Shown here one piece after another: positions 1 through 64,000 of a DNA stretch of 64,000 nt. A program made the translations under genes and the position numbers. Location of the stretch: assembly GCA_963752255.1 (NCBI GenBank), contig CAVVXT010000019.1, positions 320,001-384,000 on the forward strand, in the 5' to 3' direction. Source of the DNA: Nitrososphaeria archaeon. GTDB lineage: Archaea; Thermoproteota; Nitrososphaeria; JACIWG01. Every line of letters begins with the position of its first letter. Position 1 is the stretch's first letter. The notes under the pieces are model-generated. The model was not told the DNA's origin. It did no database searches and saw only the letters and a list, made by a program, of their open reading frames with translations.

Positions 1-170
1 TATTATCGTCTGGTTGACTAATATCTCTCTTGTTCACATCCGATTAGGAACAAGCATTTGTCATTGTGCTAACGGATATAGTCACTGTAATAGGATCGAT
101 TTTGATTTTAAGAAGGCGTAAGTCCAAGACATCATTAAATAAATGACTATTACCGCATGATAATTTTGGT

Positions 171-208
171 TAGGTATCTGCACTTAATTATGGTCAGAAA
201 CCGCCGGA
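171..208. repeat. Copy 1 of a ~40-bp palindromic direct repeat
   Basis: TAGGTATCTGCACTTAATTATGGTCAGAAACCGCCGGA aligns with 3918-3955. Confidence 0.7.
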
Positions 209-365
209 TTCGAACCCAGCCATCCTCCTAGTAATTTACCTTTAAATTAAGGCTGAAATCCCACCCCCAATAGAGTTATCCAATCAAAAGAAAATTTGGA
301 ACGGGCTCATCAAACTTACTAAGAGGTACTCAAAACTCTAGATTACTTATTATTTAATAGGTGCG

Positions 366-791
366 TTAATTGCAGCATTTGCCTTTTGGTATCAGGTTTC
401 CGTGAGGGCACTGTCTCGGATGTTTTAATAGCGTGCATAGGGCATCCATGAATTCTTCATCCATGTGGTGTTCCATTCCGCAGACATTTTCTTCGTTGAT
501 GTCCGTCTTCAGAGTTTCCTTCATCAATACTTCGATTAGTCTGTGGGCGCGAATAATTCTTCTGGCTATTTCTTTTCCCTTATCGGTAAGTTGAATTCCA
601 TGCCTGGGCTCGTATACGACAAAGCCTTCTTTTTCTAGCTTCTTCAGCATCTCAACGGCGCTGGGCGCAGATATTCCTAGGTGATTTGCCACCCACTTTA
701 TTCGTGCTACTCTCTCCCCGCTTTCCTCTGATACCCAAAGCGCCTCTAAATACTCCTCAACGCTCTCGGAGACGCCCACAGCTACCATCAC
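366..791 (-). CDS. DtxR/MntR-family metal-dependent transcriptional repressor
   Basis: SESVEEYLEAL N-terminus, HTH (ISAPSAVEMLKKL), RAHRLIE, ..GMEHH and CPHGNLIP motifs. Confidence 0.92.
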   Translation of the reverse strand: MMVAVGVSESVEEYLEALWVSEESGERVARIKWVANHLGISAPSAVEMLKKLEKEGFVVYEPRHGIQLTDKGKEIARRIIRAHRLIEVLMKETLKTDINEENVCGMEHHMDEEFMDALCTLLKHPRQCPHGNLIPKGKCCN

Positions 792-919
792 ATGTAGTGA
801 ATTAGACTGTCATGCGATATAAAGTTGAACGCACTTTGGCGAAGGGCCTCAATGACACATCGACTGTTCTTTGAAACTCAAGGCTTTTTGTCAGTTTATA
901 ATTCTCAGTATCTCTGACC

Positions 920-2097
920 TTAGATGAAGGAGGCAAAGCCGAGGAATCCGGTTATTACGATCAGAACTGACACTACCCAGAACACCGTCATACTCGTATT
1001 TGTTATGTTGATGTCCATTCATCACCTTGGCGTCTGAGACAAGCCTGCCAAGAAAGTACAGAGAAGGTATAATGATTATTGGGTATATGATCATCAAGTT
1101 TAGCATGAGCTGGATGTAGCCCGTCACTGTAGCTACAAGGATTACAGCTGGAAGGCTTTCGAGTGCGTAAACCGCGATGAATGAAGCCTTTGAGGTTTGG
1201 CCGGTTGCCTCTAGTACACCCCAGGCTGAGCCAAGGGATATGGTGATGAGGGCGAGAAAGCCGGCGAAGAGGAAGCTCATCCCCATGATTAGGGAAGCGT
1301 AGGGCCCGAAGAAAGGTAGCACTTTTGAAAGGTCTTCTACATTGATTAGGCTGCTTCCACCTGAAAGGCGTATCCCTACCACAACCACTATTATCATCAG
1401 AATCTCCGAGACTATAGCGCCGAGCAGGGTCTCTATGCGTTCATTCTTCAGTTCCTTCGCCTGCTTCTCCCTTCGGCAGTCTGCACCCGAGTGGAAGTAC
1501 AGCATCCAGGGCATTATGACAGCACCTACGTTTGCTGCAAGAAGATAATCGAAGGATGGGTTACCATACGGCTGGAGGGGAGAAAGACCTACGGAGAGAA
1601 GCTCTTTCATGTTGACGGGGAAGACGAGTGCTGAGGCCACTATTACGGCTACAACCAGGAAACTCAGCGGTATGAGTATTATCTCGGCCTGCCTGTATCG
1701 TCTACCAATTACAACCACCGTGTGAATCATGTACGCTCAATAGGATGCCCAGGAGAACCGGTATACCGAGGAGACTGAGGCCTATAGCTATCCCGGCATA
1801 CTCGGCTACATATTCGAGAAAGTCTGTCACACCCATAGGGATGGCGGCTACCATAGCCGCCCGTCTTCCATAGAATCTTCTTATGGCCGCACCTAGTCCA
1901 AGACACGAAGCAATTCCCAGGCTGCCTGCCGCATATTGAACGAGGAATAGAGGAAATATAAGTATCAGGAGGATGAATACCATTCTGTAACCGAAGCTGG
2001 CGCCAGCTTGAAGGGCTGCAATGATAGAGGGTATGTCTACGTCCGCTATCATTACAAGCCAAGCTGGCCCAAAATTCGTGAGCCAATCAACCACCAT
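920..2097 (-). CDS. NRAMP/MntH-family divalent metal transporter, two apparent frameshifts (~1720, ~990)
   Basis: FGPAWLVMIADVD (TM1), GAVIMPWMLYFHS (TM6). ORFs 1702-2097 and 891-1730 join; an alternative frame gives a final TM helix MTVFWVVSVLIVITGFLGFASFI* ending at 920. Confidence 0.85.
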
Positions 2098-2160
2098 AGA
2101 AGCACTATGGTTACGTATGTTAACAAAATTAAGTAGCTTTTTATGATCCGTAGTAATATG

Positions 2161-2199
2161 TTAGGCTAGCCTAATATATATGTATTTAGGTCTTCCTAA
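2161..2199. promoter_or_regulatory. Two DtxR/MntR operator boxes flanking an AT-rich TATA region upstream of the NRAMP gene
   Basis: Perfect palindrome TTAGGCTAGCCTAA (2161-2174) and TTAGGTCTTCCTAA (2186-2199), close to the DtxR consensus TTAGGTTAGCCTAA. Confidence 0.85.
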
Positions 2200-2447
2200 T
2201 ATCGCTAGCGATCGCAACAAATCCAGATCATCTGGGTGTTGCTAAATCTTGTAGGGATAAACATTATCTGTTAAGTTATTCGCCATGGAGGAAGTGGTTC
2301 TGTTAACTTAGTGTCTCGGATGGATTGGGAGTAGTCCATATTAACCAAAATAGGAAAACTCTGAACTTCATATGTTCTTAAGCACAATTCTTATCTTGGT
2401 TAAATGCAAAGTAACGAAAAGGCGAATGACATGGAGGTTTCAAAGAT

Positions 2448-2939
2448 ATGAGGAGGGTTGCGAAGAAAGGCAAATTCTCAGGTTTAATTCTTAATTTTGG
2501 TGGGGGAATATTTTATTTTTGCGGCTCGCTGGTATCTGTCTTGGATTTTATTATGATTCAGCAAGCAGCTTACCATTTTGACTTCGTAAGTCTCGTCGGC
2601 TTTGTTCTTCTCACAGCAGGATTAGGAACCCGCTTACAAGCTACAAGGACTCTGGGCAGATATTTTTCTCCTACCGTAAGAGTCTTGCCCAAACATAAGC
2701 TGATTAAACACGGCATTTACAGACATGTTAGACACCCTATCTATCTAGGTTCACTATTAGCCTTCTTTTCCATCCCATTGATCTTTCACAGCCTATACGG
2801 TCTCCTCGTTACGACTCTCGCAATCCCCTTTATCCTTTATAAAATACGAGCCGAGGAACAAATGCTCATAGAGAAATTCGGAGATGAATACAGAGATTAC
2901 ATTAAAAACAGTAAGAAACTTATTCCATATGTTTACTGA
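2448..2939 (+). CDS. Isoprenylcysteine carboxyl methyltransferase (ICMT/PEMT) family membrane protein
   Basis: LGRYFS, HKLIKHGIYRHVRHPIYLG, EEQMLIEKFGDEYRDY motifs. Confidence 0.88.
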   Translation: MRRVAKKGKFSGLILNFGGGIFYFCGSLVSVLDFIMIQQAAYHFDFVSLVGFVLLTAGLGTRLQATRTLGRYFSPTVRVLPKHKLIKHGIYRHVRHPIYLGSLLAFFSIPLIFHSLYGLLVTTLAIPFILYKIRAEEQMLIEKFGDEYRDYIKNSKKLIPYVY

Positions 2940-3326
2940 AGTGGCAAGTATGTTATAACAACCTCAAACAAGATGCACGTCATTTAGGCCAAAAGACTTA
3001 GCAGTATCTGTCCGACCACTCGCCGCAAGTATGAATCAATCACTACCCTTATACACCCACATGACCCATATGGTCTCAGCCAATCTTCCTTGCCATCATA
3101 TCCATCACGCTCGATTGAATAGCAGCTCTCGGGCGCACACACTCCCCTGACGGGTCCCAACAGCATCTTGCTCGTGGCGTAGTCGGCCACTCTTAGATCC
3201 TGACGCTAAGAGCACATCACCTATTACTTTGGCTTTATATCCTGAACACCGCCTCATGGACAAGAAAATGGATTAGCGGGTTCTCATAGAAAATAGAAAA
3301 TCTGAAAAGAAAAGGCTTAAATCAAG

Positions 3327-3557
3327 ATGAAGCTACCAGATTCGATTGTGGTCAGTGTAAGCATGGAAATATCCAAAAAAATAGAAGATGCTTATGTTCA
3401 GAGAATGCCTCGGGAACTTAAAGAAAAATTCGTTGCTCTCTCTGCTAATGAGCGAGCAGCGATCATTAAAGCTCTGTTGAGGTTCCATCAAGTAATGGAA
3501 GAAGAAACTTTTCAACTCGTATTAGGAATAGTTAACGCCCGTTTAGAGAAAAAATAG
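3327..3557 (+). CDS. Small hypothetical helical protein
   Basis: 76-aa ORF with ATG start and protein-like composition. Confidence 0.5.
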   Translation: MKLPDSIVVSVSMEISKKIEDAYVQRMPRELKEKFVALSANERAAIIKALLRFHQVMEEETFQLVLGIVNARLEKK

Positions 3558-3719
3558 TCTAAAGAGCCAACTCTGAACACCCCATACTAGCTATCAAATG
3601 ATTTGAAGCAGATAATAGTAGAGGATAGTAGAAGTATTTTAGCCGTCAAAGCCTCATCGATAAACTTGGCAGGAAAATCTACTTGAAATCCTGAAATGGC
3701 CAATAGTAATATCCCATAT

Positions 3720-3797
3720 CTAAACTTCATGGACAAAATTCTTAGTCAGATTATTCGGTGACACACCATGCATAACGAGCACAATGATAGTTTTCAT
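3720..3797 (-). pseudogene. Possible N-terminal remnant of a CbiX/SirB chelatase
   Basis: MKTIIVLVMHGVSPNN.. resembles the CbiX hydrophobic strand plus HG start, then stops after 25 aa. Confidence 0.35.
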
Positions 3798-3917
3798 GAT
3801 AGTTCCTTTTATTTTATCTCTTCTTATCGTTGATAAATTTATACAACGTTCCCATTAAGTGAGAGCTATTTGCCGGCAACATTTGTGGCCTTACCGCCGA
3901 TCGACCAGCTTGTATAA

Positions 3918-3955
3918 TAGGTATCTGCACCTAATTAGGTGCAGAAACCACCGGA
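3918..3955. repeat. Copy 2 of a ~40-bp palindromic direct repeat
   Basis: TAGGTATCTGCACCTAATTAGGTGCAGAAACCACCGGA contains the perfect 22-bp palindrome TCTGCACCTAATTAGGTGCAGA. Confidence 0.7.
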
Positions 3956-4258
3956 CCCGCTGCTTTTTAAAAATTCTAATAGCCTAGCTAAACCTTTTAT
4001 ATATAATATAGGAAAGAAAATGATTGCTTTATGTCAAACATAATCGCTCAGAAGCTTAAGGAGCAGACATCTTCGCTTGTGAGGACATTTTCTAAACGCT
4101 TAGCAACCATAAGAAGCCACCCCGAAACCAGTCTGTTGTGTAAACAGGTCTATAGGAACAAGGCTTTGACTAATGAGTTGTTGGTGATGATGAGCGTTTT
4201 GCGGTTGGAATCAATGCCTTTGACAGTATAATCAATTGAATAAAGATAGTTCTGGCGA

Positions 4259-4603
4259 TTATGCTATGTAAGATACCATGTTCTGAAATTTTGGACACCA
4301 ATTTGAGAATTCGCATACATCCTTAATTTTACAGAAAGTAAGGTCATTCGAATACATCGGATCATAGTTCTTACACTGGTTCCAGGGCTCTATCACTCCT
4401 ATTCCATAAAAACAGAGTCTCAGCCTAGACAACTTCTTTAAAGAGATAGGCTCCTTAGTATCCCAGTCCCATGCCGGAATCTTAGCTACTCTATCCTGGA
4501 ACCTTATTTCAATGAACTCGCCTGCCTTTAAAATCTTTCTTGCATCAATTGGCACCTTCACTGACGCCATAGCCCACTTTTTGCACGACCGACAACACTT
4601 CAA
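4259..4603 (-). CDS. Cys-rich hypothetical protein
   Basis: 114 aa, N-terminal CCxxC and several C-terminal Cys; no family recognised. Confidence 0.5.
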   Translation of the reverse strand: MKCCRSCKKWAMASVKVPIDARKILKAGEFIEIRFQDRVAKIPAWDWDTKEPISLKKLSRLRLCFYGIGVIEPWNQCKNYDPMYSNDLTFCKIKDVCEFSNWCPKFQNMVSYIA

Positions 4604-4787
4604 CTAGGATCACATCTAAACTCCTAATAGTGCGTAAGTCAAAGATAAAATCCTTTTTGCAGTTAATATAAATCCGTTCAGAATAGTTCAGACACTTGAA
4701 TAGAATATATTTGAATATGAAGAGTAACTCCTTTCCTAGAGCTGCCTCCGTTGCTTTTTAACTACATCATCTAAATATTCAGTGAGA

Positions 4788-6341
4788 CTAACTTTGGACA
4801 TCCGCATTCTTTCTTATCCTGCCCTTTTCGATATCCAAACCATTCCATGTTATTGAATAGCCCAGAGCTTCGATTACCTGGTACGGTTCTTTTATGTTGT
4901 ATGCTTCAACAGCCTCCAACGCGTCAGAGAGCTTTTCTATCCCCATTAGACTGGTTTCTATTTTTTTTAGAACTGAGTCGGATATGAAGTAGTCACCAAC
5001 CCTCTTGTAGCCTTCGAAGGTGAGGGTTGAAAGAACCTTCCTGGCAGATTCGACGCTAATCGAATTACCTTCTGCTATGTCTTCTATTCTTACTATATCA
5101 CCTGCCAATTTGATGTCCCTGAGCTTTGATGCATGAGACTCGTCTTCGATAACACCTTTCTCGCGCTCCTTTAAGTGTTCTATTATGGGCTTGATCGGCA
5201 CATCATCCTTATAGTATACGACTTGGATTTTTAGGTTGCGGAGTCTAGAGCACGCGTATTTTTCATTCACTGCGACGATTAAGTCAACATCTTTCACCGT
5301 TTCAAGCTTCGCGATCTTTCTTTCAAGATAGTCTGGGGTCCAGAATCCAACGATCTCCAGGTACACCTTCAAATTATATTTTGTAAACCTGAAGTCAGGT
5401 ATCAGCACATGTCTGCCCACAGGCAGAGGTTCAGGCTCTCTTTCGAGCACCCATCCGGAGCCGTAAGCATTGAAGGTTTTGGCAAATCGTTCTTCAACAC
5501 TGCTATCATATGTCTGTTTGGATGGCGTGTCTTCTGATCCAGTGCTCTCGATCAACCCCTTCATCTCATCGCTGGTAAGTCTGAATGTGTAGATTCTGTC
5601 TTTGTTCCTTCCCAGTACATCAGCTTTAATCCTCCAATAGCCCGATTCGATCACCGTTAGTAGAAGTTTCGCCAGCGCTGTTCCATACCTATCGGTCATT
5701 TTAAAGAGCGAAAGTGGGCCGTCAACAGTTACCTTATAACCATCGTCCTCACGTTCGACCGCATACATCAAGCCCAACCATTTAATAGATCTGAAGATGC
5801 TCTTCCAATTTCCTGAAACTGTGAACTCCAGCTTTAGGGACCTAAAGAGCATTGTCTGCGTTATGGAAAGGTTGTAAGACTTCAACAACGCATCCGGCGA
5901 CATTGGATTGAAGTCCTTTAGGATCAGTTCTTCTTCGACGTCGGAATATAGTATTTTTTCGAGAGCTTCAGCATGTATGCCGAGCTTCGCTGAGACGTCT
6001 TGGATAACTCTCCCCCTTTGCTCAACGTCTACTACTCTGACGTCGCTTGCCTTTTGGAACACCATCATCCTGGCTTCTGCGGGATCGATAGGCGCATCGG
6101 ATTTAAACACACTTCGTCTTTCGAGAAGAGCGAATAACCCTCTTACGAACCTGTAATCGAAGCCTTCATCTTCAAGGGTTCTCAGCTTTTCTATCATCTC
6201 TCCCTTCCTTCTACCCACATTGTTTCTAAAGACTTCAATGACCCGTCCAGCGAAGTTCAAGTCGCCTTCTTCCAAATGCGCGTATACGGGGTTAACCTGC
6301 CCATGTGAAACTCTAACCCTTAGAAGGTCATATGCAAGCGT
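4788..6341 (-). CDS. bax1: Bax1 (DUF790) endonuclease, XPB partner
   Basis: DGPLSLF..RYG, YDSSVEERF, IPDF..YLEIVGFWTPDYLERK. The frame stays open upstream of the track start (LAYDLLRVR..) to an ACG at 6341. Confidence 0.9.
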   Translation of the reverse strand, partial: TLAYDLLRVRVSHGQVNPVYAHLEEGDLNFAGRVIEVFRNNVGRRKGEMIEKLRTLEDEGFDYRFVRGLFALLERRSVFKSDAPIDPAEARMMVFQKASDVRVVDVEQRGRVIQDVSAKLGIHAEALEKILYSDVEEELILKDFNPMSPDALLKSYNLSITQTMLFRSLKLEFTVSGNWKSIFRSIKWLGLMYAVEREDDGYKVTVDGPLSLFKMTDRYGTALAKLLLTVIESGYWRIKADVLGRNKDRIYTFRLTSDEMKGLIESTGSEDTPSKQTYDSSVEERFAKTFNAYGSGWVLEREPEPLPVGRHVLIPDFRFTKYNLKVYLEIVGFWTPDYLERKIAKLETVKDVDLIVAVNEKYACSRLRNLKIQVVYYKDDVPIKPIIEHLKEREKGVIEDESHASKLRDIKLAGDIVRIEDIAEGNSISVESARKVLSTLTFEGYKRVGDYFISDSVLKKIETSLMGIEKLSDALEAVEAYNIKEPYQVIEALGYSITWNGLDIEKGRIRKNADVQS

Positions 6342-6360
6342 TATCCATCACCACTCAGTC

Positions 6361-7803
6361 TTAATCCTCCGTCACTCTGCTCCTTTTTCTTCTCCAACTG
6401 GTCCGTGTTTCTGATGTCCCACTCGACACGATTTCTATCAGTTTGGCTTTTTTCCCTTCCCTCTTCCTCAGCAGTCTACCTAACCTCTGTATGAATTCTC
6501 TCGCGCTACCTGTGCCGCTTACTATGACCCCAAGGGACGCTTCAGGTACATCGATTCCTTCATCCAACACCTTAGAGGTTACTACAGCCCTGAACCTTCC
6601 ATCTTTGAAACGCTTCAGTATTTCATGTCTCTCTTCTTTGTCAGACATATATGTTATGTAAGGGATAAGGAAACGCTTTGATATACGGTACACTAGGTCG
6701 TTATGTTGGGTGAAGATGAGTGTTCTGTCTTCAGGGTTTGATCTCAGTATATCCTCCAAGGCTTTGATCTTAGATTCTGAGTTGAGGGCTATGTCCTGCG
6801 CTCGATTTCTAGCGAGTAGCGCTTGTCTAGCGTTTCTGTCTCTGGCCGTAAGCATGATAAACTTCCTAAATTCATCAGGTGAAGTGATTCTTATCTTCCC
6901 ACTTGATAGGTAGTCAGAGAACACCCTCCAGTTCCTTTCATATTCTTCCTTCTCTTCATCTGTAAGTTCAACGCTTATTCTATGGAGAGTATACGTTGAG
7001 AGATACCTTCCTGTAAGATCTTCCGGCTTTCTCCTGTACACGACACCTCCCGTTAACCTCGGCAGCTCTTTATGGAGCATGTCCTCCCTTTCATAGGTCG
7101 CCGTCAAGCCCATCCTATAAGGGGCTGTGAACATTTCCGCGATCAACCTGTAACCTTCAGCCGCTAAATGGTGAACTTCATCAAAAATAATGAGGCTGAA
7201 CCTATTACCTATCTCACCCGCCTTAAGATATGCGGAGTCATAGGTAGAAACCGTTAGAGAGCCAATCCGAGTGTCTCCTCCTCCGTAAACTCCAATTTCG
7301 ATCCCGAACTCAGCTTCAAGCCTACTCCTCCACTGCTCCACCAGATCTAGAGTTGGCACGATAACTATTGACGACTGGTCAACGAGTTCGATGGCCTTGA
7401 TGGCTATAACAGTTTTTCCAGAACCCGTAGGAAGCACTATTATCCCCTTCCTCCCACCTTTATCCCAAGCTTCCAACGCATCTTCTTGATAATCCCTTAA
7501 GCGGATCCCGCTTCTCAAGTTCGGCGATGGCACAAGGTTTTGGACGGTGTCGCTAAAAGTCATCCTACTGTTCCTAAGATATTCGACTATTTCTTGATAA
7601 TATAGCGCTTGAGCTCTAAAAGCTCTAACTCTGTCGTCCCATATGGCGTACGGTATTCTAACATCCCCTCTGACCAGTATGCTACCTCTATCAAAGGATA
7701 AGACCACAGGCTGCAACGGTACACCACAAGCCATCCGGTGTTCGGCGTTTACGGCGTATAAAGTTATATAAACAATCGGAATGAATTCACTTAATCGGTA
7801 CAT
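6361..7803 (-). CDS. xpb: XPB-type SF2 DNA helicase (true start probably ~7733 or later)
   Basis: LRDYQ, LPTGSGKT, DEVHH, GLTAT, LDEGIDVP, QRLGRLLR; directly upstream of bax1. Confidence 0.92.
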   Translation of the reverse strand: MYRLSEFIPIVYITLYAVNAEHRMACGVPLQPVVLSFDRGSILVRGDVRIPYAIWDDRVRAFRAQALYYQEIVEYLRNSRMTFSDTVQNLVPSPNLRSGIRLRDYQEDALEAWDKGGRKGIIVLPTGSGKTVIAIKAIELVDQSSIVIVPTLDLVEQWRSRLEAEFGIEIGVYGGGDTRIGSLTVSTYDSAYLKAGEIGNRFSLIIFDEVHHLAAEGYRLIAEMFTAPYRMGLTATYEREDMLHKELPRLTGGVVYRRKPEDLTGRYLSTYTLHRISVELTDEEKEEYERNWRVFSDYLSSGKIRITSPDEFRKFIMLTARDRNARQALLARNRAQDIALNSESKIKALEDILRSNPEDRTLIFTQHNDLVYRISKRFLIPYITYMSDKEERHEILKRFKDGRFRAVVTSKVLDEGIDVPEASLGVIVSGTGSAREFIQRLGRLLRKREGKKAKLIEIVSSGTSETRTSWRRKRSRVTED

Positions 7804-7956
7804 TTATTACGCTATAACAAGTGAGAATGTCGAAAAAGATCTGGCAAAAAACAAGTTTGGAAAGATGCAGATTAAGGGGGGATGTTAACGGAATTGCACC
7901 AGCTTGTTCTAATAACGCATCTTTGGACAAGTGTATCACGAAGCATTTGCTGGACT

Positions 7957-8817
7957 TTAGGTTCTTTCATTTTTGTTAACTAGGTAGATGCCAAATAAAA
8001 CCACAGCAACGCCAATTATCTGATACAGGTTAACGGTTTCCTTAAGTAAAAACGCTCCTGCGATAAAGGCTATTACAGGAACCAGTAGACTCGACGAAGA
8101 TACAGTTGTTGCATCCTCATTCCTAAGAAGGTAGAACCATAGGAAGAATACTAATACGGTTGATAGGACTGTCACATAAACTAATGATAGCACATAAGTT
8201 GGCTCATATATGAAGCTGATTCCACCTGTGGCAAGTGCCAGAGGAAGCACTATGAAGGAGCCAACGGCGACCCCTGAGAAGCTGATCCAGTAAGGGTGAA
8301 CGGAGCTAGAAATCAGTTTATAATAAACTATCGACACAGCCCAGAGGAACGCTCCAATCAACAGAAAAAGAAAAGATTCTAAAGTTCCGCTTCCTAATTC
8401 CTCCAGATAGATGATTCCTATCCCAACAAATCCCAGCAGAACGCCTGTGATCTTCACTTTCGTAATCTCATTTTTAAGGAACATCGCGGATAAGACGAAG
8501 ACGAACAAAGGCTGTGTGTAGGTGACAATTGCACTTATGCCTGAACCCTCAACCTGCAGCGCCAACATCATGAAAACCATACTAAGTGACCAAGTAGCGG
8601 ATTGTAGTATAACATTTATGATGGTTCTAGAGTCTCTATGAAATCCGTTCTTGATAAAAAAAAGAAATGGAACCATCATAAAGGCTGAAAAGAAGAATCT
8701 CTGAAAAAGATAGTTCATTGAGCCCGTATAGCTGAGTCCTATCTTCATGTTAGCCCAGTTAAAACCCCATATTATTGCTACAACCAAAATAATGATCAAA
8801 TCCTTTCGATTCTTCAA
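7957..8817 (-). CDS. EamA/DMT-family transporter
   Basis: 10 TM helices, IWGFNW, TQPLFVFVLS..FLKNE, duplicated EamA halves. Confidence 0.9.
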   Translation of the reverse strand: MKNRKDLIIILVVAIIWGFNWANMKIGLSYTGSMNYLFQRFFFSAFMMVPFLFFIKNGFHRDSRTIINVILQSATWSLSMVFMMLALQVEGSGISAIVTYTQPLFVFVLSAMFLKNEITKVKITGVLLGFVGIGIIYLEELGSGTLESFLFLLIGAFLWAVSIVYYKLISSSVHPYWISFSGVAVGSFIVLPLALATGGISFIYEPTYVLSLVYVTVLSTVLVFFLWFYLLRNEDATTVSSSSLLVPVIAFIAGAFLLKETVNLYQIIGVAVVLFGIYLVNKNERT

Positions 8818-9135
8818 GCTCTTTTATCTCTGGATATGACCGACTGAAGAGCCCTTTATTAAAACGTATTCATAAAGATTTATGGGATTCCGTACATATA
8901 AACCGTGGACGTCAGGATCACAGATCTTGAACCATCCTATTCCAGACATCAATTTACACTTCTAATGTTCTAATCATTCTCGAATATGTTGTCTTGAGAT
9001 GAACGACTCTGGGACGAACTTATATATTACTGGTCTTTTGATTGGGATATGACAAATTTGTTAAGGCAACAAAGACTTATTGCGAATTATAAGGTTCGCT
9101 TTATTGAAACCTTAATTGCCCATGGTGAATCGTAA

Positions 9136-9882
9136 TTGGCTAAATTGGATATTCTTATGCAGGGTTCAGGTTTTAGGACGAACCTTGTGTCACTTGGAAT
9201 CTGCACTATCGCTCTTATACGCGATAGAGGCAACATACTCGTTGACACTGGGCACTTTGGAAACAGAAGGCAGATCATCGATGCTTTAAAACGTTTTAAT
9301 CTTGCACCCTCAGACATTGATAAAGTAATACTCACCCATTCACATTGGGACCATAGCTTAAACGTCGAACTCTTCAGAAACGCAACTGTCTTCATAAACT
9401 CTAAGGAATTGTCCTACGTACGTTCAGTCAAGGGGGACGACTGGGCCACTTCCATCAGCTTAGGGATGATTTTGGAAAAAATGAAGACTAAGGTATTGGA
9501 GGGCGACAAAGACCTTTCAAATGATGTTGGGGTAATAGAGTCTCCAGGTCACTCTCAAGGACACCAAGCAGTCTTTGTAAGAACTGATGGAGGAACCGTT
9601 CTCCTCACAGGAGATGCGATGCCTACTCTAAGGTCCTATATCAGGGGCCTACCGGACTACATCGCGACCACAGAAGATGAAGCTAGGCGAAGTATCGCTA
9701 AGCTGAAGGCTTTCAAACCCTCTACCTACTACCCTGGCCACGACAGGCCATTCCGCATTGACGGAGAGAAACCTGAATACCTTTCCCATTCAGAAATTAA
9801 GGTCATCTTCAGGAGGGAGACAGAAGAGAACTTCGGAATAGTCCTTGGAACAGAGGCTGCTGATAAGCCTGAGAAGGTTTAA
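9136..9882 (+). CDS. Metallo-beta-lactamase-fold hydrolase (AHL-lactonase-like)
   Basis: VDTG, THSHWDH, SPGHSQGH, TGDA, PGHD. Confidence 0.9.
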   Translation: MAKLDILMQGSGFRTNLVSLGICTIALIRDRGNILVDTGHFGNRRQIIDALKRFNLAPSDIDKVILTHSHWDHSLNVELFRNATVFINSKELSYVRSVKGDDWATSISLGMILEKMKTKVLEGDKDLSNDVGVIESPGHSQGHQAVFVRTDGGTVLLTGDAMPTLRSYIRGLPDYIATTEDEARRSIAKLKAFKPSTYYPGHDRPFRIDGEKPEYLSHSEIKVIFRRETEENFGIVLGTEAADKPEKV

Positions 9883-10358
9883 TGGAGATGCAATTGATAA
9901 ACGGCACTTAAAAAATGATATGCCGGATTCGATCTACATTTTCCGATTTGAATTTACAAGGATTTACATCGGTTACTAGCAGAGCTTTTAAATCATTAAT
10001 AATTGTGCTTGCTTTCTTGTTCACAAAATCTCTACAATGGAGGAACATATATTAGCTAGCCCAGCTAGTGTAGCAGAATCTTTTACAATTAATTCAATAA
10101 AAAAAGCAGCCATATGTGGAAACCGATCAAGTAGACTTATCACATAAACTGTAAAGATACGCAAGATGATTCTAACCTCTACTATTAACTTACACCTTGT
10201 AAAGACTTCACAATAGTAAGCCTGATTTTCCAACCCAATGCAATAGGCCAGCAAAGACGAGTGTAATTGGGTTTCACAAACACATTGCAAATGTGCTAAT
10301 ATCTCCTTAACAGGCTAGTAAAAGTTCATAAACATCTCATAGAAAAGAGATTCTGTTC

Positions 10359-11213
10359 ATGTCATACCAGCCTAGGATAAGATCACCTCGCGGTCCACGA
10401 CGTGGAATGTCGCGACGTGAGAAGACCGAGGCCAAGACTAAGAGAAAGAAACATCGATCTAGCGGTAGCAAAATGTGGGAGGAGAATCAAGCAACGACCT
10501 CAGAAGAGGTTATAGACAGAACTCTTAACATGATACACAGTCTAGGAAGACAGAAATTTGGACTACCACCTTTTAGCGATCACTTTAGCCGCTGGCTTAT
10601 TAATCTAAGAGGCATCGTATCCGAATTTGAGTTAAGTAAAGCAAGTGTGGATGATCAATTCTTGAAAGAAAGTTCTCAAATACTCTCGAATATTGAGCTT
10701 GAACTCGAAAAAGTAAGGCAGCAGGAAGCTTCTTGTCGGGAGGTCATCAAAAATCTCTCGAACAACAGGATTCTTCTTGAACAAATCAAAGAAGAGTATG
10801 CCACCAAGGCCAAAGAGATAGAGGGGCGGAAAGAGAGTCAAATCAAACGTTTATCCAGCAATATAGACGATTTAAGAGTGGAACTGACCCGCATTTCTCT
10901 AATGAAAACTGGCATCTTTAGAGCCCTTTCGGTTAAAGCCAAGGCGCAAAAAGAGGCGGAAGCAACCCAGAGAGTTAATTCAGCTGAAAAGGAGCTAGAA
11001 TCAGCTGTGCAAAATTTTTCTTTCGAGCAAAAAAAACTATTAGACGAATACGAAAAAAGGGAACAACCAATTATCGAGCAGATACAGAACCAAGAGGAAG
11101 AGATCGAAAATCAAGAGGTTGACAACTCAATAGAAGCTAGAAGAATCGCATGTGAAGCTCTTGTAAATACTGTGAACGAACTTGTTCTGAGAAAAAGATC
11201 AATGGCTCATTAA
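10359..11213 (+). CDS. Hypothetical coiled-coil protein with basic N-terminus
   Basis: 284 aa, E/K/Q-rich heptads, R/K-rich first 40 aa. Confidence 0.75.
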   Translation: MSYQPRIRSPRGPRRGMSRREKTEAKTKRKKHRSSGSKMWEENQATTSEEVIDRTLNMIHSLGRQKFGLPPFSDHFSRWLINLRGIVSEFELSKASVDDQFLKESSQILSNIELELEKVRQQEASCREVIKNLSNNRILLEQIKEEYATKAKEIEGRKESQIKRLSSNIDDLRVELTRISLMKTGIFRALSVKAKAQKEAEATQRVNSAEKELESAVQNFSFEQKKLLDEYEKREQPIIEQIQNQEEEIENQEVDNSIEARRIACEALVNTVNELVLRKRSMAH

Positions 11214-11353
11214 ACTGTCCCCAAGAAGATGTCCTTTCACAGTCACAGGAAGGAGAAATCGAACTTGCATCAAATTGATGCATCGTTCACGTTGCATGCT
11301 CTTTTATAATTACATAAAAAAGGGTTTAAAAAAAAAGGTTTAAATATAATTTT

Positions 11354-12430
11354 TTGCGATGTCCATTAATTATGTTTTGCCCTAAATGCGGTACTCAGCT
11401 TCCAGATAATGCAACCTTCTGCATGAAGTGTGGAGCCCAAGTTGGTGCGACTGAACAGCCAAATCAGGCACAACCCTCGACGGCACCGATATTGGCTCCT
11501 TATGGGGCCACGGCCCTAAATTGCCCCAATTGTGGTGCCCCAATTTCACCAAAATTCGGTGAGATGGTCATAACTTGCGAGTACTGTGGAAGCGGCGTTA
11601 CTTTGGGAACTCAGGGATGGACTGGCATACAAAAGCAGACAATGCTTGCTCTGAAAATTGCCAGCGTTGACGAAGTGAATTCCATAATCAAACCAATGAT
11701 GGACAAAGGTCTTCTAAATAGACACCTCCAAGAGAACTCTACCCAGGAGGAAATGAACCTCTCGTACGTACCTTACTGGATCGTAAGTGTCTCCGCACGC
11801 ACCACTGTAGTCGCCACGAATGTTGCCGCGCAAGTTGGACAAACTGCTACGACCGTCGCACTGATGGGCGTCATATTGGGAGGGATGGGCGGCGGGTTTG
11901 GAGGCGGAGGAAGAGGAGGCCGCAGATTCGCTTTGGGATACGGAGGAATAGGAATAATTGGCTTGTTCAGCGGGGGTTTCAGGTCGGTTCGAAACATGGC
12001 CTTCGGAATGGGAATGGGATATGGTGGCGGGGGAATGAAGAAAACCGAGCAGTTGGACGCGAACTACAACTTTCCTGTGGTTGCGCTAAAAGCGCTCACG
12101 GAATATCAGCCACGGGAATATCAATTTGCTCTCGAAGGCAGAACTCTGTTTGACATCACAAAGTTGCCCAAGAACATCAAGATCCTTAACGGAGACATCA
12201 GCGAAGACGTTGCGAAGTCCCAGGCAAAGACCCTAGTTGATCAGCTGCAATCAGAGAAGGCGCACACAAAATATAGCATGATCCAACAACTAAATACAGA
12301 GTCGGACGTCGGGGACGTAGAGTTGCTCCATGCTCCAATATGGTTCGTGAGGTACGATCACAAGGGAAAGAAGATTGCGCTTGTCATTGATGCAAACTCC
12401 GGCTACGTGATCAACAGCATTGGTCTCTGA
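11354..12430 (+). CDS. Zinc-ribbon domain protein with Gly-rich hydrophobic central segment
   Basis: FCPKCG..FCMKCG, CPNCG..CEYCG, Gly/RGG tract, C-terminal APIWFVRY..IDANSG. Confidence 0.8.
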   Translation: MRCPLIMFCPKCGTQLPDNATFCMKCGAQVGATEQPNQAQPSTAPILAPYGATALNCPNCGAPISPKFGEMVITCEYCGSGVTLGTQGWTGIQKQTMLALKIASVDEVNSIIKPMMDKGLLNRHLQENSTQEEMNLSYVPYWIVSVSARTTVVATNVAAQVGQTATTVALMGVILGGMGGGFGGGGRGGRRFALGYGGIGIIGLFSGGFRSVRNMAFGMGMGYGGGGMKKTEQLDANYNFPVVALKALTEYQPREYQFALEGRTLFDITKLPKNIKILNGDISEDVAKSQAKTLVDQLQSEKAHTKYSMIQQLNTESDVGDVELLHAPIWFVRYDHKGKKIALVIDANSGYVINSIGL

Positions 12431-12615
12431 AGGCAAAGACAAATCTAGATATATTTATAGTTGTACTTTAAAGCAATTTTCAAGGACTTATCTAACGCGC
12501 TAGTTTCATATAATGCAATGAATAGATGCATGTTCCGATAAAATCGTCTATAATCCAATCTCTAACTTATACATTAATATTACCCTTATGTAGATTATAT
12601 TATAGGATATAGTTG

Positions 12616-13018
12616 TTAGGACCTCTCGATTAGTTCAATAAGCGTTCCATCAGGGTCTTCTATGAATGCTATAACAGAACCTCCTGGACCAAGCCTAAAC
12701 GGTTCGTCGGTTATCGTAACCTTTCCATTTCTCAACATTTCAATAGTTTTTTTCATATCCTTAATGTCAAAAGCAAGGTGATCAAATAGACGGTCTTCGT
12801 AGTCGGCTTGAATAAAATTCTTCTGTCCCTTATAAAAGGTAAGCTCAAGGCTGGCTCCCTTCCCTTCCGGATCCTGCAAGAACGCGACCTCAGCATTATT
12901 CTGTGGGATCTCCCTCCGTCTTACGAGTTTTAGGCCCATCATCTTAGTGTAGAAGTCTATAGATCTATCCATATTTCTTGTTCGAATACTAGTGTGAACA
13001 AAAATCGTATTTCTTCAC
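12616..13018 (-). CDS. VOC/glyoxalase I (lactoylglutathione lyase)-like protein; apparent frameshift near the start
   Basis: FVHTSIRTRNMDRSIDFY, LELT, DHLAF, FIEDPDGTLIELI; the GTG at 13018 is one base out of frame. Confidence 0.85.
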
Positions 13019-13170
13019 TGCTTAACATATATAATCTTTTGAATATAAATTATCGCTACACATTTTATGTTGATAGCCAATGATTAAAAGTTCCTGTATT
13101 TACCTAAAGACCTTACCGCTGATGTGTAGATCTGTTCTTTCGGTAAGAAAAGCTAGTAGCCATCAATGAA

Positions 13171-13505
13171 CTAGCTCAAGCCGAGCAACTCTATCAACTG
13201 TCTTTCAGTTAATCCCTTTCCAGGTACCCATCTAGGCGTTTTGAAACTTTCCCATTTTTGAATAGAAGTACTGTGGGTACTATTTCCACAGAATATTTAT
13301 TCAAGAGATTTAACTTATCATCTATCTTTACACACAAACAATTTTGTACATTATCTTTAGCATATCTCTCAAATACCAGTAAGAACCTTGAGGAAAAAGG
13401 GCATCAAGATGCATAGAAAAGAATGAAAACTTTATCCTTGGATTGAAGTATGTAGTCAAGGTCGCCTTAGCCATCGATTAGCTTGCGATTATCGATTTTA
13501 CTCAT
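13171..13505 (-). pseudogene. Thioredoxin-family pseudogene (not in the ORF track)
   Basis: Reads ..KDKVFILFYAS*CPFS..KYSVEIVPTVLLFKNGKVSKRLDG; in-frame TAA and TGA (13404-13406, at the conserved Trp position) plus a frameshift. Confidence 0.75.
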
Positions 13506-13523
13506 CAAACTTCCCTCTCCATG

Positions 13524-14224
13524 TTATTCGGGATAATGGCTGCTGTCACAGAAAGGTTTGTTTGAAGACTTACCGCAGCGGCAGAGGGTAACTCGATTGC
13601 GAACTTCGTAAACCTTTCCGTCAGCTGATTCGATCGGAATGCCACCGCGAACCCAGAGAGGACCACTAACCCCTACTTTGGGGTCTTCAACCAATATAAT
13701 GGACCTTTCAAAATCTGGTTCCATCGCTTTTCCACTTTTTTTGTCCCAAACAACTAGAGTGCCAGATGGGCAGTCCCCACCTTCTTCGATGGCTATTCTA
13801 TTAGCTTCAGGGTCATCCTTTTGCGATACCAGATCCCAAATTCCTCCAGCTCGGTGGCAGAAACGTGCTGATGCGCATAAACTCTCATCATCGGTTAATT
13901 TTAAAACTGGACCAACGATCTCTTTAGCCCTATTAACGTAAGGTTCACGACTTCCCGTCTCAATGCCGTTGAAATTAACTTTTGAGTGTGTACTATCGCA
14001 GAATGGTTTTGCCTTAGACTGGCCGCAGCGGCAAAGGGTGTAATTCTCATGAGGTGGGTATTTATTGCCTATCTGCCACTCAACAAAGTTCCTTCATTGT
14101 CTGTGCCGATTATCATCTTTATCAAGGGGATTCCACCAGAAACAAGATAGGGACCATTCTTGCATACCTTGATCTTACACTTATCATTGATATTCCCTAT
14201 ATCATTTACGTTCCTAGTCGCCAT
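13524..14224 (-). CDS. CDGSH iron-sulfur domain protein (two CDGSH motifs plus central divergent 4Fe-4S region), frameshift ~14080
   Basis: KIKVCKNGPYLVSGG, LCRCGQSKAKPFCDSTH, LCASARFC..CPSG, LCRCGKSSNKPFCDSSH. Confidence 0.85.
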
Positions 14225-14450
14225 ATCCTAATCTTTCTCTTTCCTATTGAAACCTCAAAGCCGAAGAGAATTAAATGTATCCATAAATTCGTCCCAATAA
14301 ATTTGTCATTTATCATTTTATTCATAATTTTTGACAGGATATGACATCGATTTGTCTAAAACATTGATCTTCAACAAAAATCAAATCACCGCAAAGCATT
14401 ATTATCTTAAATACCTCTTTCAAGTATGTATTCTTTATTAAAAGAATCGG

Positions 14451-15029
14451 ATGTTAGAAATCTTTATTAAACATGGACTAGAAATTAATTCTATGTCTGC
14501 AAGGCAAATATGGATTATGCGCGACTATCCAAAATGCACCGGCTGTCGAAGGTGTGAAATCGCGTGTTCCCTATACCATGAGAAGAAAATCTGGCCTGAA
14601 GCTTCTATGGTAAGAGTTTTCATGTTGGCTCCAGGTCTAGAATATCCGCACTTGTGCACTCAGTGCCACGATTATCCATGTGTGGAATCCTGTCCAACAG
14701 AACCTAAAGCGCTTTCCGTTGATGAAAAAACAGGCGCTGTTCTTGTCGATCGGAAACTTTGTATCAGCTGCATGAAATGTATTAAAGCGTGCCCTGGTCA
14801 CGTCCCATTCCTTCGCCCTAGTGATAACAAATCAACCATCTGCGATCTTTGCAACGGCGATCCTCAGTGTGTTAAGGTCTGCCAAGAAGCTAAGTATGAT
14901 GTCTTGAGAACAATACAATACGATAAAGGGAAAGGCGATGCGCTAATCTTTAAAGTTTATGCGAAAACACCTAAGGAAATAACGGAAGGGCTCTCCACCT
15001 TGATCTACGGGGAAAATTTTGAGGTGTGA
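14451..15029 (+). CDS. 4Fe-4S dicluster electron-transfer subunit of the AOR-family enzyme (start probably ~14493)
   Basis: CTGCRRCEIAC, CTQC..PCVESCP, CISCMKCIKACP, CDLC..PQCVKVC. Confidence 0.92.
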   Translation: MLEIFIKHGLEINSMSARQIWIMRDYPKCTGCRRCEIACSLYHEKKIWPEASMVRVFMLAPGLEYPHLCTQCHDYPCVESCPTEPKALSVDEKTGAVLVDRKLCISCMKCIKACPGHVPFLRPSDNKSTICDLCNGDPQCVKVCQEAKYDVLRTIQYDKGKGDALIFKVYAKTPKEITEGLSTLIYGENFEV

Positions 15030-15032
15030 TAA

Positions 15033-16892
15033 ATGAAGGGATATGCTGGAAAGTTTGCAGAAATAAATCTTGACGATAAAAAGATTAAGGAAATTAAATT
15101 TGATGAGAGAACCCTAAGAAAATATATTGGCGGTAGAGGTTTGTCTGCTAAAGTCTTATGGGATAGGCTAGGGGAGAGATGGGAAGAGATTGACCCATTG
15201 GGTCCAGATAATATTTTAACACTCTTTACTGGTCCACTTACAGGATACTACCCCGGCGGCCGCCTTTGTGTTTCAGGGAAGTCCCCACAGAGCAATGGCA
15301 TTACCGGAAGCACTGTTGCAGGTGAATTTGCAGTCGATCTCAGATGCGCTGGATGGGACGGCCTAATTATATTAGGCGCTGCAGAAAAACCCTCCTACAT
15401 TTTGGTGAGAGATTCCTCAATTGAAATAAGGAACGCCAGTCATGTCTGGGGAAAGGACGGAAAAAAGGTTTCACTGACCCTGTCAAAGGAGGTTAGAGAA
15501 GAATGGAACAGGAAGTACCCTAGTCGAGAATGGAAAGAGCCTTCAATGGTGTACGTGGGACCAGCTGGACAGAACAAGACCAGAGTTGCTGCAGTGGAGT
15601 CAAAGTGGGCTCATGGAGCGGGATATGGCGGATACGGCGGTGTAATGGGGTCTAAGAATCTGGTCGCTGTTCTGGCAAGAGGAACCGGACCTTTGCCTGA
15701 CGTCTACGATCAACCAAAGGTCTTGGAGCTTCTCGACCAAGTTGTTAAAGAATGCATAAACAACGATAGCATGAGGAGGTGGGGCACAGGCGCAGCCGGA
15801 TTTTCTGTTGGAAGCACAACGAGTTCTGAGCCTGTAAGGAACTGGCAGGAGGAGTGGCACGATGAAAAATCTTATGGTGTAGACCAGTTTGAAAGTAGGG
15901 TTTGGGTAAAAAGGTACTGGGCTGACTTCGGGTGTCCGACATCCTGCGAAAAACTTTCAGTGGTCAGGACGGGAGAGTTCAAGGGTGCTATAACCGATAA
16001 CCCAGACTATGAGACGCAAGCCTACTGCGGACCAAACGTAGGTGTCTTTGTCCCAGAGGCGAGCGTCTACTTGAATTCGTGCCTGGAAGACCTTGGGTTC
16101 TGTGGAATACAGGCTGGTAATGTGCTAGGTTTCACAGGTGAACTCTACCAACGCGGTATACTTACAAAGGAAGAGTTGGGCGGTGTAGAACTTAAATGGG
16201 GTGACACCAAAGCGTTTGCAAAGGTTGCAGAAATGATCGCCTACCGTAAAGGTGTAGGCAATATACTTGCTGAAGGCACATATCGGGCAGCCATAAAATT
16301 AGGTAAGATGAAGGGGCAAGACCTGCTTAAATATGCTATCCAATGTAAGGGTATTTCTCTAGGTGCCCACGGCATCAGAAGTGGCCTCGATTACGTCCCC
16401 GTAATGGGGTATACGTGTGGCGCCCAGGGAGGAGATCACACCTCTGTGGCTTATCTTCCAGTAACCCATTCCGGCAGTGAGCACAGCACAATCCTGCAAG
16501 ACTCTGGCGTGTACTGCATGTTCAACGCGGGACCTATGACGCCACAGTTCCAGATAGATTTCCTGAACGCTGTCACGGGATTCAACATTACAGCTGATGA
16601 ATGGTATAACGATATGGCGCTATCAATTATACAGATCCAGAGAGCTGCGCTGCTGATCGGAGGGCCGGACGCTAAATGGGCTGGAATAGACGAAAACCCG
16701 CCAAGGTTCTATGAACCGCTGCCGTCAGGTCCACACAAAGGAAAAGTCACCGACATCAAAGAGGTGGAGGAAATGAAGCTTGAGTACTACAAGGTGGTTG
16801 GTTGGAATGAAAAGGGAGTTCCTACATCTGAAACTCTGAAAAAGCTGGGACTGGAGGACGTGGACAGAATCTTGTCGAAGAAGCTAAAATAG
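15033..16892 (+). CDS. Tungsten-containing aldehyde:ferredoxin oxidoreductase family protein
   Basis: MKGYAGK, YIGGRGL, GKSP, GPAG, GGVMGSKNL, GCPTSC, PDYET, YYKVVGWNEKGVP. Confidence 0.93.
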   Translation: MKGYAGKFAEINLDDKKIKEIKFDERTLRKYIGGRGLSAKVLWDRLGERWEEIDPLGPDNILTLFTGPLTGYYPGGRLCVSGKSPQSNGITGSTVAGEFAVDLRCAGWDGLIILGAAEKPSYILVRDSSIEIRNASHVWGKDGKKVSLTLSKEVREEWNRKYPSREWKEPSMVYVGPAGQNKTRVAAVESKWAHGAGYGGYGGVMGSKNLVAVLARGTGPLPDVYDQPKVLELLDQVVKECINNDSMRRWGTGAAGFSVGSTTSSEPVRNWQEEWHDEKSYGVDQFESRVWVKRYWADFGCPTSCEKLSVVRTGEFKGAITDNPDYETQAYCGPNVGVFVPEASVYLNSCLEDLGFCGIQAGNVLGFTGELYQRGILTKEELGGVELKWGDTKAFAKVAEMIAYRKGVGNILAEGTYRAAIKLGKMKGQDLLKYAIQCKGISLGAHGIRSGLDYVPVMGYTCGAQGGDHTSVAYLPVTHSGSEHSTILQDSGVYCMFNAGPMTPQFQIDFLNAVTGFNITADEWYNDMALSIIQIQRAALLIGGPDAKWAGIDENPPRFYEPLPSGPHKGKVTDIKEVEEMKLEYYKVVGWNEKGVPTSETLKKLGLEDVDRILSKKLK

Positions 16893-16988
16893 ACCTCTAA
16901 CCGAGCCCCTTTTTTACAATTATTGTTACTCTCTTATGCAGCTTAATGGTTTTCTTCATAGCCCAAATCATCCCTTTCAGAAATTATA

Positions 16989-17004
16989 CCCGAAAATGTT
17001 CGGG
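16989..17004. promoter_or_regulatory. Palindromic operator CCCGAA-N4-TTCGGG upstream of the TRASH gene
   Basis: CCCGAAAATGTTCGGG followed by AAATACTTAAT; near-identical copy at 25708. Confidence 0.65.
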
Positions 17005-17036
17005 AAATACTTAATTATGACAAGCTCATATTAAGC

Positions 17037-17237
17037 ATGATTAATATGGTAGAAGAAGTATGTCCAAACTGCAAGGAGAAAATTTCAGTTCATGACGATA
17101 CTGTAGTGAAGAAGATAGGAGGCAAAACAATGAAGTTCTGCTCCCTGGCCTGCGCTGATGCCTACAAGGAAGTGGGCAAGAAAAGTGAAGAATTATCAAG
17201 AGAAAAAAAAGGCACATTATTTGGTCCACCCGTATAG
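17037..17237 (+). CDS. Small TRASH/YHS-type metal-binding protein
   Basis: CPNC...KFCSLAC motif. Confidence 0.75.
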   Translation: MINMVEEVCPNCKEKISVHDDTVVKKIGGKTMKFCSLACADAYKEVGKKSEELSREKKGTLFGPPV

Positions 17238-17307
17238 AAATTGGGGATGGAAAAGTCCTGAACTTGAAAATTGAGCCTTTTCTCCTTCTTTTTGATAAAG
17301 CTTAATG

Positions 17308-17622
17308 TTACGTTATCACTACCGTTTTGGGATAATCTCTACCAGAGTAGGTGTGGAACATCATGTTTGTCAGACCTGAAGGTAGCGGTGAACTGAAGTT
17401 TAGAGTGACAGTTTCTGTTCCTCTTTCCTTAAGGTAAATTGGCATCCTAGGGTCGGATCTTCCTCCGTTTACCTCATTTAAAGGCTTACCTTCAATTAAT
17501 ATTTTGGTAATGATGGCCTCTAGGGTCCCTATATTTTTGACGTTTATTAGTATCTCTGACCTGCTATTTGAAATCGCCCATATGTCAAGGTATTCGAAAC
17601 CCCTTTTCGCCTGCGAGCTCAT
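17308..17622 (-). CDS. Stand-alone Ig-like/pilin-C-terminal-like domain protein
   Basis: INVKNIGT..ITKILIEG; similar to the C-terminal domain encoded at ~48210-48420. Confidence 0.65.
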   Translation of the reverse strand: MSSQAKRGFEYLDIWAISNSRSEILINVKNIGTLEAIITKILIEGKPLNEVNGGRSDPRMPIYLKERGTETVTLNFSSPLPSGLTNMMFHTYSGRDYPKTVVIT

Positions 17623-17799
17623 AGATATCTCTGGGAATATGACTGCAACATGCTATTTAAAATTAATTCTAAGACCAGCTTTAACAAAGCTTAATATACG
17701 TAACCTACCTTTTCACCTTTTTTTAGCTTCGATATTATTAGAAACTCTATCCTTACAGAGCCATTAAAAATTCATATATCTGCAATAACACCATTACAA

Positions 17800-18504
17800 A
17801 TGAGGAGAGAATTTGTGAATAAGCTGACTCGTGATAAAATCGCGAAAATGGTTGATTACGCCTCCGCTCTAAACGCTAATGCTACAAAAGATGACATTAT
17901 CAGAAGCTGTGATGATGCTATTGAAAATAAATTTAACGCTGTCGCAGTAACCCCTGATTACGTTGCCCTTGCATCAAGACGACTTAAAGGCAGCGGAGTT
18001 AAAGTTCTAGCTGCCGTCGGCTTTCCTTGGGGTTCAAATGCGACTGAAACAAAGGTTGCAGAAACGAAACGTGCGATAGAGGATGGTGCTAAGGAAATCG
18101 ACATGGTCATTAACATAGGTTGGCTAAAGTCTGGAGACTACAAGTCCGTAGAAGACGACATCAGAGCGGTAGTCAAAGCCTCAAAGGAAGGAGGAGAAGA
18201 TATTATTGTAAAGGTTATCATAGAAACTGGCTACTTGACTGATGATGAAAAAATAAAGGCAAGTAGACTTATAAGAGACGCTGGAGCGGATTTTGTCAAG
18301 ACATGTACTGGAGTGAGTCCCGGCGCGGCAACAATACATGATATAGCCTTGATTTATAACGCAGTCGGAAAGGAAATAGGAGTAAAAGCCTCGGGTTCCG
18401 TAAATTACCTAGAAGATTTGCTACAACTGCATGGAGCCGGGGCAACAAGGTTCGGGTCTAGATCGGTGGCCTTGATAAACGCGTTGAAAAAGTTAGAGAA
18501 ATAA
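17800..18504 (+). CDS. deoC: Deoxyribose-phosphate aldolase
   Basis: VGFPWG, GAKEIDMVIN, VKVIIET, ADFVKT, GVKASG, GATRFG. Confidence 0.93.
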   Translation: MRREFVNKLTRDKIAKMVDYASALNANATKDDIIRSCDDAIENKFNAVAVTPDYVALASRRLKGSGVKVLAAVGFPWGSNATETKVAETKRAIEDGAKEIDMVINIGWLKSGDYKSVEDDIRAVVKASKEGGEDIIVKVIIETGYLTDDEKIKASRLIRDAGADFVKTCTGVSPGAATIHDIALIYNAVGKEIGVKASGSVNYLEDLLQLHGAGATRFGSRSVALINALKKLEK

Positions 18505-18726
18505 CCGTTTGAAGAAAGCTTTCGCTATCTTCGAATCCGTTTATAAAAAACAATCCATGTTGAACAAGTAGAGCTGCTTAATTGATCAAAATCTGTGGCA
18601 TGCTTTTTGACTTGTACTTGACGTTACATCAGTGATTTACTGTTTAGGTCCTCATCCTCTTGATTATTATGTAGATAGAACTCCAAGTGTCAATGGAATT
18701 TCAAGGTTATTACCGTTTCTATTAAC

Positions 18727-18788
18727 GGTTTTTATGCATCTGTTGTGCATGGGTTAATGGTGATGTTGGATATTGCGTTCATTGTGCA
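18727..18788 (+). repeat. Left terminal inverted repeat (IRL)
   Basis: GGTTTTTATGCATCTGTTGTGCATGGGTTAATGGTGATGTTGGATATTGCGTTCATTGTGCA; three TTRTGCA motifs. Confidence 0.88.
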
Positions 18789-19006
18789 AAACATTCATGT
18801 ATAATTTACATTGTAAACTTAGCTTTTTTGATGTGGGGGTGCTACATAGCTTGATTGACTTTGTAAATCTACTTAACTTTACAAGTTTACAGATTTACAG
18901 TCGCTTTGCTTCATGGTATGATAACGATATACATATAGACCTTGACTGTATTAGTTAACGACGTACAACGACGTTAACGCCGTAACGTTAACGATGTATA
19001 AACGGT

Positions 19007-19083
19007 TGCGACAGTCGGGATTTGAACCCGAGTCTCCTGCCCTGGCAAAGGTGGCGCATTTGACCTTACTATGCTACTGTCGC
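19007..19083 (-). tRNA. tRNA-Gly(GCC)-derived RNA with aberrant anticodon arm, inside the IS element
   Basis: GCGACAG/CTGTCGC acceptor + A73, D-stem GCAT/ATGC, T-arm TCGGG-TTCAAAT-CCCGA. The anticodon arm is 19 nt (CCACCT-TTGCCAG-GGCAGG) with two mismatches; no encoded CCA. Confidence 0.8.
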
Positions 19084-19103
19084 AACCTTTTCATTCTTAA
19101 CCA

Positions 19104-19122
19104 TGAGATAAAAACCTTTCCA
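19104..19122 (-). promoter_or_regulatory. BRE/TATA promoter of the tRNA-like gene
   Basis: Minus strand GGGAAAGGTTTTTATCT, about 25 nt upstream of the RNA 5' end. Confidence 0.6.
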
Positions 19123-19184
19123 TAATAATGATGAGACAAAAACCCTCAATTGCATTTAAATACCTGTAATTTAATTATTTTATA

Positions 19185-19355
19185 TTATTCTAACCTTTTA
19201 ACTTTCATAATTTTTCTGCTATCTTGGGTGATTATTTCCCAATCTAATACGTCTCCTATTTTTAAGTTCATTTCCTTTGCGATCTTTTCTGGTATAGTTG
19301 TTCTCATCGAAGGCGATATACTGCTTGCCTTTGCTATGGTTGATTTTTCTCCCAT
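19185..19355 (-). CDS. AbrB/MazE/SpoVT-family DNA-binding protein, 56 aa (not in the ORF track)
   Basis: MGEKSTIAKASSISPSMRTTIPEKIAKEMNLKIGDVLDWEIITQDSRKIMKVKRLE; TIP..I...L.I..GD.L.W signature. Confidence 0.88.
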   Translation of the reverse strand: MGEKSTIAKASSISPSMRTTIPEKIAKEMNLKIGDVLDWEIITQDSRKIMKVKRLE

Positions 19356-19358
19356 GTT

Positions 19359-19451
19359 ATACCTTATCTACCTATATGTTTATATACTTTATCTACCTAT
19401 ATTACCTATACATATATATACCTATTATACCTATAGGTATGGTAGGTAGAT
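19359..19451. promoter_or_regulatory. TACCTAT repeat array in the divergent abrB/transposase promoter
   Basis: About six TACCT(A/T) copies including TCTACCTATAT twice, the palindrome TACCTATAGGTA and an inverted GTAGGTAGA. Confidence 0.6.
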
Positions 19452-19455
19452 TAAT

Positions 19456-20591
19456 ATGATGGATATGCGACCTAACAGAGCCCTACAGATATTAGCTCAA
19501 GAAGATAACGTAAAAAGAGTAGACGCTAACACATACAAAGTTAAATCACAATCGGGGAAAGGTATTTATCAAGTAATAAGAGTAGGTGAAGAATGGAAAT
19601 GCGAATGTGCAGATTACATCAAAAGGGGAATTGCATGCAAGCACATATATGCAGTTACTTTTTCACAGGCTCTAAGACAACAGGTTAGCTCAACAGAAAA
19701 GCTGGGAATAGAGCTTACAGAAAAACCCGATAACTGCATTTACTGTGACTCAGGAAATGTAGTCAAAAGGGGATATGCTTATGAGAAAGGAAAGAAGGCT
19801 CAGCGTTTCTGGTGTAAAGATTGCAATAAGACCTTTGTGCTGAATTACGGATTTAGGGGAATGAAGAACGATCCTAAGGTAATTACTGTGGCTTTAGATG
19901 CCTATTTTAGAGAAATGAGCCTTAGGGATGTCAGAGATCATCTGATACAATTTTACGGGGGTTAAAGTGCATTATGTAACAATTTTAAGATGGATTTCCA
20001 AATACACTAAGATCATAGGAGATTATGTTGATGGATTCGAACCTGAGGTAAGCGACACTTGGCACGTAGATGAAATGATGATCGACGTTGAAGGAAAGAA
20101 GCAATGGCTCTGGAACGTCATGGACGATGACACACGCTTTCTTTTAGCAGAGCAGGATAAGCAGGAAAAGGGATGTGAGAAGTGCAAGGATACCTCTGCA
20201 TGACGCACAAGATAGAGCTGGGATAAGACTGAGATATGTGGTAACTGATGGATTAAAAGCCTATCCTGATGCAATAACGAAGGAATTTTATACTGTGGCT
20301 AATCCAAAAACCAAGCACGTGAGATTACCGAGTATAAGGGAAAGACCAAACAACAATATAATTGAAAGACTACATGGAACAATAAGAGAGAGAAATAAGG
20401 TTCAAAGAGGATTAAAGGAAGGGGCATCAACCAACATAGCTGAGGGACAGAGGATATTCTACAATTTCATAAGAGGACACATGGGAATAGACGAAGAAAA
20501 GACACCAGCGGAAAAAGCGGGAATAAGACTCAAATTGGAAGGAAACAAATGGATGGAACTAATAAAAAAGGCGACCGCAACACAATTTTAA
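19456..20591 (+). CDS. tnp: IS6-family DDE transposase with N-terminal SWIM and Zn-ribbon domains; two apparent +1 insertions
   Basis: CECADY..ACKHIYAV (SWIM), CIYC..CKDC, WHVDE / VTDG / NNIIERLHG catalytic triad. Frame breaks at G5 19957-19961 and ~20148. Confidence 0.9.
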
Positions 20592-20605
20592 CAAGTGGTT
20601 CTCAT

Positions 20606-21277
20606 CTATTGTTCTTGATTCTTGGTGAGTAACTGCGTTCTTCTTTTCCTTAAACTAATTCCCAAAGCGATTGAGCTTAATATTATGGCTACGACCGCCA
20701 GAATCGTGCTAAGTTGTGTGAATGAATTCATAAGCAAAGAGCCTATTGAGGGTTGAGATTCTGGGCTAATGAAAGTAGGTCTGAAAGTTGCCCAAACATC
20801 GCTTGAATTTACTTTCCCATTCTTTAGTTGTTCTTCGATATGCACGATTGGACTAAACCATCCGAGCCTTGCTTGTCCCTCACTGAGACCTACATCCTTA
20901 TCAAAGACCCTAATAGGCGGCATCGTTGTGCTGTACCCACTACCAATCACTGAAAGTTTTACATCTTGGGGTATCGGGGGGGTGCGATATAAGGCAGAGG
21001 GAGTGGAAATGTCAAGCAGAATGGACGTGACTCGTGTTTCAACAACATCAGTCCCAAAGGACTTCACAGTGAATGAAATCGGAATCGTGTAGAATTCACC
21101 AGTAACAAATGTTACGGGGCAATCAAAATTAAATTCGTAAACAGCCCCATTATTACTTGTTACATCAGATACAGTAGTACTCCAACCAGCTTGGGTCGCA
21201 TATGAACTACTCGGTAATAGAAACAACAATAATACAACGCATATAATTATGGAATAACCAATAGGACGAGTCATCAT
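20606..21277 (-). CDS. IS passenger: secreted protein with C-terminal membrane anchor
   Basis: N-terminal signal peptide, beta-rich body, C-terminal TM followed by RKRR. Confidence 0.8.
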   Translation of the reverse strand: MMTRPIGYSIIICVVLLLFLLPSSSYATQAGWSTTVSDVTSNNGAVYEFNFDCPVTFVTGEFYTIPISFTVKSFGTDVVETRVTSILLDISTPSALYRTPPIPQDVKLSVIGSGYSTTMPPIRVFDKDVGLSEGQARLGWFSPIVHIEEQLKNGKVNSSDVWATFRPTFISPESQPSIGSLLMNSFTQLSTILAVVAIILSSIALGISLRKRRTQLLTKNQEQ

Positions 21278-21454
21278 TTTAAACTAAAAAGCCTAAACTT
21301 ATATATAAAGATATACATAAATATAAAATGATAATTTTTAAGAAGAATCAATATTATCAAAATCAAGTCAAAAAATAAAAAACAAGAGCACACGATTTAT
21401 CAATATGACTGATATTCATAGGTCGTATAAGACTTGTCATAACCTTTTGAACCA

Positions 21455-21515
21455 TGCACAACAACGCAACACCAACATTTTCCTAAACCCTATGCACAAT
21501 GGATGCACAAGAACC
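21455..21515 (-). repeat. Right terminal inverted repeat (IRR)
   Basis: Revcomp GGTTCTTGTGCATCCATTGTGCATAGGGTTTAGGAAAATGTTGGTGTTGCGTTGTTGTGCA; three TTGTGCA motifs. Confidence 0.88.
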
Positions 21516-21630
21516 CTATTAACTGTTATAGTTACACTTTGGCCTACTGAAAGTATGTAAGCCAATAAGTAAACAGTTGTTTTCTTTTAAATAGTCAATA
21601 GTTAAATAGAAACTTCCCTTAACTGAATAT

Positions 21631-22692
21631 ATGCTAGGGTTGGCGCATTATCCTGAAGGCGAATTAAGGCTCTTAAATACGGAGGAACCTAAAATCGGAA
21701 AGAACCCTTACGCACCCAACGACACGATTTTGGAGATAAAATACTGTGGAGTCTGCGGCACCGATGTGAAATTCTGGAAAGGGAAAGGTAAGATAATGGG
21801 GCCGGAGAAGCCGGTTGTGACAGGCCACGAGATATCAGCGGTCATAAAAGACGTAGGCGAAAATGTCGAAGGTTTCAGGAAAGGGGACAGAGTCGTCGCT
21901 GAAATAGTCACATTCTTTTGTGGCCGATGCATAAACTGTAAGCAGGGAAAGGTTAACATCTGTTGCAACATCCCCCACAGAGAACAGAGAGTCTACTTTA
22001 CAACCGGGGGAGGATTTGCTAAATATGCTGCTTGGCCCTCTTATTGCTTGCATAGATTACCCGATGAAATATCTCTTGAAGAAGCGTCCCTGATTGAGAC
22101 GACCGCAGGTAGCGTTCACGCGCTAATTGAGAGAGCTAACCTTACTGCAGGTGAATCCATAATAATCTTCGGCCCAGGTGCAAGGGGGCTTGTAATGCTG
22201 CAGGTCGCAAAGTCACTCGGTGCATACCCGATAATTGTGGCCGGTACGACTGCCGATGAAGTAAAAAGGCTCAAGATGGCTAAAGAGCTTGGAGCAGACG
22301 AGGTTCTGAACGTCGAGAAAGAGGATGTAAAAAAGGCTGTGAAATCTTACACGAAAAATTGGGGCGCGGACGTAGTTATGGAGTGCGCAGGAAGCCCAGA
22401 AGCGGTTCTGCAAGGTATCAGGTCGGTTAGACCAGGGGGCAGGATGATATTGTCAGGTGGTGGAACTGTTACGCTGGATACGGGGGACTTGATCGAAAAA
22501 GAGATGTCGTTAATTGGAGAAGTTTCGCATATATGGACTTCTTGGGAGACAGCCATCACACTTGTCAAAAGTGGTAAAGTAAAGCTTAAGCCTCTAATCT
22601 CACATATTTTTCCTCTGGCCAGCTGGGAGGAAGCGTTCCGCACAGCCGCAGACAACAGAGCATCTTTGAAGGTTCTCATCAGACCAGAATAG
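21631..22692 (+). CDS. Zn-dependent alcohol dehydrogenase (MDR; sorbitol/threonine DH-like)
   Basis: CGVCGTD, GHE, CGRCINC..C, GPGARG. Confidence 0.92.
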   Translation: MLGLAHYPEGELRLLNTEEPKIGKNPYAPNDTILEIKYCGVCGTDVKFWKGKGKIMGPEKPVVTGHEISAVIKDVGENVEGFRKGDRVVAEIVTFFCGRCINCKQGKVNICCNIPHREQRVYFTTGGGFAKYAAWPSYCLHRLPDEISLEEASLIETTAGSVHALIERANLTAGESIIIFGPGARGLVMLQVAKSLGAYPIIVAGTTADEVKRLKMAKELGADEVLNVEKEDVKKAVKSYTKNWGADVVMECAGSPEAVLQGIRSVRPGGRMILSGGGTVTLDTGDLIEKEMSLIGEVSHIWTSWETAITLVKSGKVKLKPLISHIFPLASWEEAFRTAADNRASLKVLIRPE

Positions 22693-22974
22693 CTTAACCA
22701 AATTAAGAAAAAAATTCGATCTGGTTCAATAAAGGCATACTGCATAGAACACCGTACTTTAGAGGCTGATCTAGGTTGGAGCTTTAATCCCCGACGTATC
22801 AGTTAGAGGTTTAAAATATATTAAAAGAGACTGCCAAAGAAACAGCTAAGGTTTTGTGAATAAAGCAGATCACTAAAAGCAAATGGTCAAAGACCAAGTT
22901 AGGCAAATAAGAAGAATATTCGGAAGACTAGGATAGCTTTTTATAACTCTGCAGGGAATGAATTTTGAGACCGA

Positions 22975-23109
22975 ATGCCTAGGTGTGACGTGTGCGGCAA
23001 AATCGTAAAGGATGTAGCTAAGCACAAGAGAAGAAAGAGATGTGGTGCAAAGACGTCCTCTCCCCCAACGTTAGACAATCTAAGAAACAGGATAGCACAC
23101 GGTTGGTGA
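22975..23109 (+). CDS. Small basic C2HC zinc-finger protein, 44 aa (not in the ORF track)
   Basis: MPRCDVCGKIVKDVAKHKRRKRCG..; TATA TTTTATAA about 30 nt upstream. Confidence 0.65.
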   Translation: MPRCDVCGKIVKDVAKHKRRKRCGAKTSSPPTLDNLRNRIAHGW

Positions 23110-23263
23110 CATAAATGTCTGTAGGAGAAGATCATGCGTGGCGACTTCCGTAAAAAGATTAGAGTATTAAGACACATCAGGCACCTGTTGCTGGACACTT
23201 ATTTTGGATCAAGTTCCCTGACATTTATTGATTATAGGAGTTATGATGTTTGTCTGTGGGGAC

Positions 23264-24733
23264 TTAATCCGTCGGAAGTTTGTAGTGTTCAGTGATTATA
23301 TGATGATATTCTTCAGGTTCGACAAGTGACCTGAACGCCCTCTGCACTACCTCGCTTAATGAGGGATGTATGTGCATTCCCTGTGTAATCGGGTTAACAC
23401 TCTGCGATGGCGTATACATCAGGTTTATGATCTCCTGTATAAGGATAGAGGCGTATGGCCCAATAACATGCGCGCCCAGGATCTTCCTTTCTTTCTTCTC
23501 AACGATCACTTTCACGAAGTAGTCCTTTACGTTCATTGCCAGCCCCTTGGCCGTGTCTTCGTATCTTTCTACGCCTATTACTATGTCGTCTGAACCGTAT
23601 CTTTCGAGCGCTTCCTTCTCCTTTAACCCCACACCAGCGACTTCCGGGTAGGCGAATATAGCGTGTGGGACGGCGTGATAGTCCACTTCCATCTTCTTCC
23701 CCAGTACTGCGTTATAGTATACGACAAGAGCTTCATAGTTTGCGACATGCTTGAACATGTATTTGCCGTCTGCGTCGCCGAGCGCCCAAACGTTGGGCTG
23801 TGAAGTTTGAAGGTATTTATCAACGATGATCCATCCCTTTCCGTCCGTCTTTATCCCACCTCTTTCGGGGTGCAGGATGTCGCTGTTGGAGCTTCTTCCT
23901 GAAGCAACTAAAATTTCATCTGCTTCTATCACTACTTCTTCTCCGTCTACCCCGTTTACAGCGGTGACCTTCTTTTTATTCGCCGAAGCATTTTCTACCC
24001 TGCGTACTTCAAGACCTGTCATCACAGTCATGTACTTCTGGAACTCACGTTTAGCTAACGCAGATATTTCAGGCTCTTCCTCAGGGATAAACTTGGGGTT
24101 TCTGCCTATAATCGTGACCTCCGAACCCATGGCTGATAGGAAGTGCCCATATTCCGCGGCGATATACCCTCCCCCGATAATAGCTGTGCTTTTCGGGAGC
24201 ACATCAATTTTTAAAAACGTATCACTTGTATAATATTTGACGTTGTCAAGGCCGTCTATTTTTGGTATAGTAGGTTTTGAGCCCGCACCCAGAAAGATGA
24301 GACCAGAATGTATAGTGTCATCGCCTACCTTTAACGTATATGGAGCGATGAACTCTGCAACTGTAGGATAGTAATCGATACTATCCGTATGGGTGAGTCC
24401 CTCCCGAATCGATTCAATATCTCCGTAGATTAGTTTTCTCATCCTGTCCATAACGGCCTTGAAATCTATTTCTTCTACAGTTGTGTGTATACCGAATTCT
24501 TTAGCTTTTTCAATCGTCCTCACAACCTCCGCGGGATAAAGAAGAATCTTTGATGGAATACAGCCTCGTGTTAGGCAGATCCCTCCAGGCTCATCCTTAT
24601 CTATAACCGCAACCTTCGCTTTCGGATTACCATTAATTAGAGCGTACACGATTTCAGAGACCGAACCCGTGCCTATCGCGATAGCATCATATTCTTTCAT
24701 ACTGAAAACGCAGAATCGGTTTAATATAAACAC
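23264..24733 (-). CDS. Dihydrolipoamide dehydrogenase/mycothione reductase-like flavoprotein disulfide reductase (start probably 24700)
   Basis: GGICLTRGCIPSK, GGGYIAAE, HIHPSLSE. Confidence 0.9.
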   Translation of the reverse strand: MFILNRFCVFSMKEYDAIAIGTGSVSEIVYALINGNPKAKVAVIDKDEPGGICLTRGCIPSKILLYPAEVVRTIEKAKEFGIHTTVEEIDFKAVMDRMRKLIYGDIESIREGLTHTDSIDYYPTVAEFIAPYTLKVGDDTIHSGLIFLGAGSKPTIPKIDGLDNVKYYTSDTFLKIDVLPKSTAIIGGGYIAAEYGHFLSAMGSEVTIIGRNPKFIPEEEPEISALAKREFQKYMTVMTGLEVRRVENASANKKKVTAVNGVDGEEVVIEADEILVASGRSSNSDILHPERGGIKTDGKGWIIVDKYLQTSQPNVWALGDADGKYMFKHVANYEALVVYYNAVLGKKMEVDYHAVPHAIFAYPEVAGVGLKEKEALERYGSDDIVIGVERYEDTAKGLAMNVKDYFVKVIVEKKERKILGAHVIGPYASILIQEIINLMYTPSQSVNPITQGMHIHPSLSEVVQRAFRSLVEPEEYHHIITEHYKLPTD

Positions 24734-24832
24734 ACGTAATAAACATTTTTGATACTAACCAAATAGACGACAGCATCGCTCCAGTTAATTTGAATAACAA
24801 GAAAAGATATGGATCTCAGAACGCTCCACGCA

Positions 24833-25330
24833 CTATAGCTGATCCTGCATCCAGATCGAAGGATCATACATTCTATTCCATAGATCTTCTTCGATAAGCG
24901 TTTCCTTAACTATAACTTCATCTTTCAAAGCCTGGAAGATGCCGTGGTGTCTAATCTCATCCTTTAAAATTATGTTCAGTATCATCTTCACCTTTGGATT
25001 GTCAGTGGAATCGGCTATCCTCTTGACTTCGTTCATGTGGTAAGCTTCTTCTTTTATATGGTATTCGATTTTTTCCTGTATCCTACCTAAGTCCTCGGGA
25101 GAAATCATCCTCCTACCCGGCTCAAGGATATCCGCCAATGTTCCATATAACTTGGCATGCCTTCTAGAATCCAATGCCATTACCTCAAGTAATAATTTAA
25201 TACCATAACTCCTAACACTGCCGGCAAGCCTGTCTATTTCCTTTGCAAGCTTTTCTTCACCTTTAGCCATTTCTTCAAATGTCTTTATCTCTTTGACGTC
25301 AGTCATAACTTCAAATAAAAGGTGCGACAA
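24833..25330 (-). CDS. Ferritin-like/rubrerythrin-domain protein (start probably ~25306)
   Basis: DSRRH, EEAYH, DEIRHH di-iron-type motifs. Confidence 0.8.
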   Translation of the reverse strand: MSHLLFEVMTDVKEIKTFEEMAKGEEKLAKEIDRLAGSVRSYGIKLLLEVMALDSRRHAKLYGTLADILEPGRRMISPEDLGRIQEKIEYHIKEEAYHMNEVKRIADSTDNPKVKMILNIILKDEIRHHGIFQALKDEVIVKETLIEEDLWNRMYDPSIWMQDQL

Positions 25331-25356
25331 TATAAATCTTATATGATAGGTCGCAC
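25322..25356. promoter_or_regulatory. Inverted repeat GTGCGAC-N21-GTCGCAC bracketing the TATA box of the ferritin-like gene
   Basis: 7-bp perfect arms around TTTATAT (minus strand). Confidence 0.45.
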
Positions 25357-25490
25357 ATCATACTTTAGTACAACTTCCCTTAAAACTTAATAGCATTCAA
25401 TATTTCGTTCAACAAGAAAAAATTGACAGATAAACAAAAACAAAAAAATAAGGGGGTTTAATGGCTGCCTATCGCTCTGTCCTTTCTACT

Positions 25491-25664
25491 TTACTTACAT
25501 TCTGCGGCGGTCTTTCCTCTTAAAATCCACGCCAGTCCTCCTATCGTTAAACCACCGAGTACGAAAGCACTTGTGAGTGCGATACGTGGGTGCTCTTTTG
25601 TCATTTCCTCAGCCCTATCGACCCCTATTTTCACATTTTCCTTTATTCTATTCACAGTGTACAT
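25491..25664 (-). CDS. Small tail-anchored membrane protein, ElaB/YqjD (DUF883)-like, 57 aa (not in the ORF track)
   Basis: MYTVNRIKENVKIGVDRAEEMTKEHPRIALTSAFVLGGLTIGGLAWILRGK..; EHP followed by a Gly-rich TM. Confidence 0.65.
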   Translation of the reverse strand: MYTVNRIKENVKIGVDRAEEMTKEHPRIALTSAFVLGGLTIGGLAWILRGKTAAECK

Positions 25665-25707
25665 ATCAATCGTTTCTATTTAGCCAGAAGTGGAGAGATA
25701 AGAATTT

Positions 25708-25723
25708 CCCGAAAATATTCGGG
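25708..25723. promoter_or_regulatory. Palindromic operator CCCGAA-N4-TTCGGG upstream of the YqjD-like gene
   Basis: CCCGAAAATATTCGGG; on the minus strand followed by AAATTCTTAT, same geometry as the 16989 copy. Confidence 0.65.
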
Positions 25724-25946
25724 TTTATTTCTATAAATGTTCAATAGCATCTCTGGAAATTAGATTAAAAAAATTCAATCGGTCCTTTAATTTGTTCCTG
25801 ATCTGAGGAAGTCGAAGTTGCCGCTGTAAAGAAAAGTGGGTAGTTATCTTTGAAGTGGAGAACCTCTGCAATTAAGACGATTAGGAGTGTCCTCTGCTCC
25901 ATGGACAAAGACCGATTTTCCTAGAAAATTGTATACAAAGGAAACC

Positions 25947-26750
25947 TTATCCGGGTTCCTTGATCTTTGATAACGTCGTAAGGTATGTGCCGTCCGTCAG
26001 GTACAGCTTTGTCTTTTCCTCTATCAGGTACTTCATTATGGTATTTGAATGCCTTTCCACAGCCCCGTTTATTGGAATCCCTCCCACTATTTTGTTGAAG
26101 GCTGGTAAAACGATAAGCTTTATGTTCTCCTTTGGGATTCGAAAGCTTAGATTGTTTTTTGCATACACTTCAGCATATCTGCCTCTGTCTATTTCCCCAA
26201 TAAGCCAGACCGGCTCGAACAGCCTTAGGCCGATGCTGTCCCTCAGCTCGATCATGTAGTGTCCATGCCCAGTTATGATATACGATGTCCGCAGGCTTTC
26301 CGGTATCGGCCACGCGTTGCCGTGTAGGAGGGTAAATGAGCTACTCTTGCATTTTACGTACGTTCCTCTGGATGTGATGACCTGCACGTTGTCTGGCAGC
26401 AGGTTCCTTATGCCTCCATCGTGGTTCCCAAGCGTCACAACGATGTGCTCGAACCATTCGTTCAACCTGTTAAAGAACGTCGTAACCTGAAAGAAATCGA
26501 AGGACGAAGCCCAGGCAACCTTGTGCTTGACGTCCCCGAGGATGAACAGATCTTTAGCTCTGTGCTTCTTGCCTATTTCGACCAGTCTGTCTGCTAAGGC
26601 ATGTGTCCTCTGTGGCAGGCTGATGCCCTTCTTTAACAGTTCTATCTCGTACCCTATATGAATGTCCGAAACTGCCAGCCCCCTTCTTTTACAGTCCAGT
26701 AAAACTGCTGAGTCCTCAAATAATATTCTGAGATCACACATTTTTTTCAA
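25947..26750 (-). CDS. Metallophosphoesterase (Lhr-associated MPE type)
   Basis: SDIHIG, LGDVKH, GNHD, LHG, GHGH, VLPAFN. Confidence 0.88.
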   Translation of the reverse strand: MKKMCDLRILFEDSAVLLDCKRRGLAVSDIHIGYEIELLKKGISLPQRTHALADRLVEIGKKHRAKDLFILGDVKHKVAWASSFDFFQVTTFFNRLNEWFEHIVVTLGNHDGGIRNLLPDNVQVITSRGTYVKCKSSSFTLLHGNAWPIPESLRTSYIITGHGHYMIELRDSIGLRLFEPVWLIGEIDRGRYAEVYAKNNLSFRIPKENIKLIVLPAFNKIVGGIPINGAVERHSNTIMKYLIEEKTKLYLTDGTYLTTLSKIKEPG

Positions 26751-27432
26751 GGCTCAGTAGCGGGAAGATTTCTGTCTTAACAAAAGAGGACAGGTCCTTG
26801 ATTTCTATCTTGGTGAAGGAGACCACTATGCCGTTTCTCGTAAACCCTACGATATACCCAAACTTCTTTGACCTCACGACGATGTACCAGAGCTTTCCAT
26901 GGGTCAGGTACTCTGAATAGAGAGCGGTGTTCGCCAAGCCCGAACCATACAGCGAAAGTTTGCTGATGTTAGGTATGTCTACGTCGTCGAAGAACAGGAC
27001 CTTGGCGTCCTCCATGTGTTCTTCGTGATACTTCTTGATGGTGTCCGGCTCTATCCTAACCTCCAGAATCCTTCCGGGCAGGAGGAAAAGTATCTTACTC
27101 AGCTGGTTTGCTACATTGTTGGCTCTCTCCTTTTTTTCGAACACGGCCAAAAGCAGTCTTCCGTTGAAAGAGAAAAGTTCAAAGACGACTTCGAATGTTC
27201 TGGGGATAAGCCTGAGCAACCCCTTGCTTGGGATGTAAAGGGGGGTGTCGAAGCTGAATATGCCCCTTAAGGAGTCGGCTCGGATCTCTAGATCCTTTAT
27301 TTCGTTCACGAGCTCGGCCTTCTGTTCGCCTTCCACGAAGTCGTTTGCAACCCTGAACCCTTTGAGTTTCAGAGCGGCTTCCTCCAAGGACATGTACTCT
27401 TCAGCAACGAAGATTTTACAGGCGAGAACCAT
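26734..27432 (-). CDS. Hypothetical protein between Lhr and MPE
   Basis: 232-aa ORF, overlaps the MPE start, protein-like composition. Confidence 0.8.
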   Translation of the reverse strand: MVLACKIFVAEEYMSLEEAALKLKGFRVANDFVEGEQKAELVNEIKDLEIRADSLRGIFSFDTPLYIPSKGLLRLIPRTFEVVFELFSFNGRLLLAVFEKKERANNVANQLSKILFLLPGRILEVRIEPDTIKKYHEEHMEDAKVLFFDDVDIPNISKLSLYGSGLANTALYSEYLTHGKLWYIVVRSKKFGYIVGFTRNGIVVSFTKIEIKDLSSFVKTEIFPLLSLEKNV

Positions 27433-27518
27433 AAAGAAGTGTCTGAAGAGTGCATTATAAAACTTTTGCGCATTAAGCTAATCTTCGGCATTCAAACATT
27501 GGAATGTTCACTGTTGAA

Positions 27519-30383
27519 CTATGTCAGGAGAACTTCCTCCTGATCTTCTTCCTGACTAGCATCTATTATGGCCTGAACAAGTTCGTCGGAGACTGCGCTG
27601 TGCTTTTCCAGTATCGACTCCGCATCGGAAGCAGCCAGTGACCTTTCAGCCAAAACAAAGGTAGCGGTGCCCCCATATTTTTCGATCAGCCTGCTGGAAT
27701 CGATAATTTTCTTGTACGTCCTCCTCAGACTGATCGGCGGTTTCTCTGCTCCACTCCTCATTCTTGAAATCAGCCTTTTGACTCTTTCTTCTTCCTCCTG
27801 CGATACTCCAACCTTCTTCGAGCTGCAGATCGGGCAGCTTATGCCATGCAGAATCTGCTTTACCCTGAAGGTCTCCGAGTATTTCCAGCAGTTCGCACAT
27901 ATGAGAATAAATGCTTCCTCTAGCAGCCTTGCCTTGACGACCTGCGCTATTATATGCCTGAGCTTTTCTGGTGGAACTATTTCAGCCCTTCTGCTTAATT
28001 CTTCGATACCTATCCTCGACACCGGGGTCAGAGTCTCCTCTTTTACAACTTGAACTTGAAGCTCATTTCTCTCTATCATGGCAAGGACAGTTTTGGAGTT
28101 CTCCAGGTCAGTGTTGCTTCTGATCGCGCTTCTGTAGGCTTCCTCTACGACAGCCGTGTCTTTCATGGCTTCGATCAGCCTGTTGATGGAGATATCGCTG
28201 AGATTTGCTTCTTTGGAGATCGCCCCAAACTTTTTGGCAGAGTTCACGAAATTCTTTTTGAAGATCCCTGAACCGAGCATTTGCTTTCTGACTATATTCT
28301 CTAGGTTAACGGTAGCCAGCGTCTTAAGGCCCTCAACTATATCTTCCTGAGACGCCCAAAGAGCTCTTAACACGATCCTGTACGGGTCAACCTGGACCCC
28401 TACGGGATAACCGAACCTGTTGGACAGGAGGTAGGACAGGGCTCTTCCAACCGTTCTGTTCACAAGATGGCCCCAGCAGGTCTGAATTATAAGATACTCC
28501 TTCCACTTTTCTACGGTGATCCTCCTATCAGTGGGAAGTGGGAACCCCTCCTTCAGGTTTTCGTAAACCTCCTTGAGCCCTTTACTGCCTTCCTCTGGAG
28601 ATATTGAATATTCTTTTGAAATCAGATATGATACCTCCTTACTTTCCAGATTTTTCTGACGGTATTCTTCTACCGTTCTTCGAACCTTACCCACTTCCTG
28701 AGCTATCTGGAATGGAACAGGTATTTCTTCGCCCACCCAGAACGGAATCGCCCCGGTCGGGTCTGACTCCGACTTCACGTGCACTTTACTACCGGAGATG
28801 CTTTCAATCTTCCAGAGAGAGCCCCTCAGTATGAACTTCAACCCGACCTCCCCATATTCCGAGACAAAACTCTCGTCTAGGGTCCCCACGGAATCGTTGT
28901 CCGTATCGACTACGAGGTACTGCCTCTCCTCTGGTATCATGGACAGGTTGTTGAAGTAGTAGTTGTAGAGTGCGCTTATCTTCATAGCTTTTCTGAAGTA
29001 CGAGTCTCCCTCCAGTTTCGCTAGCCTCGGCTGTAAATCACTCATATAACGCAGGACCATCAGCAGCTCTTCCCTGGACAGATTTCTGTAAACATACGAC
29101 CTTCTGACGAACTCTAGGGCTTCGTCGATGTACCAAGACGATCTATCTAGCAGCATTCCCGCGAGTTGGTGCGCTAGCACATCCAGGGGTTTATCGATGA
29201 CCTGAGTGCTTTCCAGTATGCCGTTGACGGCCCTCTTCGCTATCACCGCGGACTCAAGGAAGTCGTCTGAGTCTTGGGTTATTATGACGCCCTTAGCTAT
29301 CAACCCTATCTTGTGCCCACTTCTTCCAACCCTCTGAACCAGCCTTGTCACCTGGCGCGGTGAATTATACTGTATGACCAAGTCGAGCCTGCCTACGTCT
29401 ATGCCCATTTCGAGTGAGCTGGTGCAGATGATCCCCTTCAGGGTGCCGTCCTTCAGCTCGTTTTCGGCCTTCACCCGGGAAGCTTTCGATAGTGAACCGT
29501 GATGTACCGCGATCGGAAAACTGTCGTCCCAAACCTTGAACCTGCTTCCCAAGACTTCGTTTTCAACCCTAGTGTTTGTGAAGACCAGCGTTGACTCGTG
29601 CTCTTCGATAAGTTTCCTTATCAGCCTGAGTCTAGCTGCGACTTCGGGGAACATGAACAATTGTGATGCGAGGGCGTAATCTTGGGATTCAGCCTGTGGA
29701 TACTTTACATCGACCTGCAGCAACCTTTCGACCTTTACTTTGATTATCCTGCAGTCCCTCTGTGTGCCCACAAGGAATTTGGCGACCCTGTCAGGGGAAC
29801 CGACTGTTGCTGATAATCCTATTACCTGAAAATCCTTTCCTATGTTCTCTCTGAGCCTCTCCAGGCCTAACGAAAGCTGGGCGCCCCTCTTGTCTTCGGA
29901 TAGTTCCTGGACTTCATCTACTATAACCCACTTAACGTGCCTTAGATGCTCTCCTATCCGCCTTGCTGGAAGGATCGCCTGTAACGTTTCCGGCGTAGTT
30001 ATAAGAATGTCCGGTGGCGCGATGGACTGCTTGGTCCTCTCTCCCACCGGCGTATCCCCGTGTCTTACAGCCAGCTTCAGGTCGAACCTCTTGCACCACC
30101 ATTCAAGCCTTCCAAGAAGATCCCTGTTCAGAGCCCTCAGTGGCGTAACGTAGAGCAGCTTTATACCCGGCGACCTCTCTAAGCCTATCATCGTGCTCAG
30201 AATGGGGAGAAAGGCTGCCTCCGTCTTTCCAGTACCGGTCGGAGCCATCAAGAGGACGTTCTTGCCCTGCAAAATGATGGGGATTGCTTGAACTTGGGGT
30301 TCGGTCGGTGTATCAAAACCGAACTCCTCTATGGCCCTCCTGAGAACTGGGGGGAAAAGTGAGAATGTCTCCGACATCGTCAA
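27519..30383 (-). CDS. lhr: Lhr-family SF2 helicase with C-terminal Zn finger
   Basis: APTGTGKT, TPLRALNRD, TTPETL, DEVQ..KRG, LSAT, SSLEMGID, QRVGRSGH, PFWVGE, CANC..CPIC. The last residues may be frameshifted. Confidence 0.93.
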   Translation of the reverse strand: MTMSETFSLFPPVLRRAIEEFGFDTPTEPQVQAIPIILQGKNVLLMAPTGTGKTEAAFLPILSTMIGLERSPGIKLLYVTPLRALNRDLLGRLEWWCKRFDLKLAVRHGDTPVGERTKQSIAPPDILITTPETLQAILPARRIGEHLRHVKWVIVDEVQELSEDKRGAQLSLGLERLRENIGKDFQVIGLSATVGSPDRVAKFLVGTQRDCRIIKVKVERLLQVDVKYPQAESQDYALASQLFMFPEVAARLRLIRKLIEEHESTLVFTNTRVENEVLGSRFKVWDDSFPIAVHHGSLSKASRVKAENELKDGTLKGIICTSSLEMGIDVGRLDLVIQYNSPRQVTRLVQRVGRSGHKIGLIAKGVIITQDSDDFLESAVIAKRAVNGILESTQVIDKPLDVLAHQLAGMLLDRSSWYIDEALEFVRRSYVYRNLSREELLMVLRYMSDLQPRLAKLEGDSYFRKAMKISALYNYYFNNLSMIPEERQYLVVDTDNDSVGTLDESFVSEYGEVGLKFILRGSLWKIESISGSKVHVKSESDPTGAIPFWVGEEIPVPFQIAQEVGKVRRTVEEYRQKNLESKEVSYLISKEYSISPEEGSKGLKEVYENLKEGFPLPTDRRITVEKWKEYLIIQTCWGHLVNRTVGRALSYLLSNRFGYPVGVQVDPYRIVLRALWASQEDIVEGLKTLATVNLENIVRKQMLGSGIFKKNFVNSAKKFGAISKEANLSDISINRLIEAMKDTAVVEEAYRSAIRSNTDLENSKTVLAMIERNELQVQVVKEETLTPVSRIGIEELSRRAEIVPPEKLRHIIAQVVKARLLEEAFILICANCWKYSETFRVKQILHGISCPICSSKKVGVSQEEEERVKRLISRMRSGAEKPPISLRRTYKKIIDSSRLIEKYGGTATFVLAERSLAASDAESILEKHSAVSDELVQAIIDASQEEDQEEVLLT

Positions 30384-30479
30384 TCGATAATATTATAGCC
30401 TTAATTAAATGAATTTGCTGTTTAAAAGCAAAGCGGCCCCGTGATGCTTACTCGTTAAGGTGATAACTCCTACCAACTT

Positions 30480-31067
30480 TCACTCAGAAGCCTGTTTAGA
30501 CTTCAATCTTGCCTTGACCATTTCAGTGTTCAAATAATCTGCTGGATCGAATGGACAGACCTTTATTAGGCGAATATCTTCTGGAAAATCCAGCTTACGC
30601 CTGGAGTCGATAAGTAACAGGCCGACTTCCCCTTCGCCCAAAGCTTGGGTTATGCGATTCGAAAGGTCTTGATTTCTTTCTTTAAGGCTCTGTTCGTAGA
30701 GCTCCAACAGAGTATCGTTTGGCGATTCCCTAATCATGTTCAGCCAAGACTCTGTTTCACCTACTAAGATCGGATCCTCTGTAAGCTTTAGCTCTGCGCC
30801 TTCCTGAAGAAGGTTAACCAGTAGGGCGTAGCCCACTTCATCGTCTTTGCTAACTGCCTTTAGGGCCTCCCTCGTATCCTTTGATAGTGACTCTCGGAAG
30901 ACCTTTTGTATACGACCTCTAAAGACTTTCAACTTATCTGCAATATAGCTCCAGAACTCTTCTGATTTGGCATTGTAATCGTCAGGCACAAAAGACAAGG
31001 CTTCGATAAACTCGCTCTTTGTGAACATTCTAGGGACAATTATCAGTGTGGAGCGCATGCTCGTCAA
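30480..31067 (-). CDS. Hypothetical protein
   Basis: 195-aa ORF, protein-like composition. Confidence 0.75.
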   Translation of the reverse strand: MTSMRSTLIIVPRMFTKSEFIEALSFVPDDYNAKSEEFWSYIADKLKVFRGRIQKVFRESLSKDTREALKAVSKDDEVGYALLVNLLQEGAELKLTEDPILVGETESWLNMIRESPNDTLLELYEQSLKERNQDLSNRITQALGEGEVGLLLIDSRRKLDFPEDIRLIKVCPFDPADYLNTEMVKARLKSKQASE

Positions 31068-31561
31068 TCATATGGGAGGTTGATAGATTACTATTATGTT
31101 TTTAAAACCCTGCTAAAGGTTTTTGCGGTTCAGCTGAGTCTTAGGCGATTATTTTATCTGTTAACTGTAAGGTGACGACTTTTCTAAGATTTTGTAGTCA
31201 TTATTTATTTAAACCCAAAATGGAATTGGTATAGCTTTATACAATTAAATATCGTATATGGGAAAGGAGTCTCTAAACATTACTGGATTTCTTCCAGTGT
31301 CTATAGCAATCGCGGGGAAGAAGTAAAGTACTTCTTGCTTTACTGCAGTATGTTTCTATTGACTCCCCTCTTTTTTTCTTTTTAGAACCACTATGCTGAA
31401 TATAGCTGCAGCTAACGCTATGACAGCTGTAATGACTAATTTGTCCTGTTATATACCCAACGCAAGTTGATCAGGCTCAAATCTCTTCATTACTTACCCC
31501 AATAAGAAGTGCCAGACTCAACAAAAAATTATATGCCTAGATACTTATCTTCATTACAAGG

Positions 31562-31780
31562 GTGAAAGTCGAAATGAAAAATTACCTAGAGAACGAAGGT
31601 CCGAGTGACGTTCTTACTGGAAAAAACTCTGTTCTGTTGCTTATCGACCATCAAGTTGGACTAATGCAACTTGTTAGAGACATGCTCCCCGAAGAGTTCA
31701 GGAATAACGTTTTGGGCATAGCGAAAACCGCGAAGCTCTTCAAAATACCAGTTGTTTTGAAGACGTTAAATCATATTTAA
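31562..31780 (+). pseudogene. Truncated isochorismatase/YcaC-family hydrolase
   Basis: SVLLLIDHQVGL..NNVLGIAKTAKLFKIPVV, then stops; catalytic C-terminal half absent. Confidence 0.75.
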
Positions 31781-31863
31781 GAGGATATTTAACAATTATA
31801 ATTTCAATATCTTCTACGCTAACATCAACTCGTATTCGCAAAATCATGGCGCATAATGGTAAT

Positions 31864-33253
31864 TTATTTGTGCTTCAAAGAGAAGTATGTTTCCTGCATC
31901 TTCCGTAACTGTAAAAGAACTGAATCTCCCAATTCAACATCATCATAGGTTATTAAATAATCTTCAGGCAGTTCCTTCTTTAATTTAGCTCCTGCAGCAA
32001 GGCCTAGAGGAAGAAGGTTTTGCGCCCTAGCCGTTTCAGCTTTTACCATATAGCCGTATACTGTATATCCTCCGCCAGCTGCGTCAATAGTTGTTCCCTT
32101 TTCCAGTTTCTTCTTAGCTGCACAGACAGCTTCTGAATATACACCTATTGGTGCACCCGTTGGTTCGCGATAGAGAGCTACCTTAGCGATTGAGAGAGGA
32201 GCTTCCATACCAATCAGGTGGACGTACCTGTAGAGTAGAGCGTTTCCACTCTTTTTACCCATAATCGCACCATAATGTTTCAGGCATTCTTGAAGGTAAT
32301 CATTAGGTGCTCTGAAGACGAGGAATATGCCATTCGTTATCTCTTCTTCAACAACTCCTCCGTTCGGATAATATGAAGTTATGGTCTCTACTACGTTATC
32401 GTTCTCCAACACACCTCCTGAAGATCTTAAACTCATAACGTCAGCCTAGATCTTTGAGGCCCGCAGTAGCAAAATGCATTCCGTCAACATCAGGCAAAAG
32501 CCCAGTGGCATTAGAGACCGCAGTACATTCAACAGCTGGCTTTGTGCCGTCAAGGAACGAATTGTACATTACAGCGTTGAGTTCATGGCCAAAGGAATCT
32601 TTGAACTTCTTATAATATTCACTGAACCAGCCAGGTCCTTCGATGATGTCTTTAGGGGTCTTCCTCCTATTCTCTGGCATGTACCTAGAACCTCTTCCTG
32701 CAGCAACAATTTCGAATCCTAACGTCTTAGCCCAATCATAGAGGTCAATTATTATCGCCGGCTGATCGCCATAAATTAGGCTGTAAACCGCCCCCGCGTT
32801 GTCAGCCAAACGTTTCAAGATTGGCCCTACTACCGCGTCTGTCTCAACATTTATCATTACGATATCCTTTTTATTCATTATAGCTTTGAAAGCGTGATTC
32901 GCTCCAGCAATAGAGCTACCTGTAGCTTCCAGAACAACATCTACATTGCTACTGATCAAGATATCGCTGTCTAAAGTTATGGCAGGACGCCCATTTTCGA
33001 TAGCCTCGTTAGCCTGTTCTATGCTTTCTACTACAGTCACCCTGTTACGTGAAGTTCCACCAAATTCGTAGGCCTTGTAAGCCTTTTCAAGTACCTTTTC
33101 AGCTATCAACGAAAGACGCATTCCAGGAATGGTTGAAACCTTGGAGACAACCTGGGAACCGAACATTCCGGCGCCGATCAGACCTATTTTGATCGGCTCA
33201 CCCGACCTCTCTAGAGCAAGTAATTTTTCATGCAAAACAATGCACTTTTTCAC
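31864..33253 (-). CDS. Homoserine-dehydrogenase-like NAD(P) oxidoreductase with C-terminal SAF domain, frameshift ~32440
   Basis: IGLIGAGMFG, NVETDAVVGP, GDQP, NSFLDGTK, AKKKLEKG..GGYTVYG, LLPLGLA..ITYDDV. Confidence 0.88.
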
Positions 33254-33424
33254 CTATCTAGCACAACGTTCACTATTATTCTTTTCTAAAAGTATGTATG
33301 TAAGAATGTAATCATTTTTTCATTTTCAAAAAATTAACGTATACAGGGCTTAAATCATAGATTTTAGAAAAAATATATCGACCGCTTAAATACTAATAGA
33401 AAAATATTATCAATTAGAAAGTGA

Positions 33425-34492
33425 ATGTCTACAGGATTATCTTTTAATGAACTCGCAAAGGTTGCAAAACTTGAGTCACGTTCAATCTCAGCAGAAAACA
33501 TATTTGGAGAGAAAGGTAAAGGAGGTATGACAGCAAGCCCATTAGGCGTTGGCCGGAAGGGAAGCGCTTGGATATGGTTAAAGGCAGGTGAAACAAAAAC
33601 TTTGGGTGAAATACAGGGACCAGGTTGCATAAGGCATATCTGGATCACGTTTAATCAGGATCCGAGCTTTCTAAGAGAAACACTCCTTCGCATGTATTGG
33701 GACGATCTTCCTTACCCAAGTGTTGAATGTCCTTTAGGTGACTTCTTTGGAATTGCGCATGGAAGAACAGTGCCATATGCTTCCCTCTTGACAGCTATCG
33801 TTGAAGGCCGTGGCTTTAATACTTGGATACCTATGCCCTTTAACTCAGCTCGTATAGAGATAGCTAATGAATCATCTATAGACAATAAACTCTTCTATCA
33901 AATCGACTATACTTTAGGTGATAAGGTCGATGATATGGGCAGGTTATGCTGCACCTTTAGGCGGGAAAATCCGACTGTTTTAGGGAGGGATTTTACAATT
34001 TTGGAAAAGGTGAGTGGAGAAGGCCGTTTTATTGGAGACGTAGTTGGCGTCAGAACGTTAGCTGGTGAATGGTGGGGCGAAGGTGAAGTTAAAATATACA
34101 TTGATGGAGACACAAGTTATCCAACTATATGTGGAACTGGAACAGAGGACTATATTGGGTCGGCTTGGGAGGTCGGTCCTCACGCCAACATATATCAGGG
34201 ATGCCCACTTTGCAGACAGGACCTTATTTCCTTCTACCGATGGCATGTACTTGACCCAATATACTTCCATAAGGATATTAGGATCACTATCCAGCAGATA
34301 GGCTTCCGTCGAAAAGAGAAGACTCTCTTCGAAAGAGTTGATGATTGGTCAGCAGCTGCCTTCTTTTATCTTATGCGACCGACGAAGCTTCCTAAAGTGC
34401 CCAATCTCGAAAAAAGGGTTTCCAACATTATTGAAATGAGAGAAGGCGATCGTCAACGTCTACACAATAAACTATTTGTATCTAGGAGTTGA
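33425..34492 (+). CDS. DUF2961 / GH172-family glycoside hydrolase
   Basis: SRSISAEN, GPGCIRHIW, PSVECPLGDFFG, WWGEGE, GTGTEDY, YRWHVLDPIYF. Confidence 0.9.
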   Translation: MSTGLSFNELAKVAKLESRSISAENIFGEKGKGGMTASPLGVGRKGSAWIWLKAGETKTLGEIQGPGCIRHIWITFNQDPSFLRETLLRMYWDDLPYPSVECPLGDFFGIAHGRTVPYASLLTAIVEGRGFNTWIPMPFNSARIEIANESSIDNKLFYQIDYTLGDKVDDMGRLCCTFRRENPTVLGRDFTILEKVSGEGRFIGDVVGVRTLAGEWWGEGEVKIYIDGDTSYPTICGTGTEDYIGSAWEVGPHANIYQGCPLCRQDLISFYRWHVLDPIYFHKDIRITIQQIGFRRKEKTLFERVDDWSAAAFFYLMRPTKLPKVPNLEKRVSNIIEMREGDRQRLHNKLFVSRS

Positions 34493-34531
34493 AATGCGAT
34501 GTTATCTGACGCAATATTTCTCTAACATGTT

Positions 34532-35788
34532 TTAAACCGTTACTGACCCTGCTATTTCTTCGAATTTCTTTTTGAGCGAGAACTGATAGCTTGCTGGCCT
34601 AGCATAGCCGAGCTTCAGCATAGTTTTATTGACAAATATCTTATTCCTTAGGTAGACGTAGGCATAAGCTATACCATTATCAATTTTCTGTGGCTTATCA
34701 AACTTTAAGAACACCCTCTTTGCTCTAACGTACCTGTCTAAGTATTCTTTGGCATTTTTCTCTTTTACAGGGTTCACCTCAATACCAAGCAATCTGATCG
34801 TAAGGCCGTTATCAAGCTGTAAAGAGTCCTTGTTTAGAACTTCAACGACCCTGTAAAGCTTTTCTTTTACTAGTTTGAGGGATTTAGGCTCTATTAGGGG
34901 CCTCGCATTTTGTATTGTGGGAACGTAATCAATCTTGTCTAGGACAATGTCCTTAGTCCTCCTCTGGAAATCGAACTTCACATCGAAGTCGAGGTGAGCT
35001 ACTCCCACACCAATCTTCTCTTTTACCATCTCAAGATACGTTTCGTTTATTTCATAACCTATCGCGTTACGTCCTAAGCCTATTGCTGCCTTAACTGTCG
35101 TACCGCTTCCCAAGAAAGGATCGAGGACGGTGTCGCCTACAAAGGTAAACATCTTTATCAGCCTCTTCGGCAGCTCTTCAGGAAACATCGCCTCATGGTT
35201 TATCTGTCTTTCCCCTGCGAAATACCAGTGGCCTGAAAAATATTCTTTCCATTCCTCCTTGCTCAATTTCGAAAATTCCTTTGATTGTTTGGGCACTTTT
35301 TTCTGCCCAGGCTTCTTGAAGACCAAGATAAACTCGTAGTCTATTTCAATCAGGCCGTTGTCAGGGTACGGATAAGAGCCCATTACTGTTGCACCTCCTG
35401 TCGTATGCATCGTAGTCTTCTTCTGCCAGATTATGGATCCCATGTAGTCGAACCCGAGCTTCTCACACTGTCCGATAAACTCGGAGTGCAAGGGAGCGAT
35501 TCTGTAGCGTCCATAAACAGCACTCCTGAGAAACTGGTCTCCAATATTTATGCACAGTCTTGTGCCAGGTTTTAGAACTCGAAAACACTCCTTCCAAACA
35601 AGGAATATATTTTCTAAATATTGGTGCAGGCTCTGATTGTAGCCTATCTGGTTCTCGGCACCATAATCCTTTATTTGCCAGTAGGGTGGTGAGGTAACAA
35701 TTAAATCTACTGTCGAATCTCCAACTTCTATCATCTTTCTGCTATCGCCGATTATTACCTTAGCAAATCTTTCTTCCATTTCTTCCAT
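34532..35788 (-). CDS. Beta-class amino-DNA methyltransferase (m4C/m6A) fused to a C-terminal thermonuclease-like domain
   Basis: TSPPY precedes DPFLGSGTT; HEAMFPEELP; C-terminal IRLLGIE..AYVYL..FVNKTMLKLGYA (SNase-like). Confidence 0.9.
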   Translation of the reverse strand: MEEMEERFAKVIIGDSRKMIEVGDSTVDLIVTSPPYWQIKDYGAENQIGYNQSLHQYLENIFLVWKECFRVLKPGTRLCINIGDQFLRSAVYGRYRIAPLHSEFIGQCEKLGFDYMGSIIWQKKTTMHTTGGATVMGSYPYPDNGLIEIDYEFILVFKKPGQKKVPKQSKEFSKLSKEEWKEYFSGHWYFAGERQINHEAMFPEELPKRLIKMFTFVGDTVLDPFLGSGTTVKAAIGLGRNAIGYEINETYLEMVKEKIGVGVAHLDFDVKFDFQRRTKDIVLDKIDYVPTIQNARPLIEPKSLKLVKEKLYRVVEVLNKDSLQLDNGLTIRLLGIEVNPVKEKNAKEYLDRYVRAKRVFLKFDKPQKIDNGIAYAYVYLRNKIFVNKTMLKLGYARPASYQFSLKKKFEEIAGSVTV

Positions 35789-35879
35789 TCTTTCTAAATT
35801 ATAGCCTAATTATTAATAAACATAAAATTTGACCTTCATTTTGTATAGCTTATATAAATGGTCATAATCTTCCTTGCCG

Positions 35880-36170
35880 TTATCGTTGCCCGCCATACAT
35901 GTGTAACCAGAACATCCACATTAAGCCTATCAGCAGACCGGTGATTATCAGCGAGACGATTGTCACAATGACGTCCTGGAACAGATTGAAACCATTAGAC
36001 AAGAAGAGCGCGAAAAGCAGGATAAAGAGGGCCCAAGCGACAATACCGAGGATCGAACCAACTACGAGTGCGAAGGGACCTCCGTACTTCCATGATTGTT
36101 GGCTCTGCCGAAGGCGTCTTGAGCCCATAATGCAATGACTTTGAAGGGGTTGAAATTTGTGGCTTGACAT
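35880..36170 (-). CDS. Small two-TM membrane protein
   Basis: Two hydrophobic helices; exact start uncertain. Confidence 0.6.
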   Translation of the reverse strand: MSSHKFQPLQSHCIMGSRRLRQSQQSWKYGGPFALVVGSILGIVAWALFILLFALFLSNGFNLFQDVIVTIVSLIITGLLIGLMWMFWLHMYGGQR

Positions 36171-36523
36171 ATCTGTCTGTTTGTTTTCTTTTGATATTTA
36201 AGCTTGCGACTTTTTCCAAAACTAGGTCAACGTTCCTCTAAATTCTGGGCAGCATGGATGATAAGAAACTAACTAATTGATACCGGAAAACCAAGGGTGA
36301 CCTATTGAAGCGTTTCCCTAGAAACCCGTAGCTTGGAACCATATTTAATTTGGTCTTCATAGCCTTAACGAAAAAAACGCTACCGTTTATTTATAAAATT
36401 GACGGCATGTTTCGCATCAACCGCACGTGGCCATTTTATCGATAAGCAAAGCGATATACAGAATTTGGTAATTTGTGTGAATATCAATGCACTTATAAGA
36501 GTTGTCAGAGTCATTCAGATCGA

Positions 36524-37622
36524 CTAGTGAACAATTTCCACCCCTATCACGTTCTTTTCCTTTTCAATTAACATCATCATAGCTTCGTCCGCCATGTCCT
36601 CTGGGAGCTTATGGGTTATCCACTTTGATACATGCACTTTACCTTGACCGATCATCATAATTGCTTCATCAACATCTTTCCTTATGCTGATCCCCCATTC
36701 TGCAACTATCCTGCCAGCTTTATGCATCAGATCTGAAACGTTGATCGTCAATTTAGGATCTTCGAAAAGGCCCATAAGGCAGTAGGTTCCAGAGCCTCCT
36801 ATTTCGGTCTTCAGCATGTCAAGCCCCCTTTTTGTTACCTCAGCGTTACCGACTGTGTCGTAGACAAAATCAACACCTGATCCACCGGAAAGTTCCAGGA
36901 CCTTTCTAACAGCATCTTCTTTTACTGGGTCTATGACGTAATCGGCGCCTAGTTCATAAGCCATCTTTGCTCGATAGCTAAAAGGCTCTGAGACGATTAA
37001 TGGATGGATTCCAGCGGCCTTTGCGATCTCTAAGGCACGCAGTCCGATAGGCCCTGCCCCTAGAATGACTGCGGAATCACCGACTTTAGCTCCGGACCTT
37101 CTGACAACGCCAATAACATATGCCTAGGTCTGTGATTGTGGCAGCTTCATAATATGAGACGTTATCTGGAAGCTTATAGGCAGAACCCTCATGCCCTATT
37201 GTGTAAGAACCGAACCCGCTTGGGAAGCGTGCGACACTCTTCCCTCCTATATGGAAACTAGTTGGAACATGGGGGTTAAGGCACTTCGAGGTTTCGCCTC
37301 TTACACAGTTAAAGCATTGGCCGCATGCTATCGGATCCGACCCGCTGCCTAGGACGTAGACCCTATCCCCCACCTTCAAACCTGTCACTTCACTTCCTGT
37401 TTCAACAACCTCAGCAGCTACTTCGTGCCCACAGCACGCTGGAAGTGGTGCGAAAGGATGCAGGCCTTTGTAAACGTGGAGATCGCTTCCGCATATTAAA
37501 CAGGCCCTGATCCGAAAAATGGATTCATGAGGTGCAGGGCCTGGTAGTTTAACATCGAACCAAGTGAACTTGAATGGCTCGATTACGATTGGTGACCTGA
37601 ATGTTATGCCCATATCAATCAT
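36524..37622 (-). CDS. Zn-dependent alcohol dehydrogenase, frameshift ~37115
   Basis: CLICGSD, GHE, CGQCFNC..C; intervening frame ILGAGPIG; GADYVID. Confidence 0.88.
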
Positions 37623-37686
37623 TTACATCCTATAGCGTTCTATATCTGTATTTGTTCTGAACCGTCAAAGGACGGTAGATACTTTT

Positions 37687-38106
37687 TTATTGTCCATTCC
37701 ATCGATATTTCTGTTTCTTGTTTCTTAGCTTTTCTAGGTCGCAGCTGAAACAGAGACCGTTATGGCAGCAGATCAGTCCCTCACAGTTTGGACACTTCCA
37801 TAATTTCTCCTGTTCCTTAAGGAATTTCTTCATTCCGAATTCTCTGATGAACCGCAGGTTTTCTATCATGCTCATTCTGTAACGGGACCTGTACCTTTCG
37901 TCAATGGTTTTTAATCTGTTACATGGGAAGGTTTCGCACTCAAAACAGAAGGTTACTTCGCCCTCAGATAGCTTGGAGCACTGCTTCTTCAAAAAGGCAC
38001 ACTTTTTGTTCCTCGGCCTGCAGCCTGCGCAACGGACCGTTCTAATCCCTTTGCCCTTTAGATCATTCTTTAGAGCCAAATAGCCTGCACAGAGTGCACA
38101 GTTCAT
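37687..38106 (-). CDS. DUF3795 Cys-rich protein
   Basis: IAPCGMNCALC, CAGCR, FCFECETFPC, MSMIENL, WKCPNC..CCHNGLC. Confidence 0.85.
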   Translation of the reverse strand: MNCALCAGYLALKNDLKGKGIRTVRCAGCRPRNKKCAFLKKQCSKLSEGEVTFCFECETFPCNRLKTIDERYRSRYRMSMIENLRFIREFGMKKFLKEQEKLWKCPNCEGLICCHNGLCFSCDLEKLRNKKQKYRWNGQ

Positions 38107-38170
38107 CCCACAAGGCGCAATTAGCGCATAGTCTACCGTCAGCCCTTATCACTCCGCACCAATCTAAAAT

Positions 38171-38704
38171 CTAATCTTTCTTGCCAGCATATTTTTCATA
38201 GTGCAGTATTTCATTAAGGGATTTCCGGGACTTAACCCCTGGTCTCTCATCCGGATATCCGAGTGTTAAGAGCGATACTACTCGAAGATGTGCGGGTATT
38301 CCAAGAAGTTCTCTAACCTTCCCTTCATTAAATGCCCCTATCCAGCAGCTGCCTATGCCTAAGTCCCATGAAGTTAGGGCCATATTTTCGATGGCTATAG
38401 CTAGATCTATGAGAAAACCTTCGAAAGGGCCTACTCTAGCGCTTTTCTCAATGTTAGCTAAACATACTACAACCGCCGCAGCCTCGCCGACGAAAGACTG
38501 ATTGTTTGCGACTTCAGCAACCTTACCCTTTATTGTAGGATTTGTCACTAAAATAAACTCCCAAGGCTGTCGGTTGGCAGCGGACTGTGCAAGCCTCGCT
38601 GATTCGATTATATTTAATAGTTCCTGCTGTGGTATAATCTTATCCTTGTAGCTTCTTATACTTCCTCTATTTCTTATCAGGTTCAAAATGTTAGAGTCAG
38701 ACAT
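38171..38704 (-). CDS. Nitroreductase family protein
   Basis: RGSIRSY, SAANRQPWEF, GIGSCWIG, LGYP. Confidence 0.92.
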   Translation of the reverse strand: MSDSNILNLIRNRGSIRSYKDKIIPQQELLNIIESARLAQSAANRQPWEFILVTNPTIKGKVAEVANNQSFVGEAAAVVVCLANIEKSARVGPFEGFLIDLAIAIENMALTSWDLGIGSCWIGAFNEGKVRELLGIPAHLRVVSLLTLGYPDERPGVKSRKSLNEILHYEKYAGKKD

Positions 38705-38886
38705 AGAAATAGTAGGATAGTGCTTGATAATTAAGGATTTCTTATCCTATTGATGTATCTCGAACTTTAAAAACATGCATGGGGATCAAGTAAAGATTTA
38801 AGTAAAAACCAATGCATAGATGAGACAATGTCATCCTCAGGACAGGAAGTACGACTGGGTTTGCTATTACAAAGAGATGAGGCAGT

Positions 38887-39243
38887 CTGATTAAAGCTTC
38901 CAGAGCTAGAATATATAGGCTTATCGTCGAATATACATCAATACCTCTAATTATAGCTCTTGGCCTGACCTTTATTTCAGGCTACGGGCTGGTTAAAGTT
39001 CGACTGGTTAGTGAGCTGACGTTCGGTCTATTACAATTCCCAGAAAGCTTCTTCCTTCACACAAACCAATATGTAGTCTACTTTGTTGGCTTACTTGTAA
39101 TATTGCATTCCTTTTCAGGCGTAGGACTGCTTATAATAAGGAAGATAAGGTATAACACTCTTGAAGTCCTGCTTGAATTGATAAACATTGCGCTAGTAGG
39201 TGCTGCCCCCTTGGTGCTATTGACGGTCTTCGTATTCCTCTGA
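38887..39243 (+). CDS. Three-TM membrane protein, cytochrome b/SdhC-like with two His (not in the ORF track; CTG start or frameshifted ATG at 38877)
   Basis: 118-codon open frame ..EYTSIPLIIALGLTFISGYGL..FFLHTN..LVILHSFSGVGLL.. Confidence 0.7.
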   Translation: MIKASRARIYRLIVEYTSIPLIIALGLTFISGYGLVKVRLVSELTFGLLQFPESFFLHTNQYVVYFVGLLVILHSFSGVGLLIIRKIRYNTLEVLLELINIALVGAAPLVLLTVFVFL

Positions 39244-39558
39244 CATGTATAAAGCTAACATCTGTTTCTTAAGATTTCTTATTTCGAAAAGTAAATTTTC
39301 TCAGATGCAAATGCATTCTAGGACGACTATCTTATGGGACCGCCCCGATCAGCGATTGTCAAAAAATGGGTTGACAGCGTCAGTTCTGTTAAATGCAATT
39401 ACTGTGGCGAAATTGTTGAACCCTTGACTATGATAAATGTATTTTTAGATTCCTCCACATATCTTGACCAGTTCTTTTTCTTGCTGGTAGAATTGATAAC
39501 TGGTTCTTGTGCGAATCGACCCAAAACGCTTAAAAGAATCTTAAGTCATAATTCGAAT

Positions 39559-40296
39559 ATGGATGAAAGTAAAAGCAAGGTTAAAGAAATTACCGAAATG
39601 TCAAATGTTGAAATAATGCAGGAACTCAGGAAGTTTGACACTGCCACCATCTGCAACGTCGTTGCAACCTATCCAGAAAACGATATCTGTCTGAAACTAT
39701 ACGATGCATGGTATGGGGAATATTATACAAACCAGAGCTTGTGTTGTATATATCCTGAGCTTGGTACCCTCTGTGGGTACGCCGCAACCGCCTGGTACTC
39801 TGAATGGTCTGAAAATTATACAAAGTTTGATGATTGGGTGTTGTACGATCATGTAAATCTGACTAAGAAACCTACAATTCTTGTTACAAAACAGACGTAT
39901 CCTTCAGGACTTGTAGGTGGTGGCCTTTTCGGAGGCAACTTTACGACCCAACTGAAATTTTTGGGTGTTGTCGGCGTTTTGACCGATGGGCCGATGAGGG
40001 ACTACGAAGAGATTAAACCTATGAAATTCCAGTACTTGGCATCCGGGCTTACTTCGGGGCATGGCCCTTGGAGTTTGAGGGGGGTGAATATACCGGTTAC
40101 GGTTGCGGGTATGTCCGTCCAGCCAGGCGACATCATACACATGGACGTCTGCGGAGCGGCCAAGTTTCCGGAAAGGTACTTACCGAAAGTTTTAAAATAT
40201 GCAAGGGAACTGAGGAAACATGAAATCAAGCATCAAAGCAGATTTCACGATCTGGACTTCACGTACGAAAAATGGAAGAGTAGTGGCAAGCAGTAA
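39559..40296 (+). CDS. RraA/HMG-aldolase family protein
   Basis: LRKFDTATICN, FGGNF, GVLTDGPMRD, VQPGDIIHMD; ATG at 39559 preferred over the track start 39334. Confidence 0.85.
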   Translation: MDESKSKVKEITEMSNVEIMQELRKFDTATICNVVATYPENDICLKLYDAWYGEYYTNQSLCCIYPELGTLCGYAATAWYSEWSENYTKFDDWVLYDHVNLTKKPTILVTKQTYPSGLVGGGLFGGNFTTQLKFLGVVGVLTDGPMRDYEEIKPMKFQYLASGLTSGHGPWSLRGVNIPVTVAGMSVQPGDIIHMDVCGAAKFPERYLPKVLKYARELRKHEIKHQSRFHDLDFTYEKWKSSGKQ

Positions 40297-40393
40297 TACA
40301 AACAAGTAAAAAAAAGATTATATTATCAGGCTAACAAACCACAAGAACTTTTTAACTTATAAGCATAACCACTGAAGCCTTCAAACCGTCGAT

Positions 40394-41485
40394 TCATATG
40401 GCTGTGAAACCCTTTACGGTTTTCATATCTAACCTTTTTATAAGTTCGGTGACAAGTTTCACCGCATTTTCAACATCTTCTAGGCTGAACAGGCCTACGT
40501 GGCTGTGGATGTGCCTTGTTGGAGCACAGATGACAACACTTGGACAGCCAATCCTGTTTAGATGAATTCTGCCGGCGTCTGTGCCTCCTCTGTCTATTTT
40601 CGAAAGCTGAAGAGCAATCCCCATCTCTTTGGCTGTCTTTATGACAAATTCCTTTAAGGGTTGATTGGGAACCATGCTGCCATCATAAGTAATGAGGCTA
40701 GGGCCTCTGCCCATCTTCGCTGGCGCTTCGAAGGGCTTTACATCTGGCACGTCACCTGCTATATCCACTTCGAATACCAATGCTACATCCGGGTCCACTA
40801 GGTTGGCAACCGTTTGAGCACCTCTAAGTCCAACTTCTTCCTGAACGGTCGCTGCACCATAGATCGAGTTTGGATGAAATATTGCGTTCTCTTTGATCCT
40901 GCGAATTGTTTCCATCATTATGAAGGCACCTACCCTGTCATCAAAAGCTTTTCCCATAGCTACTTTTTTGTCACGAATTAATGAGAAGGGTGATAGGGGT
41001 ACAACCGGATCGCCGATTTTAACTCCTGCTTCAGCGGCCTCTTTTCCCGACGTAGCGCCTATGTCGATGAACATCTTCTTTTTTTCAACAACCTTCAGAC
41101 GTTCTTCTTCGGTTAAAAGATGTGGTGGCTTCGCAGATATGACGCCATTTAGATCTCCTCTTTCAGTTCTCAAAATAACTCTTTGAGACAGCAGGACTTG
41201 ATCCCACCATCCGCCTAGAGGGTCAAAGGATAGAAAACCGGTTCTCGCGTCTATGCCCGCGACGACAAAACCCACTTCATCAACGTGCCCTGCCAACAGC
41301 ACATGCGGTCTATCAACTTCACCTTTAGCCAGAAAAACAACGGAACCCAGCTTATCTGATAAAACCTCATCAGAGTAAGCCAGCATGTATTCCTTGATAA
41401 TATGTGTTGTCTCTTTTTCAAACCCGGACGGACCGAAAGATTCAGTCATTTTCTTCAGTATATCAATCGCTTTATCGTCGAACAA
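40394..41485 (-). CDS. M42-family aminopeptidase (TET-like)
   Basis: GPSGFE, GHVDEVG, KAFDDR, QEEVGLRG, GGTDAG, RHIHSH. Confidence 0.95.
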   Translation of the reverse strand: MFDDKAIDILKKMTESFGPSGFEKETTHIIKEYMLAYSDEVLSDKLGSVVFLAKGEVDRPHVLLAGHVDEVGFVVAGIDARTGFLSFDPLGGWWDQVLLSQRVILRTERGDLNGVISAKPPHLLTEEERLKVVEKKKMFIDIGATSGKEAAEAGVKIGDPVVPLSPFSLIRDKKVAMGKAFDDRVGAFIMMETIRRIKENAIFHPNSIYGAATVQEEVGLRGAQTVANLVDPDVALVFEVDIAGDVPDVKPFEAPAKMGRGPSLITYDGSMVPNQPLKEFVIKTAKEMGIALQLSKIDRGGTDAGRIHLNRIGCPSVVICAPTRHIHSHVGLFSLEDVENAVKLVTELIKRLDMKTVKGFTAI

Positions 41486-41657
41486 TATGCACCAACCACC
41501 TTAAGGGTATCTGTTGAAAAACTCTTAAATCTTCTCCAAGGCATTAAGATAAACTAAAATTCTCAGATAATTAGACTATGAATATTTTTGAGGCTCATCA
41601 TACCTCAGTTGAGCCTCCTCTTTGAATATCTAAATCATACAAAGCGATACATTTATT

Positions 41658-41677
41658 AATATATCATTAGATATATT
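41658..41677. promoter_or_regulatory. Perfect 8-4-8 inverted repeat, probable PadR autoregulatory operator
   Basis: AATATATC-ATTA-GATATATT directly after the TATA-like TTTATTAA, 12 nt before the PadR ATG. Confidence 0.55.
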
Positions 41678-41689
41678 GAACGATATAAA

Positions 41690-42202
41690 ATGTGCGGATT
41701 TAGATACGGATGTTCAGACGATACGAGAGGTTTCGGAGGAAGACACATGCACTGGAAGGGGGCGTTCGGGGTTAGGAGAGGCGATTTCCGTTTCCTCGTC
41801 TTGATGGCTCTATCAGAAAAGCCGATGCACGGATACGCCCTTATTCAAGAGATAGGCAGGGAACATCAAAGACCTGTAAGCGCAGGGCTGGTCTATCCTA
41901 CACTTCAGGAGCTTGAGGATTTGGGATATATTGTCTCTGAAGAAAGGGAAGGAAAGAAGATCTATTCGTTGACTTCCGAAGGCAAGAAGTACCTTGAAGA
42001 TAAGAAGGATGTAGTTGAAAGGATTAGGGCTGGGAAGGAGTACACCGAAAGGATGGGCATATTCGGCTTCGTGAAAGACGTCAGGGACATCCAATCGATG
42101 ATCTTCCAAAATGAAGAATACGTTGACGAAGAAAAGATGAACAAGATACATGAAATTCTGGCGGAAGCAAAGAAGAAGGTCGCGTCTGTAATCTTTGAAT
42201 AG
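41690..42202 (+). CDS. PadR-family transcriptional regulator
   Basis: PMHGYALIQ, SAGLVYPTLQELE, KKIYSLTSEG. Confidence 0.93.
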   Translation: MCGFRYGCSDDTRGFGGRHMHWKGAFGVRRGDFRFLVLMALSEKPMHGYALIQEIGREHQRPVSAGLVYPTLQELEDLGYIVSEEREGKKIYSLTSEGKKYLEDKKDVVERIRAGKEYTERMGIFGFVKDVRDIQSMIFQNEEYVDEEKMNKIHEILAEAKKKVASVIFE

Positions 42203-42270
42203 GTGAATGTCTCATAGACAGCAAGAAAGAAGGGATCAATTTTCGAATATGATCGAAGTTCATCAGAAAC

Positions 42271-44686
42271 CTATTGCTTCAACCAAAACTTCTTTATCAA
42301 AGGCACCTTGATGAAATCATTTACTAAGAAGGCTGCGATAAAAGAAAACGCTGGAACCGTCAGAGCGATGATGGGAACTATAGGAGTCACTCCGGGTAAT
42401 CCGAAAATAGCGATGAGGAAGACAAACAGTAGGTCACCTAAAATTATTATTAGCAAAGGATTACTGGGTCTCGAATCCCAGAAATGTTTGCGTTCCCTAA
42501 CTATCAACAAGTCAAATAATTCCACGTAAATCAGCAGTTCGAACGAAAAAGTCTGCAATTGATTGATATTGTTGCCGAGCCCAAAGTAATTAAGGCCTAT
42601 TCCGAGTATGATCAGTAGCTCAGCTACGGCTGCGACCCCAAGGCAAACAGCCACTTTGATGAGACCTGTTATATTCCAGCTGTCAGGTTTTTCAGAATAA
42701 CGTACGTTGTCTGTTGATAGGGACAGTGTAACGAAATCCGTTAAAAATATTAGCAGGATCATGTGAAGTGCGGATATTATGTATGTTCCTGTCAGAAGAA
42801 ATGCGATAACTACTAAAATGGTTATCTGGAATGTTTTAACCACTTTATTGAGAATCCAAGTTATGATCCTCTGATATATTATCCTACCACTTTTAATTAA
42901 ATCCAGTATATTCACTAACCCTTCTGTTGTAAGGACAACGCTGGCAGCGTTCTTAGCCACATCCGTGGCGTTACTGACAGCTATACCCACTTCAGCTTGT
43001 TTCAATGCAGGGGCATCGTTTATACCATCACCCGTCATTCCAACAATGTGCCCTCCTCTCTGAAGGCCTTTAACTATAGAGTATTTGTCCTCAGGATAGA
43101 TCTCTGCGAATCCACTATTATCTTCCAAGGTCTTGATGAGCTCGCTCTCTGGAAGCCCCTTCATATCTGAGAACCTCACAATGTTCTGGTTTAAGCCGAC
43201 CTGCTCTGCAACTTCTTTGGCTACCGGTAAAGCGTCGCCTGTCAACATCTTCACTGAAACGCCAACTTCTTTAAGTTCGCTTATGAGCTCTTTCGAATCT
43301 GGCCTGGGCTTATCGTATAACGCAGTTAAACCCACTAGTTTAATGCTGTCTTCCGTTTCACCTTCGGCGACAGCCGTCACTCTATAGCCCTTTTTTGATA
43401 ATCGCTCAACTTCCATCCCCATCTGATTTAATTCTTCTTTGCCAATCTTGCATAAAGCGAATATGGTTTCAACCGCTCCTTTAAACACATAAAATAGCTT
43501 CCCTTCTATGGAGATGATAGCTTCGGTCCTCCTAGTCGAAGGGTCAAAGGGGACGAACTTCTCCTGCAAATAACTCCTAAATTGAAACCTGATATTATCC
43601 CCTGCTGACAGGAAAGCAAGGTCGATAGAGTCCTGGTTCGCCTCATTAGATGCTAAAGCGCCGAACAATATTACATCATCATTTTTGTACCCCTTTGCGG
43701 GCACAGTCTCCGCCACCTGAAGTTTGTTCATGGTAATTGTTCCGGTCTTATCGACGCATATCACATCCGTCGTTGCAGCGTCCTCACTTGCACTAAGCCT
43801 TGTAATCAGTATCCCTTTCTTCATCATGTCCAAGGACCCAAGCGCCATGGTAAGCGTAAACATCGTAGGCAGAGAAACAGGTATTGCCGAAATCAAAAGA
43901 ACGACCGCTAAAGGAAGTATCTCCAGTATATCCATCCCCCTTAAGATAGAGACAACTATGCTAATTGAGAGAAATGATCCCACAATCGCGATCAACCACT
44001 TTACGACCTTAGAAGTCACCACTTTAATGTGCAACTCGGGTTTCGCGAATTGGACTAACTCCACGGTTCTTCCAAAATACGTTTTTACACCAGTTGAAAC
44101 AACAATACCGGATATTTCTCCTCTTCTAAGGATTGAACCACCATACAATACGTCATCGACCTTTTTTTCAATTGCTTGCGACTCTCCGGTCAGAGATGAC
44201 TGATCAACTTCAGCACTTCCGTCTAATACCTTGGTGTCTGCTGGGACAAGATCACCTGCCCTAATCCTGATGATATCTCCAGATACTAAGTTCCCTAGCG
44301 GAAACCGAGGTCCAGACGCCGTTACGTTTTACTTTTGCATTAACTTTTAGCCTTTGCTTAAGAAGTTCCAGTGCGGAGTTAGCTCTTTCCTCTTCTATAA
44401 AGCCTAGAACAGCATTAAAGACTAAAAGCCCAGTAATTATGTATATCTCAAAATATTTTTCTAAAAAGAATTCGAGTATTATGGTTACTTCAAGCATCCA
44501 TGGGGTTACGCCCCAAAACCTCTTTACAAATTGATAAAAAGGGCTAACTTTCTTCTCTGGAACTTCGTTGAATCCGAACTCCTTTAATCTTTTCTGAACT
44601 TCATCAGAACTTAAGCCTTTTTCCATCTCAAAGTCAAACTTGTTTCCATTTGACCCTTTTATTGACGAACTCCTTTTTATGACCAT
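42271..44686 (-). CDS. P-type IIIA proton-efflux ATPase, frameshift ~44285
   Basis: GLSSDEV..FGFNE, DQSSLTGES (intervening frame), IPVSLP, DKTGT, FVPFDP, TGDGINDAPAL, TM6 LTDF. Confidence 0.92.
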
Positions 44687-44765
44687 TTCTTACCACTTTT
44701 CCTCATACCATTGTATTGTGGAAATTGGCAAAGCTTTCTAAGATGTTCGAACCTGTAAAGAACCT

Positions 44766-45068
44766 TTATAGCTCCAAGTGAACTTGAACCACCCGGTCGT
44801 ATTGTTTTCCGGCTTTCGTCACACTAAACTCTATTAGAAATATTGCCTTGCGCACCTGAACAAACTTATGGGAAGCTAGGCGTTTCTGCCTCGTATCCAC
44901 TCCCCGATAAGTCACCGAAATTCCCTCCTTGGCCTCAACTTTCGACTTTAAAGCTGCGACACATAGACCGTAGAGTGTCCCTTTTGGAAAGCCTGACTTT
45001 CCGTCAAGAAACTCAAGATAATCCTTCGATGTCAGATGGGCCTTCCTTGCTCCAGAACGGTAACCCAT
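44766..45068 (-). CDS. Hypothetical protein, possibly a fragment
   Basis: 100-aa ORF, no motif recognised. Confidence 0.35.
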   Translation of the reverse strand: MGYRSGARKAHLTSKDYLEFLDGKSGFPKGTLYGLCVAALKSKVEAKEGISVTYRGVDTRQKRLASHKFVQVRKAIFLIEFSVTKAGKQYDRVVQVHLEL

Positions 45069-45208
45069 ATCCCCTTAGTATACATTCCAGTGCTTTTCAG
45101 CTTTGCCCTTCCCTCCTAGGCAAATTTGTTTTTGTGTCCTTTGGGACCTTCGATTATATATTTCGCATGCGGGTAAAAGTTAAGAAATACAGATGAGGGT
45201 AGGTTGAT

Positions 45209-46243
45209 ATGCCTAACTTATTTTCTTTCCAAGAACTGAAAAGATTTGGAATTGATATTTTCCAAAAAATAGGTTTTTCTGATGAGAATGCAGAACTGAT
45301 CGCAAGTAGCTTAGTGCTTGCAAACCTTAGGGGCGTAGATTCTCATGGTGTTGTTAGAATCTCCTACTATGCCGATGCAGTAGAAAAAAGTCAGATAAAC
45401 CCAAAACCGAATGTTAAAGTGGTAAAGGAAACCGACACCTTTGCCCTTATCGATGGCGACAAAACGTTGGGCTACATACCTGCCAATCTTGCAACTAACA
45501 TGGCGATTTCAAAGGCTAAGGAACATGATTTCGGTCTTGTGGGAGTGAAAAATCTGAGACATTCGGGTATGCTAGCGAAGTATACTATGCAGGTTGTTGA
45601 CCAGAAACTTTTTGGATTGGCTATTGCGAATGCTTCACCTAATGTAGCCCTTCAGGGATTTAAGAAGCCAGTTGTAGGCACAAACCCCCTTTCTATAGGT
45701 TTCCCAGTAGAAAACTCAACTCCGATAATCTTAGATATGGCTATGAGTGTCGTAGCCAGAGGTAAAGTTCTGATAGCTTCTAAGAAAGGAGGACAGATAC
45801 CAAAAGGTTGGGCAATAAACGAGAAAGGGGAGGAGACAACAGATGCTGAGGAGGCGATAAAAGGGATGATGTTACCAATAGGTGGCTATAAAGGATTTGG
45901 TCTCGCCCTCATCATTGATATATTATGTGGTATAGTTATCGGCGGTGGCTATGGTTTGAAGATTGAAAGATCATGGTTTTCACAAGGAGGATTCATCATA
46001 ATGGCTTCAAGACTAGATCTCGCCAGAACCTATAAAGAATACCAAAATGAGATTAAAGAATATATCAAACAGATTAAAGCTACACCAGTATCTGGAGGAA
46101 TAAGAGTACTCTTTCCAAATGAGATAGAACAAGAACTTACTAACAGGAGAAAAAAGGAGGGAATTCCAGTAGAAGATGATGTGTACTCCGATTTCCTTAA
46201 ACTGGCAGCCAAATATAACGTTAAACCACCAAAAAAGCTCTAA
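45209..46243 (+). CDS. Ldh_2-family (malate/L-lactate/L-sulfolactate) dehydrogenase
   Basis: ANLRGVDSHG, GTNPLS, LDMAMS, LPIGGYKGFGL. Confidence 0.92.
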   Translation: MPNLFSFQELKRFGIDIFQKIGFSDENAELIASSLVLANLRGVDSHGVVRISYYADAVEKSQINPKPNVKVVKETDTFALIDGDKTLGYIPANLATNMAISKAKEHDFGLVGVKNLRHSGMLAKYTMQVVDQKLFGLAIANASPNVALQGFKKPVVGTNPLSIGFPVENSTPIILDMAMSVVARGKVLIASKKGGQIPKGWAINEKGEETTDAEEAIKGMMLPIGGYKGFGLALIIDILCGIVIGGGYGLKIERSWFSQGGFIIMASRLDLARTYKEYQNEIKEYIKQIKATPVSGGIRVLFPNEIEQELTNRRKKEGIPVEDDVYSDFLKLAAKYNVKPPKKL

Positions 46244-46541
46244 AAGTAACACGTGAAAAATTTATCCCAAGTTAACATTTAGAGAATCGACTCTAAGATA
46301 TTTATCATCAATTAATGAAGATTATTAACATGGAAAATAGAGTGCTTTTCATAAAAATTTGTTATTACATTGGTGTGTTTGCTGATTTGGAAGCTACTAT
46401 ACCATTGATTTTTCCAGAAGTCATCAAATACGTTTCCGGAGATAGTGCAGAATCCCGTTATACTCTAATCGTCAGAAAACGTCTAACAGCACTAAACTTC
46501 TAGGAAAAGATATATCTCTGCAAAATAACTATATATAAAAT

Positions 46542-47018
46542 ATGGATAAGATGAAGGTCCTTTTCTTATGCGCCCATAACTCAGCTCGATCCCAGATGGC
46601 TGAAGGATTTCTTAAGCACTTCTACGGTGAAAGGTATGAAGCCTTCAGCGCAGGCTCAAAACCGACACATGTCCATCCTCTTGCCATAAAGGTGATGGCC
46701 GAAGTTGGAATAGACATTTCGAAGCACACGTCCAAGAGCATCGAAGAGTTCCGGAACAAGGACGTCGATTTAGTTGTAACTGTGTGCCGTAGCAGTGCAA
46801 AGGAGATCTGTCCGTTTTGCTCTTCACCAATACTTGGACGTAGACCGGAGATAATAACCGAGACCGTGCCAAGCGCTCGAAAGTATATAGAACGCGGTTT
46901 CAGCGACCCTTCTGAAGTTGATGGAAGTGATGATGAAAGGACTGAAGCCTTCAGACGTGTGAGGGATGAAATAGCCAGTTGGATTAAAGATGCTTTTACG
47001 GACCTCCGGGATCTTTAA
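46542..47018 (+). CDS. arsC: Arsenate reductase, LMW-PTP family
   Basis: FLCAHNSARSQMAEG, SAGS, VTVC..CP, DP, FRRVRDEI. Confidence 0.9.
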   Translation: MDKMKVLFLCAHNSARSQMAEGFLKHFYGERYEAFSAGSKPTHVHPLAIKVMAEVGIDISKHTSKSIEEFRNKDVDLVVTVCRSSAKEICPFCSSPILGRRPEIITETVPSARKYIERGFSDPSEVDGSDDERTEAFRRVRDEIASWIKDAFTDLRDL

Positions 47019-47106
47019 ATGCCTGCATCAGATCTTATTTGGTGTCCGCGATTCATCTCAGAACTGGTATGCAAACACACTGAATTACTCACTTATACTA
47101 TTGATG

Positions 47107-47595
47107 CTAACACACTGAACACTGTTTCTTTGCCTCGTGGCATGTAAGGCTTCCTTCTTTTTTCTCAAACGCTAGAACTTTTCTTAACGTTCTTGTAACT
47201 TCATATAATGAGACCACAAGTCCGACAAAGATCACTGCCAAAGAGAAGGCGTAGGTGGACGTTATTTCAGGTGGTCTCAGGTATGTCAGCAGGATCAGGA
47301 ATGCCAGTAAGAAAAATATGGCGTACGTGGTCTGTAAGGGTATAAGTGTCCTTCTCACCCTGATCACGTTTTCGAACATCACCCTGTCTACGACGTAGCC
47401 TTCATCCTGTTGCTTGATGAGGCCCGCGTTAAGGAGCTTGTTAATATGGTATGATGCGAGTGAGGATGTGCTAAATCCTAGGCCCCTTTGCAAGTCATGG
47501 ACGCCCACAGGCCTTCCCTCCCTGAACATAAAGCGATAGACCTTGAGAGTGGTACCCTTCAATACATCTGCTTCAGCTTTTTCCGGTGTACTCAA
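47107..47595 (-). CDS. Winged-HTH regulator with two C-terminal TM helices
   Basis: LKGTTLKVY..GVHDLQRGLGFSTSSLASYHINKL, then two hydrophobic helices. Confidence 0.85.
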   Translation of the reverse strand: MSTPEKAEADVLKGTTLKVYRFMFREGRPVGVHDLQRGLGFSTSSLASYHINKLLNAGLIKQQDEGYVVDRVMFENVIRVRRTLIPLQTTYAIFFLLAFLILLTYLRPPEITSTYAFSLAVIFVGLVVSLYEVTRTLRKVLAFEKKEGSLTCHEAKKQCSVC

Positions 47596-47643
47596 AGTCT
47601 TTCCAACTCTGATGATACAGCATTCAATTTAAGCCTTACTCCA

Positions 47644-47687
47644 TTCTAAAATTAGAACGTAGTCTTCCATTATCAATCTAAAATTAG
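47644..47687. promoter_or_regulatory. Two TCTAAAATTAG sites in the divergent promoter between the wHTH-TM gene and the secreted-protein gene
   Basis: TTCTAAAATTAGAA (47644-47657, palindromic) and TCTAAAATTAG (47677-47687). Confidence 0.55.
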
Positions 47688-47730
47688 CACTATATCCATG
47701 CTATCCATTACCTAAAGTCATAGAAAAGGC

Positions 47731-48420
47731 ATGTCAGAATATAAGAAGCAGATCGCTGCAGGAGCTTTGACGGCTGTCGTGATAGTGTTAATTTTGGCAG
47801 GTGGAGCAAGCTATCTTTTCCCATTGCAGCCCACGCAGACGACCTCCACAGCACTTAACACGCGTCTACCCTCTACCTCTACAGCTGCAGTCATATTTTC
47901 TACCACTATGGCTACAGGCACCGCTAATTACAAGCGGCTCTGCGCCTCAGACAACAACCACATTCACGACCTCTACTATTACAGGCGGCACTACGACAAC
48001 GACATATTTACCTCCGACCATGACTCTACCCACTAATGGCACTACGGTAATATCTACATCCGTACCTCCGACATATACGATAACTCCTCCTATCACCACG
48101 GTGACTACGACAATTGGACCGATTGTAACTGTAACCGTGACCCAAAACCTCATAAAAGATATTGAGATAACATACGTGAACTTCAACGCCAGCATCCCAA
48201 CTCAGGTGATATTTTAGGTGTCAAGAACGCCGGCACCACGGACCAGATCGTCAGAGAGGTACTCGTAAACGGAATACCGTTATTAAGCGTGAACGGAGGT
48301 ACATCAAACCCAAGCCTGCCCATTACAGTAGCAGCAGGTGAATCACAGGACATAACCCTAACCTTCAGCTCGCCACTGCAATCAGGAACATACTTCATAA
48401 CAATTCTCACAGGTGATTGA
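47731..48420 (+). CDS. Membrane-anchored Thr/Ser/Pro-rich surface protein with C-terminal Ig-like domain, two apparent frameshifts
   Basis: N-terminal TM, long Thr tracts across ORFs 47731 and 47801, final frame ILGVKNAGT..VNGGTSNPSLP..LTFSSPLQSG. Confidence 0.7.
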
Positions 48421-49345
48421 TACGCATCAGAGTCTATTGGAAGAAGCCTTGACGAAGGCTCAGGTTGTTTTGTTATTGGCCATACTTTTGGTTGGAGCAG
48501 TCGGCGCCTACTATGTTGCAAAGGAAGAACTGCCAAAGAATAGTAACCCTTTAACCCCTCCTCCGACCTCGAGCACATCAACGTCCGCTCCGGTAGACAC
48601 AGGCCCTCTAACCGTAGTTTCAGTTAGTCTTCTTCAGCCCTATTACCCGGGCGGACCGACAGTTGAAGTCATCCTGCAAAATAAAGCAACCAACCCAGTG
48701 GTTAGCCTCCAAACGGTATTGCCCTTATCGGGGCGCAACTACACGTACGTTTTCGATGACGTTTCTTCAAGCAATCCGCTGTTGCCCAATCAGGACGCAT
48801 CTCAGACAGCCACTCTGATCGGCGCCGGATTTGAAACAAATGAAATGTACCCGATGGAGATCCGAGGCACTCTGCAAAACGGATCCTTGTTCGATTTTGT
48901 CACTCCTGTGACAATAGTCCAATACTCCAATCAGCCCGTGGCGTCCGGAGGAAAGGGCAATCTCCAACTTACCATGGTCCTCGGAAAAACCGTGTACAGT
49001 TTAGGCGAACCTGTTGACCTAATTTTGACCATCACCAACATCAGCAATCAGACAATAAACTTCATGCACTCAGGATTGGATTTTGATTTTCAAGTTTACA
49101 ACTGCACAAACAATGTCGTGTACCAGTGGTCAAATTTCAGAGGCATCGCTCAATTCATAGCCATCGTGCCGCTTCACGCCGGAGAGAGCAGGTCGGCCAA
49201 CTTCACTTGGCTGCAGACATGCAATTTCAACGCCTCAGTTGAAGGAGACCCAGTCTCGCCGGGAACCTACAACATAATTGGCCAAACTGGTCCAGTGTAC
49301 GGTTTACAGACGACGCCGATACAACTCACAATCGTCAAACCTTAG
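48413..49345 (+). CDS. Membrane-anchored secreted protein with BsuPI-like (proteinase-inhibitor-like) Ig domain
   Basis: N-terminal TM; KTVYSLGEPV..ITNIS..FDFQVY..VYQWS..FTW..PGTY. Confidence 0.75.
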   Translation: MIDTHQSLLEEALTKAQVVLLLAILLVGAVGAYYVAKEELPKNSNPLTPPPTSSTSTSAPVDTGPLTVVSVSLLQPYYPGGPTVEVILQNKATNPVVSLQTVLPLSGRNYTYVFDDVSSSNPLLPNQDASQTATLIGAGFETNEMYPMEIRGTLQNGSLFDFVTPVTIVQYSNQPVASGGKGNLQLTMVLGKTVYSLGEPVDLILTITNISNQTINFMHSGLDFDFQVYNCTNNVVYQWSNFRGIAQFIAIVPLHAGESRSANFTWLQTCNFNASVEGDPVSPGTYNIIGQTGPVYGLQTTPIQLTIVKP

Positions 49346-49382
49346 TTCATGCAAAGGAAAATAGACGATAAGATTCAATTTA

Positions 49383-49640
49383 TTGGAAGGATGGACAATA
49401 GATGTCGCAGGTATCATAAAGAACAATAAAAGTCCAAAGATTGTTTCAGTTGAAGCAAAATTGTCGATAGATGCCCAGGCATTCTTATCAGCTGTCTCTC
49501 AAGCTGATATGTATCAAGAAGTATCTACAATTTTTTATTTAGCTTTCCCTATAAATGCGATAAATTCATTTGTAATTGAAAATATAAAGCGGACCAAAAA
49601 CTTACAAACTCAGCTGCAAGAAGATATAAAAACCGGATAA
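49383..49640 (+). pseudogene. PD-(D/E)xK nuclease fragment
   Basis: IDVAG..VSVEAK..AVSQADMY motif; truncated, AT-rich. Confidence 0.55.
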
Positions 49641-49855
49641 TGCGCCATTTGAACCTAAGGTTCTTCAATTGACAGTCTATCTAAGATCGTATTTAAGACA
49701 GAAAGTTATTAATTTTTTGGGCGTATTCCAGAAAATGATGTCACAACATTAATCTTGAGTGCAAGGTTTGTTGCTCATAGATACCTGCGTCAGATTGAAT
49801 ACCGATATCCCTGAGAACTGAGATGTTGGGACTTATTCTGCTTTCCCCCCATCAA

Positions 49856-52800
49856 CTATGATGCCTTTGGATGGTCGATTCGGACCCCGCCATGCTTACC
49901 AGCTATCCGCCTCGGTAACACAACCCTCCAAAGGATCCCGATTGCCGCTAAGATAATAACTATCAAAATGGACGCATAAATCCAGTTTATCGAGAAGTTT
50001 GCCTGCAGGCTCTCAGCCGAGTTCACTACTACACTGACTTCGGTCTGGCTTGAAGATATTGCCCCAGACCAGCCGTCAAACTTGAACAGGAAAAGCACAG
50101 GGCTGGCTGTAAGTTGGACTGTCGACCCCAAGGGCACGAACAGCGTCTTGTTACTCGCGCTCTCCACTTTGCCAGCCAGCGAGGCTGAGCTGTAGGAAAC
50201 GCTTCCGAAATTGGAAGAAACAACTGAGAGACCAGGATAGAACGTAGCGCTTTCTACGATTGGATCCTGGACCGTAATGGTATACGATTTGCTCGTCCCT
50301 CCATACGAGCCGATTCCTGAAGCGTTCCAAAACTCGAACTGCCATCCCCCGTTTGGAGTAGCAGAAATCTGAACCTGCTCACTGGAATTATACCAATCCG
50401 TCAGAGGAGACACGGAACCGCCCTGCTCGGTGTTGGAAAGAATTTGAACGTGGTACTGGTGGTAGTAGAGAGGAGATAAGACGATAGCGGAGCTCACTGA
50501 ACCTTTAGTTGCCTGCGCAAGGACCGACCATCTCTCGCTCGAAGAAGCATGAGCAACGCTGCTAAAACTAAACGTGCTACCCGAGTCTGCCCAAGCCGTC
50601 CCCTGCGTGACACCAAGTATTGAAGTCGACGGCGATCCAAGCGAAGAGAAGTTCAACTCCAAGGAACCAGGGTTGCCCCCGCCGGATACGCTGTAGCTAT
50701 AAACAATGGTGTACTGGTGATAGTAGACTGGGGTCATTGAAACAGCTGCGTTCACGCTTCCGGAGCTGGAGTTGCTCGTGTACCAACGCTCAGAGGAGCC
50801 AGATCCCTGAAGAGGATTCGGTACGCTGAATGACGTGCCTGCGTCAAGCCAATTGGGACTGAGGGTCGCGTTTATCGGAGAAGCCGTTGACACTCCGAAA
50901 GCCGTCCCCGACAACAACGGAGAACTAGGATTCCCACCACCCATGATGACATATCCTACGGAAATGTCGAATTGGTGGTAGTATTGGAAGGTCGCGGTGT
51001 TGGGTCCCGAGACAGCCCCAGCACCGGTCTGAGACGTAATCCACCTTTCAGATGAAGTAGAGCTGGAGAGTGGATTTGTAACCGACCAAGATGAGCCATA
51101 ATCAAACCAGTAGGCTGTAGGCATGCTCCTTATGGTGGGCGAAAACGCCGTACCGCTCTGCAAGCCTGTGAATAGCGGGGCGGTCGGTGAACCACCTCCA
51201 GACACGGAGTATGCCAGAGTCCAAGCCACCTGTAAGTAATATGGGACAACTACCATAGATCCCGAAACCGTTCCCGAGGTCCCGTTAGTGGTCGTCCACC
51301 TTGTGTTTGAATTTGATCCTGCTAGCAAGCCTGCGAACGAATAGGATGAATTCGCGTCCGCCCAGTCAGTGAAATTCGCCACCCCCTGCGTCTGTGACCC
51401 GAACCTGGTGTAGGCGACGGTCGGGGCCGTATAGCCGGGCTGACCGGAGTTCATAATGTTGAAGCTAAACAGAACGTAATACTGATTATAGTATGTGAAA
51501 AGAAGTGTCTGGGCGGCAGAAACGTTTCCTGAGGTGGCGTCCTTAGAATACCATCTTTGCGTGCTACTCGACCCCTGTAAGAGCTTTGATACAGACCAGG
51601 GCTGTCCGACGTCGGACCAATAATCTGTGGGTGAGCCGGAGAGGCTAACAGCAGCCGTTGATCCGAACTGCGTCAGGGTAAGGCTGGGTGCGGTAGGGCC
51701 TCCTCCCCCCACTGTCGTATAGCCGGAAGTTAATCTGTATTGGTGGTAGTATGTCACAGAGAACGTTCCACTAGAGCCGACCACGCCAGTCGCGGGCTTA
51801 GTGGCCCACCGTTCGTTTCCGGACGATCCGGGCAACGGATTCTGAAAGGAATACATTGAGCCGGCGTCCGCGTAGGCCAAGGAAAAGTACATAATGGATA
51901 CAGACGACCCGAACTCGCTGACGTTCACGCTTGGCTGTGAGTAACCGCTGCCACCGTTTGCGACAGCGTAGAGGAAGGATACGCGAAACTGGTGGAAATA
52001 TACGAAGCTCAACGTCGTGACGTTCTTGGGAGTAGTGCCGCTGGTCTGATTTTGTGTTTCCCAAATCTCGTTCGAAGTTGAGCCCTGCAACACGCCGTTC
52101 ACACTCCACGGAGACCCGATGTCCATGTAGCAGGTGGTAGAATTAGTGGAAAGCTGGATGATGTTTTGAATCCCGCCGGAATAGTAGATGAAGGATGGGT
52201 GGAGAATACCCACTTCCCCCACCTTGAACCGAATAACTCACGTTAACTGTGGCAGGACTATATCCTGTGATGAACTGATACGCGTCAGAAGCCTCCGTGG
52301 CGCCGTGCGATGATAAGTACTGCAACGTGTTCGGATCCGTATAGGCGACGGGACTATTCGTGGAAGCCTGGAACAACGTTTGGCTAGTGCTCGGCACCGA
52401 TTCATCCATCCACATCCAGGCGGAGGATTTTGCCGAGGTGTTGTCCCAATATGTCACAGCTGACTCTTCTCCGTAATAGGCGGAGATGTGCCACCAGTCC
52501 GTCATAAGTCCAGTGAAGAAACCGTTATCGTTTTTTGGCGATGAAGCGAGGCCCACGAAATAAGAAGAACCTTCCTGGCTGAACGTCTGTATGGCCCTTG
52601 CCCTCGTGTTGTAGTCATATGCTAGCATCACGACGTTGCCGCCAGAAAAGTACAGGGTAAGGAAGACTGTATCCCCCTTGTTGACGGTCCCTGAGAAGGA
52701 TTGCAGTCCACTTCCGCTTGCTGGGTCTATTGAATTGCCACTTGGGTTAAAAACTTCGTAATTCATGCTGAAGCCCGATGTGTAGCCGCCAGCCGAATTA

Positions 52801-53321
52801 GGCCAATGCCAGGAAAGGCCCACCTGATACCAATAACCCGTGTCAGAAAGACCATTCAACAAGTAGGCCGGTCCATACCCGTTGCTGTCCGCCTGAGCCA
52901 CAGCGGTGACGTTGTAGGCCATGCTTGTAAAGCTCTGTGTGAAAGTCAATGCCAGCTGCTCGTCGTAAGTCGCAAGTGGAAGATTCTCGACAGGGTAATC
53001 TTGGTTGTTTGCAGGTGACAGCTCCAATCCAGCCAGTCTACGGCCCTGGGATTGCTCCGCCGGGGAATCGGAGCTGATAGATGCGGGTATAGTTGGACGA
53101 CACAGCGAGCAAGAGTAAGAGCCATCTGATCCCAGCGCAGTTGGAATGTTAGCTCCACCTGAGGGGGGATTCATGACAGAGGGAGTTGCTCCGAAAGCAC
53201 TCGCATGAGGTGCTGTCCAACCAAGAGCGACAAGCATTGCGATTAACAGAACGTAGAAACATAATCCCTTGGTAATCCGTCGAATAGTGCAACCATAAAT
53301 CTTAATCAAAGCCGGTTTCAA
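49856..53321 (-). CDS. Large surface protein: signal peptide, thermopsin-like N-terminal domain, seven ~85-aa repeats, two InlB-B-like repeats, C-terminal TM; frameshift ~52190
   Basis: YLLNGL..YWYQ; repeated YYHQY..GGG.P..FG..W.D.G..ERW units; ATPNGGWQFEFW and FKFDGWSG; TM followed by RR. Confidence 0.8.
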
Positions 53322-53623
53322 CCTTCTCCTTACGCATTAGGACGTATTATAGGTTTCTCCAAAGGGTTTTTCATGTTTCAAGTATGGATTATTGAAACTT
53401 GAACCCGGGAATAGGTCTAATCATTTCTGAAATAAACCTTTTATGAATCCATTACTTTATGAGCGTTCATCTCATGTTATAGTCTTTAAAACCGAATATT
53501 TATTCGATGTAGTAAAATAACTCTCAGGGGTTTACTCTGTTTATGGAGCGTCCACATCTTCAACAAATTCTATGATAGTCTTCCCAAGATCTTCCGAACG
53601 CTTTGTTTTTATGCCAATACGTT

Positions 53624-54403
53624 TTATGGACTTGAGCGGTTCTCAGGGTTTTTGCGCAGTTCTTTTGTTGCAAACCAGGCTACAATTATAGAAATGAGGG
53701 ATAAAGCAAAAACTACAGCTTCAAAACCGATTAGTGTAAAACTCTGAGCAAAGGGAACCAAGAAATCCACAAAACCCATGGGGAGGGCGAGTAGTAAATA
53801 CTGCTTCTTATTGAAATAGGCAGACATTATGCAAAGGTAGCCCCATGCGAAATGAAAAAAGGTCGAGGAGATCCTCTCAATGATACCCAGGGCCATCGTC
53901 CCAAGTACTTGGGAAGCAGGAGAAAAAAGTTCGGGTGAACTGTTAATTAACTGAGTGTAAACGGTCTGTGCTAATGGTGTATTTGTGGAGAGGATAAAGT
54001 AATAAGCCACTAGATTAATTAGTGGAAGCACACCGAGCAGAACAGCGTTTTCCCAAAAAGCCAACCCCAAACCATATACCTCGGCGTCTTTCCCAGTAAG
54101 CATGCCACGAGAAGTTGCATACCATGCGATTAAGAAAGCGCCGCCTACCTCAAAAACAACAGTTTGAAGGCCCACGTATACCCCATAACCCACGCTATTC
54201 ACACCAAAATACCCCGCAACTGTCGAGGCAGTCGGTATTTGCACTACGTACTTAAGGGCTATAGCACCGCCATATGCTAAAAGCGAGTACAGGAAGACAA
54301 GACCCCTAAAGCTCCGTTTATAGCGCCAATACACCACCAAACCCGAAGTAATTAAGATTACAATCAAGGGCTGAAGGATATACAAAATATCGATATTTTG
54401 CAC
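53624..54403 (-). CDS. YhfC/PrsW-like glutamic intramembrane protease
   Basis: Multi-TM; VVFEVG, YGLGLAFWEN, IERISS..FH. Confidence 0.8.
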   Translation of the reverse strand: MQNIDILYILQPLIVILITSGLVVYWRYKRSFRGLVFLYSLLAYGGAIALKYVVQIPTASTVAGYFGVNSVGYGVYVGLQTVVFEVGGAFLIAWYATSRGMLTGKDAEVYGLGLAFWENAVLLGVLPLINLVAYYFILSTNTPLAQTVYTQLINSSPELFSPASQVLGTMALGIIERISSTFFHFAWGYLCIMSAYFNKKQYLLLALPMGFVDFLVPFAQSFTLIGFEAVVFALSLISIIVAWFATKELRKNPENRSSP

Positions 54404-54510
54404 AATTAACGTTACTATCGCTTAGTTTTTAAAACTTATTATTGCAAAGAAGCAAGGGACATAAAAGAATTTCAGTTTTTGTAGGCTATAATCTATACAC
54501 TAAATGAAGC

Positions 54511-55512
54511 TTAAATTCTAAGGTTAACATTTTGATCTTTAAGGAACTTGTTAAGCTCTTCCTTAAAAGGCAGAGCTGTTATTGCACCACGTTTAGTAAC
54601 TACAAATGCACCGACCGCGTTGGCAATTTTGACACAATCTTCCAACCCTAACTTTTTAATTAGACCGACAAGCAATCCCGCATTCCAACCGTCGCCAGCA
54701 CCGGTTGTATCTATAACATTGACTTTATAGGAAGGTGCAAAAACTTCAACTCCGTCTTTTGACCTAATCAACGCTCCTTTTGCGCCTAATTTTACTCCCA
54801 CAATCTCAACACCAAATTCTAGAGCCCTTTCTGCAGCTTCTTTCGGCTCTTTGGTTTTGAATATGAATTCTGCCTCTTCACTTGAAAAGGTCGCTATGTC
54901 AGCCATTTTAAGCACATAATTATACATCTTTCTGATTGAGAGTTGAGAGTTCCAAACATCCGATCTTAGGGTTGGGTCAAATGAAATTTTCACTCCTTGT
55001 TCTTTAGCGAATCTGATAGCCCCAAGAATAGCCGTTCTAGAAGGGTTCTGGGAAAGTGCAAAACCTGATATGTGCAATATCTTCGATCTTGAAATATATT
55101 TGTGATCTATATCTTTAGTCGTTAATGCACTATCGGCTGTTCCTCCTGCCCAAGGCTTCCTATAGAAGAAAAACGTTCTTTCACCAGTAACAGGTTCATT
55201 GATGACAAACGCCAAGGTCGTACGTTTTCCCTTTTTCATGATTATATGGGATGTATCAACATTATTTCGCTTGAATTCCTTTATTATATATTCTCCAAAA
55301 GGATCTTCTCCCACTGCCGCAACAGCACCAGCTTTTACACCTAATCTTGCTACACCTACAATCGTGTTCATAGGAGCACCTCCAAAACATTTGATGAAGG
55401 TAGAAGCTTCAGTGTAGTGAACTGGTTCAGATGCGATAAAGTCTATTAAAACTTCACCCAATCCGATTACTTCAGGATAGGTCGACATTACTTTACACTT
55501 GTGTTTACACAC
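54511..55512 (-). CDS. PfkB-family carbohydrate kinase (start probably ~55488)
   Basis: GEVLID, GGAPMN, FDPTLR, VIDTTGAGDG. Confidence 0.93.
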   Translation of the reverse strand: MCKHKCKVMSTYPEVIGLGEVLIDFIASEPVHYTEASTFIKCFGGAPMNTIVGVARLGVKAGAVAAVGEDPFGEYIIKEFKRNNVDTSHIIMKKGKRTTLAFVINEPVTGERTFFFYRKPWAGGTADSALTTKDIDHKYISRSKILHISGFALSQNPSRTAILGAIRFAKEQGVKISFDPTLRSDVWNSQLSIRKMYNYVLKMADIATFSSEEAEFIFKTKEPKEAAERALEFGVEIVGVKLGAKGALIRSKDGVEVFAPSYKVNVIDTTGAGDGWNAGLLVGLIKKLGLEDCVKIANAVGAFVVTKRGAITALPFKEELNKFLKDQNVNLRI

Positions 55513-55581
55513 CTTTTTAGCATTTCTATCTTTATCCTATTTAACTTTAAATAAAACAATAAACCGCTTAATTGCGATCTT

Positions 55582-55773
55582 ATGCCTAATGCAGAGGTTG
55601 AAGATAACCAAAAACCTGTGAAAAAAAATAGGAAACCTGAAAAACAAGAAGAAGAAAACTGGGAAAAAAAGATGGAAGACACAGAAGAGGACGAAGAATC
55701 TGCGACAGAAGATTCCGAAGAATTTGAAGAATCAGTTGAAGAAAATGAACATATAGAAGATGAAAAAGAATAG
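55582..55773 (+). CDS. Small highly acidic protein
   Basis: 63-aa E/D/K-rich ORF after TATA-like TTTAAATA. Confidence 0.45.
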   Translation: MPNAEVEDNQKPVKKNRKPEKQEEENWEKKMEDTEEDEESATEDSEEFEESVEENEHIEDEKE

Positions 55774-56249
55774 ATTAAGAAAACTTGAAATAATAGAAGT
55801 GTGAATTGACGAAATCTAAAGAAATATTCAGAGATTACCTAGAAGACTAGAATTCTATTAATTTAACATTGGGGCATACCAACCGGATGACACGAGCTAT
55901 TACTTTACACCTGCTGTATAACATAAATCTATGGAATATTATATAATATATTGACAACCACAGAAATTAGTAATCTTTCAGAAGAACTTAAAATAGGAAA
56001 GCTTTCAAATGAAGAAATCAAATCGAGACTGAAATATATACTCAGTTGAGAGAATTGTGAAATTGATAGAGATGAACTAAGAATTTGGTTGTCCCTCAAT
56101 ATAGGGAATGAATGAAGAAACTGACAGAAACCAAAAGCTTGTAGAAACGCATAAGACATTTTGTTAACACTTTAAATCATATATGTCCTATTAGGATCTT
56201 GTCACCTGAAAGAATAAAAGACTAACTCATTCATAGTCTGAAGTGAGAA

Positions 56250-58115
56250 ATGGAAGTCTCCTCAATATGTCCATATTGTGGTTGTGGATGTAGATTAATA
56301 TTTTTAGTTAAAAATCAAAAGATTATAAAAGTAATTCCAGATAAAAAAGATGAGGTAAGCCGAGGTAGTCCTTGTATTAAAGGGTTAACATTACATGAGG
56401 TAATTGAAAAAGACAGAATTTTAAGACCAATGATAAGAGAAAGTAAAAACTCAAAATTAAGGGAAGTTACTTGGAAAAGATCATATCGTTTTATCTGGAA
56501 TAGAACCAAAAAATTGAAACCCGAAGAAATCCTCTTTGTCATTTCTGGAAAAACCCCTAACGAAGATTGCTTTACTCTAAGAGAATTTGCGGAAAAGGTT
56601 TTTGGGACTAATCAGGTTGATAGTTGTTGTACAAGACTTTGTCATTTGATCACGACCGAGGCCTTAAAAGAATTTTTGGGAATCGATGCATCTCCTGACA
56701 AAATGGATGATGTCGGAAATCTTGATTGTTTATTAATCATTGGTTCAAACCCCGCATCCAATTATCCAGTAAACTTCAACCGACTTTTAATGGCACAAAA
56801 TAAGGGAATGAAAATGATTTCCATCCAAGCCACTGAAAATGCAACTTCCCAAAGAGCAGATTTGTCACTTTTAATCGAAAATGGAGCAGAACCTGCCCTT
56901 TTGAAGTGTATCATCAACAAGTTAATTAATTTGCGGGCTTATCAATCTGAGATTGAAAAAATAGAAGGTTTTTTAGAACTAAAAAAAAGTGTCAAACTTT
57001 ATACGTATAAAAGAATAAAAAAGTACACTAGATTCTCTTTTACCGAATTCAATGGGTTGATTCGATTAATAGCGCATTCTAAGCGTTTTGGATTAATGCA
57101 TGGAATGGGTATAACTCAAGAACTACGCGGAAGAGAAAGCGTGTTTCTTTTACTTAATCTTTTAATCTTAAAAGAAGGAAAATTACTTTCTTCCCGTGGA
57201 GAGATTAACGTTCAAGGTGCTAGTGATATTGCAAGTATTCCTTTCTTAGATCAATCCAGCCGAAAAAATATTATCCAGGCTTTACTAATTTCTCCGGTCA
57301 AAGCCATATTTATCTCGGGATTTAATCCAGCTCAGTCTTTACCTAATTTGGATCGAGTTCACCAAAACCTTAGAAAGATGTTTGTGGTTCAATGTGAACC
57401 TTATTTGAATCTCACCTCAAGGTTTGCTGATGTAATCCTACCGACACCAACTTTATTGGAAAGAACAGGTACGATAACCAATGGAGAAAGAAGAATAAGA
57501 TTGGTAAATAAAGTTATTGACCCCTTAGGAGAATCTAAACCGGAATGGATAATTTCAAGAGAATTAGCGAAAATTTTTGGTATTGAAATCAGATATAAAA
57601 ATGAGAAAGAAATTTTCGAGAAGTTAGTGAAAGAAGTTCCAGCCTATAAGAACCTAATTCCCAATTCTATTTATCAAGGAAATGATGCTTACGGAGAGAA
57701 GAATGTTAAATTCAGAAGGTTTCATGCTGTCAATCTTACACCTCTAAAAAGGGCTATCTCTAGAAAATATCCCTTTATTCTAACAACATTCCGTTCGCCT
57801 TTTCATTTTCTTACTAATGAAATGACATCCAAATCAAAAACATTAAATCGATTTTCCGCTGATCCCTGTTGTTATCTAAACAAAAAAGATGCAAAAAAAT
57901 TAAAAATAAAAAATGGCGAACGAATAAAAGTCACTAGCCGAGTTGCCAGTTTAAAGACGCAAGCAAAGATCGACCAAAAAATTCCAGAAGGAATGATTGG
58001 TATGTATTTCCATTCCAAGGATTTGTTAGTGAATAGGCTCTTTCCAAGTCGATTCGATAAAGTAACATTTGTTCCCTATTATAAGACAGTGGCAGTAAAT
58101 ATTGAGAAAATTTAA
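56250..58115 (+). CDS. Mo/W-bis-PGD oxidoreductase, formate dehydrogenase alpha (FdhF)-like
   Basis: CPYCGCGC..CIKG, TRLCH, RGEINVQG, ADVILP..ERTGTITNGERR, C-terminal molybdopterin-binding domain. Confidence 0.85.
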   Translation: MEVSSICPYCGCGCRLIFLVKNQKIIKVIPDKKDEVSRGSPCIKGLTLHEVIEKDRILRPMIRESKNSKLREVTWKRSYRFIWNRTKKLKPEEILFVISGKTPNEDCFTLREFAEKVFGTNQVDSCCTRLCHLITTEALKEFLGIDASPDKMDDVGNLDCLLIIGSNPASNYPVNFNRLLMAQNKGMKMISIQATENATSQRADLSLLIENGAEPALLKCIINKLINLRAYQSEIEKIEGFLELKKSVKLYTYKRIKKYTRFSFTEFNGLIRLIAHSKRFGLMHGMGITQELRGRESVFLLLNLLILKEGKLLSSRGEINVQGASDIASIPFLDQSSRKNIIQALLISPVKAIFISGFNPAQSLPNLDRVHQNLRKMFVVQCEPYLNLTSRFADVILPTPTLLERTGTITNGERRIRLVNKVIDPLGESKPEWIISRELAKIFGIEIRYKNEKEIFEKLVKEVPAYKNLIPNSIYQGNDAYGEKNVKFRRFHAVNLTPLKRAISRKYPFILTTFRSPFHFLTNEMTSKSKTLNRFSADPCCYLNKKDAKKLKIKNGERIKVTSRVASLKTQAKIDQKIPEGMIGMYFHSKDLLVNRLFPSRFDKVTFVPYYKTVAVNIEKI

Positions 58116-58366
58116 TCTCGACATCCATATACATCTTTCTTACTACCTTTCCATAATTACAATGTTACGAATATTAGCCAGAAGATATACATATCAAAGA
58201 AAAGTTAGGTCTAACTATATTCATTAAAATATGTTACAAAATACAATTAATAAAGTGCATCCTATGAACTAAAAACATGCAGTGTGGTGTCTTCTAGTAC
58301 AAATCTTTGAATTGCCTACTTCTATTCAAAACTACCTTCTTGGCAGTTATATTCTCTATCGTATCA

Positions 58367-59572
58367 TTATTCGGTTATACATGCTCTGTCAAAGTTGGTC
58401 AGAGACCTTCCTCCAGTCTTTGTTATAGTGCAGACATCTTCAACCCTAACTGCTCCCACGCCTTTCTTGCCTGTACCGACTGCTAATGTAAAGGTCATTC
58501 CGGGTTCCATCATCCATTCATCTATGAATCCAATTTCTTCAAACTGCAAGCCTATGCCATGTCCATATAATAGTGCTGGCAGTGCTCCTACAAGTTCTTC
58601 GTTAACTGACTTTGCGGCCTTAAGTATATCTGATCCTTTGACCCCTGGCTTCATAACTTTCATCGCAGCTTCATGCGCTTCTTTTGCTACCTCAAGCAGT
58701 TCCCTTTGTTTATTTGTGATCTTTCCAAATCCTATTCCTCTGTCACTATCACAACAGTAGCCTTGATATCTTGGTGTCACATGAAATTCGAGCATTGTAT
58801 CCTTTCTTATGGGAACGTCCCTAGCCTTTCCAAGCATTGTCTCCTCATACTTTCCGCCCATTACCAAAATATCAGAATTGACCTGTTCAGCTCCATAACT
58901 TACCGCATATGCTATTATCTCCCTTGCAATCTCCGACTCCATCTTACCAGGTTTAAGGATGGTTTCAATTATATCTTCATACACCATATCGGCTATTGCA
59001 CCAGCTTTTTCAAGAAGTTTAACCTCTTTTTCATCCTTGATGATCCTCATCGAATCAGGAATCCTTGAGTCGATCATCTCACCCATCGCTTCTTTGATTG
59101 AAGTGTAGATTGGATATGGTACTATTTCTTTGCCAGTAAAAGCTATCCTCTTCAGCACTTCTTTTTTCTTTAATTCTTTTAGAATACCCAAGGATTTACT
59201 CCAAGGCTCAAGCCTTATCCAAGGTTGATCTTCTATAGGTTCTACCTCCAAAGTAACAGAATCTAAAAAGCCATCTGGGACAAAGTAAATGGGTTCACCA
59301 TCAATTGGTATAGTGAGAAGAGTGAATGGCCCATATGGGGCTACATAGTCTGTGTTAAGCGCTGCAAAGGGAGATAGCCCCGCAAAATATCTGAGGTTTC
59401 CATCCCTCCAGGAATCTCCATATATAATCAAGAAATCAATTCCATCTTTCTTCATTCTTCTTTTTGCTTCCCCTATTCTTCTAAGATAATCTTCCTTTGA
59501 CATTGACATAACCTTTCTTTTACGTCTTCGATATTTAAATCTTAAGTTTGACATTAATCTAATCAATTTCAA
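58367..59572 (-). CDS. M24-family Xaa-Pro peptidase/creatinase-like protein (start probably ~59509)
   Basis: Creatinase N-domain (NLRYFAG), RIIKDEKE, GHGIG, VRVED. Confidence 0.85.
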   Translation of the reverse strand: MKLIRLMSNLRFKYRRRKRKVMSMSKEDYLRRIGEAKRRMKKDGIDFLIIYGDSWRDGNLRYFAGLSPFAALNTDYVAPYGPFTLLTIPIDGEPIYFVPDGFLDSVTLEVEPIEDQPWIRLEPWSKSLGILKELKKKEVLKRIAFTGKEIVPYPIYTSIKEAMGEMIDSRIPDSMRIIKDEKEVKLLEKAGAIADMVYEDIIETILKPGKMESEIAREIIAYAVSYGAEQVNSDILVMGGKYEETMLGKARDVPIRKDTMLEFHVTPRYQGYCCDSDRGIGFGKITNKQRELLEVAKEAHEAAMKVMKPGVKGSDILKAAKSVNEELVGALPALLYGHGIGLQFEEIGFIDEWMMEPGMTFTLAVGTGKKGVGAVRVEDVCTITKTGGRSLTNFDRACITE

Positions 59573-59762
59573 TTTGGATAACTAATCTCAATCGGGTTCA
59601 CGATATTCATGTGAGTTTAAAGTTGTTATAACTTAGCTTTTTGCTAATCTGTCATTAATATTTTTTGATGTTGAAATATCTACTTCTATTTGACCATTTG
59701 AGTATATTGGAATATACTTATTCAAAAAGAAGTATTGAAAGTCAAGTATTTTCGTAAATGAA

Positions 59763-60710
59763 TTAGAGTTTCGGGTAAACTTTGCACAGGGATTCAAGAA
59801 CCGTAGAGGTTGTGATAAGCCTCTTGGGATCTTGATAAAGCCTACCTGCGTCCTTACAGGTCCAGGGCTCAAAGCAGTCGTTTTTGGTGAGCCGTATGAT
59901 CGGCACACTTTCCCAGCTGCCGTCTGTTCTCTGCTCCTGAACAAGCTGATTGACGAGCTCGAAGACATTAGTATCGCCCAATTCTGCAAATGTGTAAAGG
60001 ATGCATGAAATCAGCAGGGCTGATTCAAAGGCATTCTTGGGACTGACTCGAAGCAAGCTCTCTTTAGTTTTAGCTTTGTCGAATCGAGCTCCGATCGCGT
60101 CTAGAAGTGACAGACTGGCTTCGGTGCCGTAGAGGAACGAATCCCACCAGAAGGAGTTCCATAGCCCATCGACTGTTTTCTGCTTTAACACATATTTCAT
60201 GCCCTTTTTTATGGAAGGATTCTTGCGAACGTACTTTGTCAGAAGCGCCTGAAGGGCGATAGGGGTCACGTCGGGATGGGGGGCCCTCCAAGAATCAGTT
60301 CTGCTGTTGGCGAGATATGTTGAAAAGCCTCCATCACCGCACTGGAACTTCATCAGGTGTTTATAGCTCCTCACCGGTACTTCCACCCCTTCAGAAACCA
60401 GGAACAGTAATGCGTATGCCGTAGAGTCTGCATCCGATCCAGCCTCCATGTTGTACCCCCAGCCTCCATCTGGGTATTCGTTTCTTAGAAGCCACTTGGA
60501 GGCTGAAAGCGTCGAATCCGCAGTCCTCTTTCTCAGTCTTCCTGGAACGTGCCTTAACTTGTACCCCACGTACGCTGTTACCCATGCGTCCGACCATCCG
60601 GGCGGCAGTTGGCAGTCTGCCCAGCTTCCATCATCGGATATATAGGAGAGAATATACTCTAAGGAACTGATGATAGATCCTTTTATGCACTCCTTCCTTT
60701 TCGCGCTCAA
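59763..60710 (-). CDS. Single-domain class II terpene cyclase / prenyltransferase-squalene oxidase repeat protein
   Basis: QW-like repeats (DGSW, DGGWG, QCGDGGF, QKTVDGLW, QRTDGSW) and the DxDD-variant DADSTA. Confidence 0.82.
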   Translation of the reverse strand: MSAKRKECIKGSIISSLEYILSYISDDGSWADCQLPPGWSDAWVTAYVGYKLRHVPGRLRKRTADSTLSASKWLLRNEYPDGGWGYNMEAGSDADSTAYALLFLVSEGVEVPVRSYKHLMKFQCGDGGFSTYLANSRTDSWRAPHPDVTPIALQALLTKYVRKNPSIKKGMKYVLKQKTVDGLWNSFWWDSFLYGTEASLSLLDAIGARFDKAKTKESLLRVSPKNAFESALLISCILYTFAELGDTNVFELVNQLVQEQRTDGSWESVPIIRLTKNDCFEPWTCKDAGRLYQDPKRLITTSTVLESLCKVYPKL

Positions 60711-61775
60711 AGTCTTTCCCTTGATGGGTTCAAACTCGGCTTTAGGTACATGCTCGTATAAGTCTCTTTTTGCCTAGAGCCAAAGCCCACAAAGCGGTGC
60801 AGGTCGACGTTAATTCCGTTAAGGTGACCTTCAGACATCACTTCAAGTGTGTTCAGATAGGTGGCCGGGTCCACGCCTAAGAAACCGAGCCATTTCGAGA
60901 CCTTTTCCTTCGCCTCCACATCGCTTGCGAAGATGCAGTGCCCGCAGATCTCGAACTTGAAATCAAGCCCTGTTCCTGCTCCGAATCCGAAGGAACAGAC
61001 AACCGATCTGGTAGGATACCGGCGCTCCTCGCCCAAAAGATTTTCAGTGAACCGTCTGAATAGTCTGTTGTACTCCCGGTCTGCGATAGACCTTATCAGA
61101 CCTTCGTAGTATGTCAGCGGGTTCCCGAAGGCACTTACGTAGACTCTTCCACCTAGCTGGCCGCCTTTACCGAGCGTCAGTGACATTCCAAGTGGCTTCA
61201 TGTCCGTGATGAGGACTTTCTCTATTTCGTGCCATCGCTCAGTCCCATTAAAATGTAAGACAAATGCATCGAATCTTGGCCACATTCTGTCTTCACGCCC
61301 CCATTTTCCGTTGATGTAGACACTTAACTTCGGCTCTGCCTTCGGTGAAAAACCCGCCCCTATCCAGAACGCACCCGCAGGGTCCGCAAGCAGATCGGGA
61401 TCGCTTGAGGGAGCCAGCTTATCGATGAGGTCCTTAGTTTCTGACACAACCTTTCCTGAGGAGTAAATGGGAGCGAGAACGCCTATGCGCTCCCTGCTCA
61501 GCGTCAACCGTTCGGCTCCGGATGAACCCGGAACTCCTGCCTCACTCAGGAACTGTAAAGACGGCCTATCGTGCCCCAAGGGTAATGAAAACTGGAAGGG
61601 TGTTCCATCTTCGTTTTATTCTAGAAAACGTGGGTGGTCTTCTGCCAAGAGGCATCGCCAGCGATTCCCTGCATATGGTCTCATAGGTTCTCATGATCTG
61701 GGAGCCTGAATGTTCAAGGCCGAACTGAGGGATCAGCTTTGTCAGTAATTCGCTTACGTAATCGTATAGAGACAG
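60707..61775 (-). CDS. ABBA-fold aromatic prenyltransferase, DMATS-like; probable CTG start and +1 error at T4 61614-61617
   Basis: Removing one base gives SRINEDGTPFQFS; also FWIGAGF..KLSVY, GRVYV and terminal SMYLKP; GGTGA RBS before the CTG at 61775. Confidence 0.68.
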
Positions 61776-61814
61776 GCCTAAATCACCCCTATGATATACG
61801 TGATGATGACTTTC

Positions 61815-62561
61815 TTAGCTCTTTTTTGACAGATTCTGCGCCTGCTCTCTCTGTGGAAGCGTCACCGTTGCTCTCCTGACTGGCTTATCCGAACGGCTTG
61901 GCCCATCGTCTGGTTTCAACAGCTCGATCTTGATGTGCGAAGGAGCTTTGAAGTGGAAAAGCATCCCCTGCCCCGGCTGCAATTCGATCCTGTTTGGTTC
62001 GAAGGTCTCACGTAAACATTCAACCTTTATAGGACTAGGGGGACGATAAGCCGTCCTCCCGATCTTCGGATAGGCTACAACAATATCCCCTTTGGTCTTC
62101 GTAAGCAGGTTGTTGACGGAGTACGCTCCGGGACGTATGATTATCGCTGAGAAGATGTCCCTTTCATCAAGCTTGAGGCTGTTGAATAGGTTTTTCCTAG
62201 GGTCCTCCTCCACCTTTTCGACGCTTACGTGATAACCGCCGCTTCCGCCTGAAACGTGGAAGACAACGTAGCCCCTCGGATTTACGACGAAATGGATCCT
62301 GGAATCTTCGTGGTCTGGGCAGCACTTGGACGGCTCAGCCATCACCCCACCCAACTTAGCCAGGTCTACGTTAGCTTGCGCTACTGGGCTGTTCTTGTCA
62401 ACCGTTATGTAGAAGGCTCCAACGATTTCTGTCCCCCTATAAAGCACCCCCCGGTATTCGCCGGGTTCTGGAAAGCTGTGTATTATCGCTCCTAATATGG
62501 TGAGCGAACCGCTGTCCAACCCAATCTGCGAATAAATGTTCTGATCGATTGGTATTGTCAT
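61815..62561 (-). CDS. Hypothetical protein with two cupredoxin-like beta-sandwich motifs
   Basis: LDSGSL..HSFPEPGEY and FNSLKL..IFSAIIIRPGAY; no complete type-1 Cu ligand set seen. Confidence 0.6.
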   Translation of the reverse strand: MTIPIDQNIYSQIGLDSGSLTILGAIIHSFPEPGEYRGVLYRGTEIVGAFYITVDKNSPVAQANVDLAKLGGVMAEPSKCCPDHEDSRIHFVVNPRGYVVFHVSGGSGGYHVSVEKVEEDPRKNLFNSLKLDERDIFSAIIIRPGAYSVNNLLTKTKGDIVVAYPKIGRTAYRPPSPIKVECLRETFEPNRIELQPGQGMLFHFKAPSHIKIELLKPDDGPSRSDKPVRRATVTLPQREQAQNLSKKS

Positions 62562-62563
62562 GT

Positions 62564-63472
62564 CTATGTACCCACCTCCGCCTGCACGGTCATCTCCTTC
62601 GAATTGATCTTCGCTGTAAGGTTTCGGATAGGGATCTTGACCGGGATGAGAACGCCGCTCTTAGGGAGGATCGGATAGGGGTCTTCGAACTCGTAGATTG
62701 GGTACTTGCTCGCAAAATAGTCAGAAATAGCTGTTTCGATCAACCCGAGAAGGTCAAATAAATTGCCCAGCAAGTTCGAAACCCAGTCACTGATATCCCC
62801 TACGATCCCTAGAGCACTTGTTATGAGGTCGATTACCGGTCCTATTATCGCCCAGATCAGGTCCTTCATAAAGCCTGGCAAGAACCAGAGCTCATCGTCT
62901 ATCGCGTTCTTTACAGCCTGCTCAAGAATGTTTCCCACCGTTTCCGGAATATCGATCGGATCAGCGTGGACCCAGATTGGGTTGATGAAAATCTTCCACT
63001 TATTTGGGTGACCACCGTATTCCGCATCAAGATCTGATTCGCTTGCAACTCTGGCTGGGTCTATATAGTATTTCGGAGCTAGATTTGCCTTCACATCAGA
63101 AATCTTCGATATGAGCCCGCTGAGGTCTAAATCGGCGCAAACGGGACCGCCTATGCAGATCTTGGGCAGAGATACGAGGCAGCCGTTCCACGGATCAGGT
63201 ATGATACACCAGCCTCCGACACAGATTCCTGGCAGGTTAAAGCAGACCTGAGCCTTCAAGATGTCGAAAACGACGTCGACGTTCTTTACCTCCAGCGTGT
63301 TGTCGTCTTTCAGGGTCAGGCTGCCATCGTCCAAGTGGAACTTGACGGAGTAGCTGGCTGAGAACGGGCCGAAGTTTTTGCTGTCCGACTTGGACAGACT
63401 GAAGTTATCAATTAATGTATCGAAAAGCTTGCCAAACGCTTTACCTGAAGCCGCGAGCGTTATGTGGTTCAT
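62564..63472 (-). CDS. Hypothetical protein with Cys/Trp-rich hairpin and long amphipathic helix
   Basis: CFNLPGICVGGWCIIPDPWNGCLVSLPKICIGGPVC; translationally coupled (ATGA) to the upstream gene. Confidence 0.8.
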   Translation of the reverse strand: MNHITLAASGKAFGKLFDTLIDNFSLSKSDSKNFGPFSASYSVKFHLDDGSLTLKDDNTLEVKNVDVVFDILKAQVCFNLPGICVGGWCIIPDPWNGCLVSLPKICIGGPVCADLDLSGLISKISDVKANLAPKYYIDPARVASESDLDAEYGGHPNKWKIFINPIWVHADPIDIPETVGNILEQAVKNAIDDELWFLPGFMKDLIWAIIGPVIDLITSALGIVGDISDWVSNLLGNLFDLLGLIETAISDYFASKYPIYEFEDPYPILPKSGVLIPVKIPIRNLTAKINSKEMTVQAEVGT

Positions 63473-64000
63473 GGTCCCACCCCCATACTGATGAACGCTT
63501 TGAGCTGATCATCCTCCACCGCAGGGTTGTTTGGAACAGGCGGGTTAGGTGTGGGCGAAAGCGTGATCGTGGCTATGTTAAAGAGCGGAAAGCTAAAGAA
63601 CATCTTCTCAAATGGGATGGTCAGCTTCTGCCTAAGTACCACATTTACCGTAGTCTTAAGGTAGCATACCAAGTTTTGCTCAGTCCGTCCGGCTTGATGT
63701 CGACGATATCTAGTCTATCGACCTTGCCCAACAGGCACTCTTTGCCGAGTATCACAGTCCGTTCGAAATGGCCTACTACAAATATGTCCAGACAGAAGCA
63801 GTTCAGCTTCCCCTTTACGTGTACAGGTGGCACTGTCGTCTGCTTTTCCCCAGATTGTGGTGGCACGACCGGGATTGTGTCAACATCCTTTTCTGATGGG
63901 CAGCCAATAGCGCCGCATATCTTGAACTGCATCGCGAAGTGTTGTTTCTGAAGAGGCGGGTTAAGCTCCGAAGGAAGAGATATGACGTTTCCAGGGTGAA
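63469..64000 (-). CDS. Hypothetical protein, 5' end outside the window, frameshift ~63680
   Basis: Frame open to the window edge (HPGNVISLPSELNPPL..); joins LDIVDIKPDGL to NLVCYLKTT..NNPAVEDDQLKAFI. Confidence 0.75.

Follow-up and report, generated by a model that had tools for sequence, protein, structure and literature searches.

An RNA gene that derives from tRNA-Gly and is part of one Nitrososphaerota clade of IS6-family insertion sequences is, in our judgment, the probable though far from certain explanation for an irregular tRNA gene in the 64,000-nt stretch of archaeal DNA analyzed here (the window). It would not be a damaged host tRNA, and its product would be processed, probably glycylated and non-decoding. 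The observation itself, a tRNA-Gly-like gene with an odd anticodon arm, is confirmed as real, and the same kind of gene occurs in three related elements from other Nitrososphaerota genomes. Comparison of the four copies suggests that the elements put a tRNA-shaped RNA to a use of their own.

The tRNA-Gly-like gene and the insertion sequence that carries it

ARAGORN reported a single tRNA in the window, a minus-strand tRNA-Gly(gcc) at 19004-19084 whose anticodon is at the unusual position 39. The Rfam tRNA model RF00005 matched 19007-19083 of the same strand with 48.5 bits (E = 2.6e-7 for the whole window), above the gathering score of 29, in the Infernal-type check for which the original prediction had called. 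ARAGORN, Rfam, a cloverleaf drawing and comparison across the family delimit a 77-nt gene at 19007-19083 (minus), with an anticodon arm at 19036-19054 and a GCC triplet at 19044-19046, that reads GCGACAG UA GCAU AGUAAGGUCAA AUGC G CCACC UUUGCCAGG GCAGG AGAC UCGGG UUCAAAU CCCGA CUGUCGC A. Just as had been predicted, the acceptor (7/7), D (4/4) and T (5/5) stems pair perfectly, and G1-C72, C2-G71, G3-C70 and A73, the glycine-type acceptor, are all present on the minus strand. The archaeal glycine identity set given for A. pernix in the available part of PMC9976931 (C35, C36, C2-G71 and G3-C70) is complete in the window gene if GCC is the anticodon. The anticodon arm is 2 nt too long, as also predicted, having 19 nt instead of the normal 17; it can be drawn with 5 layers, including A·A and C·C mismatches, and a 9-nt loop or, as by ARAGORN, with 6 layers, the same mismatches and a 7-nt loop (UUGCCAG), and in the free-energy fold of the gene the arm does not form. 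The gene falls outside the description of a canonical decoder (5-bp anticodon stem, 7-nt loop, U33 and a purine at 37).

Glycine decoding in the host needs no contribution from this gene because canonical glycine tRNAs with the anticodons GCC (63.4 bits), CCC (59.3 bits) and UCC (57.0 bits) are present in the draft assembly, which has 19 contigs and is estimated to be 94.67% complete; the window gene is not the host's glycine decoder. The separate normal tRNA-Gly(GCC), whose presence was to be checked, lies on another contig (C14, 91667-91741) within a conserved Ala-Gly-Phe-Ala tRNA cluster common to relatives. Its acceptor is one base pair apart from that of the window gene (GCGACCG in the host tRNA, GCGACAG in the window) and its T loop, A73 and GCC triplet are identical, but it differs in its normal 17-nt anticodon arm, its score, its D arm and its clustered position. 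Ranked by Rfam score, the window gene is 41st of the 44 matches above cut-off in the whole genome and the lowest-scoring one without an intron, the three matches below it being intron-bearing and 92–104 nt long.

The gene had been predicted to be transposon-borne, and it does lie between IS6-family repeats with an 8-bp target duplication, 280 nt inside the left inverted repeat of a 2,789-bp insertion sequence with four genes (18727-21515). The same octamer, CTATTAAC, flanks both tips (18719-18726 and 21516-21523). The terminal inverted repeats are GG-tipped and about 65 nt long; the left one (IRL, 18727-18797, plus) has the tip GGTTTTTATGCATCTGTTGTGCA and, about 45 nt inward, a second motif, TGCGTT..TGTGCA. 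It aligns over about 63 nt with the reverse complement of the right one (IRR, 21447-21515, minus), and that reverse complement begins GGTTCTTGTGCATCCATTGTGCA. An IS240-type DDE transposase, GG tips, a CTGTT motif and 8-bp duplications characterize the IS6/IS26 family in the available part of PMC7986276, and the window element has all of these, with the GG tips and CTGTT motif of its IRL fitting that description. It does not have the simple structure of the family, i.e. about 0.8–0.9 kb with one transposase gene between repeats of 15–20 bp, and because of its 2,789 bp, its four genes and its repeats of about 65 nt it is regarded as a passenger-carrying IS6 variant. A genome of the same genus (G001) has 322 nt between deoC and the dehydrogenase gene, a place that in the window is taken up by 3.09 kb of unrelated DNA.

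Upstream of the tRNA-like gene and on the same strand, in agreement with the original prediction, is a 56-aa abrB/MazE-fold regulator gene (19185-19355, minus; Pfam PF04014, MazE_antitoxin/AbrB, 26.4 bits against a cut-off of 24.7). Direct and inverted repeats of the TATCTACCTATA type (19358-19454), likely an operator and divergent promoter region, separate it from a SWIM-zinc-finger IS6 (IS240-type DDE) transposase gene (19456-20591, plus), and a passenger gene for a predicted membrane protein of 223 aa without a Pfam family follows (20606-21277, minus). The transposase gene, recognized from ORFs, three-frame translation, the Pfam families SWIM and DDE_Tnp_IS240 and alignment to the intact proteins P0001-P0006, is in three pieces separated by two +1 frameshifts, an extra G in a GGGGG run at about 19957-19961 and an extra base at gca-g-agc at about 20148-20154. 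PF13610 matches to the two C-terminal pieces reached 21.3 and 25.6 bits, both kept under the 27-bit cut-off by the splitting of the gene, and all intact homologues (P0001-P0011) have this family. With its transposase broken twice, the window copy sits in a decaying element.

Errors of assembly or sequencing in a normal tRNA-Gly could in principle account for the extra bases and mismatches. The genome is a draft in 19 contigs. The sequencing runs listed for the window comprise one DNA run (share 0.04) and no RNA run, and the DNA run covers 18400-18632 and a 44-nt patch of the transposase, not 19035-19055. Such an artefact is very improbable considering that the neighboring long genes are intact, that a normal arm would need four changes within 19 nt, and that three independent assemblies have non-standard loops in the homologous gene.

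Related elements with the same kind of gene

The Gly-like genes of the three related elements (L035, L036 and L098) lie beyond the abrB gene and score 42.3, 35.2 and 40 bits, respectively, with the Rfam model. GG-tipped inverted repeats of about 65 nt flank all four elements, which are 2.1–4.1 kb in size, and the 8-bp direct repeats are CTATTAAC in the window, GGTTTTCG in L035, AGAATTCA in L036 and CGATTCCA in the fourth of the set (G191:C84). The recurring module consists of a left repeat, the tRNA-like gene, an abrB-type regulator, operator-like repeats, a SWIM-IS6 transposase and a right repeat. The abrB protein of the window is 64% identical to its counterpart in L035, at the same position, and the operator-like repeats are in the same place in L035 (2835-2893), L036 (2813-2887) and L098 (1398-1497). 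The tRNA-like gene follows a same-strand ORF in all four elements, namely abrB in the window (gap of 101 nt) and L035 (281 nt), ORF106 in L036 (99 nt) and ORF164 in L098 (13 nt); it lies 158–280 nt from the IS tip in three of the elements and about 550 nt from it in L098, where it has the opposite orientation relative to the transposase. The bearer transposases are about 50–55% identical, G+C ranges from about 40% to 65%, and flanking non-coding DNA is unalignable. Transposase ORFs are uninterrupted in L035 (402 aa), L036 (401 aa) and L098, as they are in P0001-P0011.

A transposase tree was based on 31 of 54 loci (those with an ORF of 330–519 aa) and 10 of 11 database proteins, leaving out P0006, which is the L035 protein, and the window's own broken gene. 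All bearers fell into one short-branched group, in which the tRNA-like gene was found in 4/4 elements with enough flanking DNA, counting the window through P0001, 84% identical. The 27 rows belonging to the two long-branch clades yielded none, an absence that rests partly on loci from unpublished genomes, L109 (G282), L111 (G131), L112 (G326) and L123 (G230), all in the tRNA scan, with L111 and L123 also rows of the tree and L111 also an example of extra ORFs. Other transposase copies in G000, G401-G404 and G191 had no tRNA at the Rfam gathering level in 14 loci. Eleven other low-scoring tRNA matches in G191, G402 and G403 had no transposase or abrB nearby; several of them resemble intron-bearing host genes.

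Searches beyond the elements covered genomes, viruses and metagenomes. The D-arm-to-T-loop pattern had no match in public genome contigs or in viral contigs, a 21-nt D-arm word had one match in metagenome contigs, inside a coding region without a tRNA, and the transposase profile had no match in viral contigs. BLAST with the gene, first against 41 relatives and afterwards against 401 genomes belonging to the class, gave only T-arm or 3′-half matches. The best such fragment (33 nt, 94%, locus L027 of G320) was rejected as a candidate, being without a transposase and having a nearby abrB-like match that was non-significant (E = 0.14).

Conservation of the RNA body and the anticodon loop

In the four elements all 48 cells of the acceptor and T stems pair, always in 7/5 geometry, and there are compensatory changes, with 5 of 12 pairs changed on both sides and 9 doubly changed cells. 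The covariation score was 0.625 compared with 0.209 in shuffles, none of 500 of which reached 0.625, and 0.06–0.22 when partners were slid. Identity nucleotides kept are G1-C72, G3-C70, A73 and the anticodon CC in 4/4 and C2-G71 in 3/4, and the T loop and D-loop GG are kept in 4/4. Selection has kept the determinants of the L shape (acceptor and T stems, D-loop GG and T loop) together with the glycine identity nucleotides. Random decay in homologous elements, which the original prediction had named as evidence against itself, was not seen, given the fully paired acceptor and T stems with compensatory changes and the odd NCC loop in every copy.

These patterns bear on whether the gene is a neutral relic, i.e. 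a captured host or foreign tRNA-Gly gene that is now decaying without function. Consistent with this are the two transposase frameshifts of the decaying window element, the two stem mismatches that the window copy alone has, the loss of universal tRNA nucleotides in L036 (G8, G14), the weak D stem of L035, and low Rfam scores of 35–48 bits. A relic nevertheless appears improbable, since all 48 cells pair and nine are doubly changed while the transposases have diverged to about 50–55% identity and G+C to about 40%–65%, and since the T loop, D-loop GG and NCC are kept in 4/4 and the position in the element is kept as well.

The anticodon loops are UUUGCCAGG in the window and CCUUACCAA, GCAGCCAC and CUUCCGAA in the other three elements, with NCC in all, and the anticodon stems differ in all four, their sequence wholly turned over. 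Loops can be drawn with 8–9 nt in every member (8 nt in L098 and L036, 9 nt in the window and L035), a size that depends on the drawing: the window also permits a 6-layer stem and 7-nt loop, L035 a stem of 5 layers with a C·A mismatch at its end and a 7-nt loop (the Val-tac call of ARAGORN), and L036 a 6-bp stem and 6-nt loop. For L098, ARAGORN gave the 4-nt anticodon ‘tccg’, and its anticodon call for L036 was irregular. Because an NCC loop that can be drawn with 8–9 nt recurs in 4/4 elements, the enlarged loop is taken as a family trait under selection. The chance of CC in all four random 8–9-nt loops is roughly estimated at 0.02–0.03, and with no more than four elements, part of the NCC conservation could reflect shared descent. 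Of the proposal that a remodeled anticodon arm had been selected, the recurrent enlargement stands, but the A·A and C·C mismatches occur in the window copy only and may be part of the decay of the element and not of its design. The accompanying claim that damage is confined to one arm does not hold family-wide, as the D stem of L035 is weak and L036 carries G8 and G14 in place of U8 and A14. With U8, A14 and U33 missing from L036 and a poor D stem in L035, full tRNA function is doubtful in some members.

An enlarged loop around a glycine triplet could also belong to a working glycine tRNA that promotes +1 frameshifting or reads quadruplets, controlling or rescuing IS genes in the manner of sufD or SufB2. 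The suppressor sufD is a glycine tRNA, and in sufD, SufB2 and SufJ a single nucleotide is added to the anticodon loop of an ordinary tRNA body; these suppressors are mutant alleles of chromosomal genes, obtained by laboratory selection. In the portion of the literature covered, added nucleotides in the anticodon loop are what marks the classical frameshift suppressors, all four loops here can be drawn 1–2 nt larger, and L098, with its 4-nt ARAGORN call, resembles a tRNA-Gly(UCC) with an extra G after C36. In addition, it takes exactly two +1 shifts to read through the window transposase, and the first of them falls on a glycine codon in GGGGG. We regard this explanation as unlikely, however, because intact elements need no shift, their transposases being uninterrupted in L035, L036, L098 and P0001-P0011, and the only shifted gene, that of the window, has sites that mismatch a GCC-based four-base anticodon. 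At the first site such an anticodon cannot pair with GGGG, and the second (GCAG) is an alanine site that fits only a UUGC reading of the loop with wobble, among some 30 possible combinations of loop and site. The IS loops also differ from the suppressors in having 8–9 nt with extra bases variously placed, and the window loop of 9 nt comes with stem mismatches, while L036 has an A at the U33 position.

Possible roles and relation to known systems

The reading preferred here is that of a processed and probably glycylated RNA of the IS clade. The original prediction described a leader and trailer that extend the acceptor helix by GGTT/AACC, and this pairing was seen between GGUU (19084-19087) in the 5′ leader (19084-19122, minus) and the 3′ trailer AACCGUUU (19000-19006, minus), by inverted repeat and fold; the repeat runs further, over 16 nt at 94% complementarity (19000-19015 with 19076-19091). 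The leader also has a TATA-like TTTTTATC at 19107-19114, positions −31 to −24 of the gene, and a BRE-like GGAAAGG at 19115-19121, in AT-rich surroundings. The predicted BRE/TATA letters are therefore present, but they have no counterpart within about 45–50 nt upstream of the gene in L035, L036 or L098, and for that reason co-transcription with the upstream ORF is likelier than a promoter of the gene's own.

The RNA would be made as the 3′ end of a leftward transcript from the abrB promoter and be released by RNase P and tRNase Z, and the same release would also fix the 3′ end of the upstream mRNA, in the manner of archaeal t-elements. It would probably be charged with glycine and, because of its enlarged anticodon loop, would not be expected to decode like a normal tRNA. 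A processing signal is favored because the gene is directly downstream of an ORF in 4/4 elements, and glycylation because the NCC triplet is conserved. Several points count against this reading. A pure processing signal would not need a D arm, an anticodon arm or NCC, and a charged tRNA is of no obvious use to an IS, so the two halves of the proposed function do not explain each other; moreover, the leader-trailer helix of about 15 bp in the window would hinder RNase P and tRNase Z instead of helping them. A bolder version, which we hold as speculative and unlikely, is that the IS clade codes for a glycine-charged tRNA of its own whose anticodon loop is enlarged by design, acting as a +1 or quadruplet reader or as a cofactor or sensor off the ribosome. 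If true, this would be the first RNA component of such a kind described for a DDE transposon, and a charged cofactor or sensor would couple transposase control to the translation state of the cell.

The neighboring antitoxin-fold gene raises another possibility, that the RNA is a decoy or antidote that absorbs or withstands a nuclease or toxin directed at tRNAs, or is the partner of the abrB/MazE-fold protein in an addiction pair. The RNA gene is where a toxin gene would normally be, glycine identity is kept, and the anticodon loop, the usual target of such nucleases, is altered in every member. This appears improbable, as all four elements lack a toxin or nuclease gene, their extra ORFs having no Pfam family above cut-off, and as the abrB-type gene also accompanies transposases of the clades without the RNA, while the operator-like repeats that flank abrB fit a plain transposase regulator.

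A role at the DNA level, in which the gene would lure integrases that target tRNA genes or provide transposition with a binding site or hairpin, would be consistent with the gene's place near one IS end in three of four elements and with the many archaeal integrating elements that target tRNA genes (PMC6563490, available part). We think it highly unlikely, given that nothing is integrated into any of the four copies, that the tip distance varies widely (158–280 nt in three, about 550 nt in L098), and that RNA-level features without a DNA role (T loop, D-loop GG, G·U pairs) are conserved. The genome has no partial copy or 3′-half duplicate of the gene elsewhere, and an attachment site was rejected on that account. 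An antisense or kissing-loop RNA was rejected as well, complements of the loop within its own element occurring only on the opposite strand of the gene and as a few chance 6-mers.

Among known systems, the putative processing resembles that of the t-element of Haloferax volcanii, a tRNA-like structure upstream of 5S rRNA that is a substrate of RNase P and tRNase Z and sets the end of its neighbor (PMC4326828, available part). The likeness is that of a tRNA-shaped segment beside another RNA, here with putative co-transcription; the tRNA-like structure and the position downstream of a same-strand ORF are seen in 4/4 elements. The IS gene differs in that its cloverleaf is complete and has glycine identity nucleotides, that it is located in a mobile element, and that the RNA it follows is an mRNA. 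Irregular allo-tRNA-like sequences linked to transposon-related genes have been found in soil Acidobacteria (Mukai et al. 2017, as summarized in the available part of PMC7609411). Those sequences have 8/4 or 9/3 acceptor/T geometry and serine or other bodies, are bacterial, and overlap a transposon-related ORF, whereas the IS gene is 7/5 in all four copies, glycine-type and archaeal, with a fixed place in a defined IS.

The IS6 family is described as minimal, with one transposase gene and short repeats, and a clade with a regulator and a conserved tRNA-shaped RNA, its body under purifying selection and its anticodon loop consistently abnormal, would indicate an RNA partner or processing module for a DDE transposon. 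It would also be a natural mobile source of tRNA-Gly variants with 8–9-nt loops, of interest for reading-frame maintenance and code expansion. No description of a tRNA-like gene inside an IS6 element was found in the available parts of PMC7986276, PMC13343696, PMC6563490, PMC7609411, PMC9976931 and PMC4326828; the word ‘tRNA’ is absent from the IS6 review PMC7986276. The bearers share with IS6/IS26 the DDE type, the GG tips with CTGTT and the 8-bp target duplications, but they are larger (2.1–4.1 kb compared with about 0.8–1.5 kb), have longer repeats with two repeated motifs (about 65 nt compared with 15–20 nt), a transposase with an N-terminal SWIM domain, a divergent abrB-type regulator and, uniquely, the tRNA-like RNA gene. 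A survey of thaumarchaeal mobile elements states, in its available part, that no passenger-carrying transposon had been observed in archaea, and passenger genes are rare in IS6, with one described member, ISDsp3, carrying one (PMC7986276, available part). A paralogue of the window's passenger gene, 79% identical at the DNA level, is on contig C3, and contig C7 has a second, related IS copy whose end matches the IRR at 90% identity.

An IS6-family element carrying a tRNA-like gene

The interval between deoC and the zinc dehydrogenase gene measures 322 nt in the same-genus genome G001 versus 3.09 kb of unrelated DNA in the window (18505-21596). Within it lies an element of 2,789 bp (18727-21515) with inverted repeats (18727-18797 against the reverse complement of 21447-21515, about 63 nt aligned), tips beginning GGTTTTTATGCATCTGTTGTGCA on the left and GGTTCTTGTGCATCCATTGTGCA on the right, an inner second motif TGCGTT..TGTGCA at each end, and the octamer CTATTAAC directly outside both tips. 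A review (PMC7986276) characterises IS6 elements by GG tips, a CTGTT motif and 8-bp duplications. Because the element shows the defining IS6 features (DDE type, tips and 8-bp duplication) but has more than the single gene of the simple form, it counts as a passenger-carrying variant of that family, and the original prediction of a transposon-borne gene held good. From left to right it contains the tRNA-like gene (minus strand; ARAGORN, Rfam), an abrB/MazE-fold gene (minus; Pfam), TATCTACCTATA-type direct and inverted repeats, a SWIM-zinc-finger IS240-type transposase (plus) and, before the right repeat, a membrane-protein gene (20606-21277, minus). Aligned with intact homologues, the transposase has two +1 frameshifts, namely one G too many in a GGGGG run where homologues have F-H/Y-G-V-K-V and an extra base at gca-g-agc where they have L-L-A-S-R-I-S; this copy has therefore lost its autonomy. 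The passenger is a predicted membrane protein of 223 aa with no Pfam family and a 79% DNA paralogue at C3:165213-165866 in the same genome. DNA flanking the element (18505-18726 and 21524-21596) is also unlike the G001 spacer, so G001 does not retain the empty site; a peat-metagenome contig (run X1) matches window 18469-18632 with three differences.

The sole tRNA that ARAGORN reports in the window is a tRNA-Gly(gcc) at 19004-19084(-), with the anticodon at position 39, and the Rfam tRNA model matches 19007-19083(-) at 48.5 bits, over the gathering score of 29. In the minus-strand reading there are a 7-bp acceptor stem (GCGACAG/CUGUCGC) with A73, a D arm with a 4-bp stem (GCAU/AUGC) and an 11-nt loop including GG, and a T arm with a 5-bp stem (UCGGG/CCCGA) and loop UUCAAAU. 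The anticodon arm, CCACC-UUUGCCAGG-GCAGG, has 19 nt, 2 nt over normal length, and its pairing is broken by A·A and C·C mismatches; in ARAGORN's drawing it has six layers and a loop UUGCCAG, and an unconstrained fold does not form it. The pairing of leader GGUU with trailer AACC extends to 16 nt (94% complementary), and a TATA-like TTTTTATC stands at -31 to -24 with GGAAAGG just before it. Since the stems, the 19-nt arm, its mismatches, the leader-trailer pairing and the TATA-like box can all be read at 19004-19122 (ARAGORN, Rfam, strand reading, fold), the observation originally made there is fully in the sequence. We call the RNA tRNA-like because it scores above the tRNA family threshold yet fails the canonical anticodon-arm test. 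Directly 3′ of the gene, at 18950-18998, are tandem 14-nt units with GTTAAC palindromes (ACGTTAACGCCGTA / ACGTTAACGATGTA), with a third GTTAAC nearby.

Conservation in related elements

Searching species-representative genomes with a profile built from the closest transposases (A2) gave 43 loci, all in Nitrososphaerota-type MAGs. ARAGORN found tRNA genes in 6 of these, and only the two closest loci had an aberrant Gly-like gene beyond abrB on the minus strand: L035 (2381->2307, Rfam 42.3 bits) and L036 (2110->2038, 35.2 bits). Both have abrB-type genes, the L035 protein being 64% identical to its window counterpart, and intact transposases of 402 and 401 aa, respectively. By six-frame search the transposase family occurs in 134 of 401 class genomes, and ARAGORN over 30 later loci (29 new plus L082) gave one more aberrant gene, at L098 in genome G191 (1080-1155, called anticodon 'tccg', 40 bits), and one ordinary tRNA-Thr gene. 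All three genes lie within their own element boundaries, about 2128-4204 in L035 (target duplication GGTTTTCG), 1880-4216 in L036 (AGAATTCA) and 1128-5237 in G191:C84, the L098 element (CGATTCCA, near-perfect 66-nt repeats).

In the alignment of the four genes (A4), standard pairs fill 48/48 acceptor and T stem cells, with double-sided changes in five of the 12 pairs (9 cells) and a covariation score of 0.625, versus 0.209 in shuffles (0/500 reach 0.625) and 0.06-0.22 with slid partners. Neutral decay, in which the gene would be a degrading tRNA copy, is contradicted by compensatory change of this kind between elements that cannot otherwise be aligned in their non-coding DNA; the random decay that would have spoken against the original prediction was thus absent from the homologous elements. 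An assembly or sequencing artefact is unlikely given three independent assemblies. All four genes keep G1-C72, G3-C70, A73, the D-loop GG and the T loop, and three keep C2-G71; the glycine identity set of the archaeon A. pernix is reported to be C35, C36, C2-G71 and G3-C70 (PMC9976931). The anticodon stems share no common sequence (CCACC/GCAGG, CCCG/CGGG, CGCCG/CGGCG, AGAGC/GCUCU), and the loops in best-pairing registers are UUUGCCAGG (window), CCUUACCAA, GCAGCCAC and CUUCCGAA, each drawable with 8 or 9 nt and each containing a glycine triplet (GCC, ACC, GCC, UCC). Damage was originally described as confined to the anticodon arm, which is true of the window copy, the only one with in-stem anticodon mismatches, but not of its relatives, as the D stem of L035 is weak and positions 8 and 14 of L036 are G. 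Selection keeps the tRNA L-shape and glycine marks without a standard anticodon loop.

A 41-row transposase tree places all bearers in a single short-branched group (14 rows), with L098 beside the intact database homologues P0001 and P0002, and L035, L036 and L037 beside P0003-P0011; the window transposase is 84% identical to P0001. The tRNA-like gene is present in 4/4 group members with DNA context and enough flank, the L037 contig stopping 252 nt past abrB. Among the 27 rows of two long-branch clades none was found by ARAGORN, nor by Rfam in the subset run, a negative resting partly on genomes flagged unpublished (L109, L111, L112, L123). There, the left repeat is mostly separated from the regulator gene by two co-directional ORFs without assigned family, in the place that the tRNA-like gene has in the bearer clade; L039 differs. 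Within the bearer clade the RNA gene is conserved as an internal component of the elements. Elements of the other clades (L043, L039, L045, L101 and L111, the last from a genome flagged unpublished) are 2.4-3.2 kb long with GGTTCTGTT tips. The 27 rows include a second related copy in the host genome (L082, C7:44517-46460). This IS belongs to the same superfamily but is more distantly related; it has an abrB-type gene, a small membrane ORF and a transposase interrupted by an in-frame TGA. Its right end is 90% identical to window 21354-21515; a matching left end and tRNA-like gene were not found at that locus.

Host glycine tRNAs and a possible role

ARAGORN finds 46 tRNAs in the host genome (2.1 Mb in 19 contigs), among them tRNA-Gly genes for GCC, CCC and UCC whose arms are all normal. 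The separate normal tRNA-Gly(GCC) whose presence had been left to be checked is at C14:91666-91744, in an Ala-Gly-Phe-Ala tRNA cluster common to relatives, and scores 63.4 bits; the window gene is 41st of 44 Rfam hits over cut-off, the three below it being intron-bearing genes of 92-104 nt. The window gene is therefore an extra gene and not the host's glycine decoder. No full-length relative was found by BLAST among 41 related genomes, and none among 401 class genomes. An orphan 3′-half tRNA fragment (L027, G320:C117:6788-6820) is 94% identical to its variable-loop, T-arm and acceptor part and adjoins a reversed T-arm fragment, in a neighbourhood without a transposase or significant abrB match. 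Hosts of the other three elements have glycine tRNA genes themselves, and several of these contain non-canonical introns. Such introns, some of them in the T loop and D loop, are seen in host tRNA-Gly genes of related genomes at L130, L132, L137 and L141 (G191, G402, G401); ARAGORN misses these genes, and their Rfam matches are low or partial.

An ORF lies directly upstream on the same strand in 4/4 elements, at 101 nt in the window (abrB), 281 nt in L035 (abrB), 99 nt in L036 (ORF106) and 13 nt in L098 (ORF164). The BRE/TATA originally placed upstream corresponds in the window to the putative TATA-like box and GGAAAGG, but no such box precedes the gene in the three GC-rich or tightly packed relatives. 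Because of these two patterns we read the RNA as probably the 3′ end of the regulator's transcript, from which it would be released by RNase P and tRNase Z by analogy with archaeal t-elements, for which such release is described (PMC4326828). That CC is kept while its loop neighbours have all changed suggests recognition by GlyRS, and loop geometry suggests that the RNA would not decode normally.

Enlarged loops on glycine tRNAs are a classical frameshift-suppressor signature. A suppressor reading +1 shifts is attractive, since the four genes have enlarged drawable loops on a glycine-type body and the window transposase needs two +1 shifts; however, the transposases of intact relatives need none, and the window shift sites are unfit for a GCC-based four-base anticodon. 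A decoy or addiction RNA has no partner to support it, toxins and nucleases being absent from the elements, and we found no evidence for DNA-level bait. Archaeal t-elements, laboratory frameshift suppressors and the allo-tRNA-like sequences of soil bacteria are the nearest precedents, and the gene differs from each in defined ways. Its structure and conservation are solid for four elements. Irregular allo-tRNA-like sequences have suspected links to transposons or toxin-antitoxin systems (PMC7609411). In the literature covered, including main-text passages of a review of IS6, an archaeal IS survey of 2026 and a paper on the thaumarchaeal mobilome, no tRNA-like gene inside an IS6 element was found.

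Other features of the elements

Direct and inverted TATCTAC(C/G)T-type repeats occur between abrB and the transposase in 4/4 elements despite very different G+C (window 19358-19454; L035 2835-2893; L036 2813-2887; L098 1398-1497) and probably serve the abrB-type regulator as its operator, at a promoter that is divergent. The G191:C84 element (loci L098, L127, L128), IS6-type and 4.1 kb long, has a solo end on G191 contig C7 and carries a methyltransferase-like ORF and a convergent restriction-like ORF, which may be a restriction-modification pair if the latter is a restriction enzyme. A normal tRNA-Val(TAC) gene (L035 4338-4412) has the L035 element 133 nt upstream of it, and the transposase matches in L067/L068 and L124 have a tRNA gene about 100-130 nt upstream, so that there may be an insertion preference near tRNA genes.

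Follow-up and report, generated by a model that had tools for sequence, protein, structure and literature searches.

The window analyzed here, 64,000 nucleotides of DNA from a soil archaeon of the Nitrososphaeria, ends within a block of five tightly coupled genes, A-B-C-D-E, read from the minus strand between positions 59763 and 64286. The contig sequence beyond the window edge supplies the missing 286 bases of the block and places its far end, and with it that of its first gene A, at 64286, in line with the original description of a block that runs off the edge. The genes, together with two sites at which their frames are broken in this assembly, are the following:

63469..64000, minus strand, start at window-equivalent 64286: A, conserved cysteine-rich protein of about 272 aa, delimited from homologue loci
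63681..63682, minus strand: missing-base site that breaks the A frame, a gap relative to locus L002
62564..63472, minus strand: B, 302 aa, predicted TULIP (BPI/YceB/P47-like) lipid-binding fold (predicted model, Foldseek, VIA-align)
61815..62561, minus strand: C, conserved protein of 248 aa, found in 30 full cassettes
60707..61774, minus strand: D, prenyltransferase of predicted ABBA (PT-barrel) fold, about 355 aa (homologue model, family alignment)
61614..61617, minus strand: homopolymer run (coding-strand AAAA) carrying a surplus base, which breaks the D frame
59763..60710, minus strand: E, one-domain (beta-only) MstE-type class II terpene cyclase, 315 aa (Pfam and PDB sequence matches)

The genes overlap or nearly touch, as had been described: the stop of A and the start of B share an ATGA, 2 nt separate the stop of B from the start of C, about 40 nt lie between C and D, and the stop of D overlaps the TTG start of E in a TTGA. 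The block is also richer in GC than the DNA to its left, again as described (0.50 versus 0.33-0.42, with 0.41-0.43 in the surroundings), and at the third codon position its genes reach 0.56-0.63 versus 0.27-0.35 in three neighboring genes. Both this foreign composition and the different genomic site occupied by the cassette of the nearest relative speak for horizontal acquisition. Foreign in composition, the block is no archaeal invention; it is a self-contained cassette and, on our best reading, horizontally acquired. A search across loci for conserved extra neighbors (synthase, tailoring enzyme or transporter) found none, and a literature search found no paper on the five-gene block, and the refuting case named at the outset, a cluster already characterized, did not come up.

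Two of the five genes are split in the assembly. A appears as a 213-aa and a 67-aa ORF, and the latter (63469-63672), which had been taken for a separate gene, is the 3' part of A, since A is a single ORF of 267-279 aa in 32/32 other loci. Likewise, 60707-61775 had been read as one frame for D, but D is divided between a 290-aa ORF (60707-61579) and an N-terminal piece of the first 53 or so codons, reaching 61774, which lies in another frame and matches homologues; the break is the extra base at 61614-61617, where L002 has AAA. In contigs from public metagenome runs, mostly at least 99% like the window, one base is omitted at 61614 and an extra base follows 63681 in all four runs (three studies). 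With its base restored, the A frame reads ...DGLEQNLVCYLKTT..., in agreement with the family consensus. Both frameshifts are most likely private to this assembly and, given the intact frames in all four runs, the archaeal population probably has an intact, usable cassette. As for the start of D, no ATG, GTG or TTG was found; it is probably the CTG at 61774-61772, which lies behind a ribosome-binding-like site (AGGGGTGAT) and is present along with that site in both the window and L002.

Searches of both D pieces against Pfam and NCBIfam returned no family at E values up to 1, and D matched neither Trp_DMAT (PF11991) nor an Orf2-type curated model. The D family comprises 65 clusters of about 366 aa, and the model of a full-length member 60% identical to D (P0003, pLDDT 93.8) contains five alpha-alpha-beta-beta units. 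Its best Foldseek match is 6-DMATS (6zrx, E 2.4e-17, TM 0.81), followed by SCO7467, CymD, TleC, IptA and PriB, and every one of the best 50 rows is an ABBA prenyltransferase. As modeled, D has a soluble ABBA aromatic prenyltransferase fold nearest to that of the bacterial tryptophan DMATS enzymes, which upholds the predicted barrel. The motif cited for it, S.i..DgtP.EfS, is only partly kept: it is present as SRI-NEDGTPFQFS, with Gln instead of Glu, and this Gln is invariant in the family. DMATS enzymes have an indole-binding Glu, and in FgaPT2 basic and tyrosine residues line the diphosphate site while a Glu holds the indole NH. Invariant residues across 60 sequences are R95, Y159, Y218, Y349 and E281, the last of which opens an E-x-C-x-H-C motif (C283 is invariant too, and conservation of H285 and C286 reaches at least 90%) that we do not know from DMATS enzymes.

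E scores above the cut-off of Pfam SQHop_cyclase_C (37.9 bits, cut-off 26.1), and as a single sequence it matches 8paj (4e-19) and MstE (3e-14) over its whole length. The family profile gives 2e-48 for 8paj, 2e-37 for 6ij1 and 1e-33 for MstE, and its alignments to MstE, 8pak and 6ij1 span positions 7-312 of 315. E is therefore the beta-only class II cyclase of MstE type that had been proposed, albeit without the DxDD ascribed to it, which is the form found in two-domain cyclases: it has D-A-D-S, the acid motif D93-A94-D95 being invariant in 34/34 sequences and followed by S-T-A. Its counterparts in the alignment are DADST in both 8paj and 6ij1 and DADTT in MstE, whose acid motif is a DxD according to passages of PMC12414744 that also place archaeal MstE-type cyclases on record at the sequence level.

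Of 150 representatives listed, many are 620-743 aa long and begin with D. SQHop_cyclase_C is found in six of 12 such fused relatives scanned and Trp_DMAT, below threshold, in two (E 1e-4, 21-22 bits, cut-off 25); P0123, a fused protein, shares 31% identity with D and 42% with E. Sequence comparison thus identifies D and E as the split form of natural prenyltransferase-cyclase fusions. One such enzyme, NctPC, is described in passages of a review (PMC13290415) as a fusion of an ABBA prenyltransferase and an MstE-like cyclase that geranylgeranylates a tryptophan of a ribosomal peptide and then cyclizes the chain. As acceptors of the fused enzymes, these passages mention tryptophan residues only. 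The cassette here holds no precursor peptide gene, its only short ORF (63469-63672) being the tail of A, and no other conserved small gene was found in cassette or flanks, the flanks being clustered for ORFs of at least 90 aa.

The three upstream proteins had been described as unknown. This holds for A, which matched nothing in Pfam or among PDB sequences, and for C, for which NCBIfam was searched as well, again with no match. A language-model lead to Copper-bind clusters, with a score of only 0.77, is a weak lead by which C may be a cupredoxin-like beta sandwich. It does not hold for B, although none of its 32 members contains a Pfam family at E values up to 10 (including LBP_BPI_CETP and the OrfX-like PF06597) and only a language-model lead (0.81) points to a cluster with PF06597 in 18% of its members. 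In the model of B (pLDDT 76.5), an antiparallel sheet with strong curvature wraps around a long helix, and a segment of five helices is inserted at residues 179-256 or so. Foldseek matches it to BPI (1ewf, E 2.8e-4, probability 0.97, TM 0.24) among matches with TM of 0.24-0.30, and VIA-align, for which 7-8 is the typical chance level, gives Z scores of 10.7 for YceB, 10.6 for BPI, 9.0 for CETP, 8.6 for P47 and 8.4 for OrfX2. By its model, B has a TULIP lipid-binding fold, and its structural matches include carriers of isoprenoids or sterol esters (juvenile-hormone-binding protein, beta-carotene-binding protein and CETP). In another archaeal family (G064) A is fused to B in a protein of 655 aa; when the profiles of A and B were compared, no similarity emerged.

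Of the five proteins, B is also the best conserved, with a mean column identity of 76% across 32 sequences. The motif C89-x-x-P-D-P-W95-N-G-C98, together with C77 and C112, is invariant in 32/32 B proteins linked to D-E, and the motif is not kept in three B proteins from genomes without D-E. Model confidence around W95 is lower (64-69). Inspection of the sequence by eye revealed no obvious signal peptide at the N-terminus.

Among 40 genome loci found with D, 30 carry the full A-B-C-D-E in the same order, in two archaeal lineages and many bacterial ones, many of them soil bacteria, and L050 adds a further case of co-occurrence. The order is conserved far beyond chance, and the upstream genes do accompany the enzymes elsewhere, as anticipated. 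Besides D-E and A-B, C-D also occurs as a fusion, in a 609-aa open frame from Thermoflexales (L008). Partial sets exist too: A-B-C without D-E in three genomes (G064, G048 and G609), D-E or fused forms without A-B-C in two loci (L040 and L053), a broken B in Actinoplanes, and D alone in three Acidobacteriota loci that retain the usual flanking genes and look like deletions of a full cassette.

None of the three conditions originally set out as refuting came true, and the interpretation is supported: its two alternatives, a pathway to meroterpenoids and a system that lipidates the co-encoded proteins, are still the leading readings. We tentatively prefer, without calling it probable, that D and E build a cyclized prenyl-indole lipid that is bound by A-B-C. 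D would attach a long prenyl chain (C15-C20) to an acceptor of the indole type, in the simplest case free tryptophan or a comparable metabolite of the cell, and the donor would come from the diphosphate pool of the host, since the cassette has no chain-length synthase. E would then protonate the terminal double bond and close the chain into rings, using no diphosphate. The resulting cyclic meroterpenoid, very hydrophobic, would be taken up non-covalently by the A-B pair, its two lobes joined as in BPI, with C as a third subunit, so that the working end product would be a protein-lipid complex, which might carry lipids or act on membranes as a particle. In favor of this reading are the fold of D, the family and invariant DxD of E, the D-E fusions, the TULIP-like B, the A-B fusion, the co-occurrence in 30/40 loci and in L050, the lack of any other conserved neighbor, the intact frames in all four runs, and the foreign composition and different insertion site; the A-B-C sets without D-E would fit a binding module able to take other lipids. 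Against it stand the modest pLDDT of B and low TM of its matches, the lack of profile similarity between A and B, the Trp/Cys motif of B, the Gln of D in place of the indole-binding Glu, and the fact that enzymes and stoichiometric binders are unusual companions in one translationally coupled operon. NctPC, too, speaks against it, since in the review passages it acts on a tryptophan of a ribosomal peptide and not on a free metabolite (PMC13290415).

In the second reading, doubtful but a serious competitor, D would put a farnesyl or geranylgeranyl group on a tryptophan of a co-encoded protein and E would cyclize the attached chain, D and E being maturases and A-B-C the matured product. Trp95 of B, which lies within the turn P-D-P-W-N-G-C, is the best candidate for the modified residue, and the product would bear a sterol-like polycyclic anchor. 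The precedent of NctPC, the nature of D-E as the split form of such fusions and the want of an acceptor or tailoring gene in the cassette all suit it, as do the translational coupling of D-E with A-B-C and the natural C-D fusion. So do the traits of B itself: a conservation that is unusual for a TULIP protein, a low model confidence around W95 as for a possible exposed hairpin, and a Trp/Cys motif that is invariant with D-E and not kept without them. However, this contrast is weak, because the three D-E-less B proteins are 31-44% identical to the window B and differ anyway at 25 of 37 listed conserved positions, and the motif, invariant only with D-E, fits a ligand pocket as well as a modification site. 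The structures nearest to D act on free tryptophan or small indoles, TULIP folds bind lipids non-covalently, and there is no short precursor gene. In the work of Hubrich from 2024, the substrates of fused enzymes were reportedly leader-bearing peptides and not folded proteins. Moreover, the membership of NctPC in the D family is an assumption. The fullest version of this idea, that D and E decorate a folded protein, with Trp95 of B as the prime site, with a polycyclic terpene and thereby arm a membrane-active or lipid-transfer A-B-C complex, is unlikely, albeit far from negligible. If true, protein lipidation of the sterol type would have a counterpart in prokaryotes, and the complex so armed would be one that has passed between bacteria of the soil and Nitrososphaeria.

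It is quite improbable that the modules A-B-C and D-E have nothing to do with each other in function and just share a mobile block. Each set does occur without the other, in three genomes and in L040 and L053 respectively, but the constant gene order and the overlaps of stops with starts, seen in 30 loci from two domains of life, the C-D fusion in L008, a B motif whose presence follows that of D-E, and D-only loci that resemble deletions of a complete cassette argue otherwise. The least probable reading, that a cassette received from bacteria is decaying in the archaeon and no longer functions, the frameshifts in A and D being real, can appeal to those frameshifts in the assembly, to its foreign composition and to the degradation seen in Acidobacteriota and Actinoplanes, but it is at odds with the contigs intact at both sites in all runs, with just four gap columns in 4671 aligned bases at 91% identity to L002 (96% and 89% for the B and C proteins), and with a TATA-like element of archaeal type (TTTAAATA) read about 35 nt upstream of the A start.

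D, E and B each have known relatives. D shares a ten-stranded PT barrel, at a full-length TM of about 0.8, with the bacterial tryptophan dimethylallyltransferases (6zrx, SCO7467 6zs0, CymD, IptA and PriB) and with TleC/MpnD, and like them it has a DG[TS]P motif ahead of the first strand; it differs in an identity of only 15-19%, in the absence of a Pfam Trp_DMAT match and in the invariant Gln of DGTPFQ. E is homologous over its full length to merosterolic acid synthase MstE (PDB 6sbb) and to the one-domain cyclases 8paj, 8pak and 6ij1, with a single beta domain and an aligned D-A-D-[ST]-T. The substrate of MstE is a small aromatic meroterpenoid made by a UbiA-type prenyltransferase; E is closer to 8paj and 8pak, for which a look-up of substrates found none. 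With NctPC, as the review passages describe it (PMC13290415), the cassette shares the pairing of an ABBA prenyltransferase with an MstE-like cyclase and cyclization after attachment, but here the enzymes are encoded by two genes that overlap in a TTGA, and they are constantly accompanied by a trio of proteins (250-300 aa each) that includes the TULIP-like B. A literature search found no description of a TULIP protein linked to terpenoid enzymes. As modeled, B shares the helix-in-curved-sheet fold of the TULIP proteins (BPI/LBP/CETP, YceB, the clostridial P47 and OrfX2, and JHBP and Takeout of insects), and is unlike them in having no sequence-family match, a five-helix insert and a Cys-rich hairpin. 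BPI and P47 are two-lobed, an architecture that the A-B fusion of one lineage recalls.

The coding unit is one minus-strand block of 4.5 kb (59763-64286 in window numbering) that extends past the window edge, as reading the contig onward revealed. It lies in a contig of 608,634 bases, in a genome of 2.1 Mb comprising 19 contigs with a GC content of 0.39-0.44. Its five genes, hereafter A to E, are as follows.

64286-63645, plus an open reading frame at 63672-63469, minus strand: A, a cysteine-rich partner protein, 213 aa + 67 aa in this assembly
63472-62564, minus strand: B, the TULIP-like candidate, 302 aa
62561-61815, minus strand: C, a further partner protein, 248 aa
61774-60707, in two frames, minus strand: D, the prenyltransferase, about 355 aa
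60710-59763, minus strand: E, the one-domain cyclase, 315 aa

The junctions are ATGA and TTGA stop/start overlaps, or gaps of 2 nt and about 40 nt, and GC is 0.50 for the block versus 0.43 for its flanks (at third codon positions it is 0.56-0.63 from B to E, while the three left-hand neighbour genes have 0.27-0.35). The tight coupling of co-oriented genes, the richer GC and the continuation beyond the edge all agree with the original prediction. Read by eye, the sequence carries GAAAAGTTTAAATAAG about 35 nt upstream of the A start, which resembles the BRE and TATA element of archaea, and a T-rich stretch downstream of the E stop. No RNA dataset figures among the public runs listed as carrying block sequence. 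A second GC-rich island lies on the minus strand at 49856-53321 (GC 0.52-0.56, third-codon GC 0.54-0.60); it holds two large overlapping open reading frames of 788 and 392 aa, the former with a divergent InlB B-repeat domain, and their 80-nt overlap could be another assembly frameshift.

E matches the Pfam model SQHop_cyclase_C above its cut-off, and the whole protein can be aligned with 8paj, 8pak, 6ij1 and MstE, all of them one-domain cyclases (profile E-values of 2e-48 to 1e-33); no paper turned up in the literature under the PDB code 8PAJ. This MstE-type alignment upholds the one-domain class II cyclase that had been proposed, and its supposed DxDD motif has to be given up: all 34 of the 34 family members share D93-A-D95, which aligns on the DADTT of MstE. 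Passages of PMC12414744 describe MstE as using DxD in place of DxDD and mention several archaeal sequences in its clade. For D, no family model of Pfam or NCBIfam matched. The model of P0003, a full-length homologue 60% identical to D, was built from a 60-sequence alignment (pLDDT 93.8) and has five alpha-alpha-beta-beta units; its best PDB fold matches are bacterial tryptophan prenyltransferases together with TleC/MpnD (E about 1e-17, TM about 0.8, 15-19% identity), in keeping with the DMATS-type enzyme originally suggested. On the eighth strand and the following turn of P0003 (residues 279-286) lies the motif K-F-E-L-C-G-H-C, in which, across the D family, E281 and C283 are invariant and H285 and C286 at least 90% conserved, and which fused forms keep as K-x-D-x-C-x-H-C. 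A metal site or a catalytic feature could be located here, of a kind not known to us from DMATS enzymes.

Searching 1.84 billion representative proteins with the D profile yielded 806 relatives at E ≤0.001, 128 of them at E ≤1e-30. Many of the 150 relatives listed are 620-743 aa long with the D part N-terminal, and SQHop_cyclase_C follows the D part in six of the 12 relatives scanned. One fused homologue, P0123, shares 31% identity with D and 42% with E of the window. D and E are thus the split form of fused prenyltransferase-cyclase proteins, and such fusions are common among the matches listed. A distant 635-aa fusion (L053, 6540-9770) occurs without A-B-C; upstream of it, on the same strand, lie a protein of 213 aa and a Gly/Asn-rich repeat protein of 218 aa with a CHWNGDD stretch, which could be another acceptor protein.

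The partner proteins A, B and C have no Pfam or NCBIfam match, and their sequence searches against the PDB gave nothing below E 0.6. Running Pfam on all A and B members with E up to 10 returned scattered chance matches only, and profile comparison found no relation between A and B (probability 0.8%). B is the most conserved of the three, its mean column identity being 76% for a set of 32 sequences that spans two domains of life, followed by A (63%, with seven invariant cysteines) and C (55%), for which a language model gave a lead to cupredoxins with a score of only 0.77. The block defines two or three protein families without a curated model. The B model (pLDDT 76.5) resembles the TULIP-like fold of lipid binders: its top Foldseek match is BPI (E 2.8e-4, probability 0.97, with a TM of only 0.24), and a Foldseek-independent aligner gave Z-scores of 10.7 for YceB, 10.6 for BPI, 9.0 for CETP, 8.6 for P47 and 8.4 for OrfX2. 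A predicted complex of D with C scored 0.00, which speaks neither for nor against contact.

A-B-C also exists in genomes without D-E; it is thus a module of its own, to which one subgroup adds D-E. In G064, a genome of another archaeal family, A and B form a single 655-aa protein followed by C, and in its relative G048 B and C are adjacent; no D or E was found in these two genomes, both 95-96% complete. An Acidobacteriota genome (G609) has A-B-C followed by a 780-aa protein of unknown family and no D. In the D-E subgroup, C77, C89-x-x-P-D-P-W95-N-G-C98 and C112 of B are invariant in 32 of 32 sequences, and W95 and most of these cysteines are missing from the three B proteins of genomes that have no D-E. 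Those three are 31-44% identical overall and differ at 25 of the 37 conserved positions listed, so the W95 contrast is a lead and not a proof. The neighbours of the archaeal loci without D or E, L045 (G064:C2:4001-20000, 20-9562) and L046 (G048:C197, 3308-7545), are of defence type: a type IIG restriction-methylase and an HKD+Snf2 helicase (PADLOC C3a139, 5e-66), with a HerA-like ATPase additionally in L046. NurA and HerA genes also lie upstream in L002, the closest relative; bacterial loci show no such neighbourhood pattern, and PADLOC defence models matched none of A-E. A conserved protein of about 760-780 aa, absent from the window, borders A-B-C in four loci, whether D-E is present or not, directly upstream of A in L028 (5096-7369), L035 (5224-7458) and L036 (5161-7452) and directly downstream of C in L076 (1327-3651). 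It is 54-58% identical between Paracoccus and Acidobacteriota, has no match in Pfam or the PDB, and may be a sixth system member in some hosts. A recurrent 544-aa open reading frame near the cassette was discarded as an antisense artefact of high-GC DNA over the Z gene.

What the analysis shows are the folds and motifs of the two enzymes, their split-fusion relation, the TULIP-like fold of B, the co-occurrence of the genes and the unbroken frames in the population; we infer all chemistry of the block. Our preferred reading, held tentatively, is that D and E would make a cyclic prenyl-indole lipid, which A-B-C would hold non-covalently. It is favoured because TULIP folds bind lipids non-covalently, because A-B-C is found without the enzymes, and because the nearest structures of D act on free tryptophan. 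Nearly as likely, and a serious competitor, is a covalent scheme in which the chain would be attached to B or a partner and cyclised there. This would fit the lack of an acceptor pathway in the cassette, the W95 motif of B that tracks D-E, and the precedent of NctPC, the ABBA example of the fused design in passages of a review, which modifies a peptide tryptophan (PMC13290415).

That A-B-C and D-E merely hitch-hike together is very unlikely, being contradicted by gene coupling, by the fusions and by the B motif. A D-profile scan of one genome per species gave 40 loci, which were then searched with the window's proteins. The full order A-B-C-D-E, a recurrence that the original prediction had proposed to look for, is present in 30 of them (E is cut by the contig end in L009, and C, D or B is split in L026, L029 and L032); five more are cut by contig ends and fit that order (L003, L011, L017, L023, L038), one is without E (L014), three have D alone (L015, L021, L025) and one has a distant D and E alone (L040). 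The three D-only loci share flanking gene families with full-cassette relatives and so look like deletions. A metagenome scan added one further full cassette (L050). In a Thermoflexales genome (L008, 9230-11056) one open frame of 609 aa spans C and D, the sole case among 35 loci compared; read-through from the C stop into D was rejected, as that stop is in frame with D in 10 of the 35, which is chance level. Apart from local synteny among close relatives, the flanks compared across loci have no further gene family in common. There are signs of damage in some bacterial cassettes: in a complete Actinoplanes genome, B (L032, 8630-9348) is interrupted by a TGA and about 60 of its residues are missing, and D of L029 (10190-11036) and C of L026 (9167-9873) were each found as two pieces.

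The notion that the archaeal cassette is a dead remnant is hardly credible, since public contigs contradict it. The 67-aa open reading frame at 63469-63672 is not a separate gene, as each of the 32 other loci compared has it joined to A in a single frame of 267-279 aa. The homologues of D measure about 366 aa, and their first 60 residues match the upstream frame in the window. Against L002, from a Nitrososphaeria genome, the block is 91% identical over 4671 aligned bases with four gap columns only, two of which break window frames (a base missing at 63681/63682 and an extra base in the run 61614-61617). Contigs from four public metagenome runs (soil and peat, three studies), mostly at least 99% like the window, were aligned to the block: 4/4 omit one base at 61614, 4/4 have an extra base behind 63681 and none supports the window version, at a depth of only 3-7 and with one run that may be the source sample. 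The two frameshifts are probably not real, and as the public contigs are free of them we take the population's A and D to be intact. Neither archaeal copy of D offers an ATG, GTG or TTG start, and none of the canonical start codons comes before residue 40. What the two copies do share is AGGGGTGAT, followed after six bases by CTG (window 61772-61790; L002 10001-10021), and this CTG falls where P0003 has its methionine; translation of D thus seems to begin at CTG behind a strong AGGGGTGAT site.

The distribution makes a clear case of one cassette common to bacteria and Nitrososphaeria archaea. Going by record titles, archaeal hosts are Nitrososphaeria and Conexivisphaerales, and bacterial ones are many Acidobacteriota, Nitrosomonas, Nitrosospira, Chloroflexota, Solirubrobacterales, Actinoplanes, Paracoccus, Janthinobacterium and Verrucomicrobiota; Paracoccus endophyticus, Paracoccus luteus and Actinoplanes sp. 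are cultured. The block is rare wherever examined, as B turned up in three of the 401 genomes sampled from the window's own phylum and in three of 401 (one a weak partial match) from the phylum of G401, the genome holding the Acidobacteriaceae locus L013. In a quick B tree, the three archaeal rows and rows of Verrucomicrobiota and Terriglobia together make up a well-supported group of six, and the surroundings are mostly bacterial; with midpoint rooting only, the tree does not prove the direction of transfer. Homology between the window genome and L002 is limited to 59733-64401, with unrelated flanks at this place; elsewhere the L002 locus has matches of 94-97% on different contigs of the window's genome. 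The GC contrast with the flanks is absent in most bacterial hosts. The unrelated flanks and the archaeal GC contrast point to a recent import into these archaea. Signs of an integration site were sought at the block: flanking repeats are short and at chance level only, and no tRNA gene was found.

We found no description of this block in the literature searched; most subscription journals lay outside that search, and so did the primary NctPC paper with its supplements, where neighbourhoods of this type may be listed. Because the block is short, needs no other conserved gene and has cultured hosts, the question of its function is directly testable. Were the carrier role to prove true, a cyclic terpenoid would have a protein carrier dedicated to it; were the lipidation true, a folded protein would bear an anchor made of a polycyclic terpene. 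Either would be new. Attaching and then cyclising a prenyl chain is known for small meroterpenoids. Hubrich's primary NctPC paper of 2024 reportedly has proteusin-type precursors as substrates. According to passages of the review, such prenylation followed by cyclisation was reported for ribosomal peptides in 2024, NctPC geranylgeranylating a tryptophan of the peptide and then cyclising the chain (PMC13290415). NctPC holds an ABBA prenyltransferase and an MstE-like cyclase in one protein, whereas D and E are separate genes, and here this type of enzyme pair is locked not to a peptide or a small-molecule pathway but to three conserved proteins, one of them with a predicted lipid-carrier fold.
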